Shown: positions 1 through 64,000 of the stretch, piece by piece
Position numbering within the stretch: the first letter of the stretch is position 1
Layout: the number at the start of each line of letters is the position of its first letter
Assembly (NCBI GenBank): GCA_002633005.1
Contig: NMRA01000160.1
Location: 502,277 to 566,276, forward strand
Reading direction: 5' to 3'
Length of the DNA: 64,000 nt
From: Phoronis australis
Taxonomy: Eukaryota > Animalia > Phoronida
Notes under the pieces: model-generated
Told to the model about the DNA's origin: nothing
The model's database searches: none
Seen by the model: the letters and a program-made list of their open reading frames with translations, nothing else
Made by a program: the position numbers and the translations under genes

Positions 1-247
1 TTCTGTCTTTGATACAAATGTATCTGTCGAGTGACCATCCCTGCTTTTGATAACTGGGCTTCACATATCCTTCCTCCCTTGCTAAAAATGCGTAGGTTAT
101 TTGTGTAAAGTAAACCGTAGGCTTAAAGTTTCGATTGTGCGCACGTAGTGACTTTATCACTACATGTATTTCATATGTCACTGCTGGATTTGGATACATT
201 TGAGCACCTACCTCTTCTCTCTTTCAAGCCTGCATTTATTAGAAGAT

Positions 248-3200
248 ATGGCGACAGGGCTTCATGTCATCGGTGAAGGTAATGGCATCAAAGGTACGAA
301 GGTTTTTTTGTCAAGTAATATTTCAGAGATGGATAGTCTGAATAAGTGTATGAGGCATGTAGTGATTCCCGCAATAGTCCTCAGATGCGGAGCACTCGGC
401 ACTATAGCTCTTATTATTCAACTTAATTTTGCAAGTAGACATTTTGCGGACAGTATTTCGCAAGTGTTGGTGATGCATTTAGTCTCTTTGGTGTCTATCC
501 TTATGCAGTCAGTGTCGTTTCTACACAGACGGATTTAGGGAGCCCAAAGTTGTGCAAGCATTTTTATTTTGAAGCTGTGGTTGGTCCACCCTTGCGACAT
601 TCGGAATCCACCCAGTGCTGTGGTGGGGCGTAGGCTCAGCCAACCATGTTTTGGCATTTGAACGTAGCGCCTACGCATCGTAAGTTACTTTCAGTGCTCA
701 AGGTGATACGGTGGGCTTTGGGTGCCTACTTACCACTAATTTTACCACTACACCACTGAATCCACCAGACATCCTCGTAACGTACGATAGATGTATGGAT
801 TATTTATTTGGTGCTATATATCTTTTATGAAAAAATAAAAATGCCCTTGCCCATCATAGTGTGTCCTAAATTGGCGAATTTTTGTTCTCGTGATTCTTAA
901 AGCGTGTTATTTTGATCCAAAAAATCTTGTATTAGCCGATAAGAATTTCTAACAGTTGACAAGTGAAATCTATAACAATTGTTAATGTTTGATACATGTA
1001 TTTTTCAATGGCAGAATAGTTCCAAACACTTGTGCTAATCAGAATTGTTGTAATTTTCCATCTGGGCTATAAAAGGCTTGCTTGATTTTGACATTGACTA
1101 TTGAAATATTTTATAGGGGCATTTCGCGTTTTTATTTAACAGTTGGTGAGTTCTTAACCGAAGCGTTTTGGTATTAAAAAAATACCTCGTACAGTACGTA
1201 CTCGTAATTTTGCGGTTGGCCAACCCGAAGAATAGGCGGTGGGCCAGGATTTGTAGGGCTTCTAGAAAATGATTTTGTGAGTACTTTAGGGGGGCAATTT
1301 TAAGTCGCTGATGTTTCTGGTAACAGAAGTGGAGCCATATTACTACGGGCCTCAGGAATATGTTATCAGACCGATTCTATGAAAGCGAACGGTCTAATTC
1401 GATTTACGTTTTTAACCAGCTAAACAGGGCAAAATGGAACTTCGATAACTTAGTCCAAAGCCCGAGGTTTAATCTTCGAAATCGAACTCGAAATTAGTTT
1501 CCCATTTTCCAAGATGGGGGTCAAGGGATTTGGACCCTCACCCCCTTTTCCCTTGATTTTAGTGATTTCAAATGTAGAACTTTCAAGTTGTTGACTTGAT
1601 CCCCCCTTCTTAAAGAAATCCTTGACCCGAATCCCAATTTAAAAATCCTGTCTCCGCCCCTGGACTATTCTATTTATGTGCGAACTCAATGTGAAAGGTC
1701 TATTATTCTTTGCTAGAGAGTATTACGGCTCACGCAGATGAGTAGGCCTATGTATTGCAAGACCTCAAGATTCGATGTGAAAACGTGAGATTTTGAGCAA
1801 GAAGTCAAAATTTCGAGTTCAGACTAAGTTATAGCTTTAATGTTCGGGTCATCAAGTGCAAACTAGATTGGACACCATAACGTACTAAGAGCGGACACTG
1901 GCAGGACGGAAAATGTCAAAAATAGTTTCGAGTTCGATTTCGAGTACAAAGATTAAACCCCTGGACCAAAAAATGGACCTCCGCCATTACGTCCGAGTAA
2001 CTTCACACAAACTTGTGCTGGCATTCATGATAAGTTGATCTTTTCTACAGAATTTGGGAAAACTGATATCAAAGTGGAGACGCACATGCTACGACTTAGG
2101 AACACCTTAGTAGAAACAATGGATGAGCTCAAAACCAGAAGGGTAAGCATGACTAGTGCTCATGTTTATTCAGCACTCATCTCTCGCGTACTTACGCCCT
2201 ATACACAGCAGTCCTGGATAGGTTTCTTAACTCTAACAAACTGGTCTCAACAATTGTCTTAAAACCTGTTTTGTTTTCTTTCTGTTTGATAAAAAACTCA
2301 GATGACACCATAGAGCGTGAGGAAACTCGAGTTTTGAATTACTGTTGGCCAACTGTGACATAATAATAGCCTTCAGTTTTGACGTTCATTTGTTGGTAGA
2401 CAGTTACGTGTTTGCACATGGAAATCATTTTCTGTAGGTTTGAGATGTACATGGTGCTACTCGACCTGTGTTATTCCGCAGATCCCAAACACAAAAAATC
2501 ACGCAAATCTTCGCAAGACATAGCCATGGATTACAAAGAAGGTGGCTTTAGACACCCGAAATTCTTGGGTCCGGGAAACATAGCCTGGTTTAGTAGCTTT
2601 GTAAGGAGGAAGTGTAATTCTTTGCACAGGTATTGTAGGTGTGTTGTTGAAGTCAAAGGATCGATTCTGTTCACAGATACTGTGCAGCAAAAATGAAGCA
2701 AAGATTAGACAGTTGCTAAACGATGCACACCAAATGGAAAATAAGCATGTAAGTAGAAATAACTTGAAAGGTACATTTCAAACACTTGTCACCTTTATAT
2801 AGTTCGTTACTGAAATATTTCCCACCGAAAACCATTCTACCAGTCTTTAATTGTTGTCTTCACCTCTCGCAAAATGATCTCTTAGTCGGCTTTTGGAAAC
2901 TACCTGCTTTTGAAGGAGGAGCTGGCCGTCTCACTGCAATGTTTGCATGACGAACGGAAAAAGGATGCTGAAAAATCCAGGAGAGAATGTGAGAAGATAA
3001 AGAAACAGATATACGAAGAAAAGGTGTTGTTGAATTTTATAAAATTTCCTTTTTCGTGGTTATGACTGTTTTTTTGTATTGTTGCTTTGGATATGCAAAA
3101 AATTAACTGTAGTGCTGTTGCTGAGTAGTGAGTGTAAATATGTGACAAATTGTTGTAAACAAATGCTAATGCTGGAGCAGTTATTCATAAACAAATTCAG

Positions 3201-6200
3201 GATAGGTTTCGGAACATGGGAGTAGAGAGACGACCGTTTTGAATCTATAAAAGAAGAAAATATAAAAGTTCTAACCCAATGAGATTGTTCTCACATACTT
3301 ATCAACTTAGTTGATTGGAAACACCACTAAACTTTTTGTTTGAAAGCTTGATACAGAGGCTCTCGTAGTGTCGAAACAATCTCCTTTCTTCAGGTGTGCA
3401 GCTATGTAGCAAAACACCGAGAGGCATAACAAACAAACAAATTAAAACGTTAGCTAGTTTAGTCGTATTTTCAACGATGTCTGTGTTAACAAGGGCTGGT
3501 ACCGAACTATACTGATATTGATAACTAGATTTCTTCAGACATTTCGATCTTCGCACAGGTGGATTTAGGATGTCGCAACGTTAGGACCCAACACAATTAC
3601 TTAGGAAAATACCTGTGTAACCCTAAAAACGGCAAGCTTTTTGGTCGTGTCTGTAGGAGGAGGTCTGTGGGGGGGGGGGGTGCAGACCGTCCTTGTTTCA
3701 GACTTCAGATAAGATCTCCAAGCAAATGCCGTCAATAATATGTGTGAGTTGATTGTCCCCTAGAGTTCGGTTGCTTCTTAAGACTCCGTGGAGCTTGTAT
3801 ATTGGATATTTATGCACTCACAATTCAAAACAGAAATCTGAGTTGTTTCTTGTACCGCATACTCTCGTCGTGGCCTTGATTTTGAATTTTTACTAGGAAA
3901 ATTGCTGCATGACATCGGAAACTCTAGAAAAGGAAGTGAAGAATTTAAAAGAAGCTGTGCAGTCTTTACAGGTAATTAATGCCCTGCTTTATGTAAAGTG
4001 TAGAGAGATGTTGGGGTTTTGTTGTATGTCATGTTGGCACAGTAGTGTTCATAAATAACGAACAAAAGTTTTCCTAAGTCGTGAACCTTTTGACCAGTCG
4101 GGAAGGAAAATTGGAAGGACATGAACAACAAAATCACAAGAACACATGATAGCAAAGTACTTTTCTGCAATAGAAGCAACAGCGTCAATTTTTTGTGCAC
4201 TTAGATTAATATGTTAAAATAAAAAATATGTTTAAACATTTTGGGATTCTGAGGTATCATAATTTTAATTTTAGCTTGAGAAGTATGACCTAGAAAGTCA
4301 ACTAAGGGTCTTCAGCGAGAAAGCTGCCATACAAGTGTCGCATAAGGAAACTTTTTTCAGAAAGTTGGACGAAATTGAGAGCAAGTACCAGGAAATTCGT
4401 AAAGATTGTGACGAGACGGCTTCATTTTGCAACAAACTTCAAAAAAATGGTACGAGATGGTCAGTGTGTAGTGAATGGGAGCAAAAATGAACTCCGTTCT
4501 TTTTCTGCATGTTCTGGCATGCGTATGGATGTATGCTCCGTAAATGTGAATTGTAGTCTTAAGGTTATGTGGGACCCTAGAAAACTGGCCAAATTTGGCT
4601 ACCTTCGGAACATCGTATCTCAGAAATGACCGACTAAATTTATATGGAACATTCAGATACTTTGCTTTAGGCATTGTTCTCCAAATCCCCATAAGGAATT
4701 GTTTTTCAAATGGTCTACTTTTGCATGAAAGGCTATCAAGAACTGGGATTTGATAATGTTTATGAAAGGGAAACGAAGTGTTCATTTAGAAAACTGTTAC
4801 AGCATTTTGATGTTATCTTGGGCATTTATATGAAACGAAATCTGGACATGTTATTACCGTACTCGTCCGCGTTACCCTTCGAATTCGCTCGAATCCTAAC
4901 CCCCCCCCCCTTACTGAAAACGTAGATCTGCCACTGCAATAGGGGTACTCAGTCAGCTGCCAAAATAATGAATCACAAACACATCTTGTAAAAAGTCATC
5001 AGGCACATCAAAAGTTCAAAAAATAAGGTTTTGACCACATGGAACGTGGACAGAATGTTCGACTTTCGCTAATGACAAGTTGATTTTTTGGGCTCTTGCC
5101 TTTGGTTGGGCGCTTCCATTTTGGTGTCAGGAGTGAAAGTCATTAAAAACATGCGTTTAACCAAGACGGGAACAGCAACACAAGTTGGGTTGTCACAATG
5201 GACCATGTCTTTTCTTATTTCAATGCTCAGGGTGGTTACGTTTCGTGCACTGTCACGATGAATCACACAGAGGTTGGCCACGGACGTGATATCCCTGTCA
5301 AGTACTGCTTTGCTGGTTCTTCTACAGATAACGAAATACATTCGACAAGCGCTGTCTCAGTGATCAGTACATGCCGACACGAGTTCCGCGAGTAAGCCAA
5401 AGGAAACAATTGTGTCTCCTTCAGTAAACGGCATGAGAATACGGGTATTTTACCGCCATAGTAAGGCAAGGTCCCGGTTCCGCTAAAACTGATTGATTGT
5501 CACAGAAAGGTAAGCGAGTTGCGTACGTTTTGGAATCTTAATTTTGTGCGACGAAAGTTCACAGAAGCACAGATACTTTTACGGAAATCTCGATCATGAA
5601 AAGTTGGGGGTAGGCGGTAAGCCGAGCGTGGGCGCTTAAAAATGAAAAATTGAAATTTTCGGGGTGGGTGGTAAGCCGAGCATGGGCCGTAACCCGGACG
5701 AGTACAGTAATTGATGTCGTTGGTTTGCTGTGAACGAATGCATCTTTCTGTTTTACCAAATGTTACTGAAAATGCACGGTCACAAGACCCAAGTGGTTGT
5801 ACATTGGTGTAGTGTGGAAAATCCAATTCTACACACGTTCTACTTTCAGAACACATATACTGTCACGGAGTGAAATTCTCTGATGTTTGACTAAATACAA
5901 ACACTTGGGTTGACTAAGTCGAAGCCACGTTAAGTTCCAGCGAGCTGTAACTTAAGCCCCGTAATTAAACGTTCTTCTTCTGAGTTACGCGGTTGTCGCA
6001 AAAGTCACGCATCTTAAAAGATGGAGTCCTTAGCGTCACCGTAACGTCAAATAACAGTACTTCTTCATATTTTGCGATTTTGAGCGTGGCAAATCCGAAT
6101 TTAGTTAAGACAATAGTCTATGAACTCCCGAAAACATTTTCTAAAAAATGAAATTAAAGTCTTAATTCCGAACCAAACCTATTTACGATGGCCGTAGTAT

Positions 6201-9200
6201 TTTTCAGGCTGGTGTCTCAGCTAGGTCGCCTGTACGTTAACGTACAGTCACACTTTTACGTGATTTGTTTGACTATGGGACTGCTTGTCTCGTTAAACAA
6301 AATACCTAACAACAATAACCTTTAGAGTCCTTCTCTCACGCGTTGTTAACCCTTATTACATGGTTAGAAGATGATATAAGGATCCAAGAAGTACCCCATA
6401 ACTAATACACGATCCGTACTCGAAAACAGTTTAAATGAACGCGCCACTCACGATTCGCACCCGAAGAACACCGCCATTTTGAACTTGCCGCGAACCCGGA
6501 AGTACAATTCATTCAGGAACCCAGGCCGAGAAAACGCCGTCAGTGCGACTGGAGCAGTGCCTGTACTGTTACCAGCCAGCAAACGGGGATAAAAAAAATC
6601 GACAGCGCGCCTTAATTTTGATAAAATCAAACTACGAACAATTTTATGGAATTTGCTGAAGAAATGTGGCGAAGAAATTTTGACAGAAATTATTTTGCCA
6701 GACTCGGGACCGCAGCCTATCGGACCCGGTGCGGATCGAGACCAAACACTGGCGAACGGTAAATGCATGCGGTTGCAAGCTGTTTTGTCGAAGTAAAATG
6801 ATAAATCATAAATGCTGCATGTATTCAAGGGTAGTTTCAGACACGTGCATGAAATTACGGGCTGGTTAGTCTTGTGTCACACTGCCGCGGCAGACCTTAG
6901 TTAGCCTCAGTCACCAGCTACCAGTGAAGACTATAGTCGAAATACAGCTTGTTAGTAGGCATATACAGCTTTGCGCCAAGACTACCCTTAGGCCTAACTG
7001 GTCGCTGGCCACAAACACAAAAAACACGAAAATTGAACAAAGTTTCTTTTTTGTAGCAACGTTTGTCAATATGTATCAACGTTAAATCTTCACAAATTAC
7101 AAAGTAGCCGTTTGAACATGCCTTTCAGTTCAGCAAAAGTCGACATTGTAGGTGTCGCCAGAAATGAGACGAAGTCCAACGGGAATTGTGAGCACATTTA
7201 TCACTTAATGAATAACAACTGCGAGGCTGAAATTTGGTGAACACTGCTAAATCGTGCAGAATAATAAGTACAGATATGTCTAACTAAATTTCACCGTAAT
7301 TTGTTGGCGAAAACAATTTACACAAAGTTTTAAACTCGTAACTCATCCCGCTGTCCTCCAATATGGCCGACGCGATCCAAACAAAGTGACCCAAATTTCG
7401 CCACAAAACTTGCAATAAAACTTTACAGTGCTTGCCCCGATTTTGATACTTTTTCGATTTTTACTGAGTAGAATGTACTACCTTTCCGATGATAGCAAAG
7501 TACTTTTTCAAAACGAGAAAAAAAATAAAACCGAAAAAAAAATTGGTTCGACCCAAATTGGTTCCTTGGTTCGACCCGCCTTCGTTAGGAACTAAACACC
7601 AATGCTATTTTAACATATTAAGTACGCGTAACATTCCAAAAAAAAAAATCAACGACCACTAACTACAAACTATAAATACACTACATATGCAAACGAATCA
7701 CGATATATTACTAATAAAACAAAATAATGAAGACTTTTCGAGGAAGCCATAGCACATTCAGTTATAAGGAAAAAATGGCGGCGTTCAGGACAAGTTCCTG
7801 AACTGATGAGCCGGAAATGTGGGTACGGAAATAACCGATGACAACCGGTAATCATACGCTCAGAGAGAAGGTTCAAATACTGTTAAAAAATCGCTTTTGG
7901 CAAGAAAGGCGAAAAGAATATAAAGAAAGGGTTTCGAAAATAAGAATTTATGTAGTAAGTATTTTCGGATACTGGAACCACATGGGCAGTTTGCAAGAAG
8001 GACTTTAGAGGTATATCATCAGTACTAAGTACTTACGTGTTCGATGTGAACAGAAGTCACATTGGTAAAAAGATGAATGGTTCTAAGGGTTTTCGAACAA
8101 CTTAAAAGAAAATTTTTGGTGAAAATTGTCTTTACGATGGATAATACTCAATCCGTTAATAACGTTAGAGGCTGCTCAGTTCTGTTAGGTAACGGTGTCA
8201 CAATTAGTATTCATAGCGAATTCGAACATGGGGGCATGCTAGCGGCGTTATACTTGCACGCGGGATATCATGCCGAGCCATAGGCAATGACCATCGCCTC
8301 TGTTGGCCTAGCCGAGCCATGGAAATAGACCTCTATTGGCAATAATGACATTTGCACACCCGCTTTCACTAAAACTGCAAAACACGAAAAAAATTGTCAG
8401 TCGCAATGGAAATAAAACACAGCAATGTTAGTTTCATGCATATGGTCCCTCGACAGCGAGTCACTCTTTCCCCGAACTGCATGTGTGACTAAGTTCTGAA
8501 ATTAAGAGCAGCTTCAGGATTAGGGGCATGCGCTCAGTTGCCGAATTTTACGGTAATCCATTTGATCCCAGAAATTCTTGTAAAATGAATTAGTTCGGTT
8601 GCAGGCGCATGAACCGGTAAACGCGCGTATTTGGTAATGAAATATTAATGATAACAATAGTAATAATGTCAACAAATCAGAATGATTATTATAAAACAGA
8701 AATAATAATTATAATACTGATAAAAATATAACAATATGTTACAAAAATATTAGTAATAAAACACGAAAATGAAATGATAATAAAATTGTTGTCGAGTTTG
8801 TCACTATTAATATTCGTATAAACAATGAAAATTTCAACTATAAGTACACGTTCTTTATAAGGAATGGCACAACGCGACTAGTTTTGCCAACACTTAAGAG
8901 ATAAGGTGGTGCTAAGGTGAGCTCAAGGCCACAATAAGTAACAACGACTTTTCAATGCAAGTCAAGGTGACCTCACGCTGAGGTGGCTTCAAGTTAGCGG
9001 ATTTGCGTGTACTGTGAATGAGAGGCTAACTTAAGGTGACCTTAAGATAGAGTGGCTTTGGGTTAGTCCCTCTCAGTCGAGCTTGGCTTGCCTTTTGTAG
9101 ACTAAGTGCCTTGCGAGAAAAGCAAGGCCATGCAAGTCTTGGCGAAATATCGCCATGGATTTCCATCGAAATAGGTGACCACACCAGATTTTCTCGCTGG

Positions 9201-12200
9201 TTCTCGGGAACGTGACCATGATTTAGTTTGAATACTATACCTGAATACTTTCCAGAACGAACTGTCTCTGTCTGAAATTTTAAAAACGACTTTAGCAATT
9301 AGTAAATAAAGTTCAGTGCTTTGCGGTGTGAAAATTACCAATACCCACGTTTGTTTGTCCGCGAGAACGGGCAACGAGGATATTTTAGTTGGGTTGGTTA
9401 ATCCTGGAAATTTTCAAAATATCATAAATAATTCGGGCAGACTGGGCAGAAATTTTGTCAATTGTCTTTTTTGCTAAACCCTATATAACTGTTTTGCCTT
9501 CAGTTCGTAAGATTCCTACCCTTGTAATAGGGACAACAAAAAACGAGATGGATTGTTGAGAAAAAGGTAAGCACTCTGAAGCTCAGTGCTTATGTATATC
9601 TCAGTTGAAGCTGCGGTGAAGTGCAACAAATCCTTGATGAGGGTAAACCATCATTTTAACTGTGAACTTGACTGGAAACAACAAGAAATAGATACGCTGA
9701 AACTATCTAGGCCTCAGGGAACCCTCCATGCAGGGACAAGAGACCACCAGGGGGAGTTATACGAGAGAGACGAGGGGATAGCAGTACTCAAGGCTCAGCT
9801 GAATGCGGTCAGTAATACCACGTAAAACTAGCTGTTTAAATCACTCCCAAAATAGCCGTTCCTGTGTGTTAAGAATGTAGAATTAGCCTCATCGATAGAA
9901 AGATGTCACAAAACAGAAATATTTTGTTAATTATATTCCTGTGTGTATTTACGTGTTTACTAACAATTTCGTAGAATTTGAGTTCAGTAGCGTCCATGTG
10001 TCGCGACCAACCTAAGAATTCTATATTAAAATCTGTTGATTTAAAAAATGGATGCAATGTTGAAAGAGCGTTGCCCATGAATAGGGCTTACCTAAATTGG
10101 CTCGAGTCAGAATTTGTATTGTACAGGTGTCGAGCAATGGCGGATTTAAGGGAGGGAGCAAGGGGGCCATAGCCCCCCCCCCCCCCTAAAATTCTCCCAG
10201 ATTCCATTAGGCAGTTTGGGTTGCGAATGTCTGAATGGCAAAATCCTGGCTAATACTCTGCCCTGCCCCTCCCCCCCCCCAATTCAAAATCCTGAATCCA
10301 CCCCTGGTGACGAAAGACTGAGAACTTACCTCGTAGTGTTTACTGGTGATGTCCAACATCTCTCAGGCAGCAATTTTTGTGTGAGATGTGATCTTTCGCT
10401 TCACCATCAGCCAATCTTTGTACATGAAATTTGTCGTTCTGCGAAACAACTTTTCACTTTTTTATAAAACGTCCGTAAGTGCACGTATCAATGATCTAAA
10501 CCAACAAGTCGTTATTTCTCAATTTATCAAAAGGTAGCGCTTTGGGTAACTTGGAACCATGAGTTTCAAAGCGTTATAAGATTTACCTCGCTAACAATCC
10601 TTTTATAAACGTTTCTCCGGTATCTCATATTTTTACTGGCTTTGATCTTCAGGGCTGCCAAAACTGTAGGCTACATCTATTCGTTGCTTTGTCATACCTG
10701 CCTGAAGAAAGTTTATTAAAGCGAATTCAAGCCTTTTATGGAAACCTTGAGACATAGTTTTGCGCTTCTTATTTGTGTTTAGGAATCGCTGCTACTGCTT
10801 TGTAGACAGTTGTGCCAACTTTATATGGTAAACATGTGTTTCAAAGATAATCTTTATTTCATTTTTTCATTTATATGTTGAGGACCACTCACATGCATTC
10901 TCCGCCAATGTACTAAGTCTTCACACCAGAAAACTTCGTGTGCGTTTGCATGATGGAAGACAAATCGTGCAGAAATGTTCATTTTTATTTACTTAGTAAG
11001 AGAAATGAATTTAACACGTCTTATTTTGTGCTTTTGCAGCAAAAATCTGTCATTGAGCGATTAACTCAAAGCAGAAATTCAGAAGAACACAAGAAAATGG
11101 TATGTCTTGCCTGTCACCGTGTGCAAGTTCGTTGTTATCTAAAACTTCAAAAAATGTTTGTCTGTATTTTCCATGTCAGCTTCCATTTCTACAGTCAGTG
11201 GTTTATATATACCATAAATATGTAATTCTTAAACCAGCGTAGAAATGTATATCTGCCCCGTTAGCAGAAGGTCCTGGGTTCAAGTCCCGGTGGAGGCAGA
11301 AATCTTTTCAGACAAATCTTCATTAAGTCACGTGATGTGGCCAGTGGTGGCATGCTGACCAGACTTAAAAATGTTTGCTATACTGTCAGTGATTATTATT
11401 GCCTTCATATGCGCGAACCTTGCTTAAAAATGGGGGCCTCGAATTTTTGATAATGTGGACCTTTTACTAAGATTCACGGGTACCTTCAGAGCTATGAATT
11501 GTGCATTTTCCGAATTTTGGTAGTTCCTGCGATTTTAGTGAACTTTTGTCTCGTTTTCTACTTTTTTCGGAGTTTTCGTTTCTCTGAGGCGGACCTTTTT
11601 GCTCACTTCGCGCTAAATGGGGGGGGCTCAAACGAGCATGCTTCATTGTTTCAATTTTCAACCATGGATTTTGAATTTTATTCCGTCAATAGATGGCGTT
11701 GGAGTCGGTGGAGAGAATGAACAAGTTGCTCATAACAACCAACACGGTAGCGTCCAATGGTAACAAAAATTGTTGCCGTGCCACACAGACTGAAGACAGT
11801 TTGAGACACATTGATATCAAATGTCAGTCGACCCAAACAACTGATCCAAAATTTAGTTGCTTTGAACGAGTCGACTCAGGAGAGCTACATGATAGCTTCC
11901 TTCAGGAGAAAGTCTCCTTAAATCCATTGGATGTGGAAGCTGCCGCATCACTTGACCGCGTGTTAAGTGCAAAGGTTTGTCTATGCATTTTTAATCAGAT
12001 TTTTAGTTCACTTTTGAATTCTACTTCTTGCCTGAGATAAGTTTTAAGAATGAAACTGAGGTACAAAACTGTCTCTTCTTTACTGCATGAAATGTAAGAA
12101 TCCGAGTCTGCTCAAACTGCATGAAATTTAAGAATACGAATGTCGATAAAGAAACAACAATAAATAAACTCCACCTTTCGGGCATCAAAGGGTACAAGAG

Positions 12201-12990
12201 ACAAGGCGGAGGTCAAGGTAGTGCAGGCTACAGGAATACAAATTAGGTACAAGATATGTTGAATACACAGTTCCACTTACACTTAACAACCATGAGATTG
12301 GGACAATTACTATATGCACTGACAACTAATGCAGGTCTGATTGCCACCAATGGGATGGACTTTCAAGTAAGACTGCTAAGTGTAAATGGAATGTCGTGTT
12401 CCACAAAACATGTCTAAATGGAATTTGCTGTCCCAATACTTCAAATTACCCATCAAGAAACAAGCATGAATACAAGGTGAACGCGGCCGTGACAATCAAC
12501 CCAGCATAAATTGGTATTACTCACATCAATGACATCCCAATTTTATAAAACATCTTAGGTATGAAAAGTTCATCTTTTCGTATTTTATACGGTTTTACTC
12601 AGTTTTTATCATCGTTATACATTGTTATCTTCAAATCCATGGGATGGAACTCTTTGTTCCGGTGTTTTGATTGAATTAGGGATCCTAATTAGACATGATA
12701 AAATAACGAAACTGAATGGAGTTGACTGATTAATTCAACAGGGAGATTCACCTTTATTTCGTCGATTTTAACTTGGCCTAATTAGCGATACATGGATATT
12801 TAATGTCTTTTTGGTATTAATTCATATCTTATTATCGTTCAACGTATGAAATGTGTGGCTCACCTTTGTTCCATTTAATGTATGGTTATAATGCAAGTAT
12901 TCGTCATTCAGGGAGTGGGGCAAGAAATACTTCAGCCTGAGAACGGGCTGCCAATAATGGAGCAGACACCAACAACGGAAAGTACTGATG
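248..12990 (+). CDS. CCDC73: CCDC73-like coiled-coil protein, multi-exon; last exon not securely placed
   Basis: GT-AG exons with compatible phases: 248-278 (MATGLHVIGE), 2051-2142 (FGKTDIKVETHMLRLRNTLVETMDELKTRR), 2677-2748 (ILCSKNEAKIRQLLNDAHQMENKH), 2916-3023 (EELAVS...QIYEEK), 3897-3971 (ENCCMTSETLEKEVKNLKEAVQSLQ), 4275-4449 (LEKYDLESQL...KLDEIESKY...KLQKN), 9605-9807 (VEAAVKCNKSL...LKAQLNA), 11040-11099, 11693-11974, 12912-12990. The peptide is colinear with human CCDC73 as I recall it (LLDFKTSLLEALEELRMRR...EEEK...[20 protein letters not shown]...LSEIEKYY...KLEQNVREAIQSNKRL). Orthology is from memory, not from a search. Confidence 0.8.
1466..1959. mobile_element. MITE-like element with ~30-bp inverted repeats and a nested MITE fragment
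   Basis: ggtttaatcttcgaaatcgaactcgaaatta (~1466-1496) is an inverted copy of tagtttcgagttcgatttcga...aagattaaacc (~1923-1959). The internal segment ending ...tccgcccctg (~1662) resembles the end of the GGCGGAT MITE family. Confidence 0.55.
4559..4700 (+). repeat. Dispersed repeat family, probably the end of a non-autonomous DNA transposon (TTAA-flanked, Kolobok-like)
   Basis: ttaaggttatgtgggaccctagaaaa...tatctcagaaat...ggaacattcagata recurs at ~43968-44100 (+) and, inverted, at ~22680-22751 and ~29345-29462. The superfamily assignment is inference. Confidence 0.55.
10135..10306 (+). mobile_element. MITE family A copy (TIR CAGTGGCGGAT...ATCCGCCCCTG type)
   Basis: Shares the core gcgaatgtctga...aaaatcctggctaatactctgccctgccc with the copies at 17687-17834 and 32359-32513. 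TIRs are degenerate. Confidence 0.8.
11252..11298 (+). pseudogene. tRNA-derived fragment (anticodon arm + T arm), probable SINE head
   Basis: tctgc-cccgtta-gcaga stem-loop followed by aggtcctgggttcaagtcccggtggaggca (B box, T arm). No 5' acceptor or D arm. Confidence 0.5.
11408..11640 (+). mobile_element. MITE family B copy with 5-bp TSD CTTCA
   Basis: Inverted homolog of 53027-53290. Flanked by cttca at 11403-11407 and 11641-11645. Confidence 0.75.
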
Positions 12991-15900
12991 GTAAGTATGC
13001 AAGGCTAGACATCGTTGGCTTCTTATTTAGCATAACAGCAAGCAGGTCAGTCTGTGGTTCTGTCTTTTTCGGCGTTAAAGACCATCAGTACGTCCAATCT
13101 ACTTATTTTCTGCCTATTGAATGTTTTGTAACCTGTCGAAAATAATCTGTGAAACGTTGCCCTAGCCGAAAGACGTATTGATGCACGGGAACAATTCACT
13201 GCAAATTAACACACAACGTGGGATATGCTGTTTACGTATTCAGTACATTTATTAGTTTTTCATGAACTGAAAAGCCTCGAAAGAATTCCCGACTCCGTGC
13301 GGGTTTCCGTCGGGTAATACGAGTTTGTTCCTCAACACCTTCCTTGTACGGGCAAAATAGATCATAAAACGACACGTGACCCCGCCACGTGTGTTATTAG
13401 TGTTAGCTTTTTTTCGGAGGTATAAAACAAAGCCCGGGTTTGGTTTTGAAGTAGTAAGGGAAAGCAGGTTTTCTTGGAAACTGAATTTGTTGAGTAGGAT
13501 GAGAGTGTGACTCATGATATATGCTGCGCGTCAATTGGAGACCACGCGCTGTCGTTTTTAGTGCACTATGGTGGGCTCTTATAGCCTGAACTGTAGGCGC
13601 TTAGTTAGAAATTCTCAAAAGTTTAGTAGAGCTGTAAGTCCATAGGCAGCGAAGCACCGAAAAAGTGGGGGACTATAGCCTCCCAGCCCCCTATGATGGC
13701 TGCCCATGTTAGTGCTTATTATGAAACACTTCAACGGTAAGGAGTGGGCGCATGCGTGAACATACATGTAGTCGTTAAACCCGAATCTTTACGGTAATAA
13801 GATTATGAAAGACTGTAACAGTAAGAAATGTTATAATACGATTTTGCGAGGCAAACTCCATGGGGATGACTTTGTGGCTATCGTTAACACATACACTGTA
13901 TCCTCTTTAGCCACCCCGAATAATTTTGTATTTAATTGCCTGTTTCAGCCGGAACGCTACATGTAAATGTTGTTTCTATTCCTGTCTAAAAAAATTATGG
14001 CGTGGCCGGAGAGCGCAGAATAGGCGTGATGTATGAGAAGAATAAAAAGTTCGCTATTCACAATTTCACGTCTACCCGTTTAGCTGCAATAACTGCCTAC
14101 GGGCATAGAACAACGGGCCTAGGGAACGTCGACCCGGGGAAACATTGGAACAGGGAAATATCAGTTCTTCATTACACCGGTCCCCGGGAGGAATATCGCA
14201 AAGCATCGGGTTTTTTATAACCGCTGGAAATCTATGTTTATTGTCAAATAAGCCGTTGGGACCCGGCGCTTAACAAAACCAAGCCGGTGTACTCTTTAGT
14301 TAGGACTCGACCATTGCTGTTCTCTTTTGATGTGCAGCTTTGGAGTGATTCACACACGCCTGCACTTTACATTGACAACAACATGTCCGTGACAGACGAC
14401 TCGTATGTCGCGCACCTGTAGTCCCAAAAACAAGTAAATGGCTCGAGAATTTCTTAGCCACTCAAAACTACTCTGCTGAAAGTAAAGACGTTGTCGCTTG
14501 GCTATTAATAGGGTTTTCATCTTCACGTTTGCTGTCTTTTGCGATAAAAAACGAGACGCACATTTCCAAGTAGCTATCGTCTGCCTGGACCGCTTGCGCG
14601 CTAACAGAGGGTCCGGCCAGTGTTGCAGTGCGATATCAGGGATATTGTCGTGGATGTTTGATAATAAAAAAATCTTTCATGAACCACAAATTTAGCTAAG
14701 CTGAACGTTTAAGAATGAGGAACACCTATGTTTTGTGACGTTTCATCACGACTTTATGCCGTGGTCCAAAACTTTCTTCAGCGCATCCGTCCGAAAATTT
14801 ACAAAAGGAGCCAAAAATATTTAGCCAATGAAACGCGTCAAAGTTCGATTCTGCAATATCCCATGTTCGCGCGTCATGCTTACAAGTCATCGGGAGGACT
14901 GTTCTCTGTTAGTGTTCTTTTGAACTTGATTTTGCTATAACTAAATAACGGTGGGATTCACAGGAATTGCTTTACATTTGCCAGGTATCTACCGAGAAGT
15001 GTAAGAACTCAGCTCGCAAACGTTGGAAATTCCAGGTCGCATTCTGCGACTTGATATGAGCTGGCCAAAATCTGAACTCGCATTTACAACTTTCAGATCT
15101 CAAATGCGACCTGCAGCTCATTATGTCAAGGGCTAAACTATATGGATACGCAGTTAAACGCTTCTTATATACGAAAACTATCAAACGGTAATAATTTACG
15201 AACTGACTTTGTAGTTTTCATTTGGAGAAAATTCCCTCTGTTCCAAAAGAGAGTGTCTTATCAAACAATTCGTGCATTACCTATATTTAAAAAGGTTCTC
15301 TGTAAAACAAAGTGTGCAAAATGTGCCGAATTCTACACCTGTTTGCCACAAAACGCAAAGACGTACTTCGCAACTCAGACAGTGAAAAGTGCCCCACTTC
15401 AAAGTGTAAAATCGGATTTAATGCAAAAAGGGCATTTTGTGATTATTTTTGTTTAAGATTGGCATATTAGCGTTGACCAGTGGATGTAAAAGATCAGACT
15501 GATGTGTGTGTGATTTTATTATAAAGACTTCAAGTTAATGTTGACTGAGGCGGTGACCCAAAAACTATGTATTCTTTTTATTGATTTTTTGGCAAAAGCC
15601 TAAAATCACTTTTGAAAAGCTCCTGATGTTTCCAATTATTAACTAATTAATTGAGTCAATCTCTCGCTGAGTGTTAAAGAATTTCGGTCAATCTCGGCTA
15701 GGCTGTGGCATAATTATACAAGAATTGCTTTTTTTACCAAATCGCTTTGAAAACCTGATAACTTTGAATAGCTTTTTGGGAGGGGAGTTGGATAATTATT
15801 ACCTGAGCACCTTGTTGCTCAACATCATGCATGAGCTTTAAAAGTTACATGTCGAGAAAAGTTAGACACGTAACCCGACTGTAAATAACTTGCGATTGAG

Positions 15901-17627
15901 GCGCTACCTGAGGGCAAGTGGCCTTAGATTTCAAAACAACAGAAAAGCTTAGTACTCACTTAAGAAAATCGATTTGTGTCGTGAATGCGGATCTGCATTT
16001 TATGAATGCTTCGTTGTCGCCGATTAAATCAATTTGAAGCAAAAATATATTGTAATGTTCATGACTGCACCGACTAAAAACAGGAGTGTTTTAGACAATT
16101 TATTTTTCGTGTAGGGACACCCTTTCTGTGAGAGACACTTTAGTTAAAAGGACGGATCTTTTAAAATGGTCTGGGTGAAGTTTGACGAATTCCGAACACA
16201 AAGGCTGGATATCAAAGAAGAAATACTAGACGAAAGATACAAAAATTCCCTACAGAAATCCAAAGAATATCTACATGTCCCTTTAAATGCGTGTGATCCT
16301 AATATGTAACACTTGATTGAGAACAAGAACATTATTTCGAATATAGGCGTGTGTGTGAGTGCGTGAGACAGTTATGTGGCATGCGGTACGACAGCTAGGC
16401 GGAGGCGAGGAATTCACACCTTGTCTGACCAGGAAACATCGGCCTGCTGGTACGGAAATAATATTGTCATGGCTTCGGAGATCGTGTAGTGTGTGATTGT
16501 CACCTGTGAAATCCAGTGATTATTTTTGGGCAAAATAATGCAACATTTCTGTCGTCACTATTATCAGTTGTTCTTCTATTGTGGTCTCTATCCCGCAACC
16601 GTCTTTGACTAATTTAGTTATCGATTCCCATGAAGGAGAATAACATTGCTAGTCATACAGTGTATGTTTAGAAAACCCATTGTACTTGTTCGGCTGCATT
16701 AAGCTACCACTGCTGCACATACACAGGTACATACATACACAGGTACATTTAGGCCCAGGGGGAGAGTACAGATCGACCAAGTCATGCGTCCAAAGGTCTG
16801 TATAGGAGCGAAAAAGCTCGACCTTCAAGTAAACTGCGGGGATGCGCTTCTCAGTCCCGAAAACAAAGAAACACAATTAGCGTTTAACCATATCTTATCT
16901 ATTCAAGTCTCTGGCAATTGGGGGAAGGCTTTTTTCTTTTTATTTCAGGGCATCAGGAACTTCAGCATTTTTTGCGCCTGGGGGACCAGAATTTTATAGT
17001 ACGAAATTTTAAGGTGAATTTATGGTGCTGTACCTGTAAAATGGCTGGCATAGTTGAGGGTGATGGAGTTTCACTTTTAATAAATTGCCAACAAGAACAT
17101 CGCTAAATGCAGGATATTAATTTAGGATGTCTCTCGAGTGACGGAACTCCTGTTCGTTCACTCTGTAGGTACAGAAGGTGGGCTGTTATCTCGGCATAAT
17201 TTTATTACCGTTTTCTTTATCGGTTACAGGGGCTAGTGCTCAGGCACACCCCTGTCTTCTCGTAGTTGTGTTTTACCGCATAGTCAGACGCTCTCATTAG
17301 CATTCTTTTCTCGTGAACATAATTTTCACCCTACTTATATTTCTTTTTTACCCCTCTGCAATATTTTTCTTTTGCGAATCTTGACAAATTTAAATATTTA
17401 GGTCTTATTTCCCCCAGTGTTGATTTCAAAATGCACACAGATCACTTTGATCACAAAGGAATTGTGGAAGAAAGTGGGTGTCCTTAAGCACATTAGGAAT
17501 TATTTCTGAACGTTTACATCCGTAAGACACCCTACCACACCATTCAGTATTCAGACCCATGAATATCGTGTACTGGTTTGTGACCACACCAGAGAAACAC
17601 TCACGCTGAACAAAAAGCAGGTAGCCC

Positions 17628-18026
17628 AGGGATCTGTTTCATGAAAAGAGACTTAAGACAGAATTTGGTCTTACGCTTCCACTTCACTGGGGCGGATCCA
17701 AGATTTTGAGTTGGGGGGCAGGGCAGAGTATTAGCCATGATTTTGCCCGTCAGACATTCGCACCCCCGAACTGCCAGGAGAATTTTAGGGGGGCATGGCC
17801 AACTCGCCCCCCACCCTCCCTAAATCCGCCACTGCTTCACAATTGCAGAATAAAGGTTTAGCCAACTGTAAAGGCATCACGCTCAATAACTAGCAGTTAT
17901 GTGTATATTCTCGGGCTTTGCACTTTTCCTTAGGTGAGATTGAATTATTCTCCATAAATAGTTGAGTGGAATGTAAGACCAAATGTCTTCCTCAAGTCTT
18001 TAGTTATTTTTCATGGAACAAAGCCC
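17628..18026. mobile_element. MITE with long degenerate TIRs, hosting a nested family A MITE; a related element follows at ~18091-18664
   Basis: gggatctgtttcatgaaaag...ttggtcttacgcttccact is inverted relative to agtggaatgtaagaccaa...tttttcatggaacaaagccc. The second copy starts gggggtctctttcatgaaaag and ends tttcataaaacagactcc. Confidence 0.55.
17687..17834 (-). mobile_element. MITE family A copy with 5-bp TSD CTTCA
   Basis: ctggggcggat...atccgccactg, flanked by cttca at 17682-17686 and 17835-17839. Confidence 0.85.
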
Positions 18027-19202
18027 ACATGTAGAAGAGAAGCGGCAAAGGCTATTCTGGGTGTAGTGATGTGCACTCTGGTTATTGACCGGGGGTCTCT
18101 TTCATGAAAAGTAAGACGATTTAACAATCGATTCAGAAATTTGGTCTTCCTCTCCACTGAGCTATTTTTGAAAATTAATTAAATCTAAAAATTGCTCTCC
18201 TGTCATTTACGAGTGTTTTTGAAAATAATTAGAGTCATTCTTTATCAGATATGCTTTCTTTTATTTATTTACGTGTGTCTGTTGAGAGCGTCTCGCGTGA
18301 TCGTATTTCGTTGCCGCGACTTCTACCGATAACTTCGACGAAGCTTCGCTTTGACTGTTACCACTACACCGAAATTTCGGTGAGTACCGAAGCTTCGCTT
18401 TTAAATCCTGCTATTTTAAGCGAAGTTTCGCTTGCAGATTAACTTAGAGTTAACCTTTCCCACTTACCGAAACTTCTAACGGGAAAGCACCTTGTGAAAG
18501 TACATTCTCTGACTGGTATTTACCGAGTTAATTTATTTTAATTATTTCTAGGCTGTGATATGTTTATAATTACACTACTGATTCTTTATTCAGTGATTTT
18601 GAAGTGGGAACCTATGATCAAACTTTTCACTAAGTCTTGAGTCACGTTTCATAAAACAGACTCCTATACTCCAAACTGGTGCTAACGGCAGTAGAACAAT
18701 GAAGCACGATATTATCTGTTGGTTTGCTGCATGCTCAGCTGTGTCAATGGTTTGGCTACATTTTATCGTAGCCACACATTGAGTGATTGCCTACGTAGAC
18801 AATCCTACCCTATCCAATGATGCGACTAAAATTGTATTTTTGAAGGAGGTTATAACTGAGACAGGCTGGTAACAATACATTTGCAAGTGCTGGTACAAGG
18901 AATTCTTACTACTATCTCATTCTATGAATGCATTCAAAAATCTATTATTTAACAGTGTCTGTGATTCAATTTTTGTCTTTTGCTAAATCGTGATTCATTG
19001 TAAATATAGCCATTATTTATTTCCTCTTGTCACATATTTACAACATGTCTTCTAATCTATTGTTATTAGGAAGTTCAATACCTGTTCTAATTTTCCGTAT
19101 CATATTGTACAGTAGTATTGTATTAGATCGTGAGAGCCATCTAGGAAAGCGTTGTAACTGAAAAAGGCAACCTTCGTTTTAAGTATTACTACAAAGTTTC
19201 GG

Positions 19203-20120
19203 TTCGCCCCTATCGAGCGCGTCGACAATTTTAAGTACTTGGGTCTTATTTTAGACCCCAATCTTATAATTAACATGCACATACATTACATCACAAAGAA
19301 ATTGTCAAGGAAAATCGGCGTACTTAAACGTCTATGTAAATTTCTTAATGTCAGCAGCCTTAAGACACTTTACCATTCTATACAGTCCCATATTGATTAT
19401 TGCCTTACCGGTTTGGGGACTACACACTTGTAAACAAAGCCTAGGTAATCCAAAATAGAACCGTCAGGGCTATGTCGGGTACTAGAATTAGGGGCACCGA
19501 GACCCGGGTCGACGACTTGTACTCCAAGTTTGGTTTTATGAAAGTAAACCAAGGAAGTATCTCTCTGTCTGTTGTATGTACAGATGTGTCAATGGCTTAG
19601 CTCCAACATATCTCAGCCGCAAATGTAGTAGCAGTCAAGCTGTATACTCTACACGTTCTTCCGTTGCTGGCAGTGTTTCATTTAAAAAATCGAAACATAC
19701 CGGCAAGACATCTTTCATTTATGGTGCTGCTGCAATATGAAACTCTTAGCCCATAAATGAGCCCAATATTCAATTAAGGCTTTCAACTTTAATATACAAA
19801 GTGGCTGTAATTTATTTGCCCGTTCTTACACGTATACCTGTCTTAATTATGTCATATTCATCACTGTAAATATTCTCACTATTTATTATCATCTTTTAAT
19901 TTAATTTCATGTCTGTTAGTCTAATTTCATCATCCTTCGTCATTTATTTTTTTATTATCTGAATTCTCAACCTGTTTTAATTGTTGCTTTGTTACCTGTA
20001 TTTAATTATTGTTTTGCTACTTTATTGTATTGCATTGTACTCAGTTACGTTTTGTTGTTGAGGGCCTTCTTAGAAAGCAGTGCAGACACCCTCATTTTAA
20101 ATATTACAATAAATTAATAA
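19203..20120 (+). mobile_element. 5'-truncated, decayed CR1/L2-group LINE (3' end of ORF2 plus 3' UTR)
   Basis: Translates as IERVDNFKYLGLILDPNL..HIHYITKKLSRKIGVLKRL..LKTLYHSIQSHIDYC..QNR..MYRCVNGLAPTYLS..TSFIYGAA, with frameshifts and stops. This is the typical RT C-terminus of the CR1/L2 clade. An AT-rich UTR ends in aataaattaataaa. Confidence 0.8.
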
Positions 20121-22751
20121 AAGATAAACGCAAGCGCATTTTATTCTTATGAACAACCATTTTTTCTTACGGAAAGGTGCTGGTCAGTTAGTTTAGTGGT
20201 CGTGAGAAAAGGAAGCTGTCATGGAGAACGCCTGGAGAGCGTTCCGTAGACCAAGATTTTTTGTCGGAAAAGCGAAATCTTGCAAGACCGCAAAATCACG
20301 CGATTGTTTCGCAAGTATGCTTAGGCTTACAAGCCTATCCTAGAAAAATGACAGCCACTGAAGTGACTAGTCAGTGAAGAGTCGGTTGAGATGTTTCTGT
20401 TACGTAAGTGAAAATTTCAACGCTATCGTCTTGCGGTCTGCGGAAAGCAACGGTTCGCAACCCCGTTCTATTCATGTGAGGGAAGAATATGGCTATCCTG
20501 TTCTCCTTCCTCGCGTTTTTCTGCCTCAAGTGACGTGTTTTGGTGACAGTTTGCTCCCGAGCACATCCTGCGCGTCACGAGGTGATGACAAGTTAGGAGT
20601 CGCTTCATCTCCTTCGTTATGACCGGCTGATGGGTGATTATTGGTAATTATAATGTCCTTTACTTTAATTGTCCCTTCATGTTAAAACAATTTTCTGTCA
20701 ATTTTGATCTTCATTTTTTCATTGATCATTTGCCAGTTTAATTCCTTTTTGTGCTTTGCAAAGGCTTTTTATTTGAAGTAACGTAATATGCAGAATTGAG
20801 CAACAATTTATCATATTCATTGCGCCACATCTTAAATGTCAATTGTCATATAGTGCTTGATTTTACTTTATTTCTGTTTCTGTTGACGAAGGATGTTATT
20901 ATATCCGAAAATTTCAGTTGATCCATTCTTGTTGTTTTATCCTATTCTGCAGAATTGAAACAAGGTAACAGTGATTTGTCCACGTTACACGGACATACTA
21001 GTTATTTGAAAGAACACAACATTTGTAAAGGGGAAAAAAGTTTTTCTTGTATCGCACAATGAGTGCAATTGTAAAGTGTAGATTACTAGATAATCAACCG
21101 GTGTTGGTAGCGGATTTGTGTACTAAGTACAGACATGTTCATCTTACATTTATGTGTACGTGCTGAGTTGGTAATCGCTGTCTCTATACATGTACGTGTT
21201 GTGAATTATCAACTAGTTTAATTGGTTTTAACTTAACTATCTAAGCATTTTTATAACCTCTTGTCAACACGCGATAGCTCTTTAATTTTGACAAAGCAAA
21301 TTTATTTTTCTGCCAAATCGTGTCGCTTTTCTCCATCCACATGGTATTAGTACCGAATTAGGACCGAATACGCAATTTCTTTTGTATTCGCAAAATTGTC
21401 AGTCCGTTTTATATCGTTTTCCTCATCCACAAGAATCAGCAAGACGCCAGCGTTTTCTAGGTGCACACGAGTGCTGTGAAAATGACGTTTAAAATAACAC
21501 CCTTTCGAAAAGTTTCGTTTGAGTTTTAAATGGATACCTTAGATCGTAGGGCTTCTCAAGTGTATGGGGCCTAAGCTTTTTCTGCTTCAACTACGTCTGT
21601 CATACAAGTTCACGTGAACATGAAACATTTCTACAATGCCTGTCACATACTCTTGTTTTTCTACCGGTTAACAGTGGGTAACCTAGAAATTCTCAAATCC
21701 TCTCTGAAAGCCGCGTTTATTCTCCAGCAACGTTACCATAATTACTTAGACTTTTCCCTGAGAGTAGTATTCTCCAGCAATCAAGTGATTTGGGGTTAAT
21801 TACCCCAAAGGTCACCACATTACATGAGGGTATTAACCGCATGGTTTGGTGTTATAGGGCTCTGAGGTCAATTGAAGGGGCCCCAAGGACACCACCTCGG
21901 CGTTAGATGTTCTTTCGAGATTCACCGTGGTGTTACCCCCAACGTCGGAAAATAGGACAAGTCAAGGGAAGTGCGAGGAAAACACTATAGGGGTTATGTA
22001 GTTCATCACAGCTGAAGCGTGAAGTACTGAAAGAACATCCAAGATAATTTAAGATGCGGATCCAATCTAAAATTGACCCGATCTCCACGTAATGAAGACG
22101 CTGTCGACAAAAAGTCGTCCCGTGATCAAGTATGTCGTGAAGCCTGATTGACGTGTTGGTTGCAACGTATTTTCCATCTCGGTTGTATTATTAACGAAGT
22201 TAAGGCAATGCAGGGCCTTAGCAACGAGTCGCTGTATTTAGCCAAATATTTATAAAACTGTAGATGTTAACTCAGTTAAAGTTTGTATTTCCTGAAAGTG
22301 GAAAGCCTCAGTGTAGGATTTTATTTTTGACTTGTAAATTTTCAAGATGGCATCTCAAAAACGTTGTTACACTTCTCTAAAATATCATTTTCGTTTAATG
22401 CAACTTTCGATTTTTTTCACGAAAATCATATTAAGAATAGGCCTACTAATGTACTTGTATACTGTATTGTTTATTGTGTCGTGTGAATTGTAAATACCCA
22501 TGCTAGAGAAAATAAAAATACTTAGCCGAAAAAAAACAAAAAAAAGAATAGGCCTACTATTTTTATAACCCCTCGTGTAAAATAAAAACAAGACGTTTTA
22601 AAAACAATTCCTGATACTGTATTTTAGTGCAGTTCGTAAAGCATATAGTATATGACAGTTTCACATGCTTCTGGTTTTCAATTTCTGATATTTGACGTTC
22701 CGAAGTTAGCTAAATTTCCAGTGCATTTTCTAGGGTCCTACGTAGCGATAA

Positions 22752-24060
22752 GTGTCCAGCTGTTACAGCAACTGGACAATATCACGGAACTTCGGTTTCG
22801 TTTTCTCTAAAGATGCTTTCTCGATACCTTAATATGAAAATTATCTCTTGTTTCCCAACTACGGGCGCGTTTCGGTATCCTGGGCCTACCGCGATCATGG
22901 GTAAATCTCACGAGAGTATTGTGTGCCGTTATTTATGCAAGTTTAATATGGGTGAACGAAGGACCCAATGTCAGCCGAGAGATTGAAAACGACTAAAAGT
23001 TAATTTAAGGGAGTGTCAGCCCAATTTCCCAAGAAGCCACAAAGAAGTGGTTGTATTATGACATTAATTTCTAAAAAATGATTATTTTTTATTTCAAATT
23101 ACAGATTACTGAATTTAGTTTGATTTTTTAGATTAGTTTTTATTTTTGGTGGTGCACCACCGCTTTAAAAGGATACTAAACACTTTTGATGATTTAAGCC
23201 AATCCTCGTTCTGTCACCTGTTAATGCATCATTGGCGTCAGTCTTAAAGGATAAAAGCAGGAATCAGCTAAAAACTCACACTCCAAATGTCAGAGATTGG
23301 ATATTATGATTCTTGGTGGGTGGTCTTTCCCCACATTTGCCATGTCGCTAATAGCGTAGGTCACGCTTACTCTTTTGGCAGACTTTGAAAAGAGTTTTCA
23401 AAATGTCCTCCAAACTTTTGAGGGTTGTATGGGGTTATAGAAAATTATTTTGTTTCAGAGAATTGGATATATGAGTCGTTTTTAATATCTGTTAATAGGC
23501 CAAAACAGGAAATGGTATCCTTTTAAATGGCTGTCGTAGGTCAGTGAATAACAACTGACTCCTGCATTATGGGTAATCTGTACCGTCGTTCTTATTCTAT
23601 TGATCAAAAAGTTTGAGAACAAAAACTATGGTTGCTTGCGTTTTTATCCCAGATTTCTTAGAATGAAACAGCAATGCCCGGAAAAATTACGCGGCGAATG
23701 CATTCTTGCGCCGATTGTCTAACGGAACCCAGGTTCTTTGTTTTTCGAGTGGCCATCTTAGTTTACGAAATCTTTGATATCTATTTCCATTATGCAGGCG
23801 TGAACTCATTCCCCACCGGCAGTTGAGATCCACTCCAGGAACTGCCCTTTGGCAGTTCACGTCCGCCTTAGACGGATTCGGAACAATTCCGTTTCCAAAC
23901 TACTCAACAAAGTAAGCATACCATCTGTTTTGGTCCTATTTGAAAAAAATGCACAATTCATACAGTAATACAAGTGCGCTTCCTCTGCGGAATCTCGAAT
24001 GGGCAAAAGACAGTGCTGTATTCAACTGCACATGGCCACAGCTTATTGCCAACAGTTGTG
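22752..24060 (+). pseudogene. Probable decayed multi-exon gene of unknown family
   Basis: Phase-compatible GT-AG exons: 22752-22900 (internal TAA at 22830), 23798-23911 and 23966-24060. The 5' end abuts a transposon fragment. Confidence 0.4.
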
Positions 24061-26866
24061 GTAAGTGTAAAATTCTTGGAAATTTGATTTTACTGTAATC
24101 TTAGTTAGTTTCGTCCTAGTATGAAAGAATGTGTCTTTAAGAACGAGAAAACGCAAGTAAAATATAAAAGTTAAACATTACTGATAAATTAGTGACGGTT
24201 CACGATTTCAAGGAGTATCATAAGATGAGATTGAAATTTTAAGAGGAATGTTTCTGGCACCTTTCATTTGATCGAGTTTCCTATTATTATGCTGGCAGTA
24301 GGTTACAAGTGTAAAAACACAAAAAATGAAGCATCACCTGTCATTAACTTGAAGCGACCCTATTTTGGACGAAATAGCTAACTCTGTCAAAAGGTATCAT
24401 AATGCCGCTTTTTCGTCCATTTTATTTGTTGACGCCACGAATGTGTTCGGGCAGGGAGTCCTGTTTTAAAGGTTGAAATGTTTTGGACATATTTTTGCAT
24501 GTTTGGCAATTTTCCGTTTAGGGAGTGATAAATTCTACTTTAAGATGAGTATCACTGGATAACAGAGGTATAAAATTTACTACACACATGTAGTTCAGAC
24601 TGGTAGGAGAATTAATTTCGTGACTGCAATTGTTTTGTCGTAAGGAGGAATGGAATCCACCTTTCTCAAACTATTCATTTTGTGACTCTCGTATGTAGCT
24701 GAACTTTTTCTTAAAATCGGGTTCTTTCTAGGTATAAAAATTCCTTAATACGATCTGCATCAGACCCTGTCAAGAATAAACACGAGCATGAATGAAGAAA
24801 TGTGTGCGCTTGTTGAATTTCTTCTAAATTAAGGGTTGAAGCGGAAGCTGAGTTTACTTTTTTGAGTGATTTGTTTGATTCTGAAGTTTCTGTGACTAAC
24901 ATGAACGGCTTGACTACCCAGGTTTTGGAACAATTGGTAATCACCGTGTAGGGGGGAGACCCAAGCTGAAGGGCACTAATCACAAGTATATATCTCACCG
25001 TTGCAATATCGGACTACTGACATCACATATATATCACGTTACTACTATTTCCAGTCGTAATTTTGCAGTTTTCATGTCAAACACGGTTTACGTGTGAAAT
25101 GTTTCTTTTCCGGACTATCTTAATACACAAATCTCCAGAAATGTTCACTTGGTTTCTCTTATCAAGGTTTACATGTACATATTCCAGGCTTTAAAGAGTA
25201 AGCGTCTTTACCTTATTCGGATACTTGTATTTGTTTAACATTATGACAATGTGTTATCCAGCACGATTTTTTGTACACATTAGTTATGACATTGTTATGG
25301 TTCAAAAGATTTTCCACAGATACTTTCATTGTATTTAATTCATGATTTTTTTAAATAAAGTCGAATCATTCGTGTACGACTGTCTATTATAGCGTTTGTG
25401 AAATACCGAAATGGCTCCTTTCAACTGCAGGGCGCATGCGCCATTATTCCTGCCCTGTGCCGAGTCGTGTAATTAATGGATGCACGTTTCAAACATTAAA
25501 TATATTTTAAGTATATTCACAACGAAACTGACAACTAGTAAAATCAAATATTCAACAACAATCACAATGTGAAAGTGGATAATCAAACCAAATAAGCCCT
25601 ACTCAGTGCTATCTGGCGAGCATTCTTTAACTTAAAGAACAATATCAGAGTGTTTAGGTCCCGGGTATGTCTTCCCATAATCGGTATTGGGGTGCTGCCG
25701 CACATTCAAAATTCCTGAACAATAAAATACCTCGGCGCGGACCGAGAAAATGGGCAACCGCGACAAAACCAAATAATGAAATCCGCCGTGGTCGCCACTT
25801 TTTTCATTTACGCATCCGCAAGGATACCGGGCAGCCGAATTACCCACCCGAGAGACGATACCTGATACCTGAGAGGGGAACATACGCACCGTAGTTGAGT
25901 CCCCAACCTATAGGAGAGCCCCTGGTTTCCGTGTACATCCTGACCTGCAAGATTTCACTTTTTGATCTATTGCACATATCTCCCTATTAAACTATTGTCG
26001 AATGTACTGGGGAACACTCCTAGTGTAGGAAACTGATTATTTGGTGTTGTCTTACAATATTCCAACACTGATTTCCCAAGGACATAGCAAGTACTTGTGC
26101 AGTTATGAAACTGCGTCGCGTCCAAAATTCACAGGTTCAATAAAAAATGGGTAAACGTTGTTCAAAAGGCACTTGATTCTCATAACAAAGAAATAATCAC
26201 ATAAATGCTAATTGCAAAAATAAAAACTTCATAACTCGTAGGCCAAAACTGGATGGATTTGTGAATCGTGAACAAAATGTCTGGCTATGTCCAAAAGTCC
26301 CTAGTTAACTACGGCTTGACCGCCATTTTGCAATGCGCTTCTTTCGTAGTTGACGGCAAAAAGTTTTGGTGACTCCTTGTTTTCCAGAGCAGTTTCAAGC
26401 TGTCCCAGCCAAAACGCGCGTCGTGGTCACTCAATTGGCGTTTTTCTCAATTGTCTCGTATCTGTAATTAATATGTCAGCGCGTCAAGTCCATCATTGCG
26501 TCATTAACTCACTCAGTGGTCGTAGGCTGGTTATTCCCTAATTGGTAGACTCGAATTACATTTACTCCGTCTCTTGATGCTGATGACAGATATTAATTAC
26601 TCAGTGTTGCACAGTTTGCGGTTAGACAAAATTACTGGAAATTTCTTTTAACCGAATGAGACTGATATTGTTATGAGCATTTTTTTTTTCTTGAACGCTG
26701 TGCTGTGACCGTTTTCTCCTTAATCTGAATTCAAGGTTTTGATGAAGTTGCCGGTGAGTGCTCCTTTCGAATTTTGGCGCCATTACACGTGAATTGTAAG
26801 TTCATTTCGCCGTAATTCAATGTCGAGTCATCACCATTGTATGAAATCGTCTGAGACCCATGTTAC

Positions 26867-27691
26867 TTACCAAGAAGTCATATCGTATGCTTGATGGTTC
26901 AGTCTAGTCTCGTATATTGGCGCGTTTTTGCTAATGTTGTACATGTGTTGCGCCGTCTGTTCTTGTGCGCTGTGCGTGGGCCCAAGACCACCTGCTGCAG
27001 AATTAAAGTACGCCGAGTATGGATAGCCAAGACTAGTGGTTGGAGTCATTGGCACGTATCCTATGTTATATCGGTAACTTATGGGCATCTGACTGACGTT
27101 CACCTCGGAACGCTGACTGTTGCGCTTGGCACGTCTTCTGGCGTGCCTCCGACGAAAGTCCCCTTTTATGAAGTCCTCGATACAAGCAGGGTGAATGGAC
27201 CAGTAGTGACCTTTGCCGTTGTCGGCACGACCGCATTTAATGAAGCACTCGTTCAGAGACAGGTTATGACGGATACTGTTTCTCCAGGCTTTTTCGTTGT
27301 TGTTATAGTACGGGAAATTGTCCATTATGTACTGGTATATGTCATTTAGAAGCATCTTTCTTTCTTTTGAATTGAGGATTGCCATGGATATCAAAGCAAT
27401 GTATGAATGAAACGGTTTCTCTACCCCATGTTTGCCGTCACCGGTGCCATCTAACGTCTCTGGAGGCGCAACTAGACTCTTCTCCAAACCCAGTAAAAGG
27501 CTGTTCACATCGCGATGGCCGCTCCTGTCTTCCCTTGTACATTGGTCCGACATTCCTCTTGGAGACACTGGTTGCGGTTTTGGTAAGTGTTGAAACTTGA
27601 GGCCACCGAAAGAGGGTGGTAGACACACCTGTCTGTGGTAGTTGGACGACATGTCATCCTGTCCACGTCCCATGCTATGTTGCGCTGTCAT
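26867..27691 (-). CDS. FoxQ2: Forkhead box transcription factor, FoxQ2 class (274 aa)
   Basis: Complete forkhead domain KPFHSYIALISMAIL...WRNSIRHNLSLNECFIKCGRADNGKGHYWSIHPACIEDFIKGDFRRR. The GR.xNGKG.yW.IHPA..DF..GDFRRR wing region is characteristic of FoxQ2. Confidence 0.9.
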   Translation of the reverse strand: MTAQHSMGRGQDDMSSNYHRQVCLPPSFGGLKFQHLPKPQPVSPRGMSDQCTREDRSGHRDVNSLLLGLEKSLVAPPETLDGTGDGKHGVEKPFHSYIALISMAILNSKERKMLLNDIYQYIMDNFPYYNNNEKAWRNSIRHNLSLNECFIKCGRADNGKGHYWSIHPACIEDFIKGDFRRRHARRRAKRNSQRSEVNVSQMPISYRYNIGYVPMTPTTSLGYPYSAYFNSAAGGLGPTHSAQEQTAQHMYNISKNAPIYETRLNHQAYDMTSW

Positions 27692-30600
27692 TGCTTCGAA
27701 ACAAAGCGGATCAATCTTTAGCCAACTGGTTTATTTCTACGTCCACTGTTTATGATTCGTAATAATGAAGTGACGTTGATGCAGCCGCATTTCGTTTTAT
27801 CTCTGGATCTGTTACCAGTTCTCGCTTATGATTGGCTCATTTCACGCTACCGTGCGCATTAGCTTAGTGGGTGTCGTGAGCGAGCACGATTAGCAATCGT
27901 GAAGTATTATACAAGACTTGGCCGTCGATTACTGAAGTTGACACCCTTTATTTTGCTGAATGAGCATACTCGTTTTATAGGGCGCCACCACGGGTAGCTA
28001 ATTGCAACTGCTCTATCTTATCGCTAGCATTACGTTGCAACAATACGAGCTTGCGTCACACTTTACTCTGTTTACATTCTATGAACAAAACTGTTCATTT
28101 GTGTATGTGTGATTTTCACTAATATTGGGTATTTAAAATATTCTAATATTATACTTCTTAAAGATGTGAATATAAAACGGGTTAAGGGTAACTTTAAACC
28201 AATTGTAAAATATATCTGAGTAACAAAATCACAACTTCCTTCACTATATGCTACTGAAATATTTCAAATGAGAAATTTTTGTTTCCATTTTAATCTATAA
28301 TTTTAAAGCATTTCTTTTCTATTTTGTTGTGGATGCGTGAGCAGGTTCTAAAGTTAGTTCTAAGGTCACGACCCGGGGTCCTTTTGAGGGTGCCAATATT
28401 CAGCTATTCTGATAAGCACTCTCTTTTGGACATGGATTCAATCTTCCTCAGAGGAGCTAAGTGAAAAATTTATCTTAAAAGAAAAAAATCGCTTTTTTTA
28501 CATGTAAGTATCAGAATATTCATCTACGTAAACCGTCTAAATATATGCTCACAAGATACATATCGGTAATATCGTAAAAAGTAGCCCTGTGCGTAGTAAT
28601 TGTCGCCTGTATGTAAGTATGTTTGCTTGTTTGTATGCTTGTCTGTTTTCTTACTTGCTTGTTCTATTTGTTCGTTAGGTGGAAGACTGTAAGTGGAACT
28701 TTGTTCGCCTCAGTTTGTTGTTACGTGCGAAGACGAGGAATAACGTGAAATGCAATATTGTTTTATATATAAATTGGTCATCGACCCACATTACAAATAT
28801 ATAACAAAAGGGAGAGCACAGGATACCTAAACCAATACTAATTTATATCAAGAAAATGATTTCAACTTTTCTCAGCACTAACTAAATATTTTTAATTTTT
28901 GTTTTTCATGTTATTTATGTCTTGGGTCTGCATCCACTCTATAGCATCTAAGTAAAAACGGAATACTATTTACATTCGAGAAGACAGTGTATTTCTGATT
29001 TCACGTTTCCACTACTGCAGCAGGGTATGTTCTCTCTTCTCTAACAAGAACAATAAACCATATCTTAACTATCATTGGTATATAAACTCCGTAACGATAC
29101 GTGAATCGCTATACATTGACGTAACCGGCTGTAACCGATTTATTCTTAAATGACTTGTCTCCGTTTTGATTGAGGCGGTTTGTCTTTCGCTCTTGGGTTT
29201 GAAAGATCACACTGCGTGATCACGTCAAACTTATAAATTATTCAACAGTAGATACACATAGATGTATAAATAATTATAGATGACCTCGCTGTCCAAAGTC
29301 AAATTTTTGCTTACTCCTCTTACAAAATTAGAACAAATCCTAAGTGTTTTGTAGAACAGTGCGTAAGGCAAAGCACCTGACAGTTTAATATGAATCGGAT
29401 CACCATTTCTGAGATATAATGTTCCGATGTTGGACATTTTTCTAGGGTTCTACATAACCTTACACAACCTATACATGTACATTTTTCAGTTACCCGCACT
29501 TGGTGGCATACAACGTTTTGCAAATTGATTTGACTTTCATTAAAAGTGTTTCCACGGCATAGCTTAATACTAAATGGGACGGCTCCCACTGCCTGCCTCA
29601 CGCCAAGGTCTCATTCTAAGCTTTTCGTCAATGGGGGAGCCGATGCCTCGCGCGGATTTGTGTAAATGCTCATTCATTGGAATCAATTGCTGGTGGGGTA
29701 TGACACGGCTCATTACCTTGCACAGCGCATGCTCATTACCGACTGTTGTAATAGTCACCATATATTTATTGGTCGTGTGAATTCAGAACCTGTCAATCTA
29801 CAATGCCCTTCCGCTGTATTGTATTGTTACCAGCTCAATGCCCGTGATTACGACCTCTAATTATGTAATATTGACATTGTTGTCATTCGAGGTAATTTGC
29901 GCCCTATTCGTGTCGTCCAGTTGACGCGATTCAGGTATATCGTGATGTCAACAGATAGCGATCATTGGGTGAATCGACTTTTGGAATGATTTGCTTAGCG
30001 ATCTTCAAACGTTTTCCCATAATCTCAAGCAAATACTGTGTTGGGGAAGGAACGAATGTGCAAACTCAATTTAACGAGAGTTTCTTCGACCATGGCCTCG
30101 AAGAACTCCGTGAACTACAGGAGCTGTCACGTGACGGTTTCCGCTGAAAAGCGCGAACTGTTTGTTAATAACAGGATGTGTGTCGCCAAACTCGCACGGT
30201 TTGACGCGTTAACTATGAGAACACCAAATTTTTAATTGACTTCCAACTTACGTTCCCAAGCTATGCCTGTGTACCAGGAAGTCAATGAAAGATAGGCAGC
30301 TTTTCAGCGAGGATCGTCTGGTAGCCAAGAGGGGACAATAAGTTAATGAACAAAGAACACGAAAAATATAAAATGCAAAGGATGATACATGAAAATAGGC
30401 AAATATGAAGTATGAAACATAATGAACCAAAAATTAAAAGAGAGTTTTATTGTTTTAAAGTCTATACGCGCCGGTTTTGGGAGTGGTCGATGTGGAAGCG
30501 ATGAAAGCATCAAAACCACCTAAAATTGGGATTTTATCAACAGTGTTGCTATTTTTCTTTGATTTTGCCTGGCCGCGAATGACTGTCCGTCCGGTCTCTG

Positions 30601-32083
30601 CCCTCCACCTAGCTGGTCATGATTTATTTCTGTTACTGGAGAAAGGAACACGGTTAATTGGTTGAATTATTTTTTAATTTCAAGGAAAAACATTTCATTT
30701 TCGTGAAATATTTAGAATAAGTATGTAGTATGATGTATTATATTTTAAGATAATTATATTTTTAATATTTAATAATATTATTCTACCATGGTATAATATT
30801 TCCTCGCATATTTTGAGAATGTTCAAAGCCATTTTTTGAGGAATAAAACCATCTTTTGGAATATCACCGTGACTTAATTCTAAAACTAGACTTTTTTGTG
30901 GTGTAGATTCAGTTTCGTTGCATTTATTCTGTCATTTTTTTCTGTTAATCTCAGTTTCTGTGAAAGGGGAAAAGCATATTAGCAGTCCTCAGATGGCCTG
31001 TAGCCACCACACAGACGCACATTTAGAGGTGATGCACATTATTTTTTTCAGTGACATCTATACACCATTGTTAAGCTTAATAAGCTTACGCTTTGTTTAA
31101 CTTCGGAGATTCTCACGCATTTTCTCCCAACCATTCATTTTGCAGGTTCTGATTCCAGTTTCCCAGATCACCCTAGACCATTGTTACTTTGCTGTACTTT
31201 GAAATACTGTACTTGACGTTTTCTTGCTCTGCAATAATGTGGAGATCCCGAGATCGATTGACCACTAGGGACGCTGACGAATTGGATTTTGAAATTTCAG
31301 AGGCAAGAGTTCATTTCTCTTAACAACAGATTTTTTCCGAAATATCCTTCGTTATGGAAACATTGAATAACGCTACTCATTCTTAGCTGTTGTAAGCCAA
31401 CATAGTATTGACTAAATTTATTTTGACTCGATTTATATGGGCGGATCTCAGACTTTTTGATGGTGTCAGTAAGTGCATGCTGTTCACTTAAAAGTGTTGA
31501 ACAATACCGTTCGACCTTCTGCGGTGTTTTGGGGAGATTTTTTTTTTTTTTGATAAAAATATTCCAGTGTGGTCTGCTCTTAGGAGGTATGACTCCCTCC
31601 TAAGAGCAGTATGGTATGACTTGCAAATATTATTTGCAAGATGACCTGATAAGTCTCCACTATTGGCCAGAATGAATTGTAATTGTTCATTTCGTTTACA
31701 GCATATAGATTCATGATCAAAGTCCATATTATACACTTGTCACATTTATTGTAATCCTGACATTCACGATAATGCATGCAGAAAATAGAACATGGTAGGC
31801 TGACATGGACCCTCAACTCTGACATTCTCAATGGACGAAATTTGTGAACGAACTCACAAGGTGCAACATCCCTATTCACTAACGGCGCCTGATGTGATCT
31901 CCGGTCTTACTTCCGACGAGTATGTCGTCTGCTCACGATAGATGTTTTTGTGTGGCCAGTTATTTCATTGGGTTGCTAAGTAATGGTCATAGAAAGAAAA
32001 CACTGTTTAACGGGCGTTATCAGCATTCGCCCGGCAAGTGATTTGCGGTACGTTCCTTTCAACCACCGCTGCCGACCAAGGCA

Positions 32084-32146
32084 GAATGCACGGGACGTTT
32101 TAGCCGGAATGCACGGGACGCTTTAGGCGGAATGCACGGGACGCTT
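32084..32146. repeat. Minisatellite, 3 x 23 bp
   Basis: gaatgcacgggacg at 32084, 32107 and 32130. Confidence 0.9.
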
Positions 32147-32358
32147 AACTTTCTGTATTGTGGTCTTCGACGGAATTCGCGTTACAACAAACGGATTAGG
32201 ATTCCTTTCTCGAATAACATCATTTTAATTATTGTGCAAAACGGCACGAGTTGTTGTTGTCGATTGAAAGAAAGCAAATTGGTGGCAAAGGCGTTCAGCA
32301 AATGTTTTGATTTGCAACTTACAGTTGCTGGACCACGGCCCGTATTAGGGCTAATCTC

Positions 32359-32513
32359 CAGTGGCGGATTTAGAGGGGGGCCGTGCCCCCCCCCCCCTAA
32401 AACTCTCCCAGATTCAATTTGGCAATTGGGGTGTGCGAATGTCTGACGAGCAAAATCCTGGCTAATACTCTGCCCTGCCCACCCCTTAACTTAAAATCCT
32501 GGATCCGCCCCTG
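32359..32513 (+). mobile_element. MITE family A copy with 5-bp TSD ATCTC
   Basis: cagtggcggat...atccgcccctg, flanked by atctc at 32354-32358 and 32514-32518. Confidence 0.85.
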
Positions 32514-33309
32514 ATCTCTGTCCGCCAGTCATGACTGGCAGAGTATCTAACTTGGTCGCAGCGCGACCACGCGAATTAATTTCTGAATGTACCACGCCGT
32601 GGCTCACGCAGGTGAGTTTATAGTCCAAGTTCAGTCGTACTTGATGACCCTTAGATTTGAGGTATAAACTCGAGTAATTATCCATATAAAAACTAGAGCT
32701 TTTGATTACATAGTCATTGCTTACGTACCTTTCAGTGTACAGCTTTTCAACAACAAAAAACACGAAATATTGGCTGAAAAAATGATGCGTGCGAGCGTTT
32801 AGTTGGTGAGGGCATATCTCAAAATGAGTGGTACTATAGACCAGAACGAACTTCGCGTTTTGGCTTCACAGAGCAAAACTGCGGAAGAATGTATCTATAC
32901 GCCTGTTTGCTCACAAGTTCCCTGCAATGGGTCATTTTTCGTGCTCGCTCTCTGACGTCAGGTGTCCTTTTTCTAGCTGCACATGAAAATAACCATTTTG
33001 TTCATATTTTCCATATGTTTGTGCGACGGCTGACGTGTGAGGATCAGTCCAGATTTTCTAAGTGTCACAATTCACAGCGGACGTACAGAGCCGAACACGG
33101 GTCGGTATCCAAGTGTCAAGATTTTAAAAACTGTATCAAGTTGAATGGGATCCTGGGTGAGCACACTGAGGCACACACAGTTCCTTAGTTTTTGCATGCA
33201 CGGCCGGCTTGAAATAAAATTACTTTGCAATCAAATACATACTACAAATCGCCTTCGTTTGTTATGTGAGTGCCAGTGTATAGATTGCAAGTAAGTCTTT
33301 ATTGGTGGT

Positions 33310-33789
33310 TCAGAAGTCACCACAAAAGCTTTGACGCAATTTTGCTGTAATCACTGGAGGTGCGCTCTGGGGCCTTCGCGATGGTCGGTCGTGGCGGTCT
33401 GACCAGGAAGCATTGGTTTTGAAGTTACAGGTTGTTGGACGTGATGACGACTGCTTGGAAAACGTAGCCACTCCTCTTGGTCCTGTTTTTCTCGGTGGTG
33501 ACTTACGTTCATAGTAAAAGGACCGCTTGGGACGGGTTTTGGCGATTTCTTTTTCGTTTTGGATCTCCTCTATTCGCCTGTGTAAACCATGCAAAGATGT
33601 TTGATACTTCTCTTGATGCGATGACACTGACCGTATCCTTTTATCCGTTTTTCTATCCAGCAAATCCAGTTCCTTCGTGAGAGCTATTTGTTCCCGTTTG
33701 TTGGCGTATCGCTGGCCGTTGCTGAATTCACTTTTCTTGATTGGCCGGTGCATTCTCGTCGTAGCGTTATTGCTTGTATTCAGTGACAT
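33310..33789 (-). CDS. Small basic coiled-coil protein (159 aa), CCDC190/DUF4697-like
   Basis: ATG at 33789. Heptad-rich segment NKREQIALTKELDLLDRKTDKRIRSVSSHQEKYQTSLHGL, followed by a disordered basic tail containing RPQSAPP. AATAAA lies just after the stop (33298-33303). The family resemblance is from memory. Confidence 0.6.
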   Translation of the reverse strand: MSLNTSNNATTRMHRPIKKSEFSNGQRYANKREQIALTKELDLLDRKTDKRIRSVSSHQEKYQTSLHGLHRRIEEIQNEKEIAKTRPKRSFYYERKSPPRKTGPRGVATFSKQSSSRPTTCNFKTNASWSDRHDRPSRRPQSAPPVITAKLRQSFCGDF

Positions 33790-36700
33790 CTGGTGGCTAG
33801 GCGTGTTTTGACATTTGCTATATGTCCGTGTCCTCCAAATTAAAACTCTCAATTCTTGATCTCACTGAGTAGAAATGGCTTGTAAGCTAAAAATGTAAGA
33901 AATGAGAACGATTTCTCAATGTACGTAACGTCACCTTGTGAAGAATCTAGATGATTCTGTCACACCAAATTAGTTCCACGTATTTTCAGCGAAGCGCATC
34001 AATAAAATGCGACGTGATGGAAACAGTCAAGCCTGTAAAGAACAAAAATGTACGATGTTACGTAGCACTCTGTTTTCAGTACGTGTTTCATTGCATATCG
34101 TCTTGTAGCTGCTTACGCCGATACCGCTTACAGTGCTAAAATGTCGTGGTTCATATCGCTTTTTGCACAAAGCACTTCTTGTATTTTCTCAAATATAAAA
34201 CAAAAAATTCATCCCGAATCGGATGGTATCACCGGTGTATTTGCGTTTGTGAAGTTCGCCCGTCACTTTCTGATGCACCATCAGAAATTCAGATATAATG
34301 CCTCGAAAAATTTAACGCATTATTCCTAGAATATCAATCGGGATTTTCCTGAAGTGCGAAAGAGTGTCGCTTTTAAAATGCTAAAAACGTTTAGTTGGTT
34401 CTAGTCTAGTCCGTGTTGGTGCAATATTTTTTGTTTGTTACATCTTCCATTAACAAAAAACTATCTTTAGTACTGGTGGTGTCGGCCGAGTGTGGGGTGC
34501 CGACGCTTATTCTTCTGAGGCAGCGCGGGCTAAAGCCTATTGGTCAGATGACTGTGCAATCGTTGGCATACCACGTCGTTTATAAATGCTGTGTAGGGTT
34601 CGAAAAGTAAATAAGGACTTTTCTTTAACGCTGGTGGCTTTCCTAAGCAGTAAGCTCCCAGGTTTGAAAATATTTTTGCCGAAGATGCTCTTCTTAACTT
34701 AAACACTAGTAAAAACTATGCTCATGTCAATTCAAGCGCGCTAATGTTTTAAGACCGGTAGCTGACTGATTCAGCACCTTACTATTTTCACAGAGAACTG
34801 ACAAGAATTTCCGTCATGGATCTTGGAAATAATAGCTTGAGAAGACATGGAATTGAACCCACCAGACCACTGGTCACGGTACCAAATAACAATAATACTT
34901 GTAAGATAACTATTTCTGTCTCCAAATTGTTTGATATTATGGAACATTTGTATTCTTCAAACATGGAGTTTAGCTATCGGTTTTATGTCATAAATACGAT
35001 GACGTTGCTGATTGCCGATCACTTACGGTGAAAGGCCAACGAGTTTCCTCGAGCATGTCGAGAAAGAGGTAGCCCTACAAGATACCCAAGACATTTCCGA
35101 TATTAAAATTGCAAGACAGGAATCAAAACACAACCTGATCCTTACCCGTTTACTCCTTTTGATACACATCTCAGAGCAGCCTTCCTAGCGGAGCTCGTGA
35201 GAGACATCAACTGCAGATCGGTAAGCGCAGCAAAAGAGTATGGTCTGATTAACAGCAGCGCAATTAAGAACTATTCATTGGTAAACTAACATCTCCAATA
35301 CTTGCGTTTGGCCAGTGGCTGTTTTTTGCCCATCACCTGCACTATAGGAAATCGTTTACTGCAAAAAATCGATCGTCAAGCCATACACGAACGATATATG
35401 CTCTCCACACTACGGTGATCATTTATTATTGATGAATTAGTTGATAGGTAATGTTTTGTAAGATTGTCACTTAATTAAATCCACATGCCTTACAGATGTT
35501 TGCCGAGCTTTTGGGAATTGACATCGTTTTTCTATTCAATTAGTCTATTAGGCAATGACGATTTCACATCAAAGTACACTAATTAAATTTCCACTGCACG
35601 TTCCTATCACACATTCTTCTACGTGGTACATCAACCGTTACTCAATTTCCGTATTTTAAAATGGTATAATCGGCGACAAAGCTGAGTATTTGAGATCAAG
35701 AAGGATTCTAACCCACGTCCTCAGCGGTCGCAGTCCGACTTTTTACTAGTACAACTAAAAGCAAAAAAATGCGGCAAGTAACGGTAACCGAGTGTTTTAA
35801 GAGTATTTACCTGTTAAAATCACCGGTCTCAATTTTACCTAATTCTGCCAGATGGCTGGACGCCAACGCTGGGAATCGGCGATTTTTAATAAAATCTCAA
35901 AAATAGATAAGATTTGCTGTTTATACAGCAGTGATCAAATTAGCTGACGACTTCGATAAGTCTGTCCTACTCAAAAATAATCTTCAAATGCGTTTTTCGG
36001 TCCTATATTCGATCGTGTTCCTCAAAATGTCCTTTGCCGAGAAAATTGTACACTGTACGCAGCCCAAAGATAGCCGGAATACGCCGCTAACCATGAATAA
36101 TATTTGTATATTAATAATATTCTGTTTTCTCACGGTGTAATACTTAGACGGGCTGTAGTCACTTTTATAGTAGTTCACAACCAGTGTTATGTAATGATAT
36201 CGGTAGCCAGTTATCTAGAGACGGTTGCTCGGTACAATCTTTAGACTACGCAGGAACGTTACGGCTCCTCGGTCGCGTAAATATTTCCTCCACTAAAAAT
36301 ATTCAACACTTCAAGTAAAGGCTTTTTGACTGCGTGCCAGAAACATTTATGGAACTCCAATTTATTTCATAGAGACGTTAATGTTTTTAAAAATTTTTAG
36401 AACATAAAACATTCACCCTCGGTTAAAAAGTCATCTAGTTGCTCATCACGGGGACATTTCCTTCGCGATAGGTATAAGAGTTGGAGTTTCCATTTGACAC
36501 ATTGTGGATACAATGGAGTAATAAGTACTAATTTCTGATTTATTTCAGCATGGTCTGTTATCAATCGCCCATTTTTTCTCAAGTTCTCTTCTATAATGAA
36601 GCAAAAATTATCTACTTTCCCCGTTCTCAATTAACTGGACCTCGCTTCTCATCATATGCCCACGAACTCTGATCAGTTTTTATCCTTTAGTCTAAACATC

Positions 36701-37756
36701 CTCACAAACTCTACCTTCATCCAATTCTGTTCTGTTAGTAAGTTCTTGGTAAGTTCAGTCAACTTTTCTTCACCATCATTCTCTGATTTCTATTTTTCAT
36801 ACTCGAGTATATTCCCTCAAGTTCATTTTTAAAACTACTTACAAATTTGTATTGTTGTTATTTAAAATATTTACACTCTTTAATACAGGCATTTATAATT
36901 AGTTTTAAGTTTGTTGCATATTTTTTGCCTTCAAAATATTGACGCGTGATCGTCATTCGCAAGCGAACTTTCTTCTCAAGCGTTCTTGATTTCCCTCATG
37001 ACGCATTGATTAAGATCATCTTTTCTGGTTTTTCGCTTAAGACAATGGACAGGCTCCACTGTTCTCACAGTGCACTCCATAAGCATAGGCAGATTTAGGG
37101 GGGGGCCTTGGCTGCCGCAAAAATATAAAACAGCAAGATCGTAAGGAAATGTTGAGTTTATTAATTAACCCCGGTAATTAAAATTATACGGATGAAACAA
37201 GATTTAAATGTGTTCAGTTTTAGTGTTTGGGGGGATCCAATTTCAAGAGTCAAATTCTGAACACGGCGCATTCGTAACGGAACTATGGCTAAGTATAGGC
37301 CCTCCCGCGATATCCCAGGCGACCGGCAAAAGCGCTGCGCACTACGACTCCGTTTCCGTCGTCTGCTCCACTGTGCAATGAAGAACATTTACTTCATTTT
37401 TTAAAGAATTTTAAAAAATGGAACCTGAGTGAGTGACGATGAAAAAACAGAAGCTGCTGGTAAGATGTGAATTTTAATCAAAGCCTTAGTGAATCACTCA
37501 GAAACTCATAATTCTCTCTTTGTCAAACCTCAACTTACGACGATTTCTAAAGCAATCCCGTCATTATTGCCAACACGAAAAACGGATTTGGTCTTTTGGG
37601 GATTTGAAGACTATTTTAAATACAACAAATTGGTTAAGAACCGATTGCATAAAATATAAAATGTATAATAGGCATTACAAAAAGAAGTAGGTTTCGCGCG
37701 CAAACGCTGTGGACCATAAACAAGTAGGTATCTTAGTATATGATGAGTAGTTAAAT

Positions 37757-37830
37757 AGTGGTGTAGTGGTAAAGCACGCACGTTCTATCCGCCATGTCGT
37801 GAGTTCGAGTCTGCGATATGTGCAGTTTTT
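37757..37830 (+). repeat. tRNA-derived SINE-like relic
   Basis: A-box-like tggtgtagtgg and B-box-like gagttcgagtc at Pol III spacing, but no cloverleaf. A similar inverted relic lies at ~35695-35757. Confidence 0.4.
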
Positions 37831-40118
37831 CCTGTTTGACACGTTCTCAGTTTTTTGTTTTTTCTTTGCCTTTTTTTCTTGGATAATACTTCAGGAATCA
37901 AGGAAAATGTTTGATTGTTAGAGAGGAAAAACAGAAAAATTTCCTGGGCGAGAGGGGGCAAACCACCCCTCCCGACCTCCCCCCATTCGGTGCTATGCGC
38001 ATCTACAATCGTGGTTTGTGCAAATGCTTACAGCCGGACAAAATGTTGGCCCCCCCTCCTTGTGATATCCTAGATCCGTCACTGATTAGGTCTAGTTTTG
38101 AAGCAGCACTTCACCCTTTTTTAGCAGTCAATGTTGAATTCTTAACTGAAGTGTTTTGGGTTTTGAAAATATTATCACCTGGCCCTCGTCAGTCAGATCT
38201 TGGAACTATTGCCGACTCGTTATAATAAAGGCCAGATGCGGGATAAGCCTATGAACGGTCACGAACGCACAGCTGCCATAAGTTCACAGCAGTACTGACG
38301 CAACGATTTCCAGCTAGCGTGCCTTCTACCCTCAATGACTACTACCTTCCTGTGTAGGCCTACGTGCAGTGAATGGGCTCCGTTCCGTAGAATCGAAACA
38401 TGATTATCCACTTGCAGCAAGAAAGTTTCGCTATGAAACTAAAATAAGCTGGGAATTCTGTCTCATAATTTGTCCCATGACTCAAAATTCTGTAGAATTC
38501 AACTGAAAGCGCTAATGATTTCTCAATTACTATACTCGTTGACACTCGGCGCCTTACGCTCGCGTGATTTTGCTTGATCCTAGTTCGTGAACCTCGCTGG
38601 TTCCCTGCGTGTCCGGGGGTAGAGGACGCGCAGCCGGGTATCAGAGACCGTAGAGGGACAAACCACGGAGCGAAATTCCATTGGACGGCCACTGACTGTT
38701 GTTTCATGGTCTGTAGAGATGTCTAGCGGGCGTGCGTGCAGGCAAACCAATATGGCAAGATACGACGGCTCCAGTCGGTAAAAACGCAATGGTGCTTTTT
38801 GCGATGCCTGCGGCTACAGCAAAAGCCGGAATTGAAAATTCATGACTGATTGCTTCCCCACTGATCACGATAGATGATGTTCATGATTGAAATAAAGAAT
38901 GTTGATGTCTTTGCAGGTATTCCGCAGCACATGTTTTATAACTGATTGGTATCAGTTGAGCTTGGCAGTCATTGGTTAGCGTTAAGGAAAAAAAATCGCT
39001 GACTGGGAACGGTTTTTAGCCTTGTCAACATCTTTGCGAACCAAGTTTTCTGCCTAATGCAAATATTTCGTTTCTGCAGTAATGTCAGCCGCGTGGCCGA
39101 TTCAACCGGTATGTTATTCATACTGTGTGCATCAATACAGGGCAGCAACGCAAACAAAGTCAGCAACAGTAGAAAAATGCACGCCGAAAAGGCACACTTA
39201 TTTCAATGTTGCGATGTCCATGGTCTGTAGGCGGTGCACCACACTGGGGGCTATAGCACCCTTTTTTCAGTGCTGCGCCGCCCACGTCGATAGGGTTAAA
39301 CAGGACTCTAGTGTCTGCATAAGGATAGGCAGCGTTCACATGTTACGTCATCCAAAATTTGCCTCTTTTACACCCGTTCTTTCCCTGTTCACAAAATTAC
39401 CCCTTTGATCAACGTCGAATTACGTCATCACAGCCACCCCCCTTGTTTAGGCAGTCACGTAGTGGGTCTGTAGTTTTCGTACATCGTGTTTACTAAGGCA
39501 AGCCTAGTGAAATGTGATCAAATTTTGGAAATGGCACGGGTCCCCGTTTTGGAACTAGAAATTTCCCTGGGCGAACCAGGTTCCCGACGATATGTACTGT
39601 GATGCAGATATTCTAATAAACTAGGAGTCCAATCCCCTAACCCTTCGTCGGCTTTTCGAAACCCCGTCTTCCCCTCGAGCGACGACGTAATAGGTGAACA
39701 CTGAATTACATACGTCACACATGAGAGAAAAGCGGCATATTTATATTTTGAATCTCCAGAAACACTACTAGGCCTATCTGAAAGGAGATCTGTGTAACAG
39801 TGCCTTGAGTAACGAGGACCGAAAAAAAAAAACGCGTACCACTTTGCCCATAGGGTCACAACCATCTCCAATACAAAATCTTCAGTATATGTGTGCAACA
39901 CGAAACTGAAAACCCCCATCAAGTCCAGCACATACTCTCAAGTTGACATCCCACAGCTTTCCACAGATGAAAGAAACTTGCGAACACCCAAGTCTCCCGG
40001 AGACATTTGGGATTGCATTGGAAGCAAAGCACGTGACCACACTAGCTTTACTCGCCAGTGTCCTGCATCGAGGGGAGGCAAATTAAGTGAAAAGAAAGGT
40101 TGAGGTGTACAGTAAAGG

Positions 40119-40124
40119 TTTATT
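40119..40124 (-). terminator. Candidate distal polyadenylation signal of tropomyosin
   Basis: AATAAA on the - strand ~1.07 kb downstream of the exon 9c stop codon. Confidence 0.4.
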
Positions 40125-41194
40125 TGGTTAAAACAAACACAGGCATCATATTCAATGTATCAAGCTCAAAGATAATGAAGAAAATTTGCAAGTTCGCCGC
40201 TGATCTTCTACCAGACAGAACTTATGGAAGGAGGCAAAGGCCATCTCTGATGAATTAAATACATAAAACCATCTACAATTAAACACGCATACGCTACATT
40301 CTGTCCGGCCATCACCATTATAAAATGTAACGCCAAAACATTGCATACACCACCACGTGGAAACTATGTTGTCCATACAAAAGCTTACTATAAGAACATA
40401 TACAAAGACATGTTGTTAATGTACATTTCTTTCACAATACAAGTTATATAAGTTCTGTGCTCATTCCGAGCAGCAGTTGACTATTTGTTCTGCTAACTTC
40501 TAGAATCATGACCCAACTAGTTCCAGCCACTACATTTCCGGTGAAGTGTACTACAAAGGTCACTTATGATCGACATGTTTGCCTGTATAAGTGTGTGTGT
40601 GTGTGCACGCAAAGGCCTTCATTGAAGGAAGTCTTATCCTACTCAGTTCTACCGGCAATTCAAATTGAAATGATCCTGTTGATCCTTACATTTACACAAT
40701 ACGACTTTCAACGTGACCCCCTGTGCCATCGCTGAACGGTGTTGCAGTGCTGAGTAAGCGGTGTTGAAATGCCCAAAAAGAACCCATCACCAAGTCCCAG
40801 GAAGCAGGCAGCCAGAGGGGAGCTGGGGGTCAGTGATGAGTTCCTCACAAACCATAGCACTGCAGCAGCGTTCACCCAGACGGCTGACGGGCTCCAAGTG
40901 AACGTGACGAATGATGAAGGCTACACTTTCGAAATGCTTCAGTTGAGTCCAAGTAAAGCAGTCCCACTGTTCTGCTAGTATTCAAGTTCACTTGTTCGAT
41001 TGGTAGGAGTCTTGTAAAATTTTAACAACGCCGTTTTGACATAAGTAGATAACCACGGTATGAAGGAGTCCACCGAAACCTTGGCGAGAGATAAACTGTG
41101 GTCGCAGTGTATTACAAAGCTGATGAGAGAAAGCTACTTTCTAAGGCTAGCCAGAAATTATGTAAGCGCATTGTACAATTCACAGTCGTTCTTC

Positions 41195-41277
41195 CTACAT
41201 TGCCACCAGATCTGACAACGTTTGGTCCAACTCTGTACTAACGTCCTTGTACCTCTCCTGTTCAACACTCAGCTCAC
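41195..41277 (-). CDS. Tpm: Tropomyosin terminal exon 9c: (G)[26 protein letters not shown]
   Basis: ttgtag acceptor, phase 1, 83 nt to TAG. Closest of the three to the canonical ERYK..S.ELDQT tail. Confidence 0.9.
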
Positions 41278-44200
41278 CTACAATGGGACAAGAGTTGCAA
41301 ATGAACCAGTACACCAGGCACAGTGAAGCATCGAGACAAAGCCATAAGGACACTAGGGGAAAAAACATTTACTAACATGTTAGTAATCCAGTACATGCTT
41401 GAAATGATTTGCTTTAGTTTATCAACTGTTTGTTGTGTAGTGAACAATAATCGCACACTTCATCAAAGACATTGGAACTGGTCTGAGGGTGGGTGAGTAA
41501 AAACTTCCTCGTACACAATAAAAAAACAACGCATCAATGCAGGTTAAACTATTAGTACAACTCAAATGCTAATAAAGTAAGCCAGTGCAGTGCTAGATTT
41601 ACACGAGGAGAGACACACGAAACCAAAATCAACAACAGCCAAACGTGACGGGTAGCAGGAGGGACATTCTTCCTCCCTCACGCACCGCGTTCTTGTGAAC
41701 AGTGGTCTTCCTCTCTTCAAACCTGCAGTTCTGTTCTCATTCACTGCAATTCTGTTCTTACGAACACATGTCTGTCATTATCATAATGCCAAACATATTC
41801 CCAGTTTCATTACACGGGACCATTGGATACATCGTACCAAGCACGTTCTACCTAATGTCAAGCACATGCCTCGGTCAACCAAAAATAGGGGTTCATAAGA
41901 AAGTGAATGTGTGCGCAAGAACTAAATTGACATACGTAACAAAAACTTACAGCTTGTGAGAACAGAACTGCACTCGAAAGACGTTGCTCACGAGAATGAT
42001 TGCGATTCATAAGGGCGGAAGATTGTCTATCCTGGGTAGGCAACTAAACAAGGAAATATTGTAGAAAAGATCTCGTAACTTACAGCCGCACAATAAACTC
42101 ATCACATATCACCCAGTTCCCTACACATGTCTTCGAATTGCTCCTGATATTTTGCCCCCTTGGCTTTTTCATCTTGTTTCTCCGCTGCAAAAGCCAGGTA
42201 ATCTAACAACATGCGATCACGAGAAAACAGACAGGTGGCAGAGATCACCTTGTGACAACAGGTAGTACTGGACCACAGCAGCAGTCAAGGTCACTAGACA
42301 AACAGTCTAAAACCATTGACAGTCGGTCAAGTATGTAACCCTTGTCCAGTCATGACGGGGGGCATTCAATCAACCGAACCTCGCCTTCTGATAATTGTGT
42401 GTGTCTAGCGAATACCGATAGAGGAGCTATTGTGCCGAAAATGTAGAACGATGTCTAGCAAGGGAGACTACTGCAATCAAGGAAGCGCGCGTGTGTATGC
42501 ATGTGTGTATGTGTTCAAGCGTGTGTGGTTTTGTGCGAGCATATTTTTCTCAATTTTGCAGTTGTTAGTGAGACACACTGTGAGTGTTCAGAGTGGGACT
42601 TCGAAAGCATAGTTAACTAGTCGAACAGTCAACTACCACATTTACTACTACTACTACTTCTACTACAGTGGACCTTCACCCCAGATGGTTGGAGGAGAGC
42701 GCAGGCCGTTGCCTGGCAATTGCATTACAGCAAGGGCTGGTGTTCCAACTGGCAAATGCTCGGCATTCGTAAAGAATATAGACAGTGATGACAAAGCAAC
42801 CCAGAGGAGAGTCAACAACCGAACGTCATCCACACAAATCACGTGTTTGTGTGTATGCACAACATGGGAACCTCCAACACAGGCACCAAACAGCTCGGTC
42901 ATTTTCGCTCTATCTTGATACTACACTAAACAGAATGCTCGCAACCAAAGAACCTCTTGCATTCAACAGAGAAGCCAAATTCCGTTGTCTACAGTACAGT
43001 AGAGTCTTAACCACTTTCTACAATTGTCGAAACTTCCCACATCAAAGTTTTACAACGATGACAAGACAGATGGAAATGAATCTCAGATTCACTTCGTTAC
43101 CGACAACACAAGAGAGGTTGAAAAGGAACACATCACATAGCGGGGAATACGAAAAGCAATTATAAAGAAAAATGTTACCCAGCAACAGAGTGACACTGGA
43201 AAGGGAGGAATGTTCAACCATAGATTATGCCGATAAAAATTCTAAACTTCGAAAAATCACTTTCACCTTCCGATTTTTCCACGAGTTTCTACTTAGTCCG
43301 CAAGCAGTGCACTTTAGCTTCGCACAAATGGGTAATTGAATTTTACATCAACGTGACGAGAATAGGTGCATGAGGAACACCTGACTCACGAAACAAAGTT
43401 AAGTGGCGTCACATACATTTGAGGAAAGGTCGAGGACACAAGCCTCGATTTTGGAAGGCGACAGCAAAGCTGCCACTTCATTGCGGTCTATGGTTAAACT
43501 GAGAGAAAAGTCAAGTGTTTTGTACTGTTGTGAGCTTTTACACTCTCTAATCCAGTGTGTGTGGTTATGTAGCGGGCCTCTTACTAAGCTAGACGTCGTT
43601 GAGTTCACCGAGGGCCATATCCATTTCTGCCTTGACTTGAAGAGCATACTCTTTCTCTTTCACCACTTCGTCTGAAATCATGCCACCACGCTCAAGGTAG
43701 ATGCATGCCTCCTGTCACAACTGTGGACAGACTCTGGCCAGATGGCTATGTGACCACCAGTGCTACTGCAACGCTGTTGCCAACGGTGAAAGATGACCAA
43801 TGTTCCAATACATAACGCCAAAGGGTTTATATTCACAGGCTTAGACTAATAGAATAGACAATCCTGCTCAATGTGTAGGTAAATGAAAAACTACAAACTG
43901 CCTCAGTATGAAGAGATCTCTTAGCATAGCTCATTGGTCATTTTACTTGAATACAACTGGTTCTCTGTTTAAGATTATGTCAAACCCTAGAAAAATAACC
44001 AAATCTGGCTAACTTAAGAAAACCATATCTCAGAAATAGCCAATCAGATTCATTTGGAACATTCAGATATTATGCTTTATGCACTGTAGTTCTAAAAATG
44101 TCTGTATGGCCGCATAAACATCCAATCAGATGGCTGTATTTTCAGAACACATCCAATCACATGATTGTCTTTTAGACAGAAATTTAAAAAAATGTCTTTC

Positions 44201-47200
44201 TGTACATTTAAACATCAAGGTAACTAAAGAAAGAGACAGCTGAGGTCAGAGTACAAATTCTTACAGAGATGAGCTTGACTTAACATTCACCACCTTAACA
44301 CAAAGGTCACCGGGTCGCTAGCACAGTTGGCACGTCAGCGTGATTCAGTCAAAACTGATGGTCACTCACCTGGCTGGAGTCTGGCCAATTGGCACATCCA
44401 GTAATGGATGAACCAAACAAACTCACTAATTAACTTCACAATGCAACTGAACCAATATTATAAGAAATTAAACATATCTGCTGTTATTCTTAAGTAAACA
44501 TGCCATGAACCTTGGTTCTCAGGATCACACAGGCACAACGCCATCTAATGTCCGTTTTAGGTGAAAGGCAAAAATCAACTACCAAATGTCTACAATAAGG
44601 AATGCCATGCCGTTAAATCACTGAACTCTTAATGGTGAAGGGACCATATGCACAAGAAGCAAATGGTGAACTGGTTCGAGTCAAAACTTGTTGCTGCATG
44701 CGGACTATGGTTATGCCAGCTATCGACTTTAGAGTGGATTTCAAAAACAGCAGTCTTTATTCGGCAAACTGGTAACAGGCATTGTACAACTTTCCTAGTT
44801 AAAGCCACATACGAGCAGTAATTGGGTCACGAGTTCAAGTCAGAAAGAGCTAAGTACATATGCTGATCTTTCAGTGGAAAAAGAAACATAATTTGTGACA
44901 CAACATCAAGTGAAAAATTATACTTTCTCCTACAATACTTCGCTGAAACCAGCATGAGTGAGGAAAGAAACCAAAATCATTGGTGTCAAAAGGCCAACAG
45001 TTGTGAACTACAAAGCTCGTGGCCATGAAAAAATTCCACTTGACTAAACATGTATTCTTATGAAACTAGGAATGCCGACTCAACACACTTGTAAACTATA
45101 AAGGTTTTTTATGTACATGGTCTCAAGGCACAGTATGTGACTTTAACAGAATGAGGCATTCACTCAGGACAATATTTACAATGAGCAACTTTAAAGTCGA
45201 CATGAACTGCCAAACATCAACTGTCATTATAAAGGTGCCTCGAGAGAACGTAACCCCATTTGACCAGCATGCAACAGTACCTTCAAGCCTGTCCACCTCC
45301 TTCTGCAGTTTCTGTGACTGTCTCTCGCCTTCTTGAGCGCGAGACTCAGCCTGAAACAAACGGTGAAACAAGGTTAGACAATCATACAATAAGACTTGAG
45401 TTCACAGTCGTACACCCACATTAAGCTCAAACATTCTCAACAAGCAATTCAATTGCTCGAGAACACCAAACTGTACTCCAGATTCCACTAAAAAACAGAC
45501 TAATACCATCACATCGAATCTGAAAGTTTTCCTTAAGTATGCTCCTACGAGATTGGTCAATTTTCGAGTCGAGCCTCAAATACCGTGTGAGCCCAAGTCT
45601 TCATAAGAATCAACTCATAACAGGGTCAGCTGACAAGTGCTCAAGAAATGAACAGAGCGCATAGAGACCAGTCTCTTTATAAGACAACAATACCAAATCA
45701 ACATTCATAACCAGCTCCTGGACTCCAGGATATGAACCTGTCAGAAACATTTCACAAGAACGACAACAAACTAAAATAAAAGTGCATGTGAAATCACACA
45801 ACAGTACGATAAACCCTGTTGTAATGACAAGCTCAAAGGTGGCACTAATGGAACAATTCTACTTTTAAAATAAATGCATGTGTCCAGTTAGTCGTGCGAG
45901 ACCTTATCCACAACGAGCCCAAGCAGTGTCACAGCTTTTTCTCAATTAGCACAGCTTAATGAACGCAGACAAAATGACCTGCAACGACTGGATGCAAGTT
46001 GAATTCAGGTTATAGTCACTTACAGGGGTTCGGCATTTTGAGAACCTCTACAGAACAAAGAGTGTCAAACTTCTTCTCAAAATCCAGGATTCCCACAAGT
46101 TACTATTGACAAATTCTACACGGTAGCCATCCGCCACGACAAGGAATTTACAGAAAAGTTGGAAACACTAACCTATATTGCTTATAATGTTGCCAAGATT
46201 TATATGGTCAAGGACTTTTCAAGGACATTTGCAGGTAGTTCATGGCATACTCAATGCAAATTCAAGACCACTAAAGTTAAAGTTTGTGTACATTAACCCA
46301 AAACACTGGAAAGTCTTTAAGAACTGCGCACCCTCCACAAGAAGCCTGAGGTGCCCAGTCTACGGACGATACCTTACCTCCTTCAGTCTAGCAGTCAAGT
46401 CACGAATAGCTATCTCAAAAGTATCTTCTCTTTGGTTGGACTGGAAAAACAACGCAACAACTGCACTCGTACTCACAACAGTTACTAGAAGTTATCTCCG
46501 AAATTGGTTCCATTATTAGATGAAAGATTCTTTGTACACAATCCAGCACAGAACATAAATGGGCGAATGGAATGCTTTGCCATACAATGCAACTTTGGCT
46601 GGAATTTTTCAACTGAGAGACATAGTGGAGCAAGCTATCAGCCATTAGGTTACGATGCTAGCTAGGGTGCTTCCTTAACTTCTTGAGCCCGTTCTCGCGC
46701 TGCTTTTCTGACGTAGCCCGTCACGGTATCCGTCAACAGCTTACACTGTGCTGCTACAGCCCCTCCTCTCGTGGAATGTCACAATTTTATACGCGTGTGC
46801 AGCAGGAAAATTGGGATACCCACTCACTTAGAGAGCGGACATGAAACACGGAGACCCATTCATTAGGGAGCTTCCGGATAAAAATCGGCCTTTCGTAGGT
46901 TTCTGTTGCAGAAATAAAGAAGATTTGTAGAAGTTAATTCCCTAACCCTTTTGGAGAGATTCTTGGACAGGGAAATTTTAAAACAATCAAGACCGAAACA
47001 GTAAAAGGTAACAGGGAGGCCATGTTGTCAAAAATTCGCACATCCCTTCTATAAAATATTATTAAAATAAATATATGATATTGAAAACCCCTCTGCACAT
47101 TCGTTAGAAAAAAAAACATTCTGTCGTTTTCAACTTCTTAAGTCAAAGCTTGTGTAAAAAAGTACCCTTTCGTAGGAAGATAGGGTCTTCTATGAGAGTA

Positions 47201-50200
47201 CCCTCCAGGCATTACCTTGAATCATATATTTTGTTGTTCTTTTTGCAAAGCAGTGACATGATATTGTATTGAAGATTGTGGTCATTGGTCTATCTATATC
47301 TAGAGGACAAAACACAGGTCATGAAGGGGGATTGAAGATAAGGAACAGCCACCTGGTGTCTGTGTCTGACAACGGCAGCTGCTAGCCGATTGTGTACAGA
47401 GAATTGCATGCCTAACAGACAGCAGTGTTTGAGTGATACTCAAATGTCTCACCTTACTTGGAGAGGAAATAAACAACTATATGCATTTAGCTCACAGTGA
47501 GCTTCTAAACCAAACACACTTAAACAGATGTTTTCCTGAATTCTTAAATAAACACAACACTAACTTTAACAGCACACTTACAAAATTGGATAACTTAGGC
47601 AAAACATGCAGTTACAGTTTCAATTAAGTTACAGTTTCAAGTAGACAATATCACTCAGTGGCAGTGACTGCAGCCTTGCATGCGTGTGGCGACACCATGA
47701 GTGAGTCAGATAAACTAAAAGCTAGCTACATCAAGAACAGCAAGGACTAGCAATAGCACTAACAACTAAGTTGCCTGTATGTTCCGCTTTAAAGCCACAC
47801 GCAGTGAAATCTCCAAAAACCATCGTTTTGGTGCTATTTTCGAATGAAGCCTTTTATTTTGACTGGCCCTTCTAAATGGTGAATTAGCACATTCACAGAT
47901 CATTTCAACAAGAACACTGAATGCCACTAGCAGACAGTTTTATTCACAATCTTGGTTTAAAGTATTGCGCAGGCCTTTTATGAGGGAAAACCTTTTAAGG
48001 CTATAGCTCGAAAACAACAGTTTCGGAAGACATTAAGTCAAAACAGAGTGTTCCTAGACAATTGAATAAAGCAAGACTATCAGTTAAACTAGACGTGGAT
48101 CAAGATGGCTCAGGCAGGCCCTACACCGCTACTAGCTGCAAAGAAAGAACTCTTCTATAAGCAATCGGGACGATTGGAGACGTAGCATGCAGCTTTGAAA
48201 CACTTCCCCTCATCCAAACATGCAGAAAATAAAAATAGCCTCTTCCCACAACAATAGCCCAATACTATTTGCAAGCTCGAAACAGAAACTCAAAATGCAC
48301 ATCTTCAAAAAGCTATCCCCAACAAATGAGCGCGTTAAACATCTACACTCGAAACTTGCATACATATTTTCGACATAAAAAAATCATAAACAAACTTGTG
48401 CAACTAAGTTCCTGATCTCATTTCTCAAGTCGTCCGCCACTCTGTAAAGTTTGAAAATGTGCTGTACAATAGCCACCATAGATACATCCTGTCAACGTTA
48501 CCGTATAGCACAGTGGTCACCGGGGTACAAAAGGACCGTGTTTAACATACACAGACATGTAATACAAAGAGTATGTTATCTGACTGTTGGTCAAGTACCA
48601 GTTTTTTCAGGTGGATATATTTTGAGAAATCTATCAAGAACTTCTGCTAATGAAGGCGATTATCAAAACTGCATGCTACCGATGACAAGAAGCCCTGAAC
48701 ACAAGCAAGAACTGAAGTTTTTGAGGAGAGCATTGCTACGCTGCTGAGATAATGTCAACAGAAACAATGCAAGCCTCTGAAGGGACAAGAGCTTTTTGAA
48801 CATGCTCAACAACAAGACTATGGACTATCCAGGACAGCTATTCTCCACGTCAATGCTGGAGAACATGGGGAAACAAATTTGCGGCCACAGATCTTTTTAG
48901 ATGCGGTAAGTCTGCCGAGAAGAATTGTTAGTTTAAGCACAGGACATCAAAGTGAACTAGGGATTCACAGGATTCCACTAGATGGCGTCGCCACCTCCTC
49001 CACGTGTTCTCACAGATGCGCACCATGTATACCCACGAGAAATCTATAGAATGACAGATTATGCTTCCAAATGCACTGAGAACCATTCTAAGCAGCGCAG
49101 AGGATATCTAGCCATAACTCCGCTCTTGAAATTTCAGATTCACGGTGTCAAATATAACACGGTGGTGCTTAAGTGTGATACTGATACTGAAACGTTCCGC
49201 ACTTCAGACTCGTAAAATAGTGATACTAAACAATGGTGTGGTTTGGAAACTAGTACGTCTTGGAGGAAATGGAAATAGTCATGTACTTCTACTAATGGGG
49301 AGAGAGGGGGGTGTGCCGCTGAACAGATATCCTTTTCCATGAAATAACTTCTGGCAGGGAACAAACATCACTTCCAAAACACCTGAATGCAGGTTTGAAA
49401 TGTCCAGATCCAAACTCTCGACAGGGGAACACAGTTATTCAATGGCACATGCTACACCCCCTATTCCCAGCCCTCCCCACCCCNNNNNNNNNNNNNNNNN
49501 NNNNNNNNNNNNNNNNNNNNNNNNNNNNNNNNNNNNNNNNNNNNNNNNNNNNNNNNNNNNNNNNNNNNNNNNNNNNNNNNNNNNNNNNNNNNNNNNNNNN
49601 NNNNNNNNNNNNNNNNNNNNNNNNNNNNNNNNNNNNNNNCCCCCTCCCCCCCCGCCTAAAGCAACAGCGAGCATCACTGGCATAACAAGCAGTAACTGAC
49701 AAGAGCATTCCATGCATGGTATACCTCCTGTTCACTTATTTCGAGTGACTTCATGTTATTACCAACCACTTTCAGTTCATCCTCGAGTTCCACGATCTTA
49801 CTGTAAACACACACACGTGCTCGTTAGCTGCCGGGAACAAACCACTGGGTCACAAGGAAAAACATGTTAGAATCACCCGTAGGAGCAGTCTAGAGCCACC
49901 GTCTACACTCAACTGGAGCAGAGAAATCATAAACGCGGTGCGGAAGGTTAAAAAAACAAGGATTTTATTGCGTGCTAAAGAATTGTCCACCCTTGTTTGA
50001 CTGAGGTTACACAGTATTAACTAGTGGCTACTAGAGAATTGAGTGACGTGGACTAACAAGCCATGACCAGAGTGTGTGGACAACACAGCTGGCCATCATG
50101 GTTGTGTAGCCCCACGTCAGCTCACAGAAAGGTTACAGATAAAGGGTACATCGAAAAATGACTTGACACACGTCGATCAAGTGACAAGACAGTATAACAA

Positions 50201-53200
50201 CAGGGTGCACATCAGCCGACAAAGACAGAACAGATTCGACTGGGCGCTTCAGCGTTTGCCGAACAGACATGCGCCAAGACGAACTAGACGAGGAAGGGTC
50301 AAAGAGCAGGAGCCAAACTGGTGCCAGCACACTCGCAGCTGCTGCGAAACCACATCAACGAGTGGGCGGGTTGTACCTGAGAGTTCTGCACTTCAAGTGT
50401 TTTCATGTTGTTACCGACAATGGTGAGCTCATCAGTCAACTCCGAGCATTTACTACAAATCAAACAGTTGGGTCATGGATGAGAACACATATGCATAACA
50501 TTAGTACACCAAGAACCTACTGCATAATTATACATGTTACAGACAACACAGAGAATGGTAGACAGTGATCCTGCAAAGATTGCTGTTACCTGAAATTTAA
50601 GAACAAGAGCAATGTGCCGACAGGCACCCGTGGTGAGGCATCACAAGGGGCAAGGCTACTATACACAAGTTCGATATCTTTGTGTGCACACGAGAGCTGA
50701 TTGTCCAACCAAATACTGAAAGCACCAATTTACATGCCTTCTGTGATTTCTAATGATAACACACTTTCTTGGTCTCAACTCAATTCTTAAGTTATTTAGA
50801 TTCACGGAAATAATTTCTGGGTTTGAGAAAACTGGCCCACACCTGTAAATTCTCATAACGATCCTTTAAACGGTATGGCAGATTGTGGATGTCAGAAAAC
50901 GGATGCAAAAATAACAAAAATGGCCATCAGGTGGCACAGAAAACATCAAATCTATCCGAAAATGGGAAGGTGTTGTTGTCACCTAAAAAGAAGCCTTTTT
51001 GCCAAATTTCATGAAAATGCATTACTGAAATCCAAAGATACAGAGAGAAACATAAAAAGAAACATTTTGTCTCTAGGGGCACTGTAGTATCAGGATCAGT
51101 TCGACACTCGTTACTGTTTGTCGACGACTCCATAGGAATACACCTTTCAAATTTCACAAAGCTCCTTTAAAGAGTTTAAGGAAATTCGGCCGCAGATGCA
51201 AAAATATTCACCACTAAGGGGGCGACACCGTAGTCAGACCTGTCCAAAAGTCAACGTCAGTCGTGGCCTTTTCATCAACACATCAGTAAATGTTTATAAT
51301 GATCCTTTGAGCGGTACGACAGAGCGGACACCAGAAAATGGGTGCAAAAATAACAAAAATGTCCACATGGTGGTGTAACATTCGTTGAATCTGTCTGAAA
51401 ATGGAATGGCATCAACACCTCCATATAAAAAACCTATTTACCAAATTTCATTTGAATCTGTCAAGGACTCCGAAGATAATGACGCAAATGTAAAAAACTA
51501 AAATTGCCACTAGGGAGCACAGTGGTATCCAGGTCGATCGGAAACTCGACGTAGTCTGTCGTCAGCCACATACGAACACACCTGCCACATGTTAGTAACA
51601 TCCTGCAAGGGTATACATTTATAAATACATGGGTGCATAAAAATTACGCCATAAAACCGAGACGAGCACTTGCTCAAGATCTGAGAATGCTGTTTAAAAA
51701 TGACAGGCAAGCACGGTAAAAACACTCTTCTTAGAAGCAATCTAAACAGTTTCAAGATTAGCCAAGAAACTGAGCAGCCAAGCACAGTTGAGCAGTTATT
51801 GCTTAGCTCAAGTATAGTAAAATCCATTGAGTGATAACACTTCAAACCACATGGTTGGAAAAATAAGATTAGCAGATAGACAGACATGGGTGACCGACAG
51901 ACGATTGGATGCCACACAGGCGGGCAGAGAGATGATGCAATATTCACCGCCACTGTGGAAGTGGGTGAATAAAAATTGACACAAATTGGTACAATTTGAT
52001 AACGAACCACCCCGGAACAAAACAAGCAAGTCCTGAAGGCTGTTGTCTCTGCAAAAGAAAAGAACTGTGGTTTAACAAATATAACTCTTGGACAGACCCC
52101 CACCAGTAAGCTGAGGGTGACGTGGTGCGGCAGAATGAGTCGACATCCACCAGGGCCCCTCCTAAGAGCTGAAGGTCAAAGGTTGTACAATGACTTGCTG
52201 GGATGGCACCTTGTTCACAAGCCTAAAGCGAATCGGTCTATAGAGCGCGCTGCCAGGGATGGACCACACATGTGTCCTTCTTACCTGGTCTAGTTGCACC
52301 TGTATGGACTTAACTGCGATATTGGCCGCGTCCAGTTCTGTCTCCGACTCCTTCAAGGTTCTACAAAGTCAAATCTCATGTCATGCACAATACTGAAAGC
52401 AAGGTGTCTAAAATTAATGCATACCGGCACTCAAGTCGATTGTGAATCATAAAATACCCATAGCAAAAGCACTGGAGTTCATATCGGTGCTACGGAGATT
52501 TGGTTACATGATGTGAAAGAACTTACATCTTGCACAGTATAATAAGGATTTGTAATTGGTATTCAGCCCATTTCTAAAACTTTGGCGAGTACCACGGTAA
52601 ATCGGTTAAAGGTCTCGTGATTTTGTTTACAAAGACTCATCTCAAAATATAAATTTGCTCAGATAGCTGAATGTATGACACAGTTATGTGAATAGAAGAG
52701 TTCTTAGATCGCATAAGGCTAACTGTTGTATGTACTTATTTTAGTATTAATATACTCGTATCAATAAGAAAATATAAATATGGGACCATATCAAAAATTC
52801 ACAACGGTGTAATGGTATGCAGCTCTAATCAGCACTACTTTTCACATGGAATAACAATTATATAAATTAGGAAAAAACCCATTCTTTATCACCCTTTTTC
52901 CAGATTTCATAGTCAAATTTGTCAATACCACTGCTACTCAATATCTTAACCAAATCTGCCGGATGACACCACTACAGTTAAAAATCTTTTTGAACGCTCA
53001 CATGAACCGTTGGTGAGAACTTGTACCACGGGCGCACCCAGGGGGGCCTTGAGGGGCTCTAACGAGACTGCCCCCATTTGGCGAAGTGGGAAAAAAGGTC
53101 CGCCTCAGAGAAACAAAAAGTCCGAAAAAGTAGAAAACGAGACAAAAGTCCACTAAAAAGGTAGGAAGTACCAAAATTTGGCGAATGCGCAATTCATAGC

Positions 53201-56200
53201 TCTGAACGTAACCCCCGTTTTTAGTAAAAGGTCCACATTCTCAAAAATTCGAGCCCCCCCCCTCCCATTTTTAGGCTGGGTGCGTGCATGTGAACAAAGA
53301 AAAAACCTATTTACTAGTGCAATGTGTGTGTACACCAAACTGAAGACTTTTTACCGTAATAGTGAACAGCTGCAATTTCTAGCAATGTAGTCTTCAAAGC
53401 AGCTAGAAATGGGACAAACTAGACATTTTTCATAATGCGTCGTGCTTCTGTGCCCTTAATACAAAGGCGACATATTAAACAGTTATTTTGAAAAACTAGG
53501 AATCTATTATGAATTAAGATACTGGGTGCGAAAAGTTTTCATGTAGTGTAGCATTTTTGGGAGTTTTAAGCTAGAAAACCCGGTGTGCATGGACCTCAAA
53601 GATTTCAGGACAACAATCGGATATTGCGTTTCCTCAATTAAGATAACCAGCTCCATCAGTTGAACAGCTGCTGCCATCTATCAGCAAACTCTGTAGTGGT
53701 GGGACTGAGATTCGATTCAGAGGGTTTCCAAAAAGGGTGAGCATACGAATTTTGGGGGGATTGCGTTATGGTTCAAAGCGGACTTTCTTGTACACATTAC
53801 GGAGACGTAGGCACGCAAAGGATCTGTCTGAAAGGCATTTACATAAGGTTTCCTGGTCCATGCCTCCTTAAACGTATTATCTATGAAGGTAAACATTATC
53901 TAGCAAAACTGCCAACACAAACAGAACAGTGCTCCAATTCACAGTGATTAGCTAATATCATAGCAAATGAAATGGAACACAGAACNGTGCCCTTAATACA
54001 AAGGCGATATATTAAACAGTTATTTTTAAAAACTAGGAATCTATTATGAATTAAGATATTGGGTGCGAAAAGTTTTCATGTAGTGTTTTGAATCAGTGAA
54101 AAACATGCGTTTTTGGGAGTTTTAAGCTAGAAAACCCGGTGTGCATGGACCTCAAAGTAGATTTCAGGACAACAATCAGATATTGCGTTTCCTCAATTAA
54201 TATAACCAGCTCCATCAGTTGAACAGCTGCTGCCATCTATCAGCAAACTCTGTAGTGGTGGGACTGAGATTCGATTCAGAGGGTTTCCAAAAAGGGTGAG
54301 CATACGAATTTTGGGGGGATTGCGTTATGGTTCAAAGCGGACTTTCTTGTACACATTACGGAGACGTAGGCACGCAAAGGATCTGTCTGAAAGGCATTTA
54401 CATAAGGTTTCCTGGTCCATGCCTCCTTAAACGTATTATCTATGAAGGTAAACATTATCTAGCAAAACTGCCAACACAAACAGAACAGTGCTCCAATTCA
54501 CAGTGATTAGCTAATATCATAGCAAATGAAATGGAACACAGAACAAATGAACAGCAAATTCAATCCCTTTCAGCTGCACTTAAATCTCGGCAATGGTCTG
54601 ATATAACGTGCCCGAATTTTGAAAACCAGTTTTCTCAATTGAATAACTGGCATCAAACTGATTCTCAAAATACAGGTGCGTTATATTAAGACTATTGCCT
54701 AAATGTCTCCAGTTCAGGACACAGCATGGAGAAAAAGAGATTTCATTTTCTCATGATTTAATTTTTTCTGGCAGCACCACATCGAGGCTACGCAATTTTC
54801 AACTTCTATACCACTGTGACCATATCACAATATTTTAAAGACTTTAGGCCATTCACTACGTCAGAAGCCTTGAATCGCAAAAAAACACACAAAGCTGGTA
54901 ATTACTGTTGTCCCAAATCGGTGAAATTCAACTGAAACATTCAGACGTCAACTTATTCAGCTGTATTCACCCAGAGCTAATTTTTCACTGGTGGTCCCCC
55001 AACATCACTCGTGAGTGGACAAGTTCACAAATTACATGTTGGAGAACACGCCATAAACAACAGGTTTACTTCAAAAATCACCAACCCTTAACACAAATGG
55101 TGAAAATGAACACAGCCAAACGGAACCAAAATAAACACAAACCAGGACCGGATTGACCTAATTACATTCACCTAGACTGAGACTACTTACGATTCGGCAG
55201 CCTCCAGGCGAGCTTCAGCACGCTCCAGGTCAACTTCATTGATGGCCAGCTTGCGAGCAGCCTGTTAAGGGAAGACAAACTTATTAAATAGTTGGACAAT
55301 GTGACAGTGCGTTTTGTAAGATATCGGTTATTGTGAAGACTTGATGAAGACTTAATTAAACGAAAAACAGGATTCTAAGAGAGCCAAAACAAAGCCTAAA
55401 ATTTTCCGTGGAATAGTCAAAACACCAAGTGCAGTGCAAAAATCGCGCACATTCATTAGCACCAGAAGTTACGAGAATGTTTAGGAAACATTAAAAAAGA
55501 TATATTTACTTAAGGTTTACTACCAACTTGGCAAAATTTCACGAGATCATTAGAATTAGGCAACAGCATTACATCTCACTGGGATATGAGAAAAAAAATA
55601 AACTTCATGCAATATTTATGTTCCAGTAACTACTGGCAAATTTGTACAAAAACAGTGGATGATTATCGTAAATCTTCAAAAGAACAAAACGTTACCGAAC
55701 AGCGGATAAAGGATAAACATGTCATAGAACTTTCACGATTCCATGCACAAATGCTAGCCTAATAAATTTACATTTGAATTAGTTTAAAGGCACATCCAGT
55801 AAAGATAATTCTCGTTGAACGAATTTCTTGTTGAGACAAGGTTTTGATGTCCCTGTGCAGTGCACATTAGAATAAAACTATCTCATTGAGCAGAAACAGA
55901 ATTTTTGCACATGTGGCTGCAATGAGATTTTTCTAACGCTTTCTAGTAACATTTAGAAATTGTCTGCAAATGCACAAGACTTGGGTGCTTCGGTCAACAG
56001 TCTAGAAAATTAACATCATTTCCACATAGATTCAAATCTGGGACTTTTTAAATTAGAAGCCAAAGGCTTTGCCAACGCGGCCTGTTATACTAAGTACGAC
56101 AGTTTAACTAAAATTTTTATCAATGCTGAAAACACTGATTTGGCACCTCTCGGGACACTTGATTTTTCAAAGCATTGAAAATTTCCAAATTCATTGACTT

Positions 56201-59200
56201 TCAACAAATGAACATTCCACAGGGAACGTTTTGCTGCAGTTTGAAGTTGACAATTATTTTTGACATTCGAAATGGTACTGCATGGGACTTTAAAAGGGTT
56301 AACAAAATTCAGACAACTGTAATACAAGCCAAAAGTCTTCAGACAAAATGACCTGGAATTCTCCAGCATGACGGCTGAGCGAAAGCCAATTCATTGTCAT
56401 ATTGGGGGAATCAACGGGAAGGCAAATGAGGTGACTAAGCCATTCTGCTACCAGAATTTTGTCACTCTAATATCAGTAATTTTTGCTTTTCACGCAATTA
56501 ACTATCACGAAGGGTTACTGGTATTTTGTCTGAATACTTTTGTCTTGTACTGTATAACATTGAACAACATGTTAGTAAAACACAATTCATAATTTTCTGA
56601 GGACACTCCAAATAATCGGCTGAAATATCACCTTGGGGATTTCCCCTTGAAGTAAAATCGAAAATGAATACTCATCACGGTCCTTTGGAAAAAAACAAGC
56701 AAAACAATTTTTTATCATATATCAGCTTGGATTGTCCTCCTTTTCTTACAAATGGTGTGCAACTTTTCAGCTACTTTTACGCAACTTTTCAGCTACTTTT
56801 ACAAACCACCACTGAAACCAAGAATGTCAAACAACGCATAAGCGCATAAGCACATCACCAAGGTAAGATGTCGTTGCACATTTTCATACAAGTTGGTTGA
56901 CATTTGGAAGGCATTTGACGTAGTGTAAACACAATAACAACTAAATCTGCTAGCACCATGCAGGTCAGTGATACCTAGGTCTGAAATCAATCAATGCTGT
57001 TAGTCACAATTTCATGGAAGAAATCTACAATTAATGTGTGAGGCATTCGTCATGTCATCAAAAATGCACAGTGAAAATACAATTCTGATTCCGAACACAA
57101 ACGCACATACTCTCACTCATACGCGTGCACAGACGAAGCAATATTATGTTCCAATCACGACGAAGAAACTACCGCACCATTATCACCACACAATCTGGAG
57201 TGGGGGAAAACGGAGACGACAACGGGTCACAAACTGTTAATAGTCTCGTTCCTTGGTTGCACCACACGGACACTCCGACAATATGGAAAATATTTGATGC
57301 TTTCAACAGTGACCTCAAAACGCAGAAGAAAACCAGCACCGTTGATGGACATTTACACCCACCATATATCTTCATACTAATGCCAAAGTCTGGGTAAATG
57401 CCCGCCCACGAATTTTACGCAATATCACTTTTAAGCATCCACTTTTGCTTGCGTCCAATTTAACACCCATGTTTAGATTTTTTGTTCGATATAAACGCCT
57501 GGCCTGAATAAGTACAGAAGGTAGTTCGAAACCACTACAGCAAGATTTCTTCCCTTAAGCACTCAATTTATTTTTCTAGATGACCTGCTCTGAGACCAAG
57601 TTGAAGCATCTAAAGCAAAGAGTCAACATGAGCGAGATACACAGACCTCGTCAAACTTGGTCTCGGTATCCTTGACAACAACTCGCGCGGTCTCCACTTC
57701 TTTTTCCAGTCCAAGGATTTTCTCTTCGTCCGCAATTGAACGGGACTCCATAGCTTTTCTATTTCTAAACGTGCAAACGTAAAAGAGCAGGTGAGATTCG
57801 AATGCATGACAGCCACTGAACAGAAATCATGAGATTGAGAAATCTGACACTAATAACATCACCAGGCATCAGGCATGAGAAGACTCCATCATCCACACCT
57901 CATCAAACTTGGTCTCCGTATCAGAGAGAACAACGCGCGTGGTTTCCAGCTCTTTTTCCAAACCAGCAATTTTGTCCTCCTCTGTGAATGACCGAGACTC
58001 CATTGCTTTTCTATTTCTAAAGGGGGATGGTAATATTTTTAAGAGAATGAAAAAAACCTCAGGGAGTTCCCGGAGATCTCGAGGGAAAATAAACACCAGA
58101 GCGTAGTCCATCTTCTGTCTACTGGAGAGAAAGTTCAAGCACTAAAAGCAAATGTCTATCTAGCAGCCAACACGCCACCTGGTGGCCATAACAACTGAAA
58201 TGATAAGCGAAAAAGCAACTAATTATATGTCACAGGTTGTAGAGCGTTCTCCGGCACATCTAGATGTTGATCTACAAATCTAATCTTGGTTAATGACTCT
58301 GCAGCCCTCCAGCCAGCCGCAGTCGCATGCACTGGCTACACTGTGCTTATGCATGCAGCTTCACCTCGTCAAATTTTCTGTCGGCATCTTCAGCTATGAG
58401 CCGCGCCTCCTTTAGTTGGTCCTCTAGCGTCTCGCACCGCTCCTCATCTGCAGTGTTGCGGCTCTCTAGAGCCTTGCGCCCTCTGTGGAGCAAACACACA
58501 AACCACACACACAACATTAGTTACAACAACCACGAACAACAACAGTATCAACAACGACAACAATGATGGCAATCCTTTCGCAGTCGCAAATCTGTCCCAA
58601 TCAGAAAGGGAAGTGCGAACTGAAAAGAGCACAGCACTCAAGAGAGGGGGTGCCATCGAGTGACCTACCTCATCAAATTTGCGCTCAGCCTCTGTACGCA
58701 ACTCAGTGGCCTCATTTAGTGCCGCTTCGAGTGTTTCTATTCTCTCCTCGTCTATAGCTCGTCGATTATCCAGGCTTTTTCTTTGCCTGATGCCATGCGG
58801 GGGAGAAAGGGACATGCAAGGTTAGTTGAAAGGTTAGCTCTACCAACTATTCTGACAAAAAATTGGCTCCTGTTGGTGTGCGTCCTAAACTGTTCGCACA
58901 CACTGAAAGCACAAACCCAAACAAATAACTCTTTCCGCATAATTTTATTACTTCAAAGACACAGACTATAAAGACAACAACTGTCAAAGCAAAGCTACAT
59001 ACTCTGCAAGAAAAATAAAGATAAAAATAGCAAATATAAAAAAGGCATAACAAGCTGGGGTAAATGATTTGATTGACAGCAGTTGCATTCGCTTGTTCTT
59101 GATAGGTTTTCTCATCACTACAAAAACGGTGCTTTTGACCTTGACCCTGTGCTGGAGAACAATAAGGCAGTTTTCAAAGTCTCTCCTGAGTTCTTTGAAA

Positions 59201-60236
59201 TTCGTGGGAAACGAATCCATCATGGTCTCTGGATTGAGGTTCAATTTTAGGATTTGAGCACAGGGGGGCTAATTTTGCTTGTCCACTTCAAGACAAGAAG
59301 CACAGAAATGCTTGCGACTGTTTGTTTTAATTGTGTCATAAATTTATGAAAGGATTGTGTGGTTTTGCTTCAAGCTACAAAAGTTAGAAGCAAAACCATC
59401 CTGCAGTATATAAATTCTAACCCTGGAGACATGTATTGAGGATTGGGACTTTGAAATTGTTTTGAAGCACAACACCCCTGTGGGAGTGTAAAGAGTTTGA
59501 TACAGCCACAACTGCAGGACTCTGTGCTAGAGATAAGGGAAAGACAGACAGGAAATGGTTACCATCAGACTAAACAAATCACAGCAAAGATATACATTGT
59601 AAAAAACAAACTCCCATTAGATAGAAACCCAACATCATGTATTGGATGAACACTTTAAGCAGACAAAAAAGCCATGATAATTCTTCACCTATTTTGTGAT
59701 TTTTTGTTTAACAAGGACTAGTTTCCTATTTTAATGTCATATAAATGGGTATTTCAACCCGTATCGGGAATTGTTAGCAACGGCCATCTTACTCTCGCGT
59801 TCATCATCAATACTGTATAATGTATATACCACCGGCCTAATAAGCACATAACAGACATTTCTGTCCTCTTGTGGAGGGGGAGATTGTGTTTTGTGCACTC
59901 TCAAAAATGGTGATAACAGTGAAGTAACTGGACCAGGACCATATAATAACAATAATGAAGCGTTCACAGAAACATCTCTCTTAGCGATTTCACATTTTAG
60001 TTACTCAACCACAGGACATTGCCTGTAACTTCGGCACATTTTCAGTAATTGCCACTAATCCAATTGTTACTGTTAATATATCATACGGACAAGTGAACTC
60101 ACCTCTCGCTCTCATCAGCAGCTTGGGATGCCTCATCTAGTTTGGCTACCACCTCATTGAGTCGTTCTTCTGTTAAATCAAAGTTATCTTGCAGGAGTGT
60201 CAATTTATTGTTCAGGGATATCACCTCGGCATCGGC
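41195..60236 (-). CDS. Tpm: Tropomyosin, exons 3-9 with three clusters of alternative exons; exons 1-2 outside the window
   Basis: Exon sizes 134/118/71/76/63/70/83 nt and their phases match canonical tropomyosin exons 3-9. Signature sequences: [60 protein letters not shown]. Confidence 0.97.
42102..42184 (-). CDS. Tpm: Tropomyosin terminal exon 9b: (A)[26 protein letters not shown]
   Basis: ttttgcag acceptor, phase 1, exactly 83 nt to TGA. Confidence 0.85.
43589..43671 (-). CDS. Tpm: Tropomyosin terminal exon 9a: (D)[26 protein letters not shown]
   Basis: tttcag acceptor, phase 1, exactly 83 nt to TAG. Confidence 0.9.
45281..45350 (-). CDS. Tpm: Tropomyosin exon 8: [23 protein letters not shown]
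   Basis: 70 nt, tttcag / gtactg. Confidence 0.95.
46378..46440 (-). CDS. Tpm: Tropomyosin exon 7: [21 protein letters not shown]
   Basis: 63 nt, ttccag / gtaagg. Retains E218. Confidence 0.95.
49484..49639. other. Assembly gap (156 N) between C-rich runs
   Basis: Run of N characters. Confidence 1.
49725..49800 (-). CDS. Tpm: Tropomyosin alternative exon 6c (canonical type): [25 protein letters not shown]
   Basis: 76 nt, ttacag / gtatac, phase 2 to 0. Confidence 0.95.
50377..50452 (-). CDS. Tpm: Tropomyosin alternative exon 6b: [25 protein letters not shown]
   Basis: 76 nt, ttgtag / gtacaa, phase 2 to 0. Confidence 0.92.
50602..51975. mobile_element. Non-autonomous Helentron/HINE-like (pearl/DINE-1-type) element with internal repeats
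   Basis: Starts aacaagagc with the palindrome gtgcc-gaca-ggcac. Internal ~440-bp-period repeats (gatccttt...gcaaaaataacaaaaatg at ~50860 and ~51301). GACA-type microsatellite at ~51875-51905. Terminal hairpin tattcacc...ggtgaata followed by an A run. Confidence 0.65.
52285..52360 (-). CDS. Tpm: Tropomyosin alternative exon 6a (divergent): [25 protein letters not shown]
   Basis: Exactly 76 nt, ttgtag / gtaaga, phase 2 to 0, open frame, same heptad register as 6b and 6c. Confidence 0.85.
53027..53290 (-). mobile_element. MITE family B copy
   Basis: TIR cacgggcgcacccag / ctgggtgcgtgcatg. Flanks tgtac / tgaac (degenerate 5-bp TSD). Homologous to 11408-11640. Confidence 0.75.
53450..54544. repeat. 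Near-identical direct duplication (53450-53985 and 53987-54544) joined by a single N; probable haplotype artefact
   Basis: The copies differ by a few SNPs and two small indels. The junction is one N at 53986. Confidence 0.9.
55191..55261 (-). CDS. Tpm: Tropomyosin exon 5: [23 protein letters not shown](S)
   Basis: 71 nt, taacag / gtaagt. Confidence 0.97.
57647..57764 (-). CDS. Tpm: Tropomyosin alternative exon 4d: [39 protein letters not shown]
   Basis: 118 nt, gtttag / gtctgt, phase 2 to 0. Confidence 0.9.
57899..58016 (-). CDS. Tpm: Tropomyosin alternative exon 4c: [39 protein letters not shown]
   Basis: 118 nt, ctttag / gtgtgg. Confidence 0.9.
58365..58482 (-). CDS. Tpm: Tropomyosin alternative exon 4b (canonical type): [39 protein letters not shown]
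   Basis: 118 nt, ccacag / gtgaag. Confidence 0.95.
58669..58786 (-). CDS. Tpm: Tropomyosin alternative exon 4a: [39 protein letters not shown]
   Basis: 118 nt, catcag / gtaggt. Branch-point-like ACTAAC at 58821-58826. Confidence 0.92.
60103..60236 (-). CDS. Tpm: Tropomyosin exon 3: [44 protein letters not shown](R)
   Basis: 134 nt, ctacag / gtgagt. Confidence 0.95.
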
Positions 60237-63200
60237 CTGTAGAAAGAAAATCACAACTTTAATCCCCAGCATTACCCAGTCGACATGAACGTACACAGCT
60301 TCGGTCAGTTTAGCCCTTACAACTCAGTATTCTCCATAACCAAAAATCCAAATGTGTCGGTAAGGCAGGCATCAAACGAAAGTGTCATTAGCGAATCAAC
60401 TATCATTCTCTGTAGTGCACAATTACCTGCCTCTTGCTCAATGTACTTTTAAGTTTAAAAACGGTAATTAAAACATGTTTGCCAACAGATGAAAATTTCC
60501 TCTCTTGTAGATGAACACCCAACTGATTCCGACACTCAGCATCATATGGCTACTGCTCAGGATATGTGACTTATTGATGAGGTGGAGGTTACTAAGGCCC
60601 CACAGGTCCACCTCCAGAAATGATCAGAGGCCCTTCCTTTCACAGCAATTACAACCGTGCAACCTTTCGAAATTGTGCCCCACCCCACTCACAATAGTCG
60701 GTGTTCATATTTACAAAATAATAGACAGCCAAGGACCAGTTTTTCCTCGGAGGTCATTTGTTGAGGGAATCTAACCTCCTGTGGATCTGCCACTGATGAT
60801 GTGGGCATTGGACTACTGTGGCAATATCCAACCACAGGCTTGGACAGACATGTCGCTATGGCAACATTCAGTCACCAGCTGAACATCAAAGCTATGACCA
60901 GAGAGCAATGGGCTGACTGCAATATGGTCTATTTCAACTCCAAACAATTAATTCTTAAGTACAAAAAGTAGCAATGAACAAGTGGATTTTGTCAGGACCA
61001 GCTGCTGGATACATGGCATCCAAAATTTACAATTTACAGTTAACCTGTATCTTTAGCATTACTATTCCAAGTCATTTAGTCAAGAATTTTTCAAATTTAC
61101 TCCACAACAGACTACACACATAATTGTACAGCTGGTCAATCTCAAAGGCGATATAATCATGTCTGCTATTCCAACATTCACTTATCAATAACAGACTGCT
61201 AAGCATGACACCCCACTGCCCTTCTCCCTGCAGGACGTATTAAAATTAAATGTTGAGTCCAGCAAGTCTATGCCAGCTGAACAGCACACAGAAGTAAAGG
61301 GGGAGGGGGTGCAAAGCTCCTACACAAACACTTGACTAGCAGTGGTAAACCATGTGTAAACAGAGCTCTAATAGGTGAACAGGGGAACAGATTAATTCCT
61401 ACATCACCATATATGGAGTAAGGTTGAAATTACACCCCAGTCATGTTTGGACAACAATATGTGAAACCCCCACAGACACCACAGTGACTGCTCTGATGCA
61501 TAAAATCCAAGTGTTAAAGCCATATAAGATGTTCATTAGGGCCAACCAGTTAAGAATGTAAAAGGTCAGGTCAATCATTCAATTTTACAATGTGTTTTAC
61601 TCTATTGACAGGATGTAGCCAATATCAGCAGTCTGTGGCACTTGAAGGCAAATCTTCAGCAGCAGATCTACAGATCTACGCTGTGAGGGTGAGATAAAAG
61701 CCAGTAAGGCTTCTGACAAATACTTGGGCTTGTTGGCTTGAGCAGAATCAGAACAACAGCACAATGGCAAACGCATCCAACTGACCGCTCGTGTTGGGGG
61801 ACCGAGATGCCACATTTGGTACCTGACAATGCCACATTCGCATTATGACCTTGGATAGAAGACATATACCATAATATTGCTGACAGAGAGCACATGCCCA
61901 GGGAAAGGCGAGAGAGTCAACATGTTATGACATCCAATCCACCTTAAATGTTGATTAGGGGTGATGACAAACAAACTAACTGCTGGCAAAAATGACCCCT
62001 TCTATCTTGCCAAAATGTTAGCATTTTCGTATCTGAAAACTGGTGGCATTTTTACCACCAATGAGAACCTTGTACCAAGTGTTGACTAGCACAAATTGTT
62101 TCAACTCAAACTTTGAACATGTCATTTATTGACCAGAAGGCTTAAGACTTGTTCCACCATTCAATATATATATTCCACAATAAACACAGGCCAGATAAGA
62201 GACCAGAAACACTTCACATTTATAGAATAAGATAACAGGACAAAAATGTGTATTTGGGCTGGAAGAGTGGCAGCCTTGTGTGCAAACCTATTTAAACTAT
62301 GTTGACAAAGGGGACATTGGTTAGGAGAGCTTTGCTGCTTGGGAAATAAGACCAAGCTTCATAAGCCCTCATTGCCAGTTCCCCGTCTTGCAAAGATTTG
62401 TTGAACGACAGCCGCATAACATATGAACTTATGTAACAATCTACAGAAACAGACAGATTCACTGAAATGCCCTCAATGAAAACTAAAAACCATGCCCACG
62501 ACTCAACGTGGTCCGGCACAGCCCACCTCAGTCACTGTTATAACAAGCCCATGACAAAGTCCTTCGTAAATGTGATCAGATTCTCTACAACATGTTGTAC
62601 ACAGCGCTCTATCTATGATGACAAGTCTTTGAGCTCATAAATCCATAGATTATGCTTGGAAGAAAACAACTTCAGTTATGGGTTAGAAATCATCTAGATG
62701 TCGAATTGAAATTTTAGTTATATTCAAAATCCATAGGCAAGAGGGCAGTTGTAACAACCACTCAACACAAAAAAAATCCATTTCCCACCAATTTCTAGTA
62801 ATATTGGGGTAATTTGCCATGGAGACAAGACCATCCTCCAGTGATTCAGTTTTTAAGAATGACTAGTGAACACATTCGCATAAAATACTGAAAGGGTAAT
62901 CCCTGGTGCAAGATATTCATCACTTGACTCTCTGCCATGTATGGAGACTACAAAACTCAATAAACTCACTACTGTAGTGCAATCATCACATTCCACAGCC
63001 ATGAATCACCACTTGGAGCCCCAGACAGACTGCTAGGATGTGTCCAATCTCCATGTGCTTGCCAGTAGGGTTTATATGTTAGTGGTTTGGGATAGCACTG
63101 GCTCATTGAAATGGAGGTTTTGTTGGCGAAATGTGAAACTACCAATACTTCGTGAGATATAGGCGGAGTATAAAAGCAGCGATATTTTAAGGTCAGTTCA

Positions 63201-64000
63201 TATCTTTTCAATGTACAAGTTTGAGCCATCAATTATGCCAACTTCTACTTCCAGAAGAGTGCCAAAACTCATAAGTTAAATACTAGCCGCTTCCTTAACA
63301 GATATTTGTGTTTAGTAATGAAACTTATAAAACAGGGATGAAAATTTGATACTCAATACAAGCTCTTTGTGATATTTCCGTCTTATTACCAAATGCAACA
63401 CAAGGATTTTTCTAGGATTCAAGACAGGTTACATTAAACATAAAGTTTTGTTTTCAACAAAGCGCTAACTTGATCTCAACATTTGGCGCACATTAAAAAG
63501 ATCAGTTTGCTACGTTTCAGTGAAACGGCCTTCAACCCTATAATCCAACCCAGTCAGAATGCACCGTGGGTTCAAACAGGTATCTTAACGCTTGTTGCAC
63601 CTGTCACACAGGGTCACATCACATACCAGCATAGACAGTCAGGAGATGATGCCCAATGACACCTGTACACTTCATGAAATGATTGCCTAAGCTACTCCAC
63701 CAAGTCAGGTGAAAATCAATGAGCTTACAATCCTCAGCTGATGGACATGCACTACACAACAACACAAACAGAAAGGGGGTGTGATCAGGTCAAAAGCTAA
63801 TTGCTGTGCTGACCAAGTCACAGTATCAGAGTATTCAACTTCAATTTCATTTGAAAAGGGGCCAAGCCTAAAATGCACAAAAGGGGGAGGGCTATTGAAC
63901 TGTTCTGTACCTCTGATGCAGTATGGACACAAGAGTTAAGAAGTTAATAAACTTAAAATTGAGTTAAATACGCCAGAACAATGCGTTTCCAATCTGTAAA

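Follow-up and report, generated by a model that had tools for sequence, protein, structure and literature searches.

The tropomyosin gene and its exons

The window, i.e., the whole 64-kb stretch of Phoronis australis DNA which was analysed, carries on its minus strand a lophotrochozoan tropomyosin gene with four copies of exon 4 (118 nt), three copies of exon 6 (76 nt) and three copies of a stop-carrying exon 9. This 4 x 3 x 3 arrangement had been described in an initial annotation made from the letters alone, and it was recovered in full: all ten alternative exons are intact, lie where they had been placed, and have open frames with equal length and equal phase within each cluster. The exons are the following.

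Exon 3, 60103..60236, minus strand: 134 nt, constitutive; PF00261 E 1.9e-06; joints to 4a, 4b and 4d
Exon 4a, 58669..58786, minus strand: alternative, 118 nt; PF00261 E 8.1e-07; joints on both sides
Exon 4b, 58365..58482, minus strand: alternative, 118 nt; most conserved exon-4 copy; joints on both sides
Exon 4c, 57899..58016, minus strand: alternative, 118 nt, intact; residual depth 0-7%
Exon 4d, 57647..57764, minus strand: alternative, 118 nt; derived copy; use strongly sample-dependent
Exon 5, 55191..55261, minus strand: 71 nt, constitutive; joints to 4a, 4b, 4d, 6b and 6c
Exon 6a, 52285..52360, minus strand: alternative, 76 nt; very divergent, minor; judged by read depth
Exon 6b, 50377..50452, minus strand: alternative, 76 nt; joints on both sides
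Exon 6c, 49725..49800, minus strand: alternative, 76 nt; most conserved exon-6 copy; joints on both sides
Exon 7, 46378..46440, minus strand: 63 nt, constitutive; joint 7-8 539/610/1052 reads (X3/X4/X5)
Exon 8, 45281..45350, minus strand: 70 nt, constitutive; joints to 7, 9a, 9b and 9c
Exon 9a, 43585..43671, minus strand: coding part 83 nt (stop 43589), followed after 4 nt by a GTAAGA donor; probably a cassette of 87 nt
Exon 9b, 42084..42184, minus strand: coding part 83 nt (stop 42102), followed after 18 nt by a GTAAGT donor; probably a cassette of 101 nt
Exon 9c, 40100..41277, minus strand: 83 coding nt (stop 41195) and about 1.1 kb of 3' UTR; probably the shared last exon; 3' end approximate

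All ten alternative exons have AG acceptors, and all exon-4 and exon-6 copies have GT donors. A 156-nt gap of Ns lies just after 6c (49484-49639), and a further exon-6 copy could hide there. The upstream partner of exon 3 lies outside the window: the loose-end sequence joined to exon 3 has no match inside it, and no second upstream exon was found in 60237-64000. A Fox gene neighbours the tropomyosin gene, and a tree of it gave no placement.

All 36 exon combinations stay open between exon 3 and the stop, in one frame of 204 codons. The prediction that skipping or double inclusion disrupts the frame was borne out by 13 skip, double and multiple-inclusion forms, all of which are cut short by a stop 102-595 nt upstream of the last junction. 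Because of the frameshift only exclusive use can yield a good protein; how exclusivity is enforced does not follow from it. Most of the alternative exons had also been described as having weak donors. This stands for 4b, 4c, 4d, 6b and 6c, to which the sites GTGAAG, GTGTGG, GTCTGT, GTACAA and GTATAC belong; 4a (GTAGGT) and 6a (GTAAGA), however, have strong donors, and a weak one (GTACTG) is found at the constitutive exon 8. Exon 6a has the best donor in its cluster and yet is the least used there.

Homology and selection

Amino acid identity within the clusters is 33-77% for exon 4, 24-56% for exon 6 and 15-31% for exon 9. The minus strand of the window has 38 open 118-mers of the form AG..GT; of these, scored against 4b, copies 4a, 4c and 4d reached 87-100 and the next best -10. 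Among 67 open 76-mers scored against 6c, 6b reached 74, 6a 25 and the next best -1, and the best of 75 in a plus-strand control reached 8. The next-best scores lie far below the true copies, and the clusters are thus not due to chance.

A Pfam search made exon by exon matched PF00261 in 11 of the 14 exons, at profile positions 39-240 in exon order (E 5.7e-10 to 0.085); 4b is the only exon to pass the curated cut-off by itself, and 6a, 9a and 9b gave no match. Hydrophobic residues fill a share of 0.55-0.88 of the a and d positions in all 14 exons, the heptad core being retained in 6a as well, and the copies have no indels between them. The derived copies have lost conserved basic residues. In the PDB 4b matches tropomyosin residues 126-164, and it is 67% identical to a fluke tropomyosin; exon 5 is 96% identical to snail tropomyosins and 6c 92% to that of Biomphalaria, the nearest relatives of these two exons being snails and an annelid. 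Copies 4c and 4d have no close relatives in the proteins searched (best 49% and 54%). A homolog search with exon 3 gave none out of 45 candidates, one with the exon-4 alignment gave 4 flatworm proteins among 1904 candidates, and the Atlas match was to generic tropomyosin clusters, with low recognition. An exon-4 tree of 39 columns is mostly unresolved and groups, among the copies of the window, only 4c with 4d.

Copies 4c and 4d are 78% alike, whereas their flanks are 29-33% alike, and the pair has dN 0.14 and dS 1.03 (dN/dS about 0.14). With unrelated flanks and this ratio, an assembly artefact was rejected for the pair, and judged from these substitutions it is under purifying selection. The dN/dS comparison proposed in the initial annotation pointed the same way for every within-cluster pair, with dS above dN in 12 of 12.

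Use of the copies in RNA

The RNA evidence comes from three raw runs of one study, matched by species label (X3, X4 and X5; 18-19% of each was read), and from contigs (X1) whose RNA origin is only guessed and whose depth is a poor measure. Among the best 15 of 79 joints there are junctions into 4a, 4b, 4d, 6b, 6c, 9a, 9b and 9c, no fewer than eight of the ten; by cluster these are three of four, two of three and three of three copies. More than one copy per cluster is thus spliced in, and the proposal that the tandem duplicates are used as alternatives holds, against the possibility that only one variant per cluster is ever used.

Copies 4a, 4b, 4d, 6b and 6c have junctions on both sides in all three runs. 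The counts (X3/X4/X5, upstream side first) are 269/190/246 and 178/147/178 for 4a, 174/166/284 and 108/101/168 for 4b, 14/118/461 and 14/65/318 for 4d, 84/140/406 and 127/189/439 for 6b, and 215/187/298 and 275/204/356 for 6c. Joints of 4a, 6b and 6c are also seen in X1, in whose contigs 4d is dominant. Neither 4c nor 6a has a joint among the best 15 of 79. The residual depth share of 4c is 0-7%; at 52330 in 6a the depth is 74/71/14, the intron having about 8-10, which gives 6a, by depth only, a share of about 0.15/0.13/0.01. No skip or double-inclusion joint is among the best 15 of 79, and rarer ones may occur.

The three exons 9 had been described as terminal coding exons. They do have 83 nt each to the stop, and they are joined to exon 8 (8-9a 141/101/131, 8-9b 110/149/93, 8-9c 210/273/695), but for 9a and 9b the term probably applies to the coding sequence alone: they would be stop-carrying cassettes, with 9c spliced on behind them as the 3' UTR that all three share. 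Each has a donor after its stop, and the covered length implied by the reads is 79-113 nt for 9a and 69-109 nt for 9b. In the 1.5 kb that follow each of the three stops, the AATAAA at 40124 is the sole AATAAA or ATTAAA, and the depth of the 3' UTR tracks all 8-9 joints together and not 8-9c alone. Joints 9a-9c and 9b-9c are not among the best 15 of 79. With 4 and 18 nt between their stops and the last junction, 9a and 9b would escape decay. An upstream acceptor for 9b at 42202 (101-nt form) was considered and discarded; the reads use the acceptor at 42184.

How exclusivity might be enforced

Steric exclusion, in which an intron or the distance from donor to branch is too short, is not supported by the lengths of the introns between copies (186, 348 and 134 nt in the exon-4 cluster, 1832 and 576 nt in the exon-6 cluster). 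A CTGAT branch-like site 30 nt from the donor is found only in the 4c-4d intron, where another AG precedes the acceptor. Docking and selector pairing of the Dscam type found no support either, as the best common duplexes (-18.3 and -17.3 kcal/mol) are within the range of 12 shuffles each; this test covered the exon-4 cluster of the one sequence. In the Caenorhabditis elegans gene lev-11 the exclusivity of the corresponding trio is described as independent of nonsense-mediated decay (PMC4165533). In the present gene putative cell-type splicing regulators would choose one copy per cluster, and nonsense-mediated decay would act as a backup which removes skipped or doubled forms.

Number of isoforms and coupling of choices

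Exon usage shifts between the runs. The shares in X3/X4/X5 are 0.04/0.23/0.47 for 4d, 0.25/0.39/0.56 for 6b and 0.46/0.52/0.76 for 9c; the three increase together and may mark the isoform of one tissue. No set of three (0 of 36) or four isoforms (0 of 1890) fits all marginals within 0.05, but 10 of 24300 sets of five do, and 4d-6b-9c is present in each of the best 4 of these 10. The marginals thus require at least five isoforms and are accounted for by five; since they come from unphased reads this is a lower bound only, and many more combinations, even all 36, may occur. The figure of up to 36 isoforms given in the initial annotation is an upper bound: it is right as to frame, and as a "code" it is not called for by marginals which five isoforms fit.

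Comparison with known systems

The closest case is lev-11, where, according to Table 1 of PMC4165533, the 118-nt exons 5a, 5c and 5b are an experimentally verified mutually exclusive trio. The novelty implied by the initial annotation is not supported. The gene is reported to have three copies each of exons 7 and 9 as well, yet seven known isoforms (PMC10512467; PMC11702560). Published accounts (PMC4165533; PMC5921574; PMC10512467; PMC11702560) describe tissue-specific exon choice with nominal combinations far above seven, two promoters, and one divergent exon which sharply lowers actin affinity. As described there, lev-11 resembles the present gene in the size of the trio, in alternative exons 7a-c that span residues 188-234 and take in the exon-6 segment, in a 9c that serves as the non-coding end after 9a or 9b, and in having certain copies which are very rare and very divergent. 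It differs in having three copies of the 118-nt exon and not four, an exon 7 of 139 nt (exons 6 and 7 fused) and a duplicated preceding exon (4a/4b of lev-11). The copies of the two genes need not be orthologous, the 39-column tree resolving only 4c+4d among those of the window, and the proposed 3' design is the same as in the nematode gene and was probably reached separately. Tropomyosin exon duplications are treated as convergent in PMC9741552, and many tropomyosin exons are described as independently duplicated in tandem in most bilaterian lineages (PMC3342872, section 31; PMC9741552).

Two or three exon-4 copies, fused, also occur in public gene models of snail, annelid, fluke, insect and nematode. 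Batillaria attramentaria KAK7486764.1 has three exon-4-like stretches (two strong, one weak), two exon-5-like and two exon-6-like ones; Gongylonema pulchrum VDN27058.1 has three exon-4 copies; Paralvinella palmiformis KAK2162088.1, Fasciolopsis buskii (P0124), Daphnia, Timema, Eumeta and Phyllotreta have two each. None of the models compared has four, the copy numbers in these automatic models being lower bounds, and a four-copy exon 4 is not described in the titles and abstracts searched. By sequence comparison, the four copies are one more than in any other case found.

The vertebrate genes TPM1-4 share the protein register (4b corresponds to residues 126-164). They have a single exon 4 and two copies of exon 6, and there the diversity is spread over four genes and not over exon arrays alone. 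TPM1 is reported to have three duplicated 3' exons (PMC9741552). Dscam likewise has several tandem clusters of alternative exons in one gene; the copies here are fewer by orders of magnitude, and exon-4 pairing did not rise above shuffled controls.

Discussion

We consider it likely that this is one tropomyosin gene with tandem exons 4, 6 and 9, at least eight of whose ten alternative copies are spliced in proportions that vary between samples, and that its output is a restricted group of isoforms of the same length, at least five and probably well below 36, in which the exon choices are partly coupled and which are predicted to tune binding to the actin filament. A free combinatorial code, with an independent choice at each of the three clusters and most of the 36 isoforms produced and put to use, seems quite unlikely. 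All combinations are in frame, and some mixing is unavoidable: in X3 at least 21% of the messengers must combine 6b with an exon 4 other than 4d and at least 42% must combine 9c with one, and in X5 some 9c must go with 6b and some with 6c; but 4d, 6b and 9c co-vary across the runs, five isoforms suffice for the marginals, 4c accounts for at most about 7%, and lev-11, as far as described, realises seven isoforms out of a larger nominal set.

The "internal paralogy" model of Irimia et al. (2010), as given in PMC3342872, section 31, proposes that two promoters, through the first exon, assign each copy to the long or short isoform class. It has behind it that published account of recurrent exon duplication and the two promoters reported for lev-11, and we find it very unlikely here, since four and three copies exceed two classes and, as presented, the model does not obviously explain them. 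Furthermore, one upstream sequence is joined to exon 3 (agreement 1 in X4, X5 and X1), and as its 274 reads in X4 outnumber the 118 of the 3-4d joint, and 4d prevails in X1, this sequence probably lies ahead of 4d as well as of 4a/4b in the messengers; a second could be among 860 further loose ends. That 4c and 6a are dead duplicates or assembly artefacts, leaving a working array of 3 x 2 x 3, is highly improbable: the missing joints, the missing Pfam match of 6a and a probable haplotype duplication nearby in the assembly would fit, but the 4c/4d pair has unrelated flanks and a low dN/dS, and 6a keeps its heptad and in two runs is covered 6-7 times as deeply as the intron.

A bolder proposal is that this is the largest tropomyosin exon-4 array known, that its clusters recombine behind one first exon independently of a long/short promoter switch, and that well over ten isoforms are made, among them a lineage-specific 4d-6b-9c which displaces the ancestral-like form in the highest-expressing tissue. 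We think this unlikely; if true, a single gene would run a real combinatorial actin-filament code.

The gene is real and expressed, its novelty is low because the exon-duplication device is already known, and it reveals no new mechanism. It is a clean, expressed case of the recurrent duplication of tropomyosin exons, one exon-4 copy beyond the other cases found. In public gene models such arrays appear, wrongly, as fused proteins. In the Phoronis gene it can be tested directly whether duplicated tropomyosin exons are linked to promoters or are freely recombined.

Structure of the gene

On the minus strand of the window lies a tropomyosin gene, represented by its 3' two-thirds, with these exons:

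Exons recovered by searching without bias for open AG..GT units, with coordinate checks
Exon 3, minus strand, 134 nt
Exons 4a-4d, minus strand, four copies of 118 nt each
Exon 5, minus strand, 71 nt
Exons 6a-6c, minus strand, three copies of 76 nt each
Exon 7, minus strand, 63 nt
Exon 8, minus strand, 70 nt
Exons 9a-9c, minus strand, three copies of 83 nt each up to the stop

The 4 x 3 x 3 array of intact, equal-length copies postulated in the initial annotation is present in full, and 36 of 36 exon combinations stay in frame to a single stop, 204 codons counted from exon 3. When the 14 exons served as tblastn queries on the window, no additional copy turned up. A 156-nt N gap (49484-49639), flanked by C-runs and 85 nt after exon 6c, could conceal sequence. 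The likeness of the copies is far above chance: exon-4 copies score 87-100 against 4b (next best of 38 candidates, -10) and exon-6 copies 74 and 25 against 6c (next best of 67, -1). Pfam Tropomyosin is matched by 11 of the 14 exons in the correct order, and 4b aligns with residues 126-164 in tropomyosins of known structure. Exon 5 shares 96% identity with tropomyosin from snails and 91% with that from an annelid; for 6c the identities are 92% (Biomphalaria), 80% (flukes) and 76% (a beetle). The lineage is lophotrochozoan.

Other features of the window

26867-27730, minus strand: single-ORF forkhead gene (PF00250, E 1.8e-34); among its matches are a FoxQ2-like protein of Saccoglossus and many Fox proteins of lophotrochozoans, the best named full-length ones mostly from molluscs, nemerteans and a brachiopod; a tree of the gene gave it no clear placement
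33310-33861, minus strand: basic ORF of 183 aa; no Pfam family over cut-off
41724-41972, 50838-51520, 53016-53300, 56323-56554: intronic repeats and inverted repeats to which reads of other origin map, in several cases on both strands; probably small mobile elements
53450-53985 and 53987-54544: tandem 95% duplicate of ~550 nt with a single N between, covered by reads at about half the depth of an intron bin close by; probably two haplotypes assembled in tandem

Use of the exon copies

RNA data placed on window 40400-60300 comprised three stranded raw runs from one study (X3, X4 and X5, in this order below; 18-19% of each read) and a contig set, X1, whose RNA origin is a guess. Among the best 15 of 79 splice joints, 14 are GT-AG introns of the gene: 3-4a, 3-4b, 3-4d, 4a-5, 4b-5, 4d-5, 5-6b, 5-6c, 6b-7, 6c-7, 7-8, 8-9a, 8-9b and 8-9c. 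The other, from X1 only, lies at an intronic inverted repeat. These joints show splicing-in of 8 of the 10 alternative exons, more than one per cluster, and the view of the tandem copies as used alternatives holds. No skip or double inclusion occurs among the best 15 of 79.

At position 52330, reads cover exon 6a to a depth of 74/71/14, where the intron has roughly 8-10; the share of 6a estimated from depth is ~0.15/0.13/0.01. At that same position all reads of the three runs disagree with the assembly, a third-position difference which by hand proved synonymous. The residual depth of 4c, 0-7%, lies inside the error of the estimate. Since 4c and 4d differ by dN 0.14 and dS 1.03 and their flanks share only 29-33%, the pair has the pattern of coding copies that are both under selection.

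Number of isoforms

Exon shares vary from run to run: 0.04/0.23/0.47 for 4d, 0.25/0.39/0.56 for 6b and 0.46/0.52/0.76 for 9c; in the X1 contigs 4d and 9c predominate. Isoform sets were fitted to all nine marginals in X3-X5 (tolerance 0.05, 4c omitted). None of 36 three-isoform and none of 1890 four-isoform sets fit; 10 of 24300 five-isoform sets did. Some mixing is unavoidable, as at least 21% of X3 messengers have 6b without 4d. The floor is about five isoforms, six if 4c is counted. The marginals give no upper limit, because reads are unphased and junction counts sequence-biased. Of the 36 isoforms first proposed, the reading frames stand, and combinatorial use is possible but unproven; the best precedent, the C. 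elegans gene lev-11, argues for a small regulated set.

The 3' end

All three exon-9 copies had been taken as terminal. This fits 9c, the only one with a downstream AATAAA. Consensus donors lie 4 nt (9a) and 18 nt (9b) past the stops (background chance ~0.03 each), depth at 9a and 9b implies merely 69-113 covered bases each, and UTR depth behind 9c, which 3' bias could inflate, is 1.2-1.5 times the sum of the 8-9 joints and 2.0-2.65 times the 8-9c joint by itself. From these we infer that 9a and 9b are cassettes of 87 and 101 nt spliced on to 9c; joints 9a-9c and 9b-9c are absent from the best 15 of 79.

Exclusivity and function

Skipping or double inclusion was expected to ruin the frame, and 13 of 13 skip or multiple-inclusion forms tested acquire a stop over 100 nt upstream of the final junction, so that decay would be expected to remove them. 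In lev-11, the exclusivity of the equivalent exon trio persisted in a decay mutant (PMC4165533, extract). The introns, at 134-1832 nt, make steric locking unlikely; docking/selector pairing in the exon-4 cluster gave no duplex above shuffled controls, and donor strength does not predict exon use. The explanation left would be cell-type splicing factors, with lev-11 as model.

The coiled-coil core is kept in all copies and conserved basic residues are lost in the derived ones, which predicts changed actin or partner binding, as demonstrated for the isoform LEV-11U (PMC10512467, extract).

Comparison with other tropomyosins

According to extracts of the literature, lev-11 has exons 4a-b, 5a-c, 7a-b and 9a-c, with 9c as common end (PMC5921574), a 7c in addition (PMC10512467), seven isoforms (PMC11702560) and six further duplication events (PMC9741552); TPM1, Tm1 and lev-11 have three duplicated 3' exons apiece (PMC9741552). 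In lev-11, three 118-nt exons are verified as exclusive (PMC4165533, Table 1), against four copies here, and the implied novelty of a multi-copy array is not supported. No prior four-copy exon 4 was found in the open papers searched, a set without Irimia 2010, the most relevant survey. With a strict filter, 13 of 154 proteins have at least two exon-4-like stretches; under looser scoring the snail Batillaria gains a third stretch and the fluke Fasciolopsis a second. The maximum found elsewhere is three, against four here.

The array is real and expressed, and belongs to a well-described kind with its copy number at the upper end. In four public tropomyosin models, P0126 (Batillaria attramentaria KAK7486764.1), P0124 (Fasciolopsis buskii), P0135 and P0125, alternative exon copies are fused into a single protein, which points to exon arrays left unannotated in snail, fluke, annelid and nematode genomes.

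Follow-up and report, generated by a model that had tools for sequence, protein, structure and literature searches.

The window analysed here, a stretch of 64,000 nucleotides from contig NMRA01000160.1 of Phoronis australis, contains a tropomyosin gene whose sense strand is the minus strand, and all features described below lie on that strand. When the 14 exon peptides were searched with the tropomyosin profile PF00261, 11 were matched, one of them above the curated cut-off, and no match was obtained for 6a, 9a and 9b. Exons 5 and 6c were each 96% like named mollusc proteins, and exon 3 was at most 57% like any named protein. The window holds tandem tropomyosin exon copies of equal length (four of 118 nt and three of 76 nt), as in protostome multi-cluster tropomyosin genes of the lev-11/Tm1 type. 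Such clusters may, reportedly, already have been described by Irimia et al. in 2010, in connection with tropomyosin exon duplication.

Exons 3 (60103..60236, 134 nt), 5 (55191..55261, 71 nt), 7 (46378..46440, 63 nt) and 8 (45281..45350, 70 nt) are single, and a profile scan of the window gave no extra copy of any of them. A second exon 8 was observed at the related locus L019 and in named mollusc proteins. Cluster 4 comprises the divergent exon 4a (58669..58786), exon 4b (58365..58482), which is the best tropomyosin-profile match, the divergent exon 4c (57899..58016) and exon 4d (57647..57764, 79% like 4c); in the earlier gene model 4c and 4d had been missed. Cluster 6 is formed by the divergent exon 6a (52285..52360), exon 6b (50377..50452) and the canonical exon 6c (49725..49800), and a run of 156 N (49484-49639) masks the intron downstream of 6c, starting at +86 of its donor. 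The acceptors of 4b and 6c are rich in GTGTG. Exons 9a (43585..43671, 87 nt) and 9b (42084..42184, 101 nt) had been taken as terminal exons. They proved to be internal, stop-carrying cassettes joined to exon 9c (40300..41277, continuing past 40300), with which every spliced form observed ends. Exon 9c is coding (to 41195) only when both cassettes are skipped, and is otherwise 3' UTR. The same layout of a stop-carrying exon-9 cassette onto a common last exon was found in the related transcripts L013, L022 and L071.

Splicing was followed in two read sets (X3 and X4) and two contig sets presumed to be RNA (X1 and X2), none of which carries a tissue label; X2 is labelled as another organism yet is 99% alike (3 records), and may not be independent. 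Each of the three exon 6 copies was joined to exon 7, with 58/460 and 43/436 reads for 6a, 127/460 and 189/436 for 6b, and 275/460 and 204/436 for 6c in X3 and X4, respectively. No copy-to-copy joint occurred among the 15 joints listed, and the 3' end of exon 5 was found as a loose end beyond 6b and 6c. The 9a-9c joint (89 and 91 reads) and the 9b-9c joint (110 and 119 reads) were present in both read sets, where 9a and 9b together made up 48-54% of reads, far above 6a at 10-13%.

It had been proposed that a single regulator sets 4b-6c-9c as the muscle isoform, which would have 6c used together with direct 8-9c splicing. The data did not bear out this co-use. An X2 contig reads 6b-7-8-9c. From X3 to X4 the 6c share fell from 0.60 to 0.47 (p 1e-4) while direct 8-9c splicing rose from 0.46 to 0.52 (p 0.04), or from 0.51 to 0.57 when measured at the other junction (p 0.14). 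In X3, moreover, the 6c share exceeded that of direct 8-9c (210/461, p 2e-5; other junction 210/409, p 0.014), so that 9a or 9b is likely included in part of the 6c transcripts. In X1, the sole joint seen at exon 9 was 8-9c, with no 9a or 9b joint, and 6b accounted for 70% of contig depth against 30% for 6c. The opposite shifts in X3 and X4 and the X1 pattern fit a silencing of 6c as well as its activation.

The ten (T)GCATG sites on which the proposal rested were all recovered. On the donor side, TGCATG starts at +8 (58352..58357) and again at +34 (58326..58331) after exon 4b, at +9 after exon 6c (49711..49716) and at +8 after exon 8 (45268..45273). On the acceptor side, counted from the start of GCATG, sites lie at -31 (58813..58818, hexamer from -32, between ACTAAC and the acceptor) and -12 (58794..58798, after ACTAAC, in a GCATGG context) of 4a, at -26 of 6a (52382..52387, hexamer from -27), at -37 (43704..43708) and -12 (43679..43683) of 9a, and at -30 of 9b (42210..42214). 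No motif was found within 40 nt of 4c, 4d or 6b, the nearest GCATG to 6b being at +105, and the swappable exons free of the motif are exactly 4c, 4d, 6b and 9c.

Enrichment was assessed by comparing the 900 intron positions that lie no more than 40 nt from one of 14 acceptors or 11 donors with the remaining intron positions. GCATG occurred at 10/900 positions near splice sites and at 24/20,398 elsewhere, a 9.4-fold excess (Fisher p 9e-7) that ranked first of 1024 pentamers (Bonferroni p 9e-4), in a test framed only after the motif had been seen. The reverse complement CATGC (6/900, five of the six overlapping GCATG) ranked fourth and was not significant after correction. The side on which the motif lies tracks exon type, as had been noted: downstream of the best tropomyosin-profile matches (2/2 canonical vs 0/7 divergent exons in the window, p 0.03) and upstream of divergent ones (4/7 vs 0/3 canonical, p 0.2). 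Furthermore, the donors of 4b (GAG|GTGAAG), 6b, 6c (GAG|GTATAC) and exon 8 (AAG|GTACTG) are without G+5, and three of these four carry the motif, compared with none of the nine donors with G+5 (window; p 0.014, noticed post hoc). Judged from its letters, the putative donor module is an unusually tight pairing of a weak donor with UGCAUG.

Annelid-like tropomyosin genes bearing exon 4 clusters were compared (loci L001, L002, L018 and L019; a named Paralvinella protein is matched at 89-91% by exon 3 of L001 and L002). As the introns of L001 and L002 align, the four loci count as three lineages, and the exon-4 part of the motif pattern recurs in all three. With windows (25 and 55 nt) and class cut-offs chosen after the loci were seen, GCATG lay within 25 nt after 8/8 third and fourth exon-4 donors vs 0/7 first and second ones (p 2e-4; 6/6 vs 0/5, p 0.002, with L001 and L002 collapsed). 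In 7/8 of the former GCATG starts at +7 to +9, the hexamer beginning as near as +6, and all eight lack G+5. Likewise, GCATG lay within 55 nt before 11/13 divergent exons vs 0/20 other exons (9/11 vs 0/17 after collapsing). In five related loci, GCATG was found at 26/3,036 positions near splice sites vs 66/41,450 elsewhere.

Conservation differed from site to site. The 4b site was kept at the orthologous donor of L001, L002, L019 and the fragment L010, and further out in L018, that is, in all four cluster loci and L010; the latter, with a single exon in its 1,002 bases, was excluded from cluster counts. Behind the 4b-type donor, these five loci have a further site as well (+24 to +61). The 6c site, on the contrary, has no counterpart in L002 or L019, whose orthologous donors lack the motif within 25 nt (0/2), and the same two loci lack it at the exon-8 donor (0/2), which has G+5 in both. 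Acceptor-side sites recur before the divergent exons of relatives: the GCATGG context of the 4a -12 site reappears in L001, L002 and L018, where it lies at -18/-19 of the first exon-4 copy, and the divergent exon 9 of L002 has sites at -44 and -13. Among the exon-4 copies, orthology is clear only for 4b, which is 69-77% like the relatives' copies vs at most 51% for 4a, 4c and 4d.

Loci showing one exon 4 had GCATG after none of 20 exon-4 donors once de-duplicated, and 14 of these 20 lacked both G+5 and the motif. At such loci acceptor-side GCATG occurred at 4/10 exon-5 acceptors, with a near-site excess of 2.0-fold (p 0.047). Exons 4 and 5 are joined in 49 of 80 loci, so that no intron is readable there, and the frameshifted transcript L056 was excluded. 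Read-through translation of exon-4 gene calls (147 matches, 150 proteins) yielded motif-compatible peptides in P0009, P0031 and P0016 which, given codon ambiguity, serve as leads only.

The word and its placement correspond to the published Rbfox/Fox-1 position map, in which upstream sites repress and downstream sites activate, with F1gamma exon 9, calcitonin exon 4, c-src N1, 4.1R exon 16, alpha-actinin NM/SM and egl-15 5A/5B as examples (PMC2777236, PMC2018636). As far as the available parts of these papers go, the likeness extends to the (U)GCAUG word, to the sides relative to exons expected to be repressed or activated, and to paired copies. The calcitonin -34 site, like a site found here, lies between branch point and AG, and egl-15 also has GUGUG stretches close by (PMC2777236). 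Unlike in that map, the donor sites here abut the splice site (+6 to +9) at donors without G+5, GUGUG precedes the exons expected to be activated, and the present pattern is read from sequence alone.

Tropomyosin splicing itself has been tied to Rbfox, a tie that is putative here. In fly, Rbfox1 knockdown made Tm1 lose the 27-30 splice and gain 27-28/29, exon 30 giving way to exons 28/29 (PMC8742874), the direction of shift predicted here for 9c vs 9a/9b. Rat Tpm1 exon 6a is controlled by RBFOX2 (PMC8419188), and an Rbfox1-U1 action on human TPM has been asserted (PMC12905364). Those fly and rat results are single-event knockdowns, and the passages at hand give neither a motif pattern over all clusters nor a donor-abutting site; those on C. 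elegans lev-11 do not assign that gene to Rbfox (PMC4165533), and it differs from the four 118-nt and three 76-nt exons found here. A comparable donor is that of GFPT1 exon 9, a weak GAG|GT donor which depends on an intronic UGCAUG, and where Rbfox promotes U1 recruitment; it belongs to a mammalian cassette exon outside any cluster and has G+5 (PMC10514471). A full-text literature search found no paper combining Rbfox, tropomyosin and lophotrochozoans or annelids.

Taken as a known Rbfox-type positional code, which is the best reading, the sites are rather probably bound by an Rbfox-family protein that would favour 4b and 6c and suppress 4a, 6a, 9a and 9b, likely as one input among several and not as a single switch. 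If GFPT1 exon 9 and 4.1R exon 16 are a guide, Rbfox at +8/+9, just behind the weak 4b and 6c donors, would favour both exons by helping U1 onto donors whose pairing ends at +4. Rbfox bound in the stretch from branch point to AG of 4a, 6a, 9a and 9b, as at the calcitonin -34 site, may block early recognition of the 3' splice site and so suppress these exons; with 9a and 9b skipped, 9c would stay coding. With 9c as the last exon by default, and with no site close to 4c, 4d or 6b, other cell-type factors would be needed to choose among these exons and to settle the final combination, and candidates may act through the GTGTG-rich 4b and 6c acceptors. The site behind exon 8 lacks an obvious target, this exon being constitutive here, and the profile scan of the window gave no second exon 8 that would explain it.

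An unlikely, but the best surviving, alternative is that all sites silence. Rbfox at +8/+9 would then compete for space at the U1/U6 site and turn off 4b and 6c, 4a, 6a, 9a and 9b would be turned off from upstream, and Rbfox-rich cells would make 4c/4d-6b-9c, precisely the exons without a motif. The exon-8 site would gain a role, delaying that donor until the distal 9c has been transcribed. This is consistent with the X2 contig 6b-7-8-9c, with a 6b share of 0.28, 0.43 and 0.70 in X3, X4 and X1 alongside direct 8-9c of 0.46, 0.52 and the only joint seen, and with the hexamer lying as near as +6 in relatives. However, this draws on X1 to X4 only, none of them labelled by tissue, and the published rule is downstream activation (PMC2777236, in the part available). 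In L001, L002 and L018 each of the four exon-4 copies bears a site, two upstream and two downstream, so that under pure silencing no exon 4 would remain for use. In related transcripts, too, the all-canonical 4-6-9 path prevails (9/11 lophotrochozoan-type contigs, picked by eye).

The strict form of the original prediction, in which one regulator sets the 4b-6c-9c muscle form and its absence leads to the divergent exons, is still less probable. What stood of it is an enriched Rbfox word whose side agrees with exon type, both in the window and in relatives; what found no support is the fixing of 4b-6c-9c, since 9c is also reached from 6b, as in the X2 contig and in X1, where 8-9c alone accompanies 70% 6b. 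In addition, 6c lies above direct 8-9c by 9-14 points in X3, 9a and 9b are used far more than 6a, and 4c, 4d and 6b are without a site. Two related contigs, which are assemblies and not single molecules, mix canonical and divergent exons, L022 having a canonical exon 6 with a divergent exon 9 and L040 the reverse.

It is very improbable that the sites act by RNA-RNA pairing of the docking site/selector type, GCAUGC being its own complement, or are recognised by a different protein. CATGC is likewise frequent near splice sites (6/900) and the two 4b sites are predicted to pair together, but shuffled sequences do so equally well (z -0.6). None of five local folds beat shuffles (z -1.3 to +1.8), and between-cluster duplexes were as strong as within-cluster ones, the strongest of 45 pairs being 4b with exon 8. 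A search of the ten motif elements gave no cluster-specific duplex, and docking-site/selector pairing was rejected on that scope. At the relatives' eight donor sites the base after GCATG is A, G or C, meaning that the palindrome is lost while GCATG is kept. Chance or base composition is hardly credible: TG-rich introns do hold GCATG often (34 sense sites between 41,398 and 63,750) and the test was post hoc, but the enrichment survives correction for 1024 pentamers and the motif recurs at the orthologous donor of independent loci, against an expectation of about 3% per donor.

Returning to the Rbfox-type code, we suggest tentatively, and with some doubt, that an old, reusable 'Rbfox-gated donor' is common to lophotrochozoan tropomyosin genes, kept at exon 4 in distantly related lineages and rebuilt at 6c and exon 8 in this animal. 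It would consist of a 5' splice site without G+5 and a UGCAUG placed against the U1 helix (+6 to +9), such that Rbfox joins in splice-site recognition.

Rbfox control of tropomyosin splicing has already been reported in rat and fly. The motif pattern described here, which can be read off the sequence and has been conserved at exon 4, would offer a compact test of whether the Rbfox muscle programme extends to this branch of animals. In the same way, the donor series would allow one to ask how near Rbfox may sit to U1, and whether it helps or blocks there.

The minus strand of the window carries a tropomyosin gene whose exons 3 to 8 measure 134, 118, 71, 76, 63 and 70 nt, the last exons being additional. 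The Pfam profile PF00261 was matched by 11 of the 14 exon peptides, at rising profile positions. Cluster 6 consists of three copies and cluster 4 of four (4a-4d); both cluster 4 copies of the original prediction are present, but their number is four and not two. A profile scan of the window detected exons 3, 5, 7 and 8 once each. Since 4b, 6c and 9c reached the best family-profile score in their own clusters, a ranking independent of the motif, they were labelled canonical. The peptides of exons 5 and 6c mark the animal as lophotrochozoan-like. The minus strand also holds a 287-codon open frame at 26867-27730, which encodes a full Forkhead domain (PF00250, E 2e-34) and may be FoxQ2-like, and a 183-codon open frame at 33310-33861 with no Pfam match.

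The ten (U)GCAUG sites that had been predicted near 4a, 4b, 6a, 6c, exon 8, 9a and 9b were all found at their positions, and the motif is enriched near splice sites: GCATG occurred at 10 of the 900 positions within 40 nt of 14 acceptors and 11 donors, versus 24 of 20,398 elsewhere in introns, ranking first among the 1024 pentamers near splice sites (corrected p 9e-4). After three donors, all without G at +5, TGCATG starts at +8 or +9; in an association spotted post hoc, the motif accompanies 3/4 donors of the window lacking G+5 versus 0/9 of those possessing it. The acceptor-side sites of the window are located between branch point and AG.

The second-ranked pentamer near splice sites was GTGTG (9/899 versus 25/20,398, Bonferroni p 0.008). 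Seven overlapping copies are found in the 4b and 6c acceptors (58483-58522 and 49801-49840, minus strand), directly 3' of a branch-point-like CTAAY word; GUGUG is the word of SUP-12, which acts with Fox proteins in egl-15 (PMC2777236). In addition, TGGATG, one base off the Rbfox hexamer, lies at +4 of the 4c donor (57890-57895, minus strand) and is possibly, though speculatively, a decayed Rbfox site.

In order to find related loci, metagenome contigs were scanned with an exon-4 alignment and the best 80 of 315 confirmed loci were taken, 30 of which displayed spliced exons with visible introns. Exon-4 clusters were present in four of these 30 (L001, L002, L018 and L019), which we term annelid-like because in L001 and L002 exon 3 has an 89-91% match to a named Paralvinella protein; these two loci, whose introns are alignable, were counted as one lineage. 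Within the four loci, GCATG was observed at most 25 nt after 8/8 donors of the third and fourth exon-4 copies, with seven of the starts at +7 to +9, versus 0/7 donors of the first and second copies, and at most 55 nt before 11/13 divergent exons (clusters 4, 5, 6, 8 and 9) versus 0/20 other exons, the 25 and 55 nt limits and the class limits having been chosen after inspection of the loci. All eight motif-bearing donors start with GTGA and lack G+5, as does the donor of 4b, the only exon-4 copy of the window with a clear orthologue among those of the relatives. The motif recurs at exon-4 donors, but in L002 and L019 no close site was found at the donor of canonical exon 6 or at that of canonical exon 8 (0/2 each).

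Among 20 de-duplicated loci with a single visible exon 4, many of them short and some possibly hiding a cluster, the motif was present at 0/20 exon-4 donors. Two features of such loci speak against the pattern: 14/20 of these motif-free donors lacked G+5, and GCATG preceded 4/10 exon-5 acceptors. Downstream of the third exon-4 donor of five loci (L001:10127-10139, L002:5647-5659, L010, L018 and L019), conservation extends past the hexamer: a GTTGGG-like G-run comes after TGCATG, but it is missing at 4b of the window.

The use of clusters 6 and 9 was followed by aligning two raw sets of 151-nt reads, X3 and X4 (about 18-19% of each run), and two contig sets presumed to be RNA, X1 and X2, to window positions 40,300-53,400. 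The plus strand received most first mates, the orientation that a usual stranded library would give for a minus-strand transcript. Neither exon 9a (87 nt) nor exon 9b (101 nt) is terminal: both contain a stop codon and are spliced to 9c, which is coding solely in transcripts that skip the two. Three related transcript contigs share this layout, and a table for C. elegans lev-11 lists it as well (PMC4165533).

For X3 and X4, bulk samples of unstated tissue whose short-junction counts can be biased, junction reads amounted to 58 and 43 for 6a, 127 and 189 for 6b, 275 and 204 for 6c, 141 and 101 for 8-9a, 110 and 149 for 8-9b, and 210 and 273 for 8-9c, respectively. From X3 to X4, the 6c share decreased from 0.60 to 0.47 (p 1e-4) and that of 8-9a from 0.31 to 0.19 (p 4e-5; the 9a-9c junction was not significant, p 0.32), while the 6b share rose from 0.28 to 0.43 and that of 8-9c from 0.46 to 0.52 (p 0.04; p 0.14 by downstream junctions). 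In X3 the share of 6c was 9 to 14 points above that of 8-9c, and some 6c transcripts are therefore likely to include 9a or 9b. In the contigs, which prove presence and not absence, 8-9c was the sole exon-8 joint of X1, in which 6b made up 70% of depth; one X2 contig read 6b-7-8-9c. This contig and the opposite shifts of 6c and 8-9c indicate that the single muscle switch 4b-6c-9c of the original prediction is too simple; 9c is the default last exon and not a partner of 6c.

At 9a (43585-43671), 141 reads entered and 89 left to 9c in X3 (101 and 91 in X4), and some transcripts containing 9a may terminate in the following intron. The central-bin read depth of intron 7 (45351-46377) was about 1-fold, whereas introns 6 and 8 had a depth of 6-14 in most of their bins, which suggests that cluster-adjoining introns are removed more slowly. 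Intronic repeat fragments at 50890-51520 and 53070-53270, likely mobile-element pieces, drew many loose-ended reads, on both strands near 53,100. Opposite-strand reads at 41611-42047 (depth 15-19), within the 9b-9c intron, reflect either an antisense transcript or a repeat. At 53450-54458 about 550 bases are duplicated in tandem almost identically, with one N at 53986; the duplication may be an artefact of the assembly.

Judging from the word itself, its enrichment and conservation, and the positional rule reviewed in PMC2777236, the (U)GCAUG sites most likely serve as Rbfox binding sites, and their pattern is likely to belong to the standard Rbfox splicing map. The acceptor-side sites resemble in position the calcitonin -34 site, which blocks SF1 (PMC2777236), and Fox-1 silences F1gamma from upstream (PMC2018636). 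The donor-side sites resemble GFPT1 exon 9, also with a weak donor, where Rbfox promotes U1 recruitment and where a stronger donor abolishes the need for it (PMC10514471).

The donor-side sites might instead silence, and for 6c this reading fits the RNA of Phoronis australis at least as well as activation. Extended to all sites, however, it would leave no exon 4 in L001, L002 and L018, where each of the four copies bears a site; furthermore, of 11 lophotrochozoan-type transcript contigs that were selected by eye and all chosen for canonical exon 4, nine continue through canonical 6 and 9. Activation by downstream sites is therefore preferred. Because the RNA fits silencing of 6c equally well or better and 9c is a default, Rbfox would narrow the exon choice and other factors would complete it. 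When the near-palindromic sites were tested for RNA pairing with one another, the pairing proved unspecific.

Links between Rbfox and tropomyosin are known from rat, where RBFOX2 controls Tpm1 exon 6a (PMC8419188), and from the fly, where Rbfox1 knockdown shifts Tm1 from exon 30 to exons 28/29 (PMC8742874). Literature joining both with Lophotrochozoa or annelids was not found in a search with sparse coverage of subscription journals. The regulatory pattern is real, partly conserved and of a known kind, in an animal branch for which the literature searched gave no description, and what merits an experiment is the site that directly abuts weak donors.
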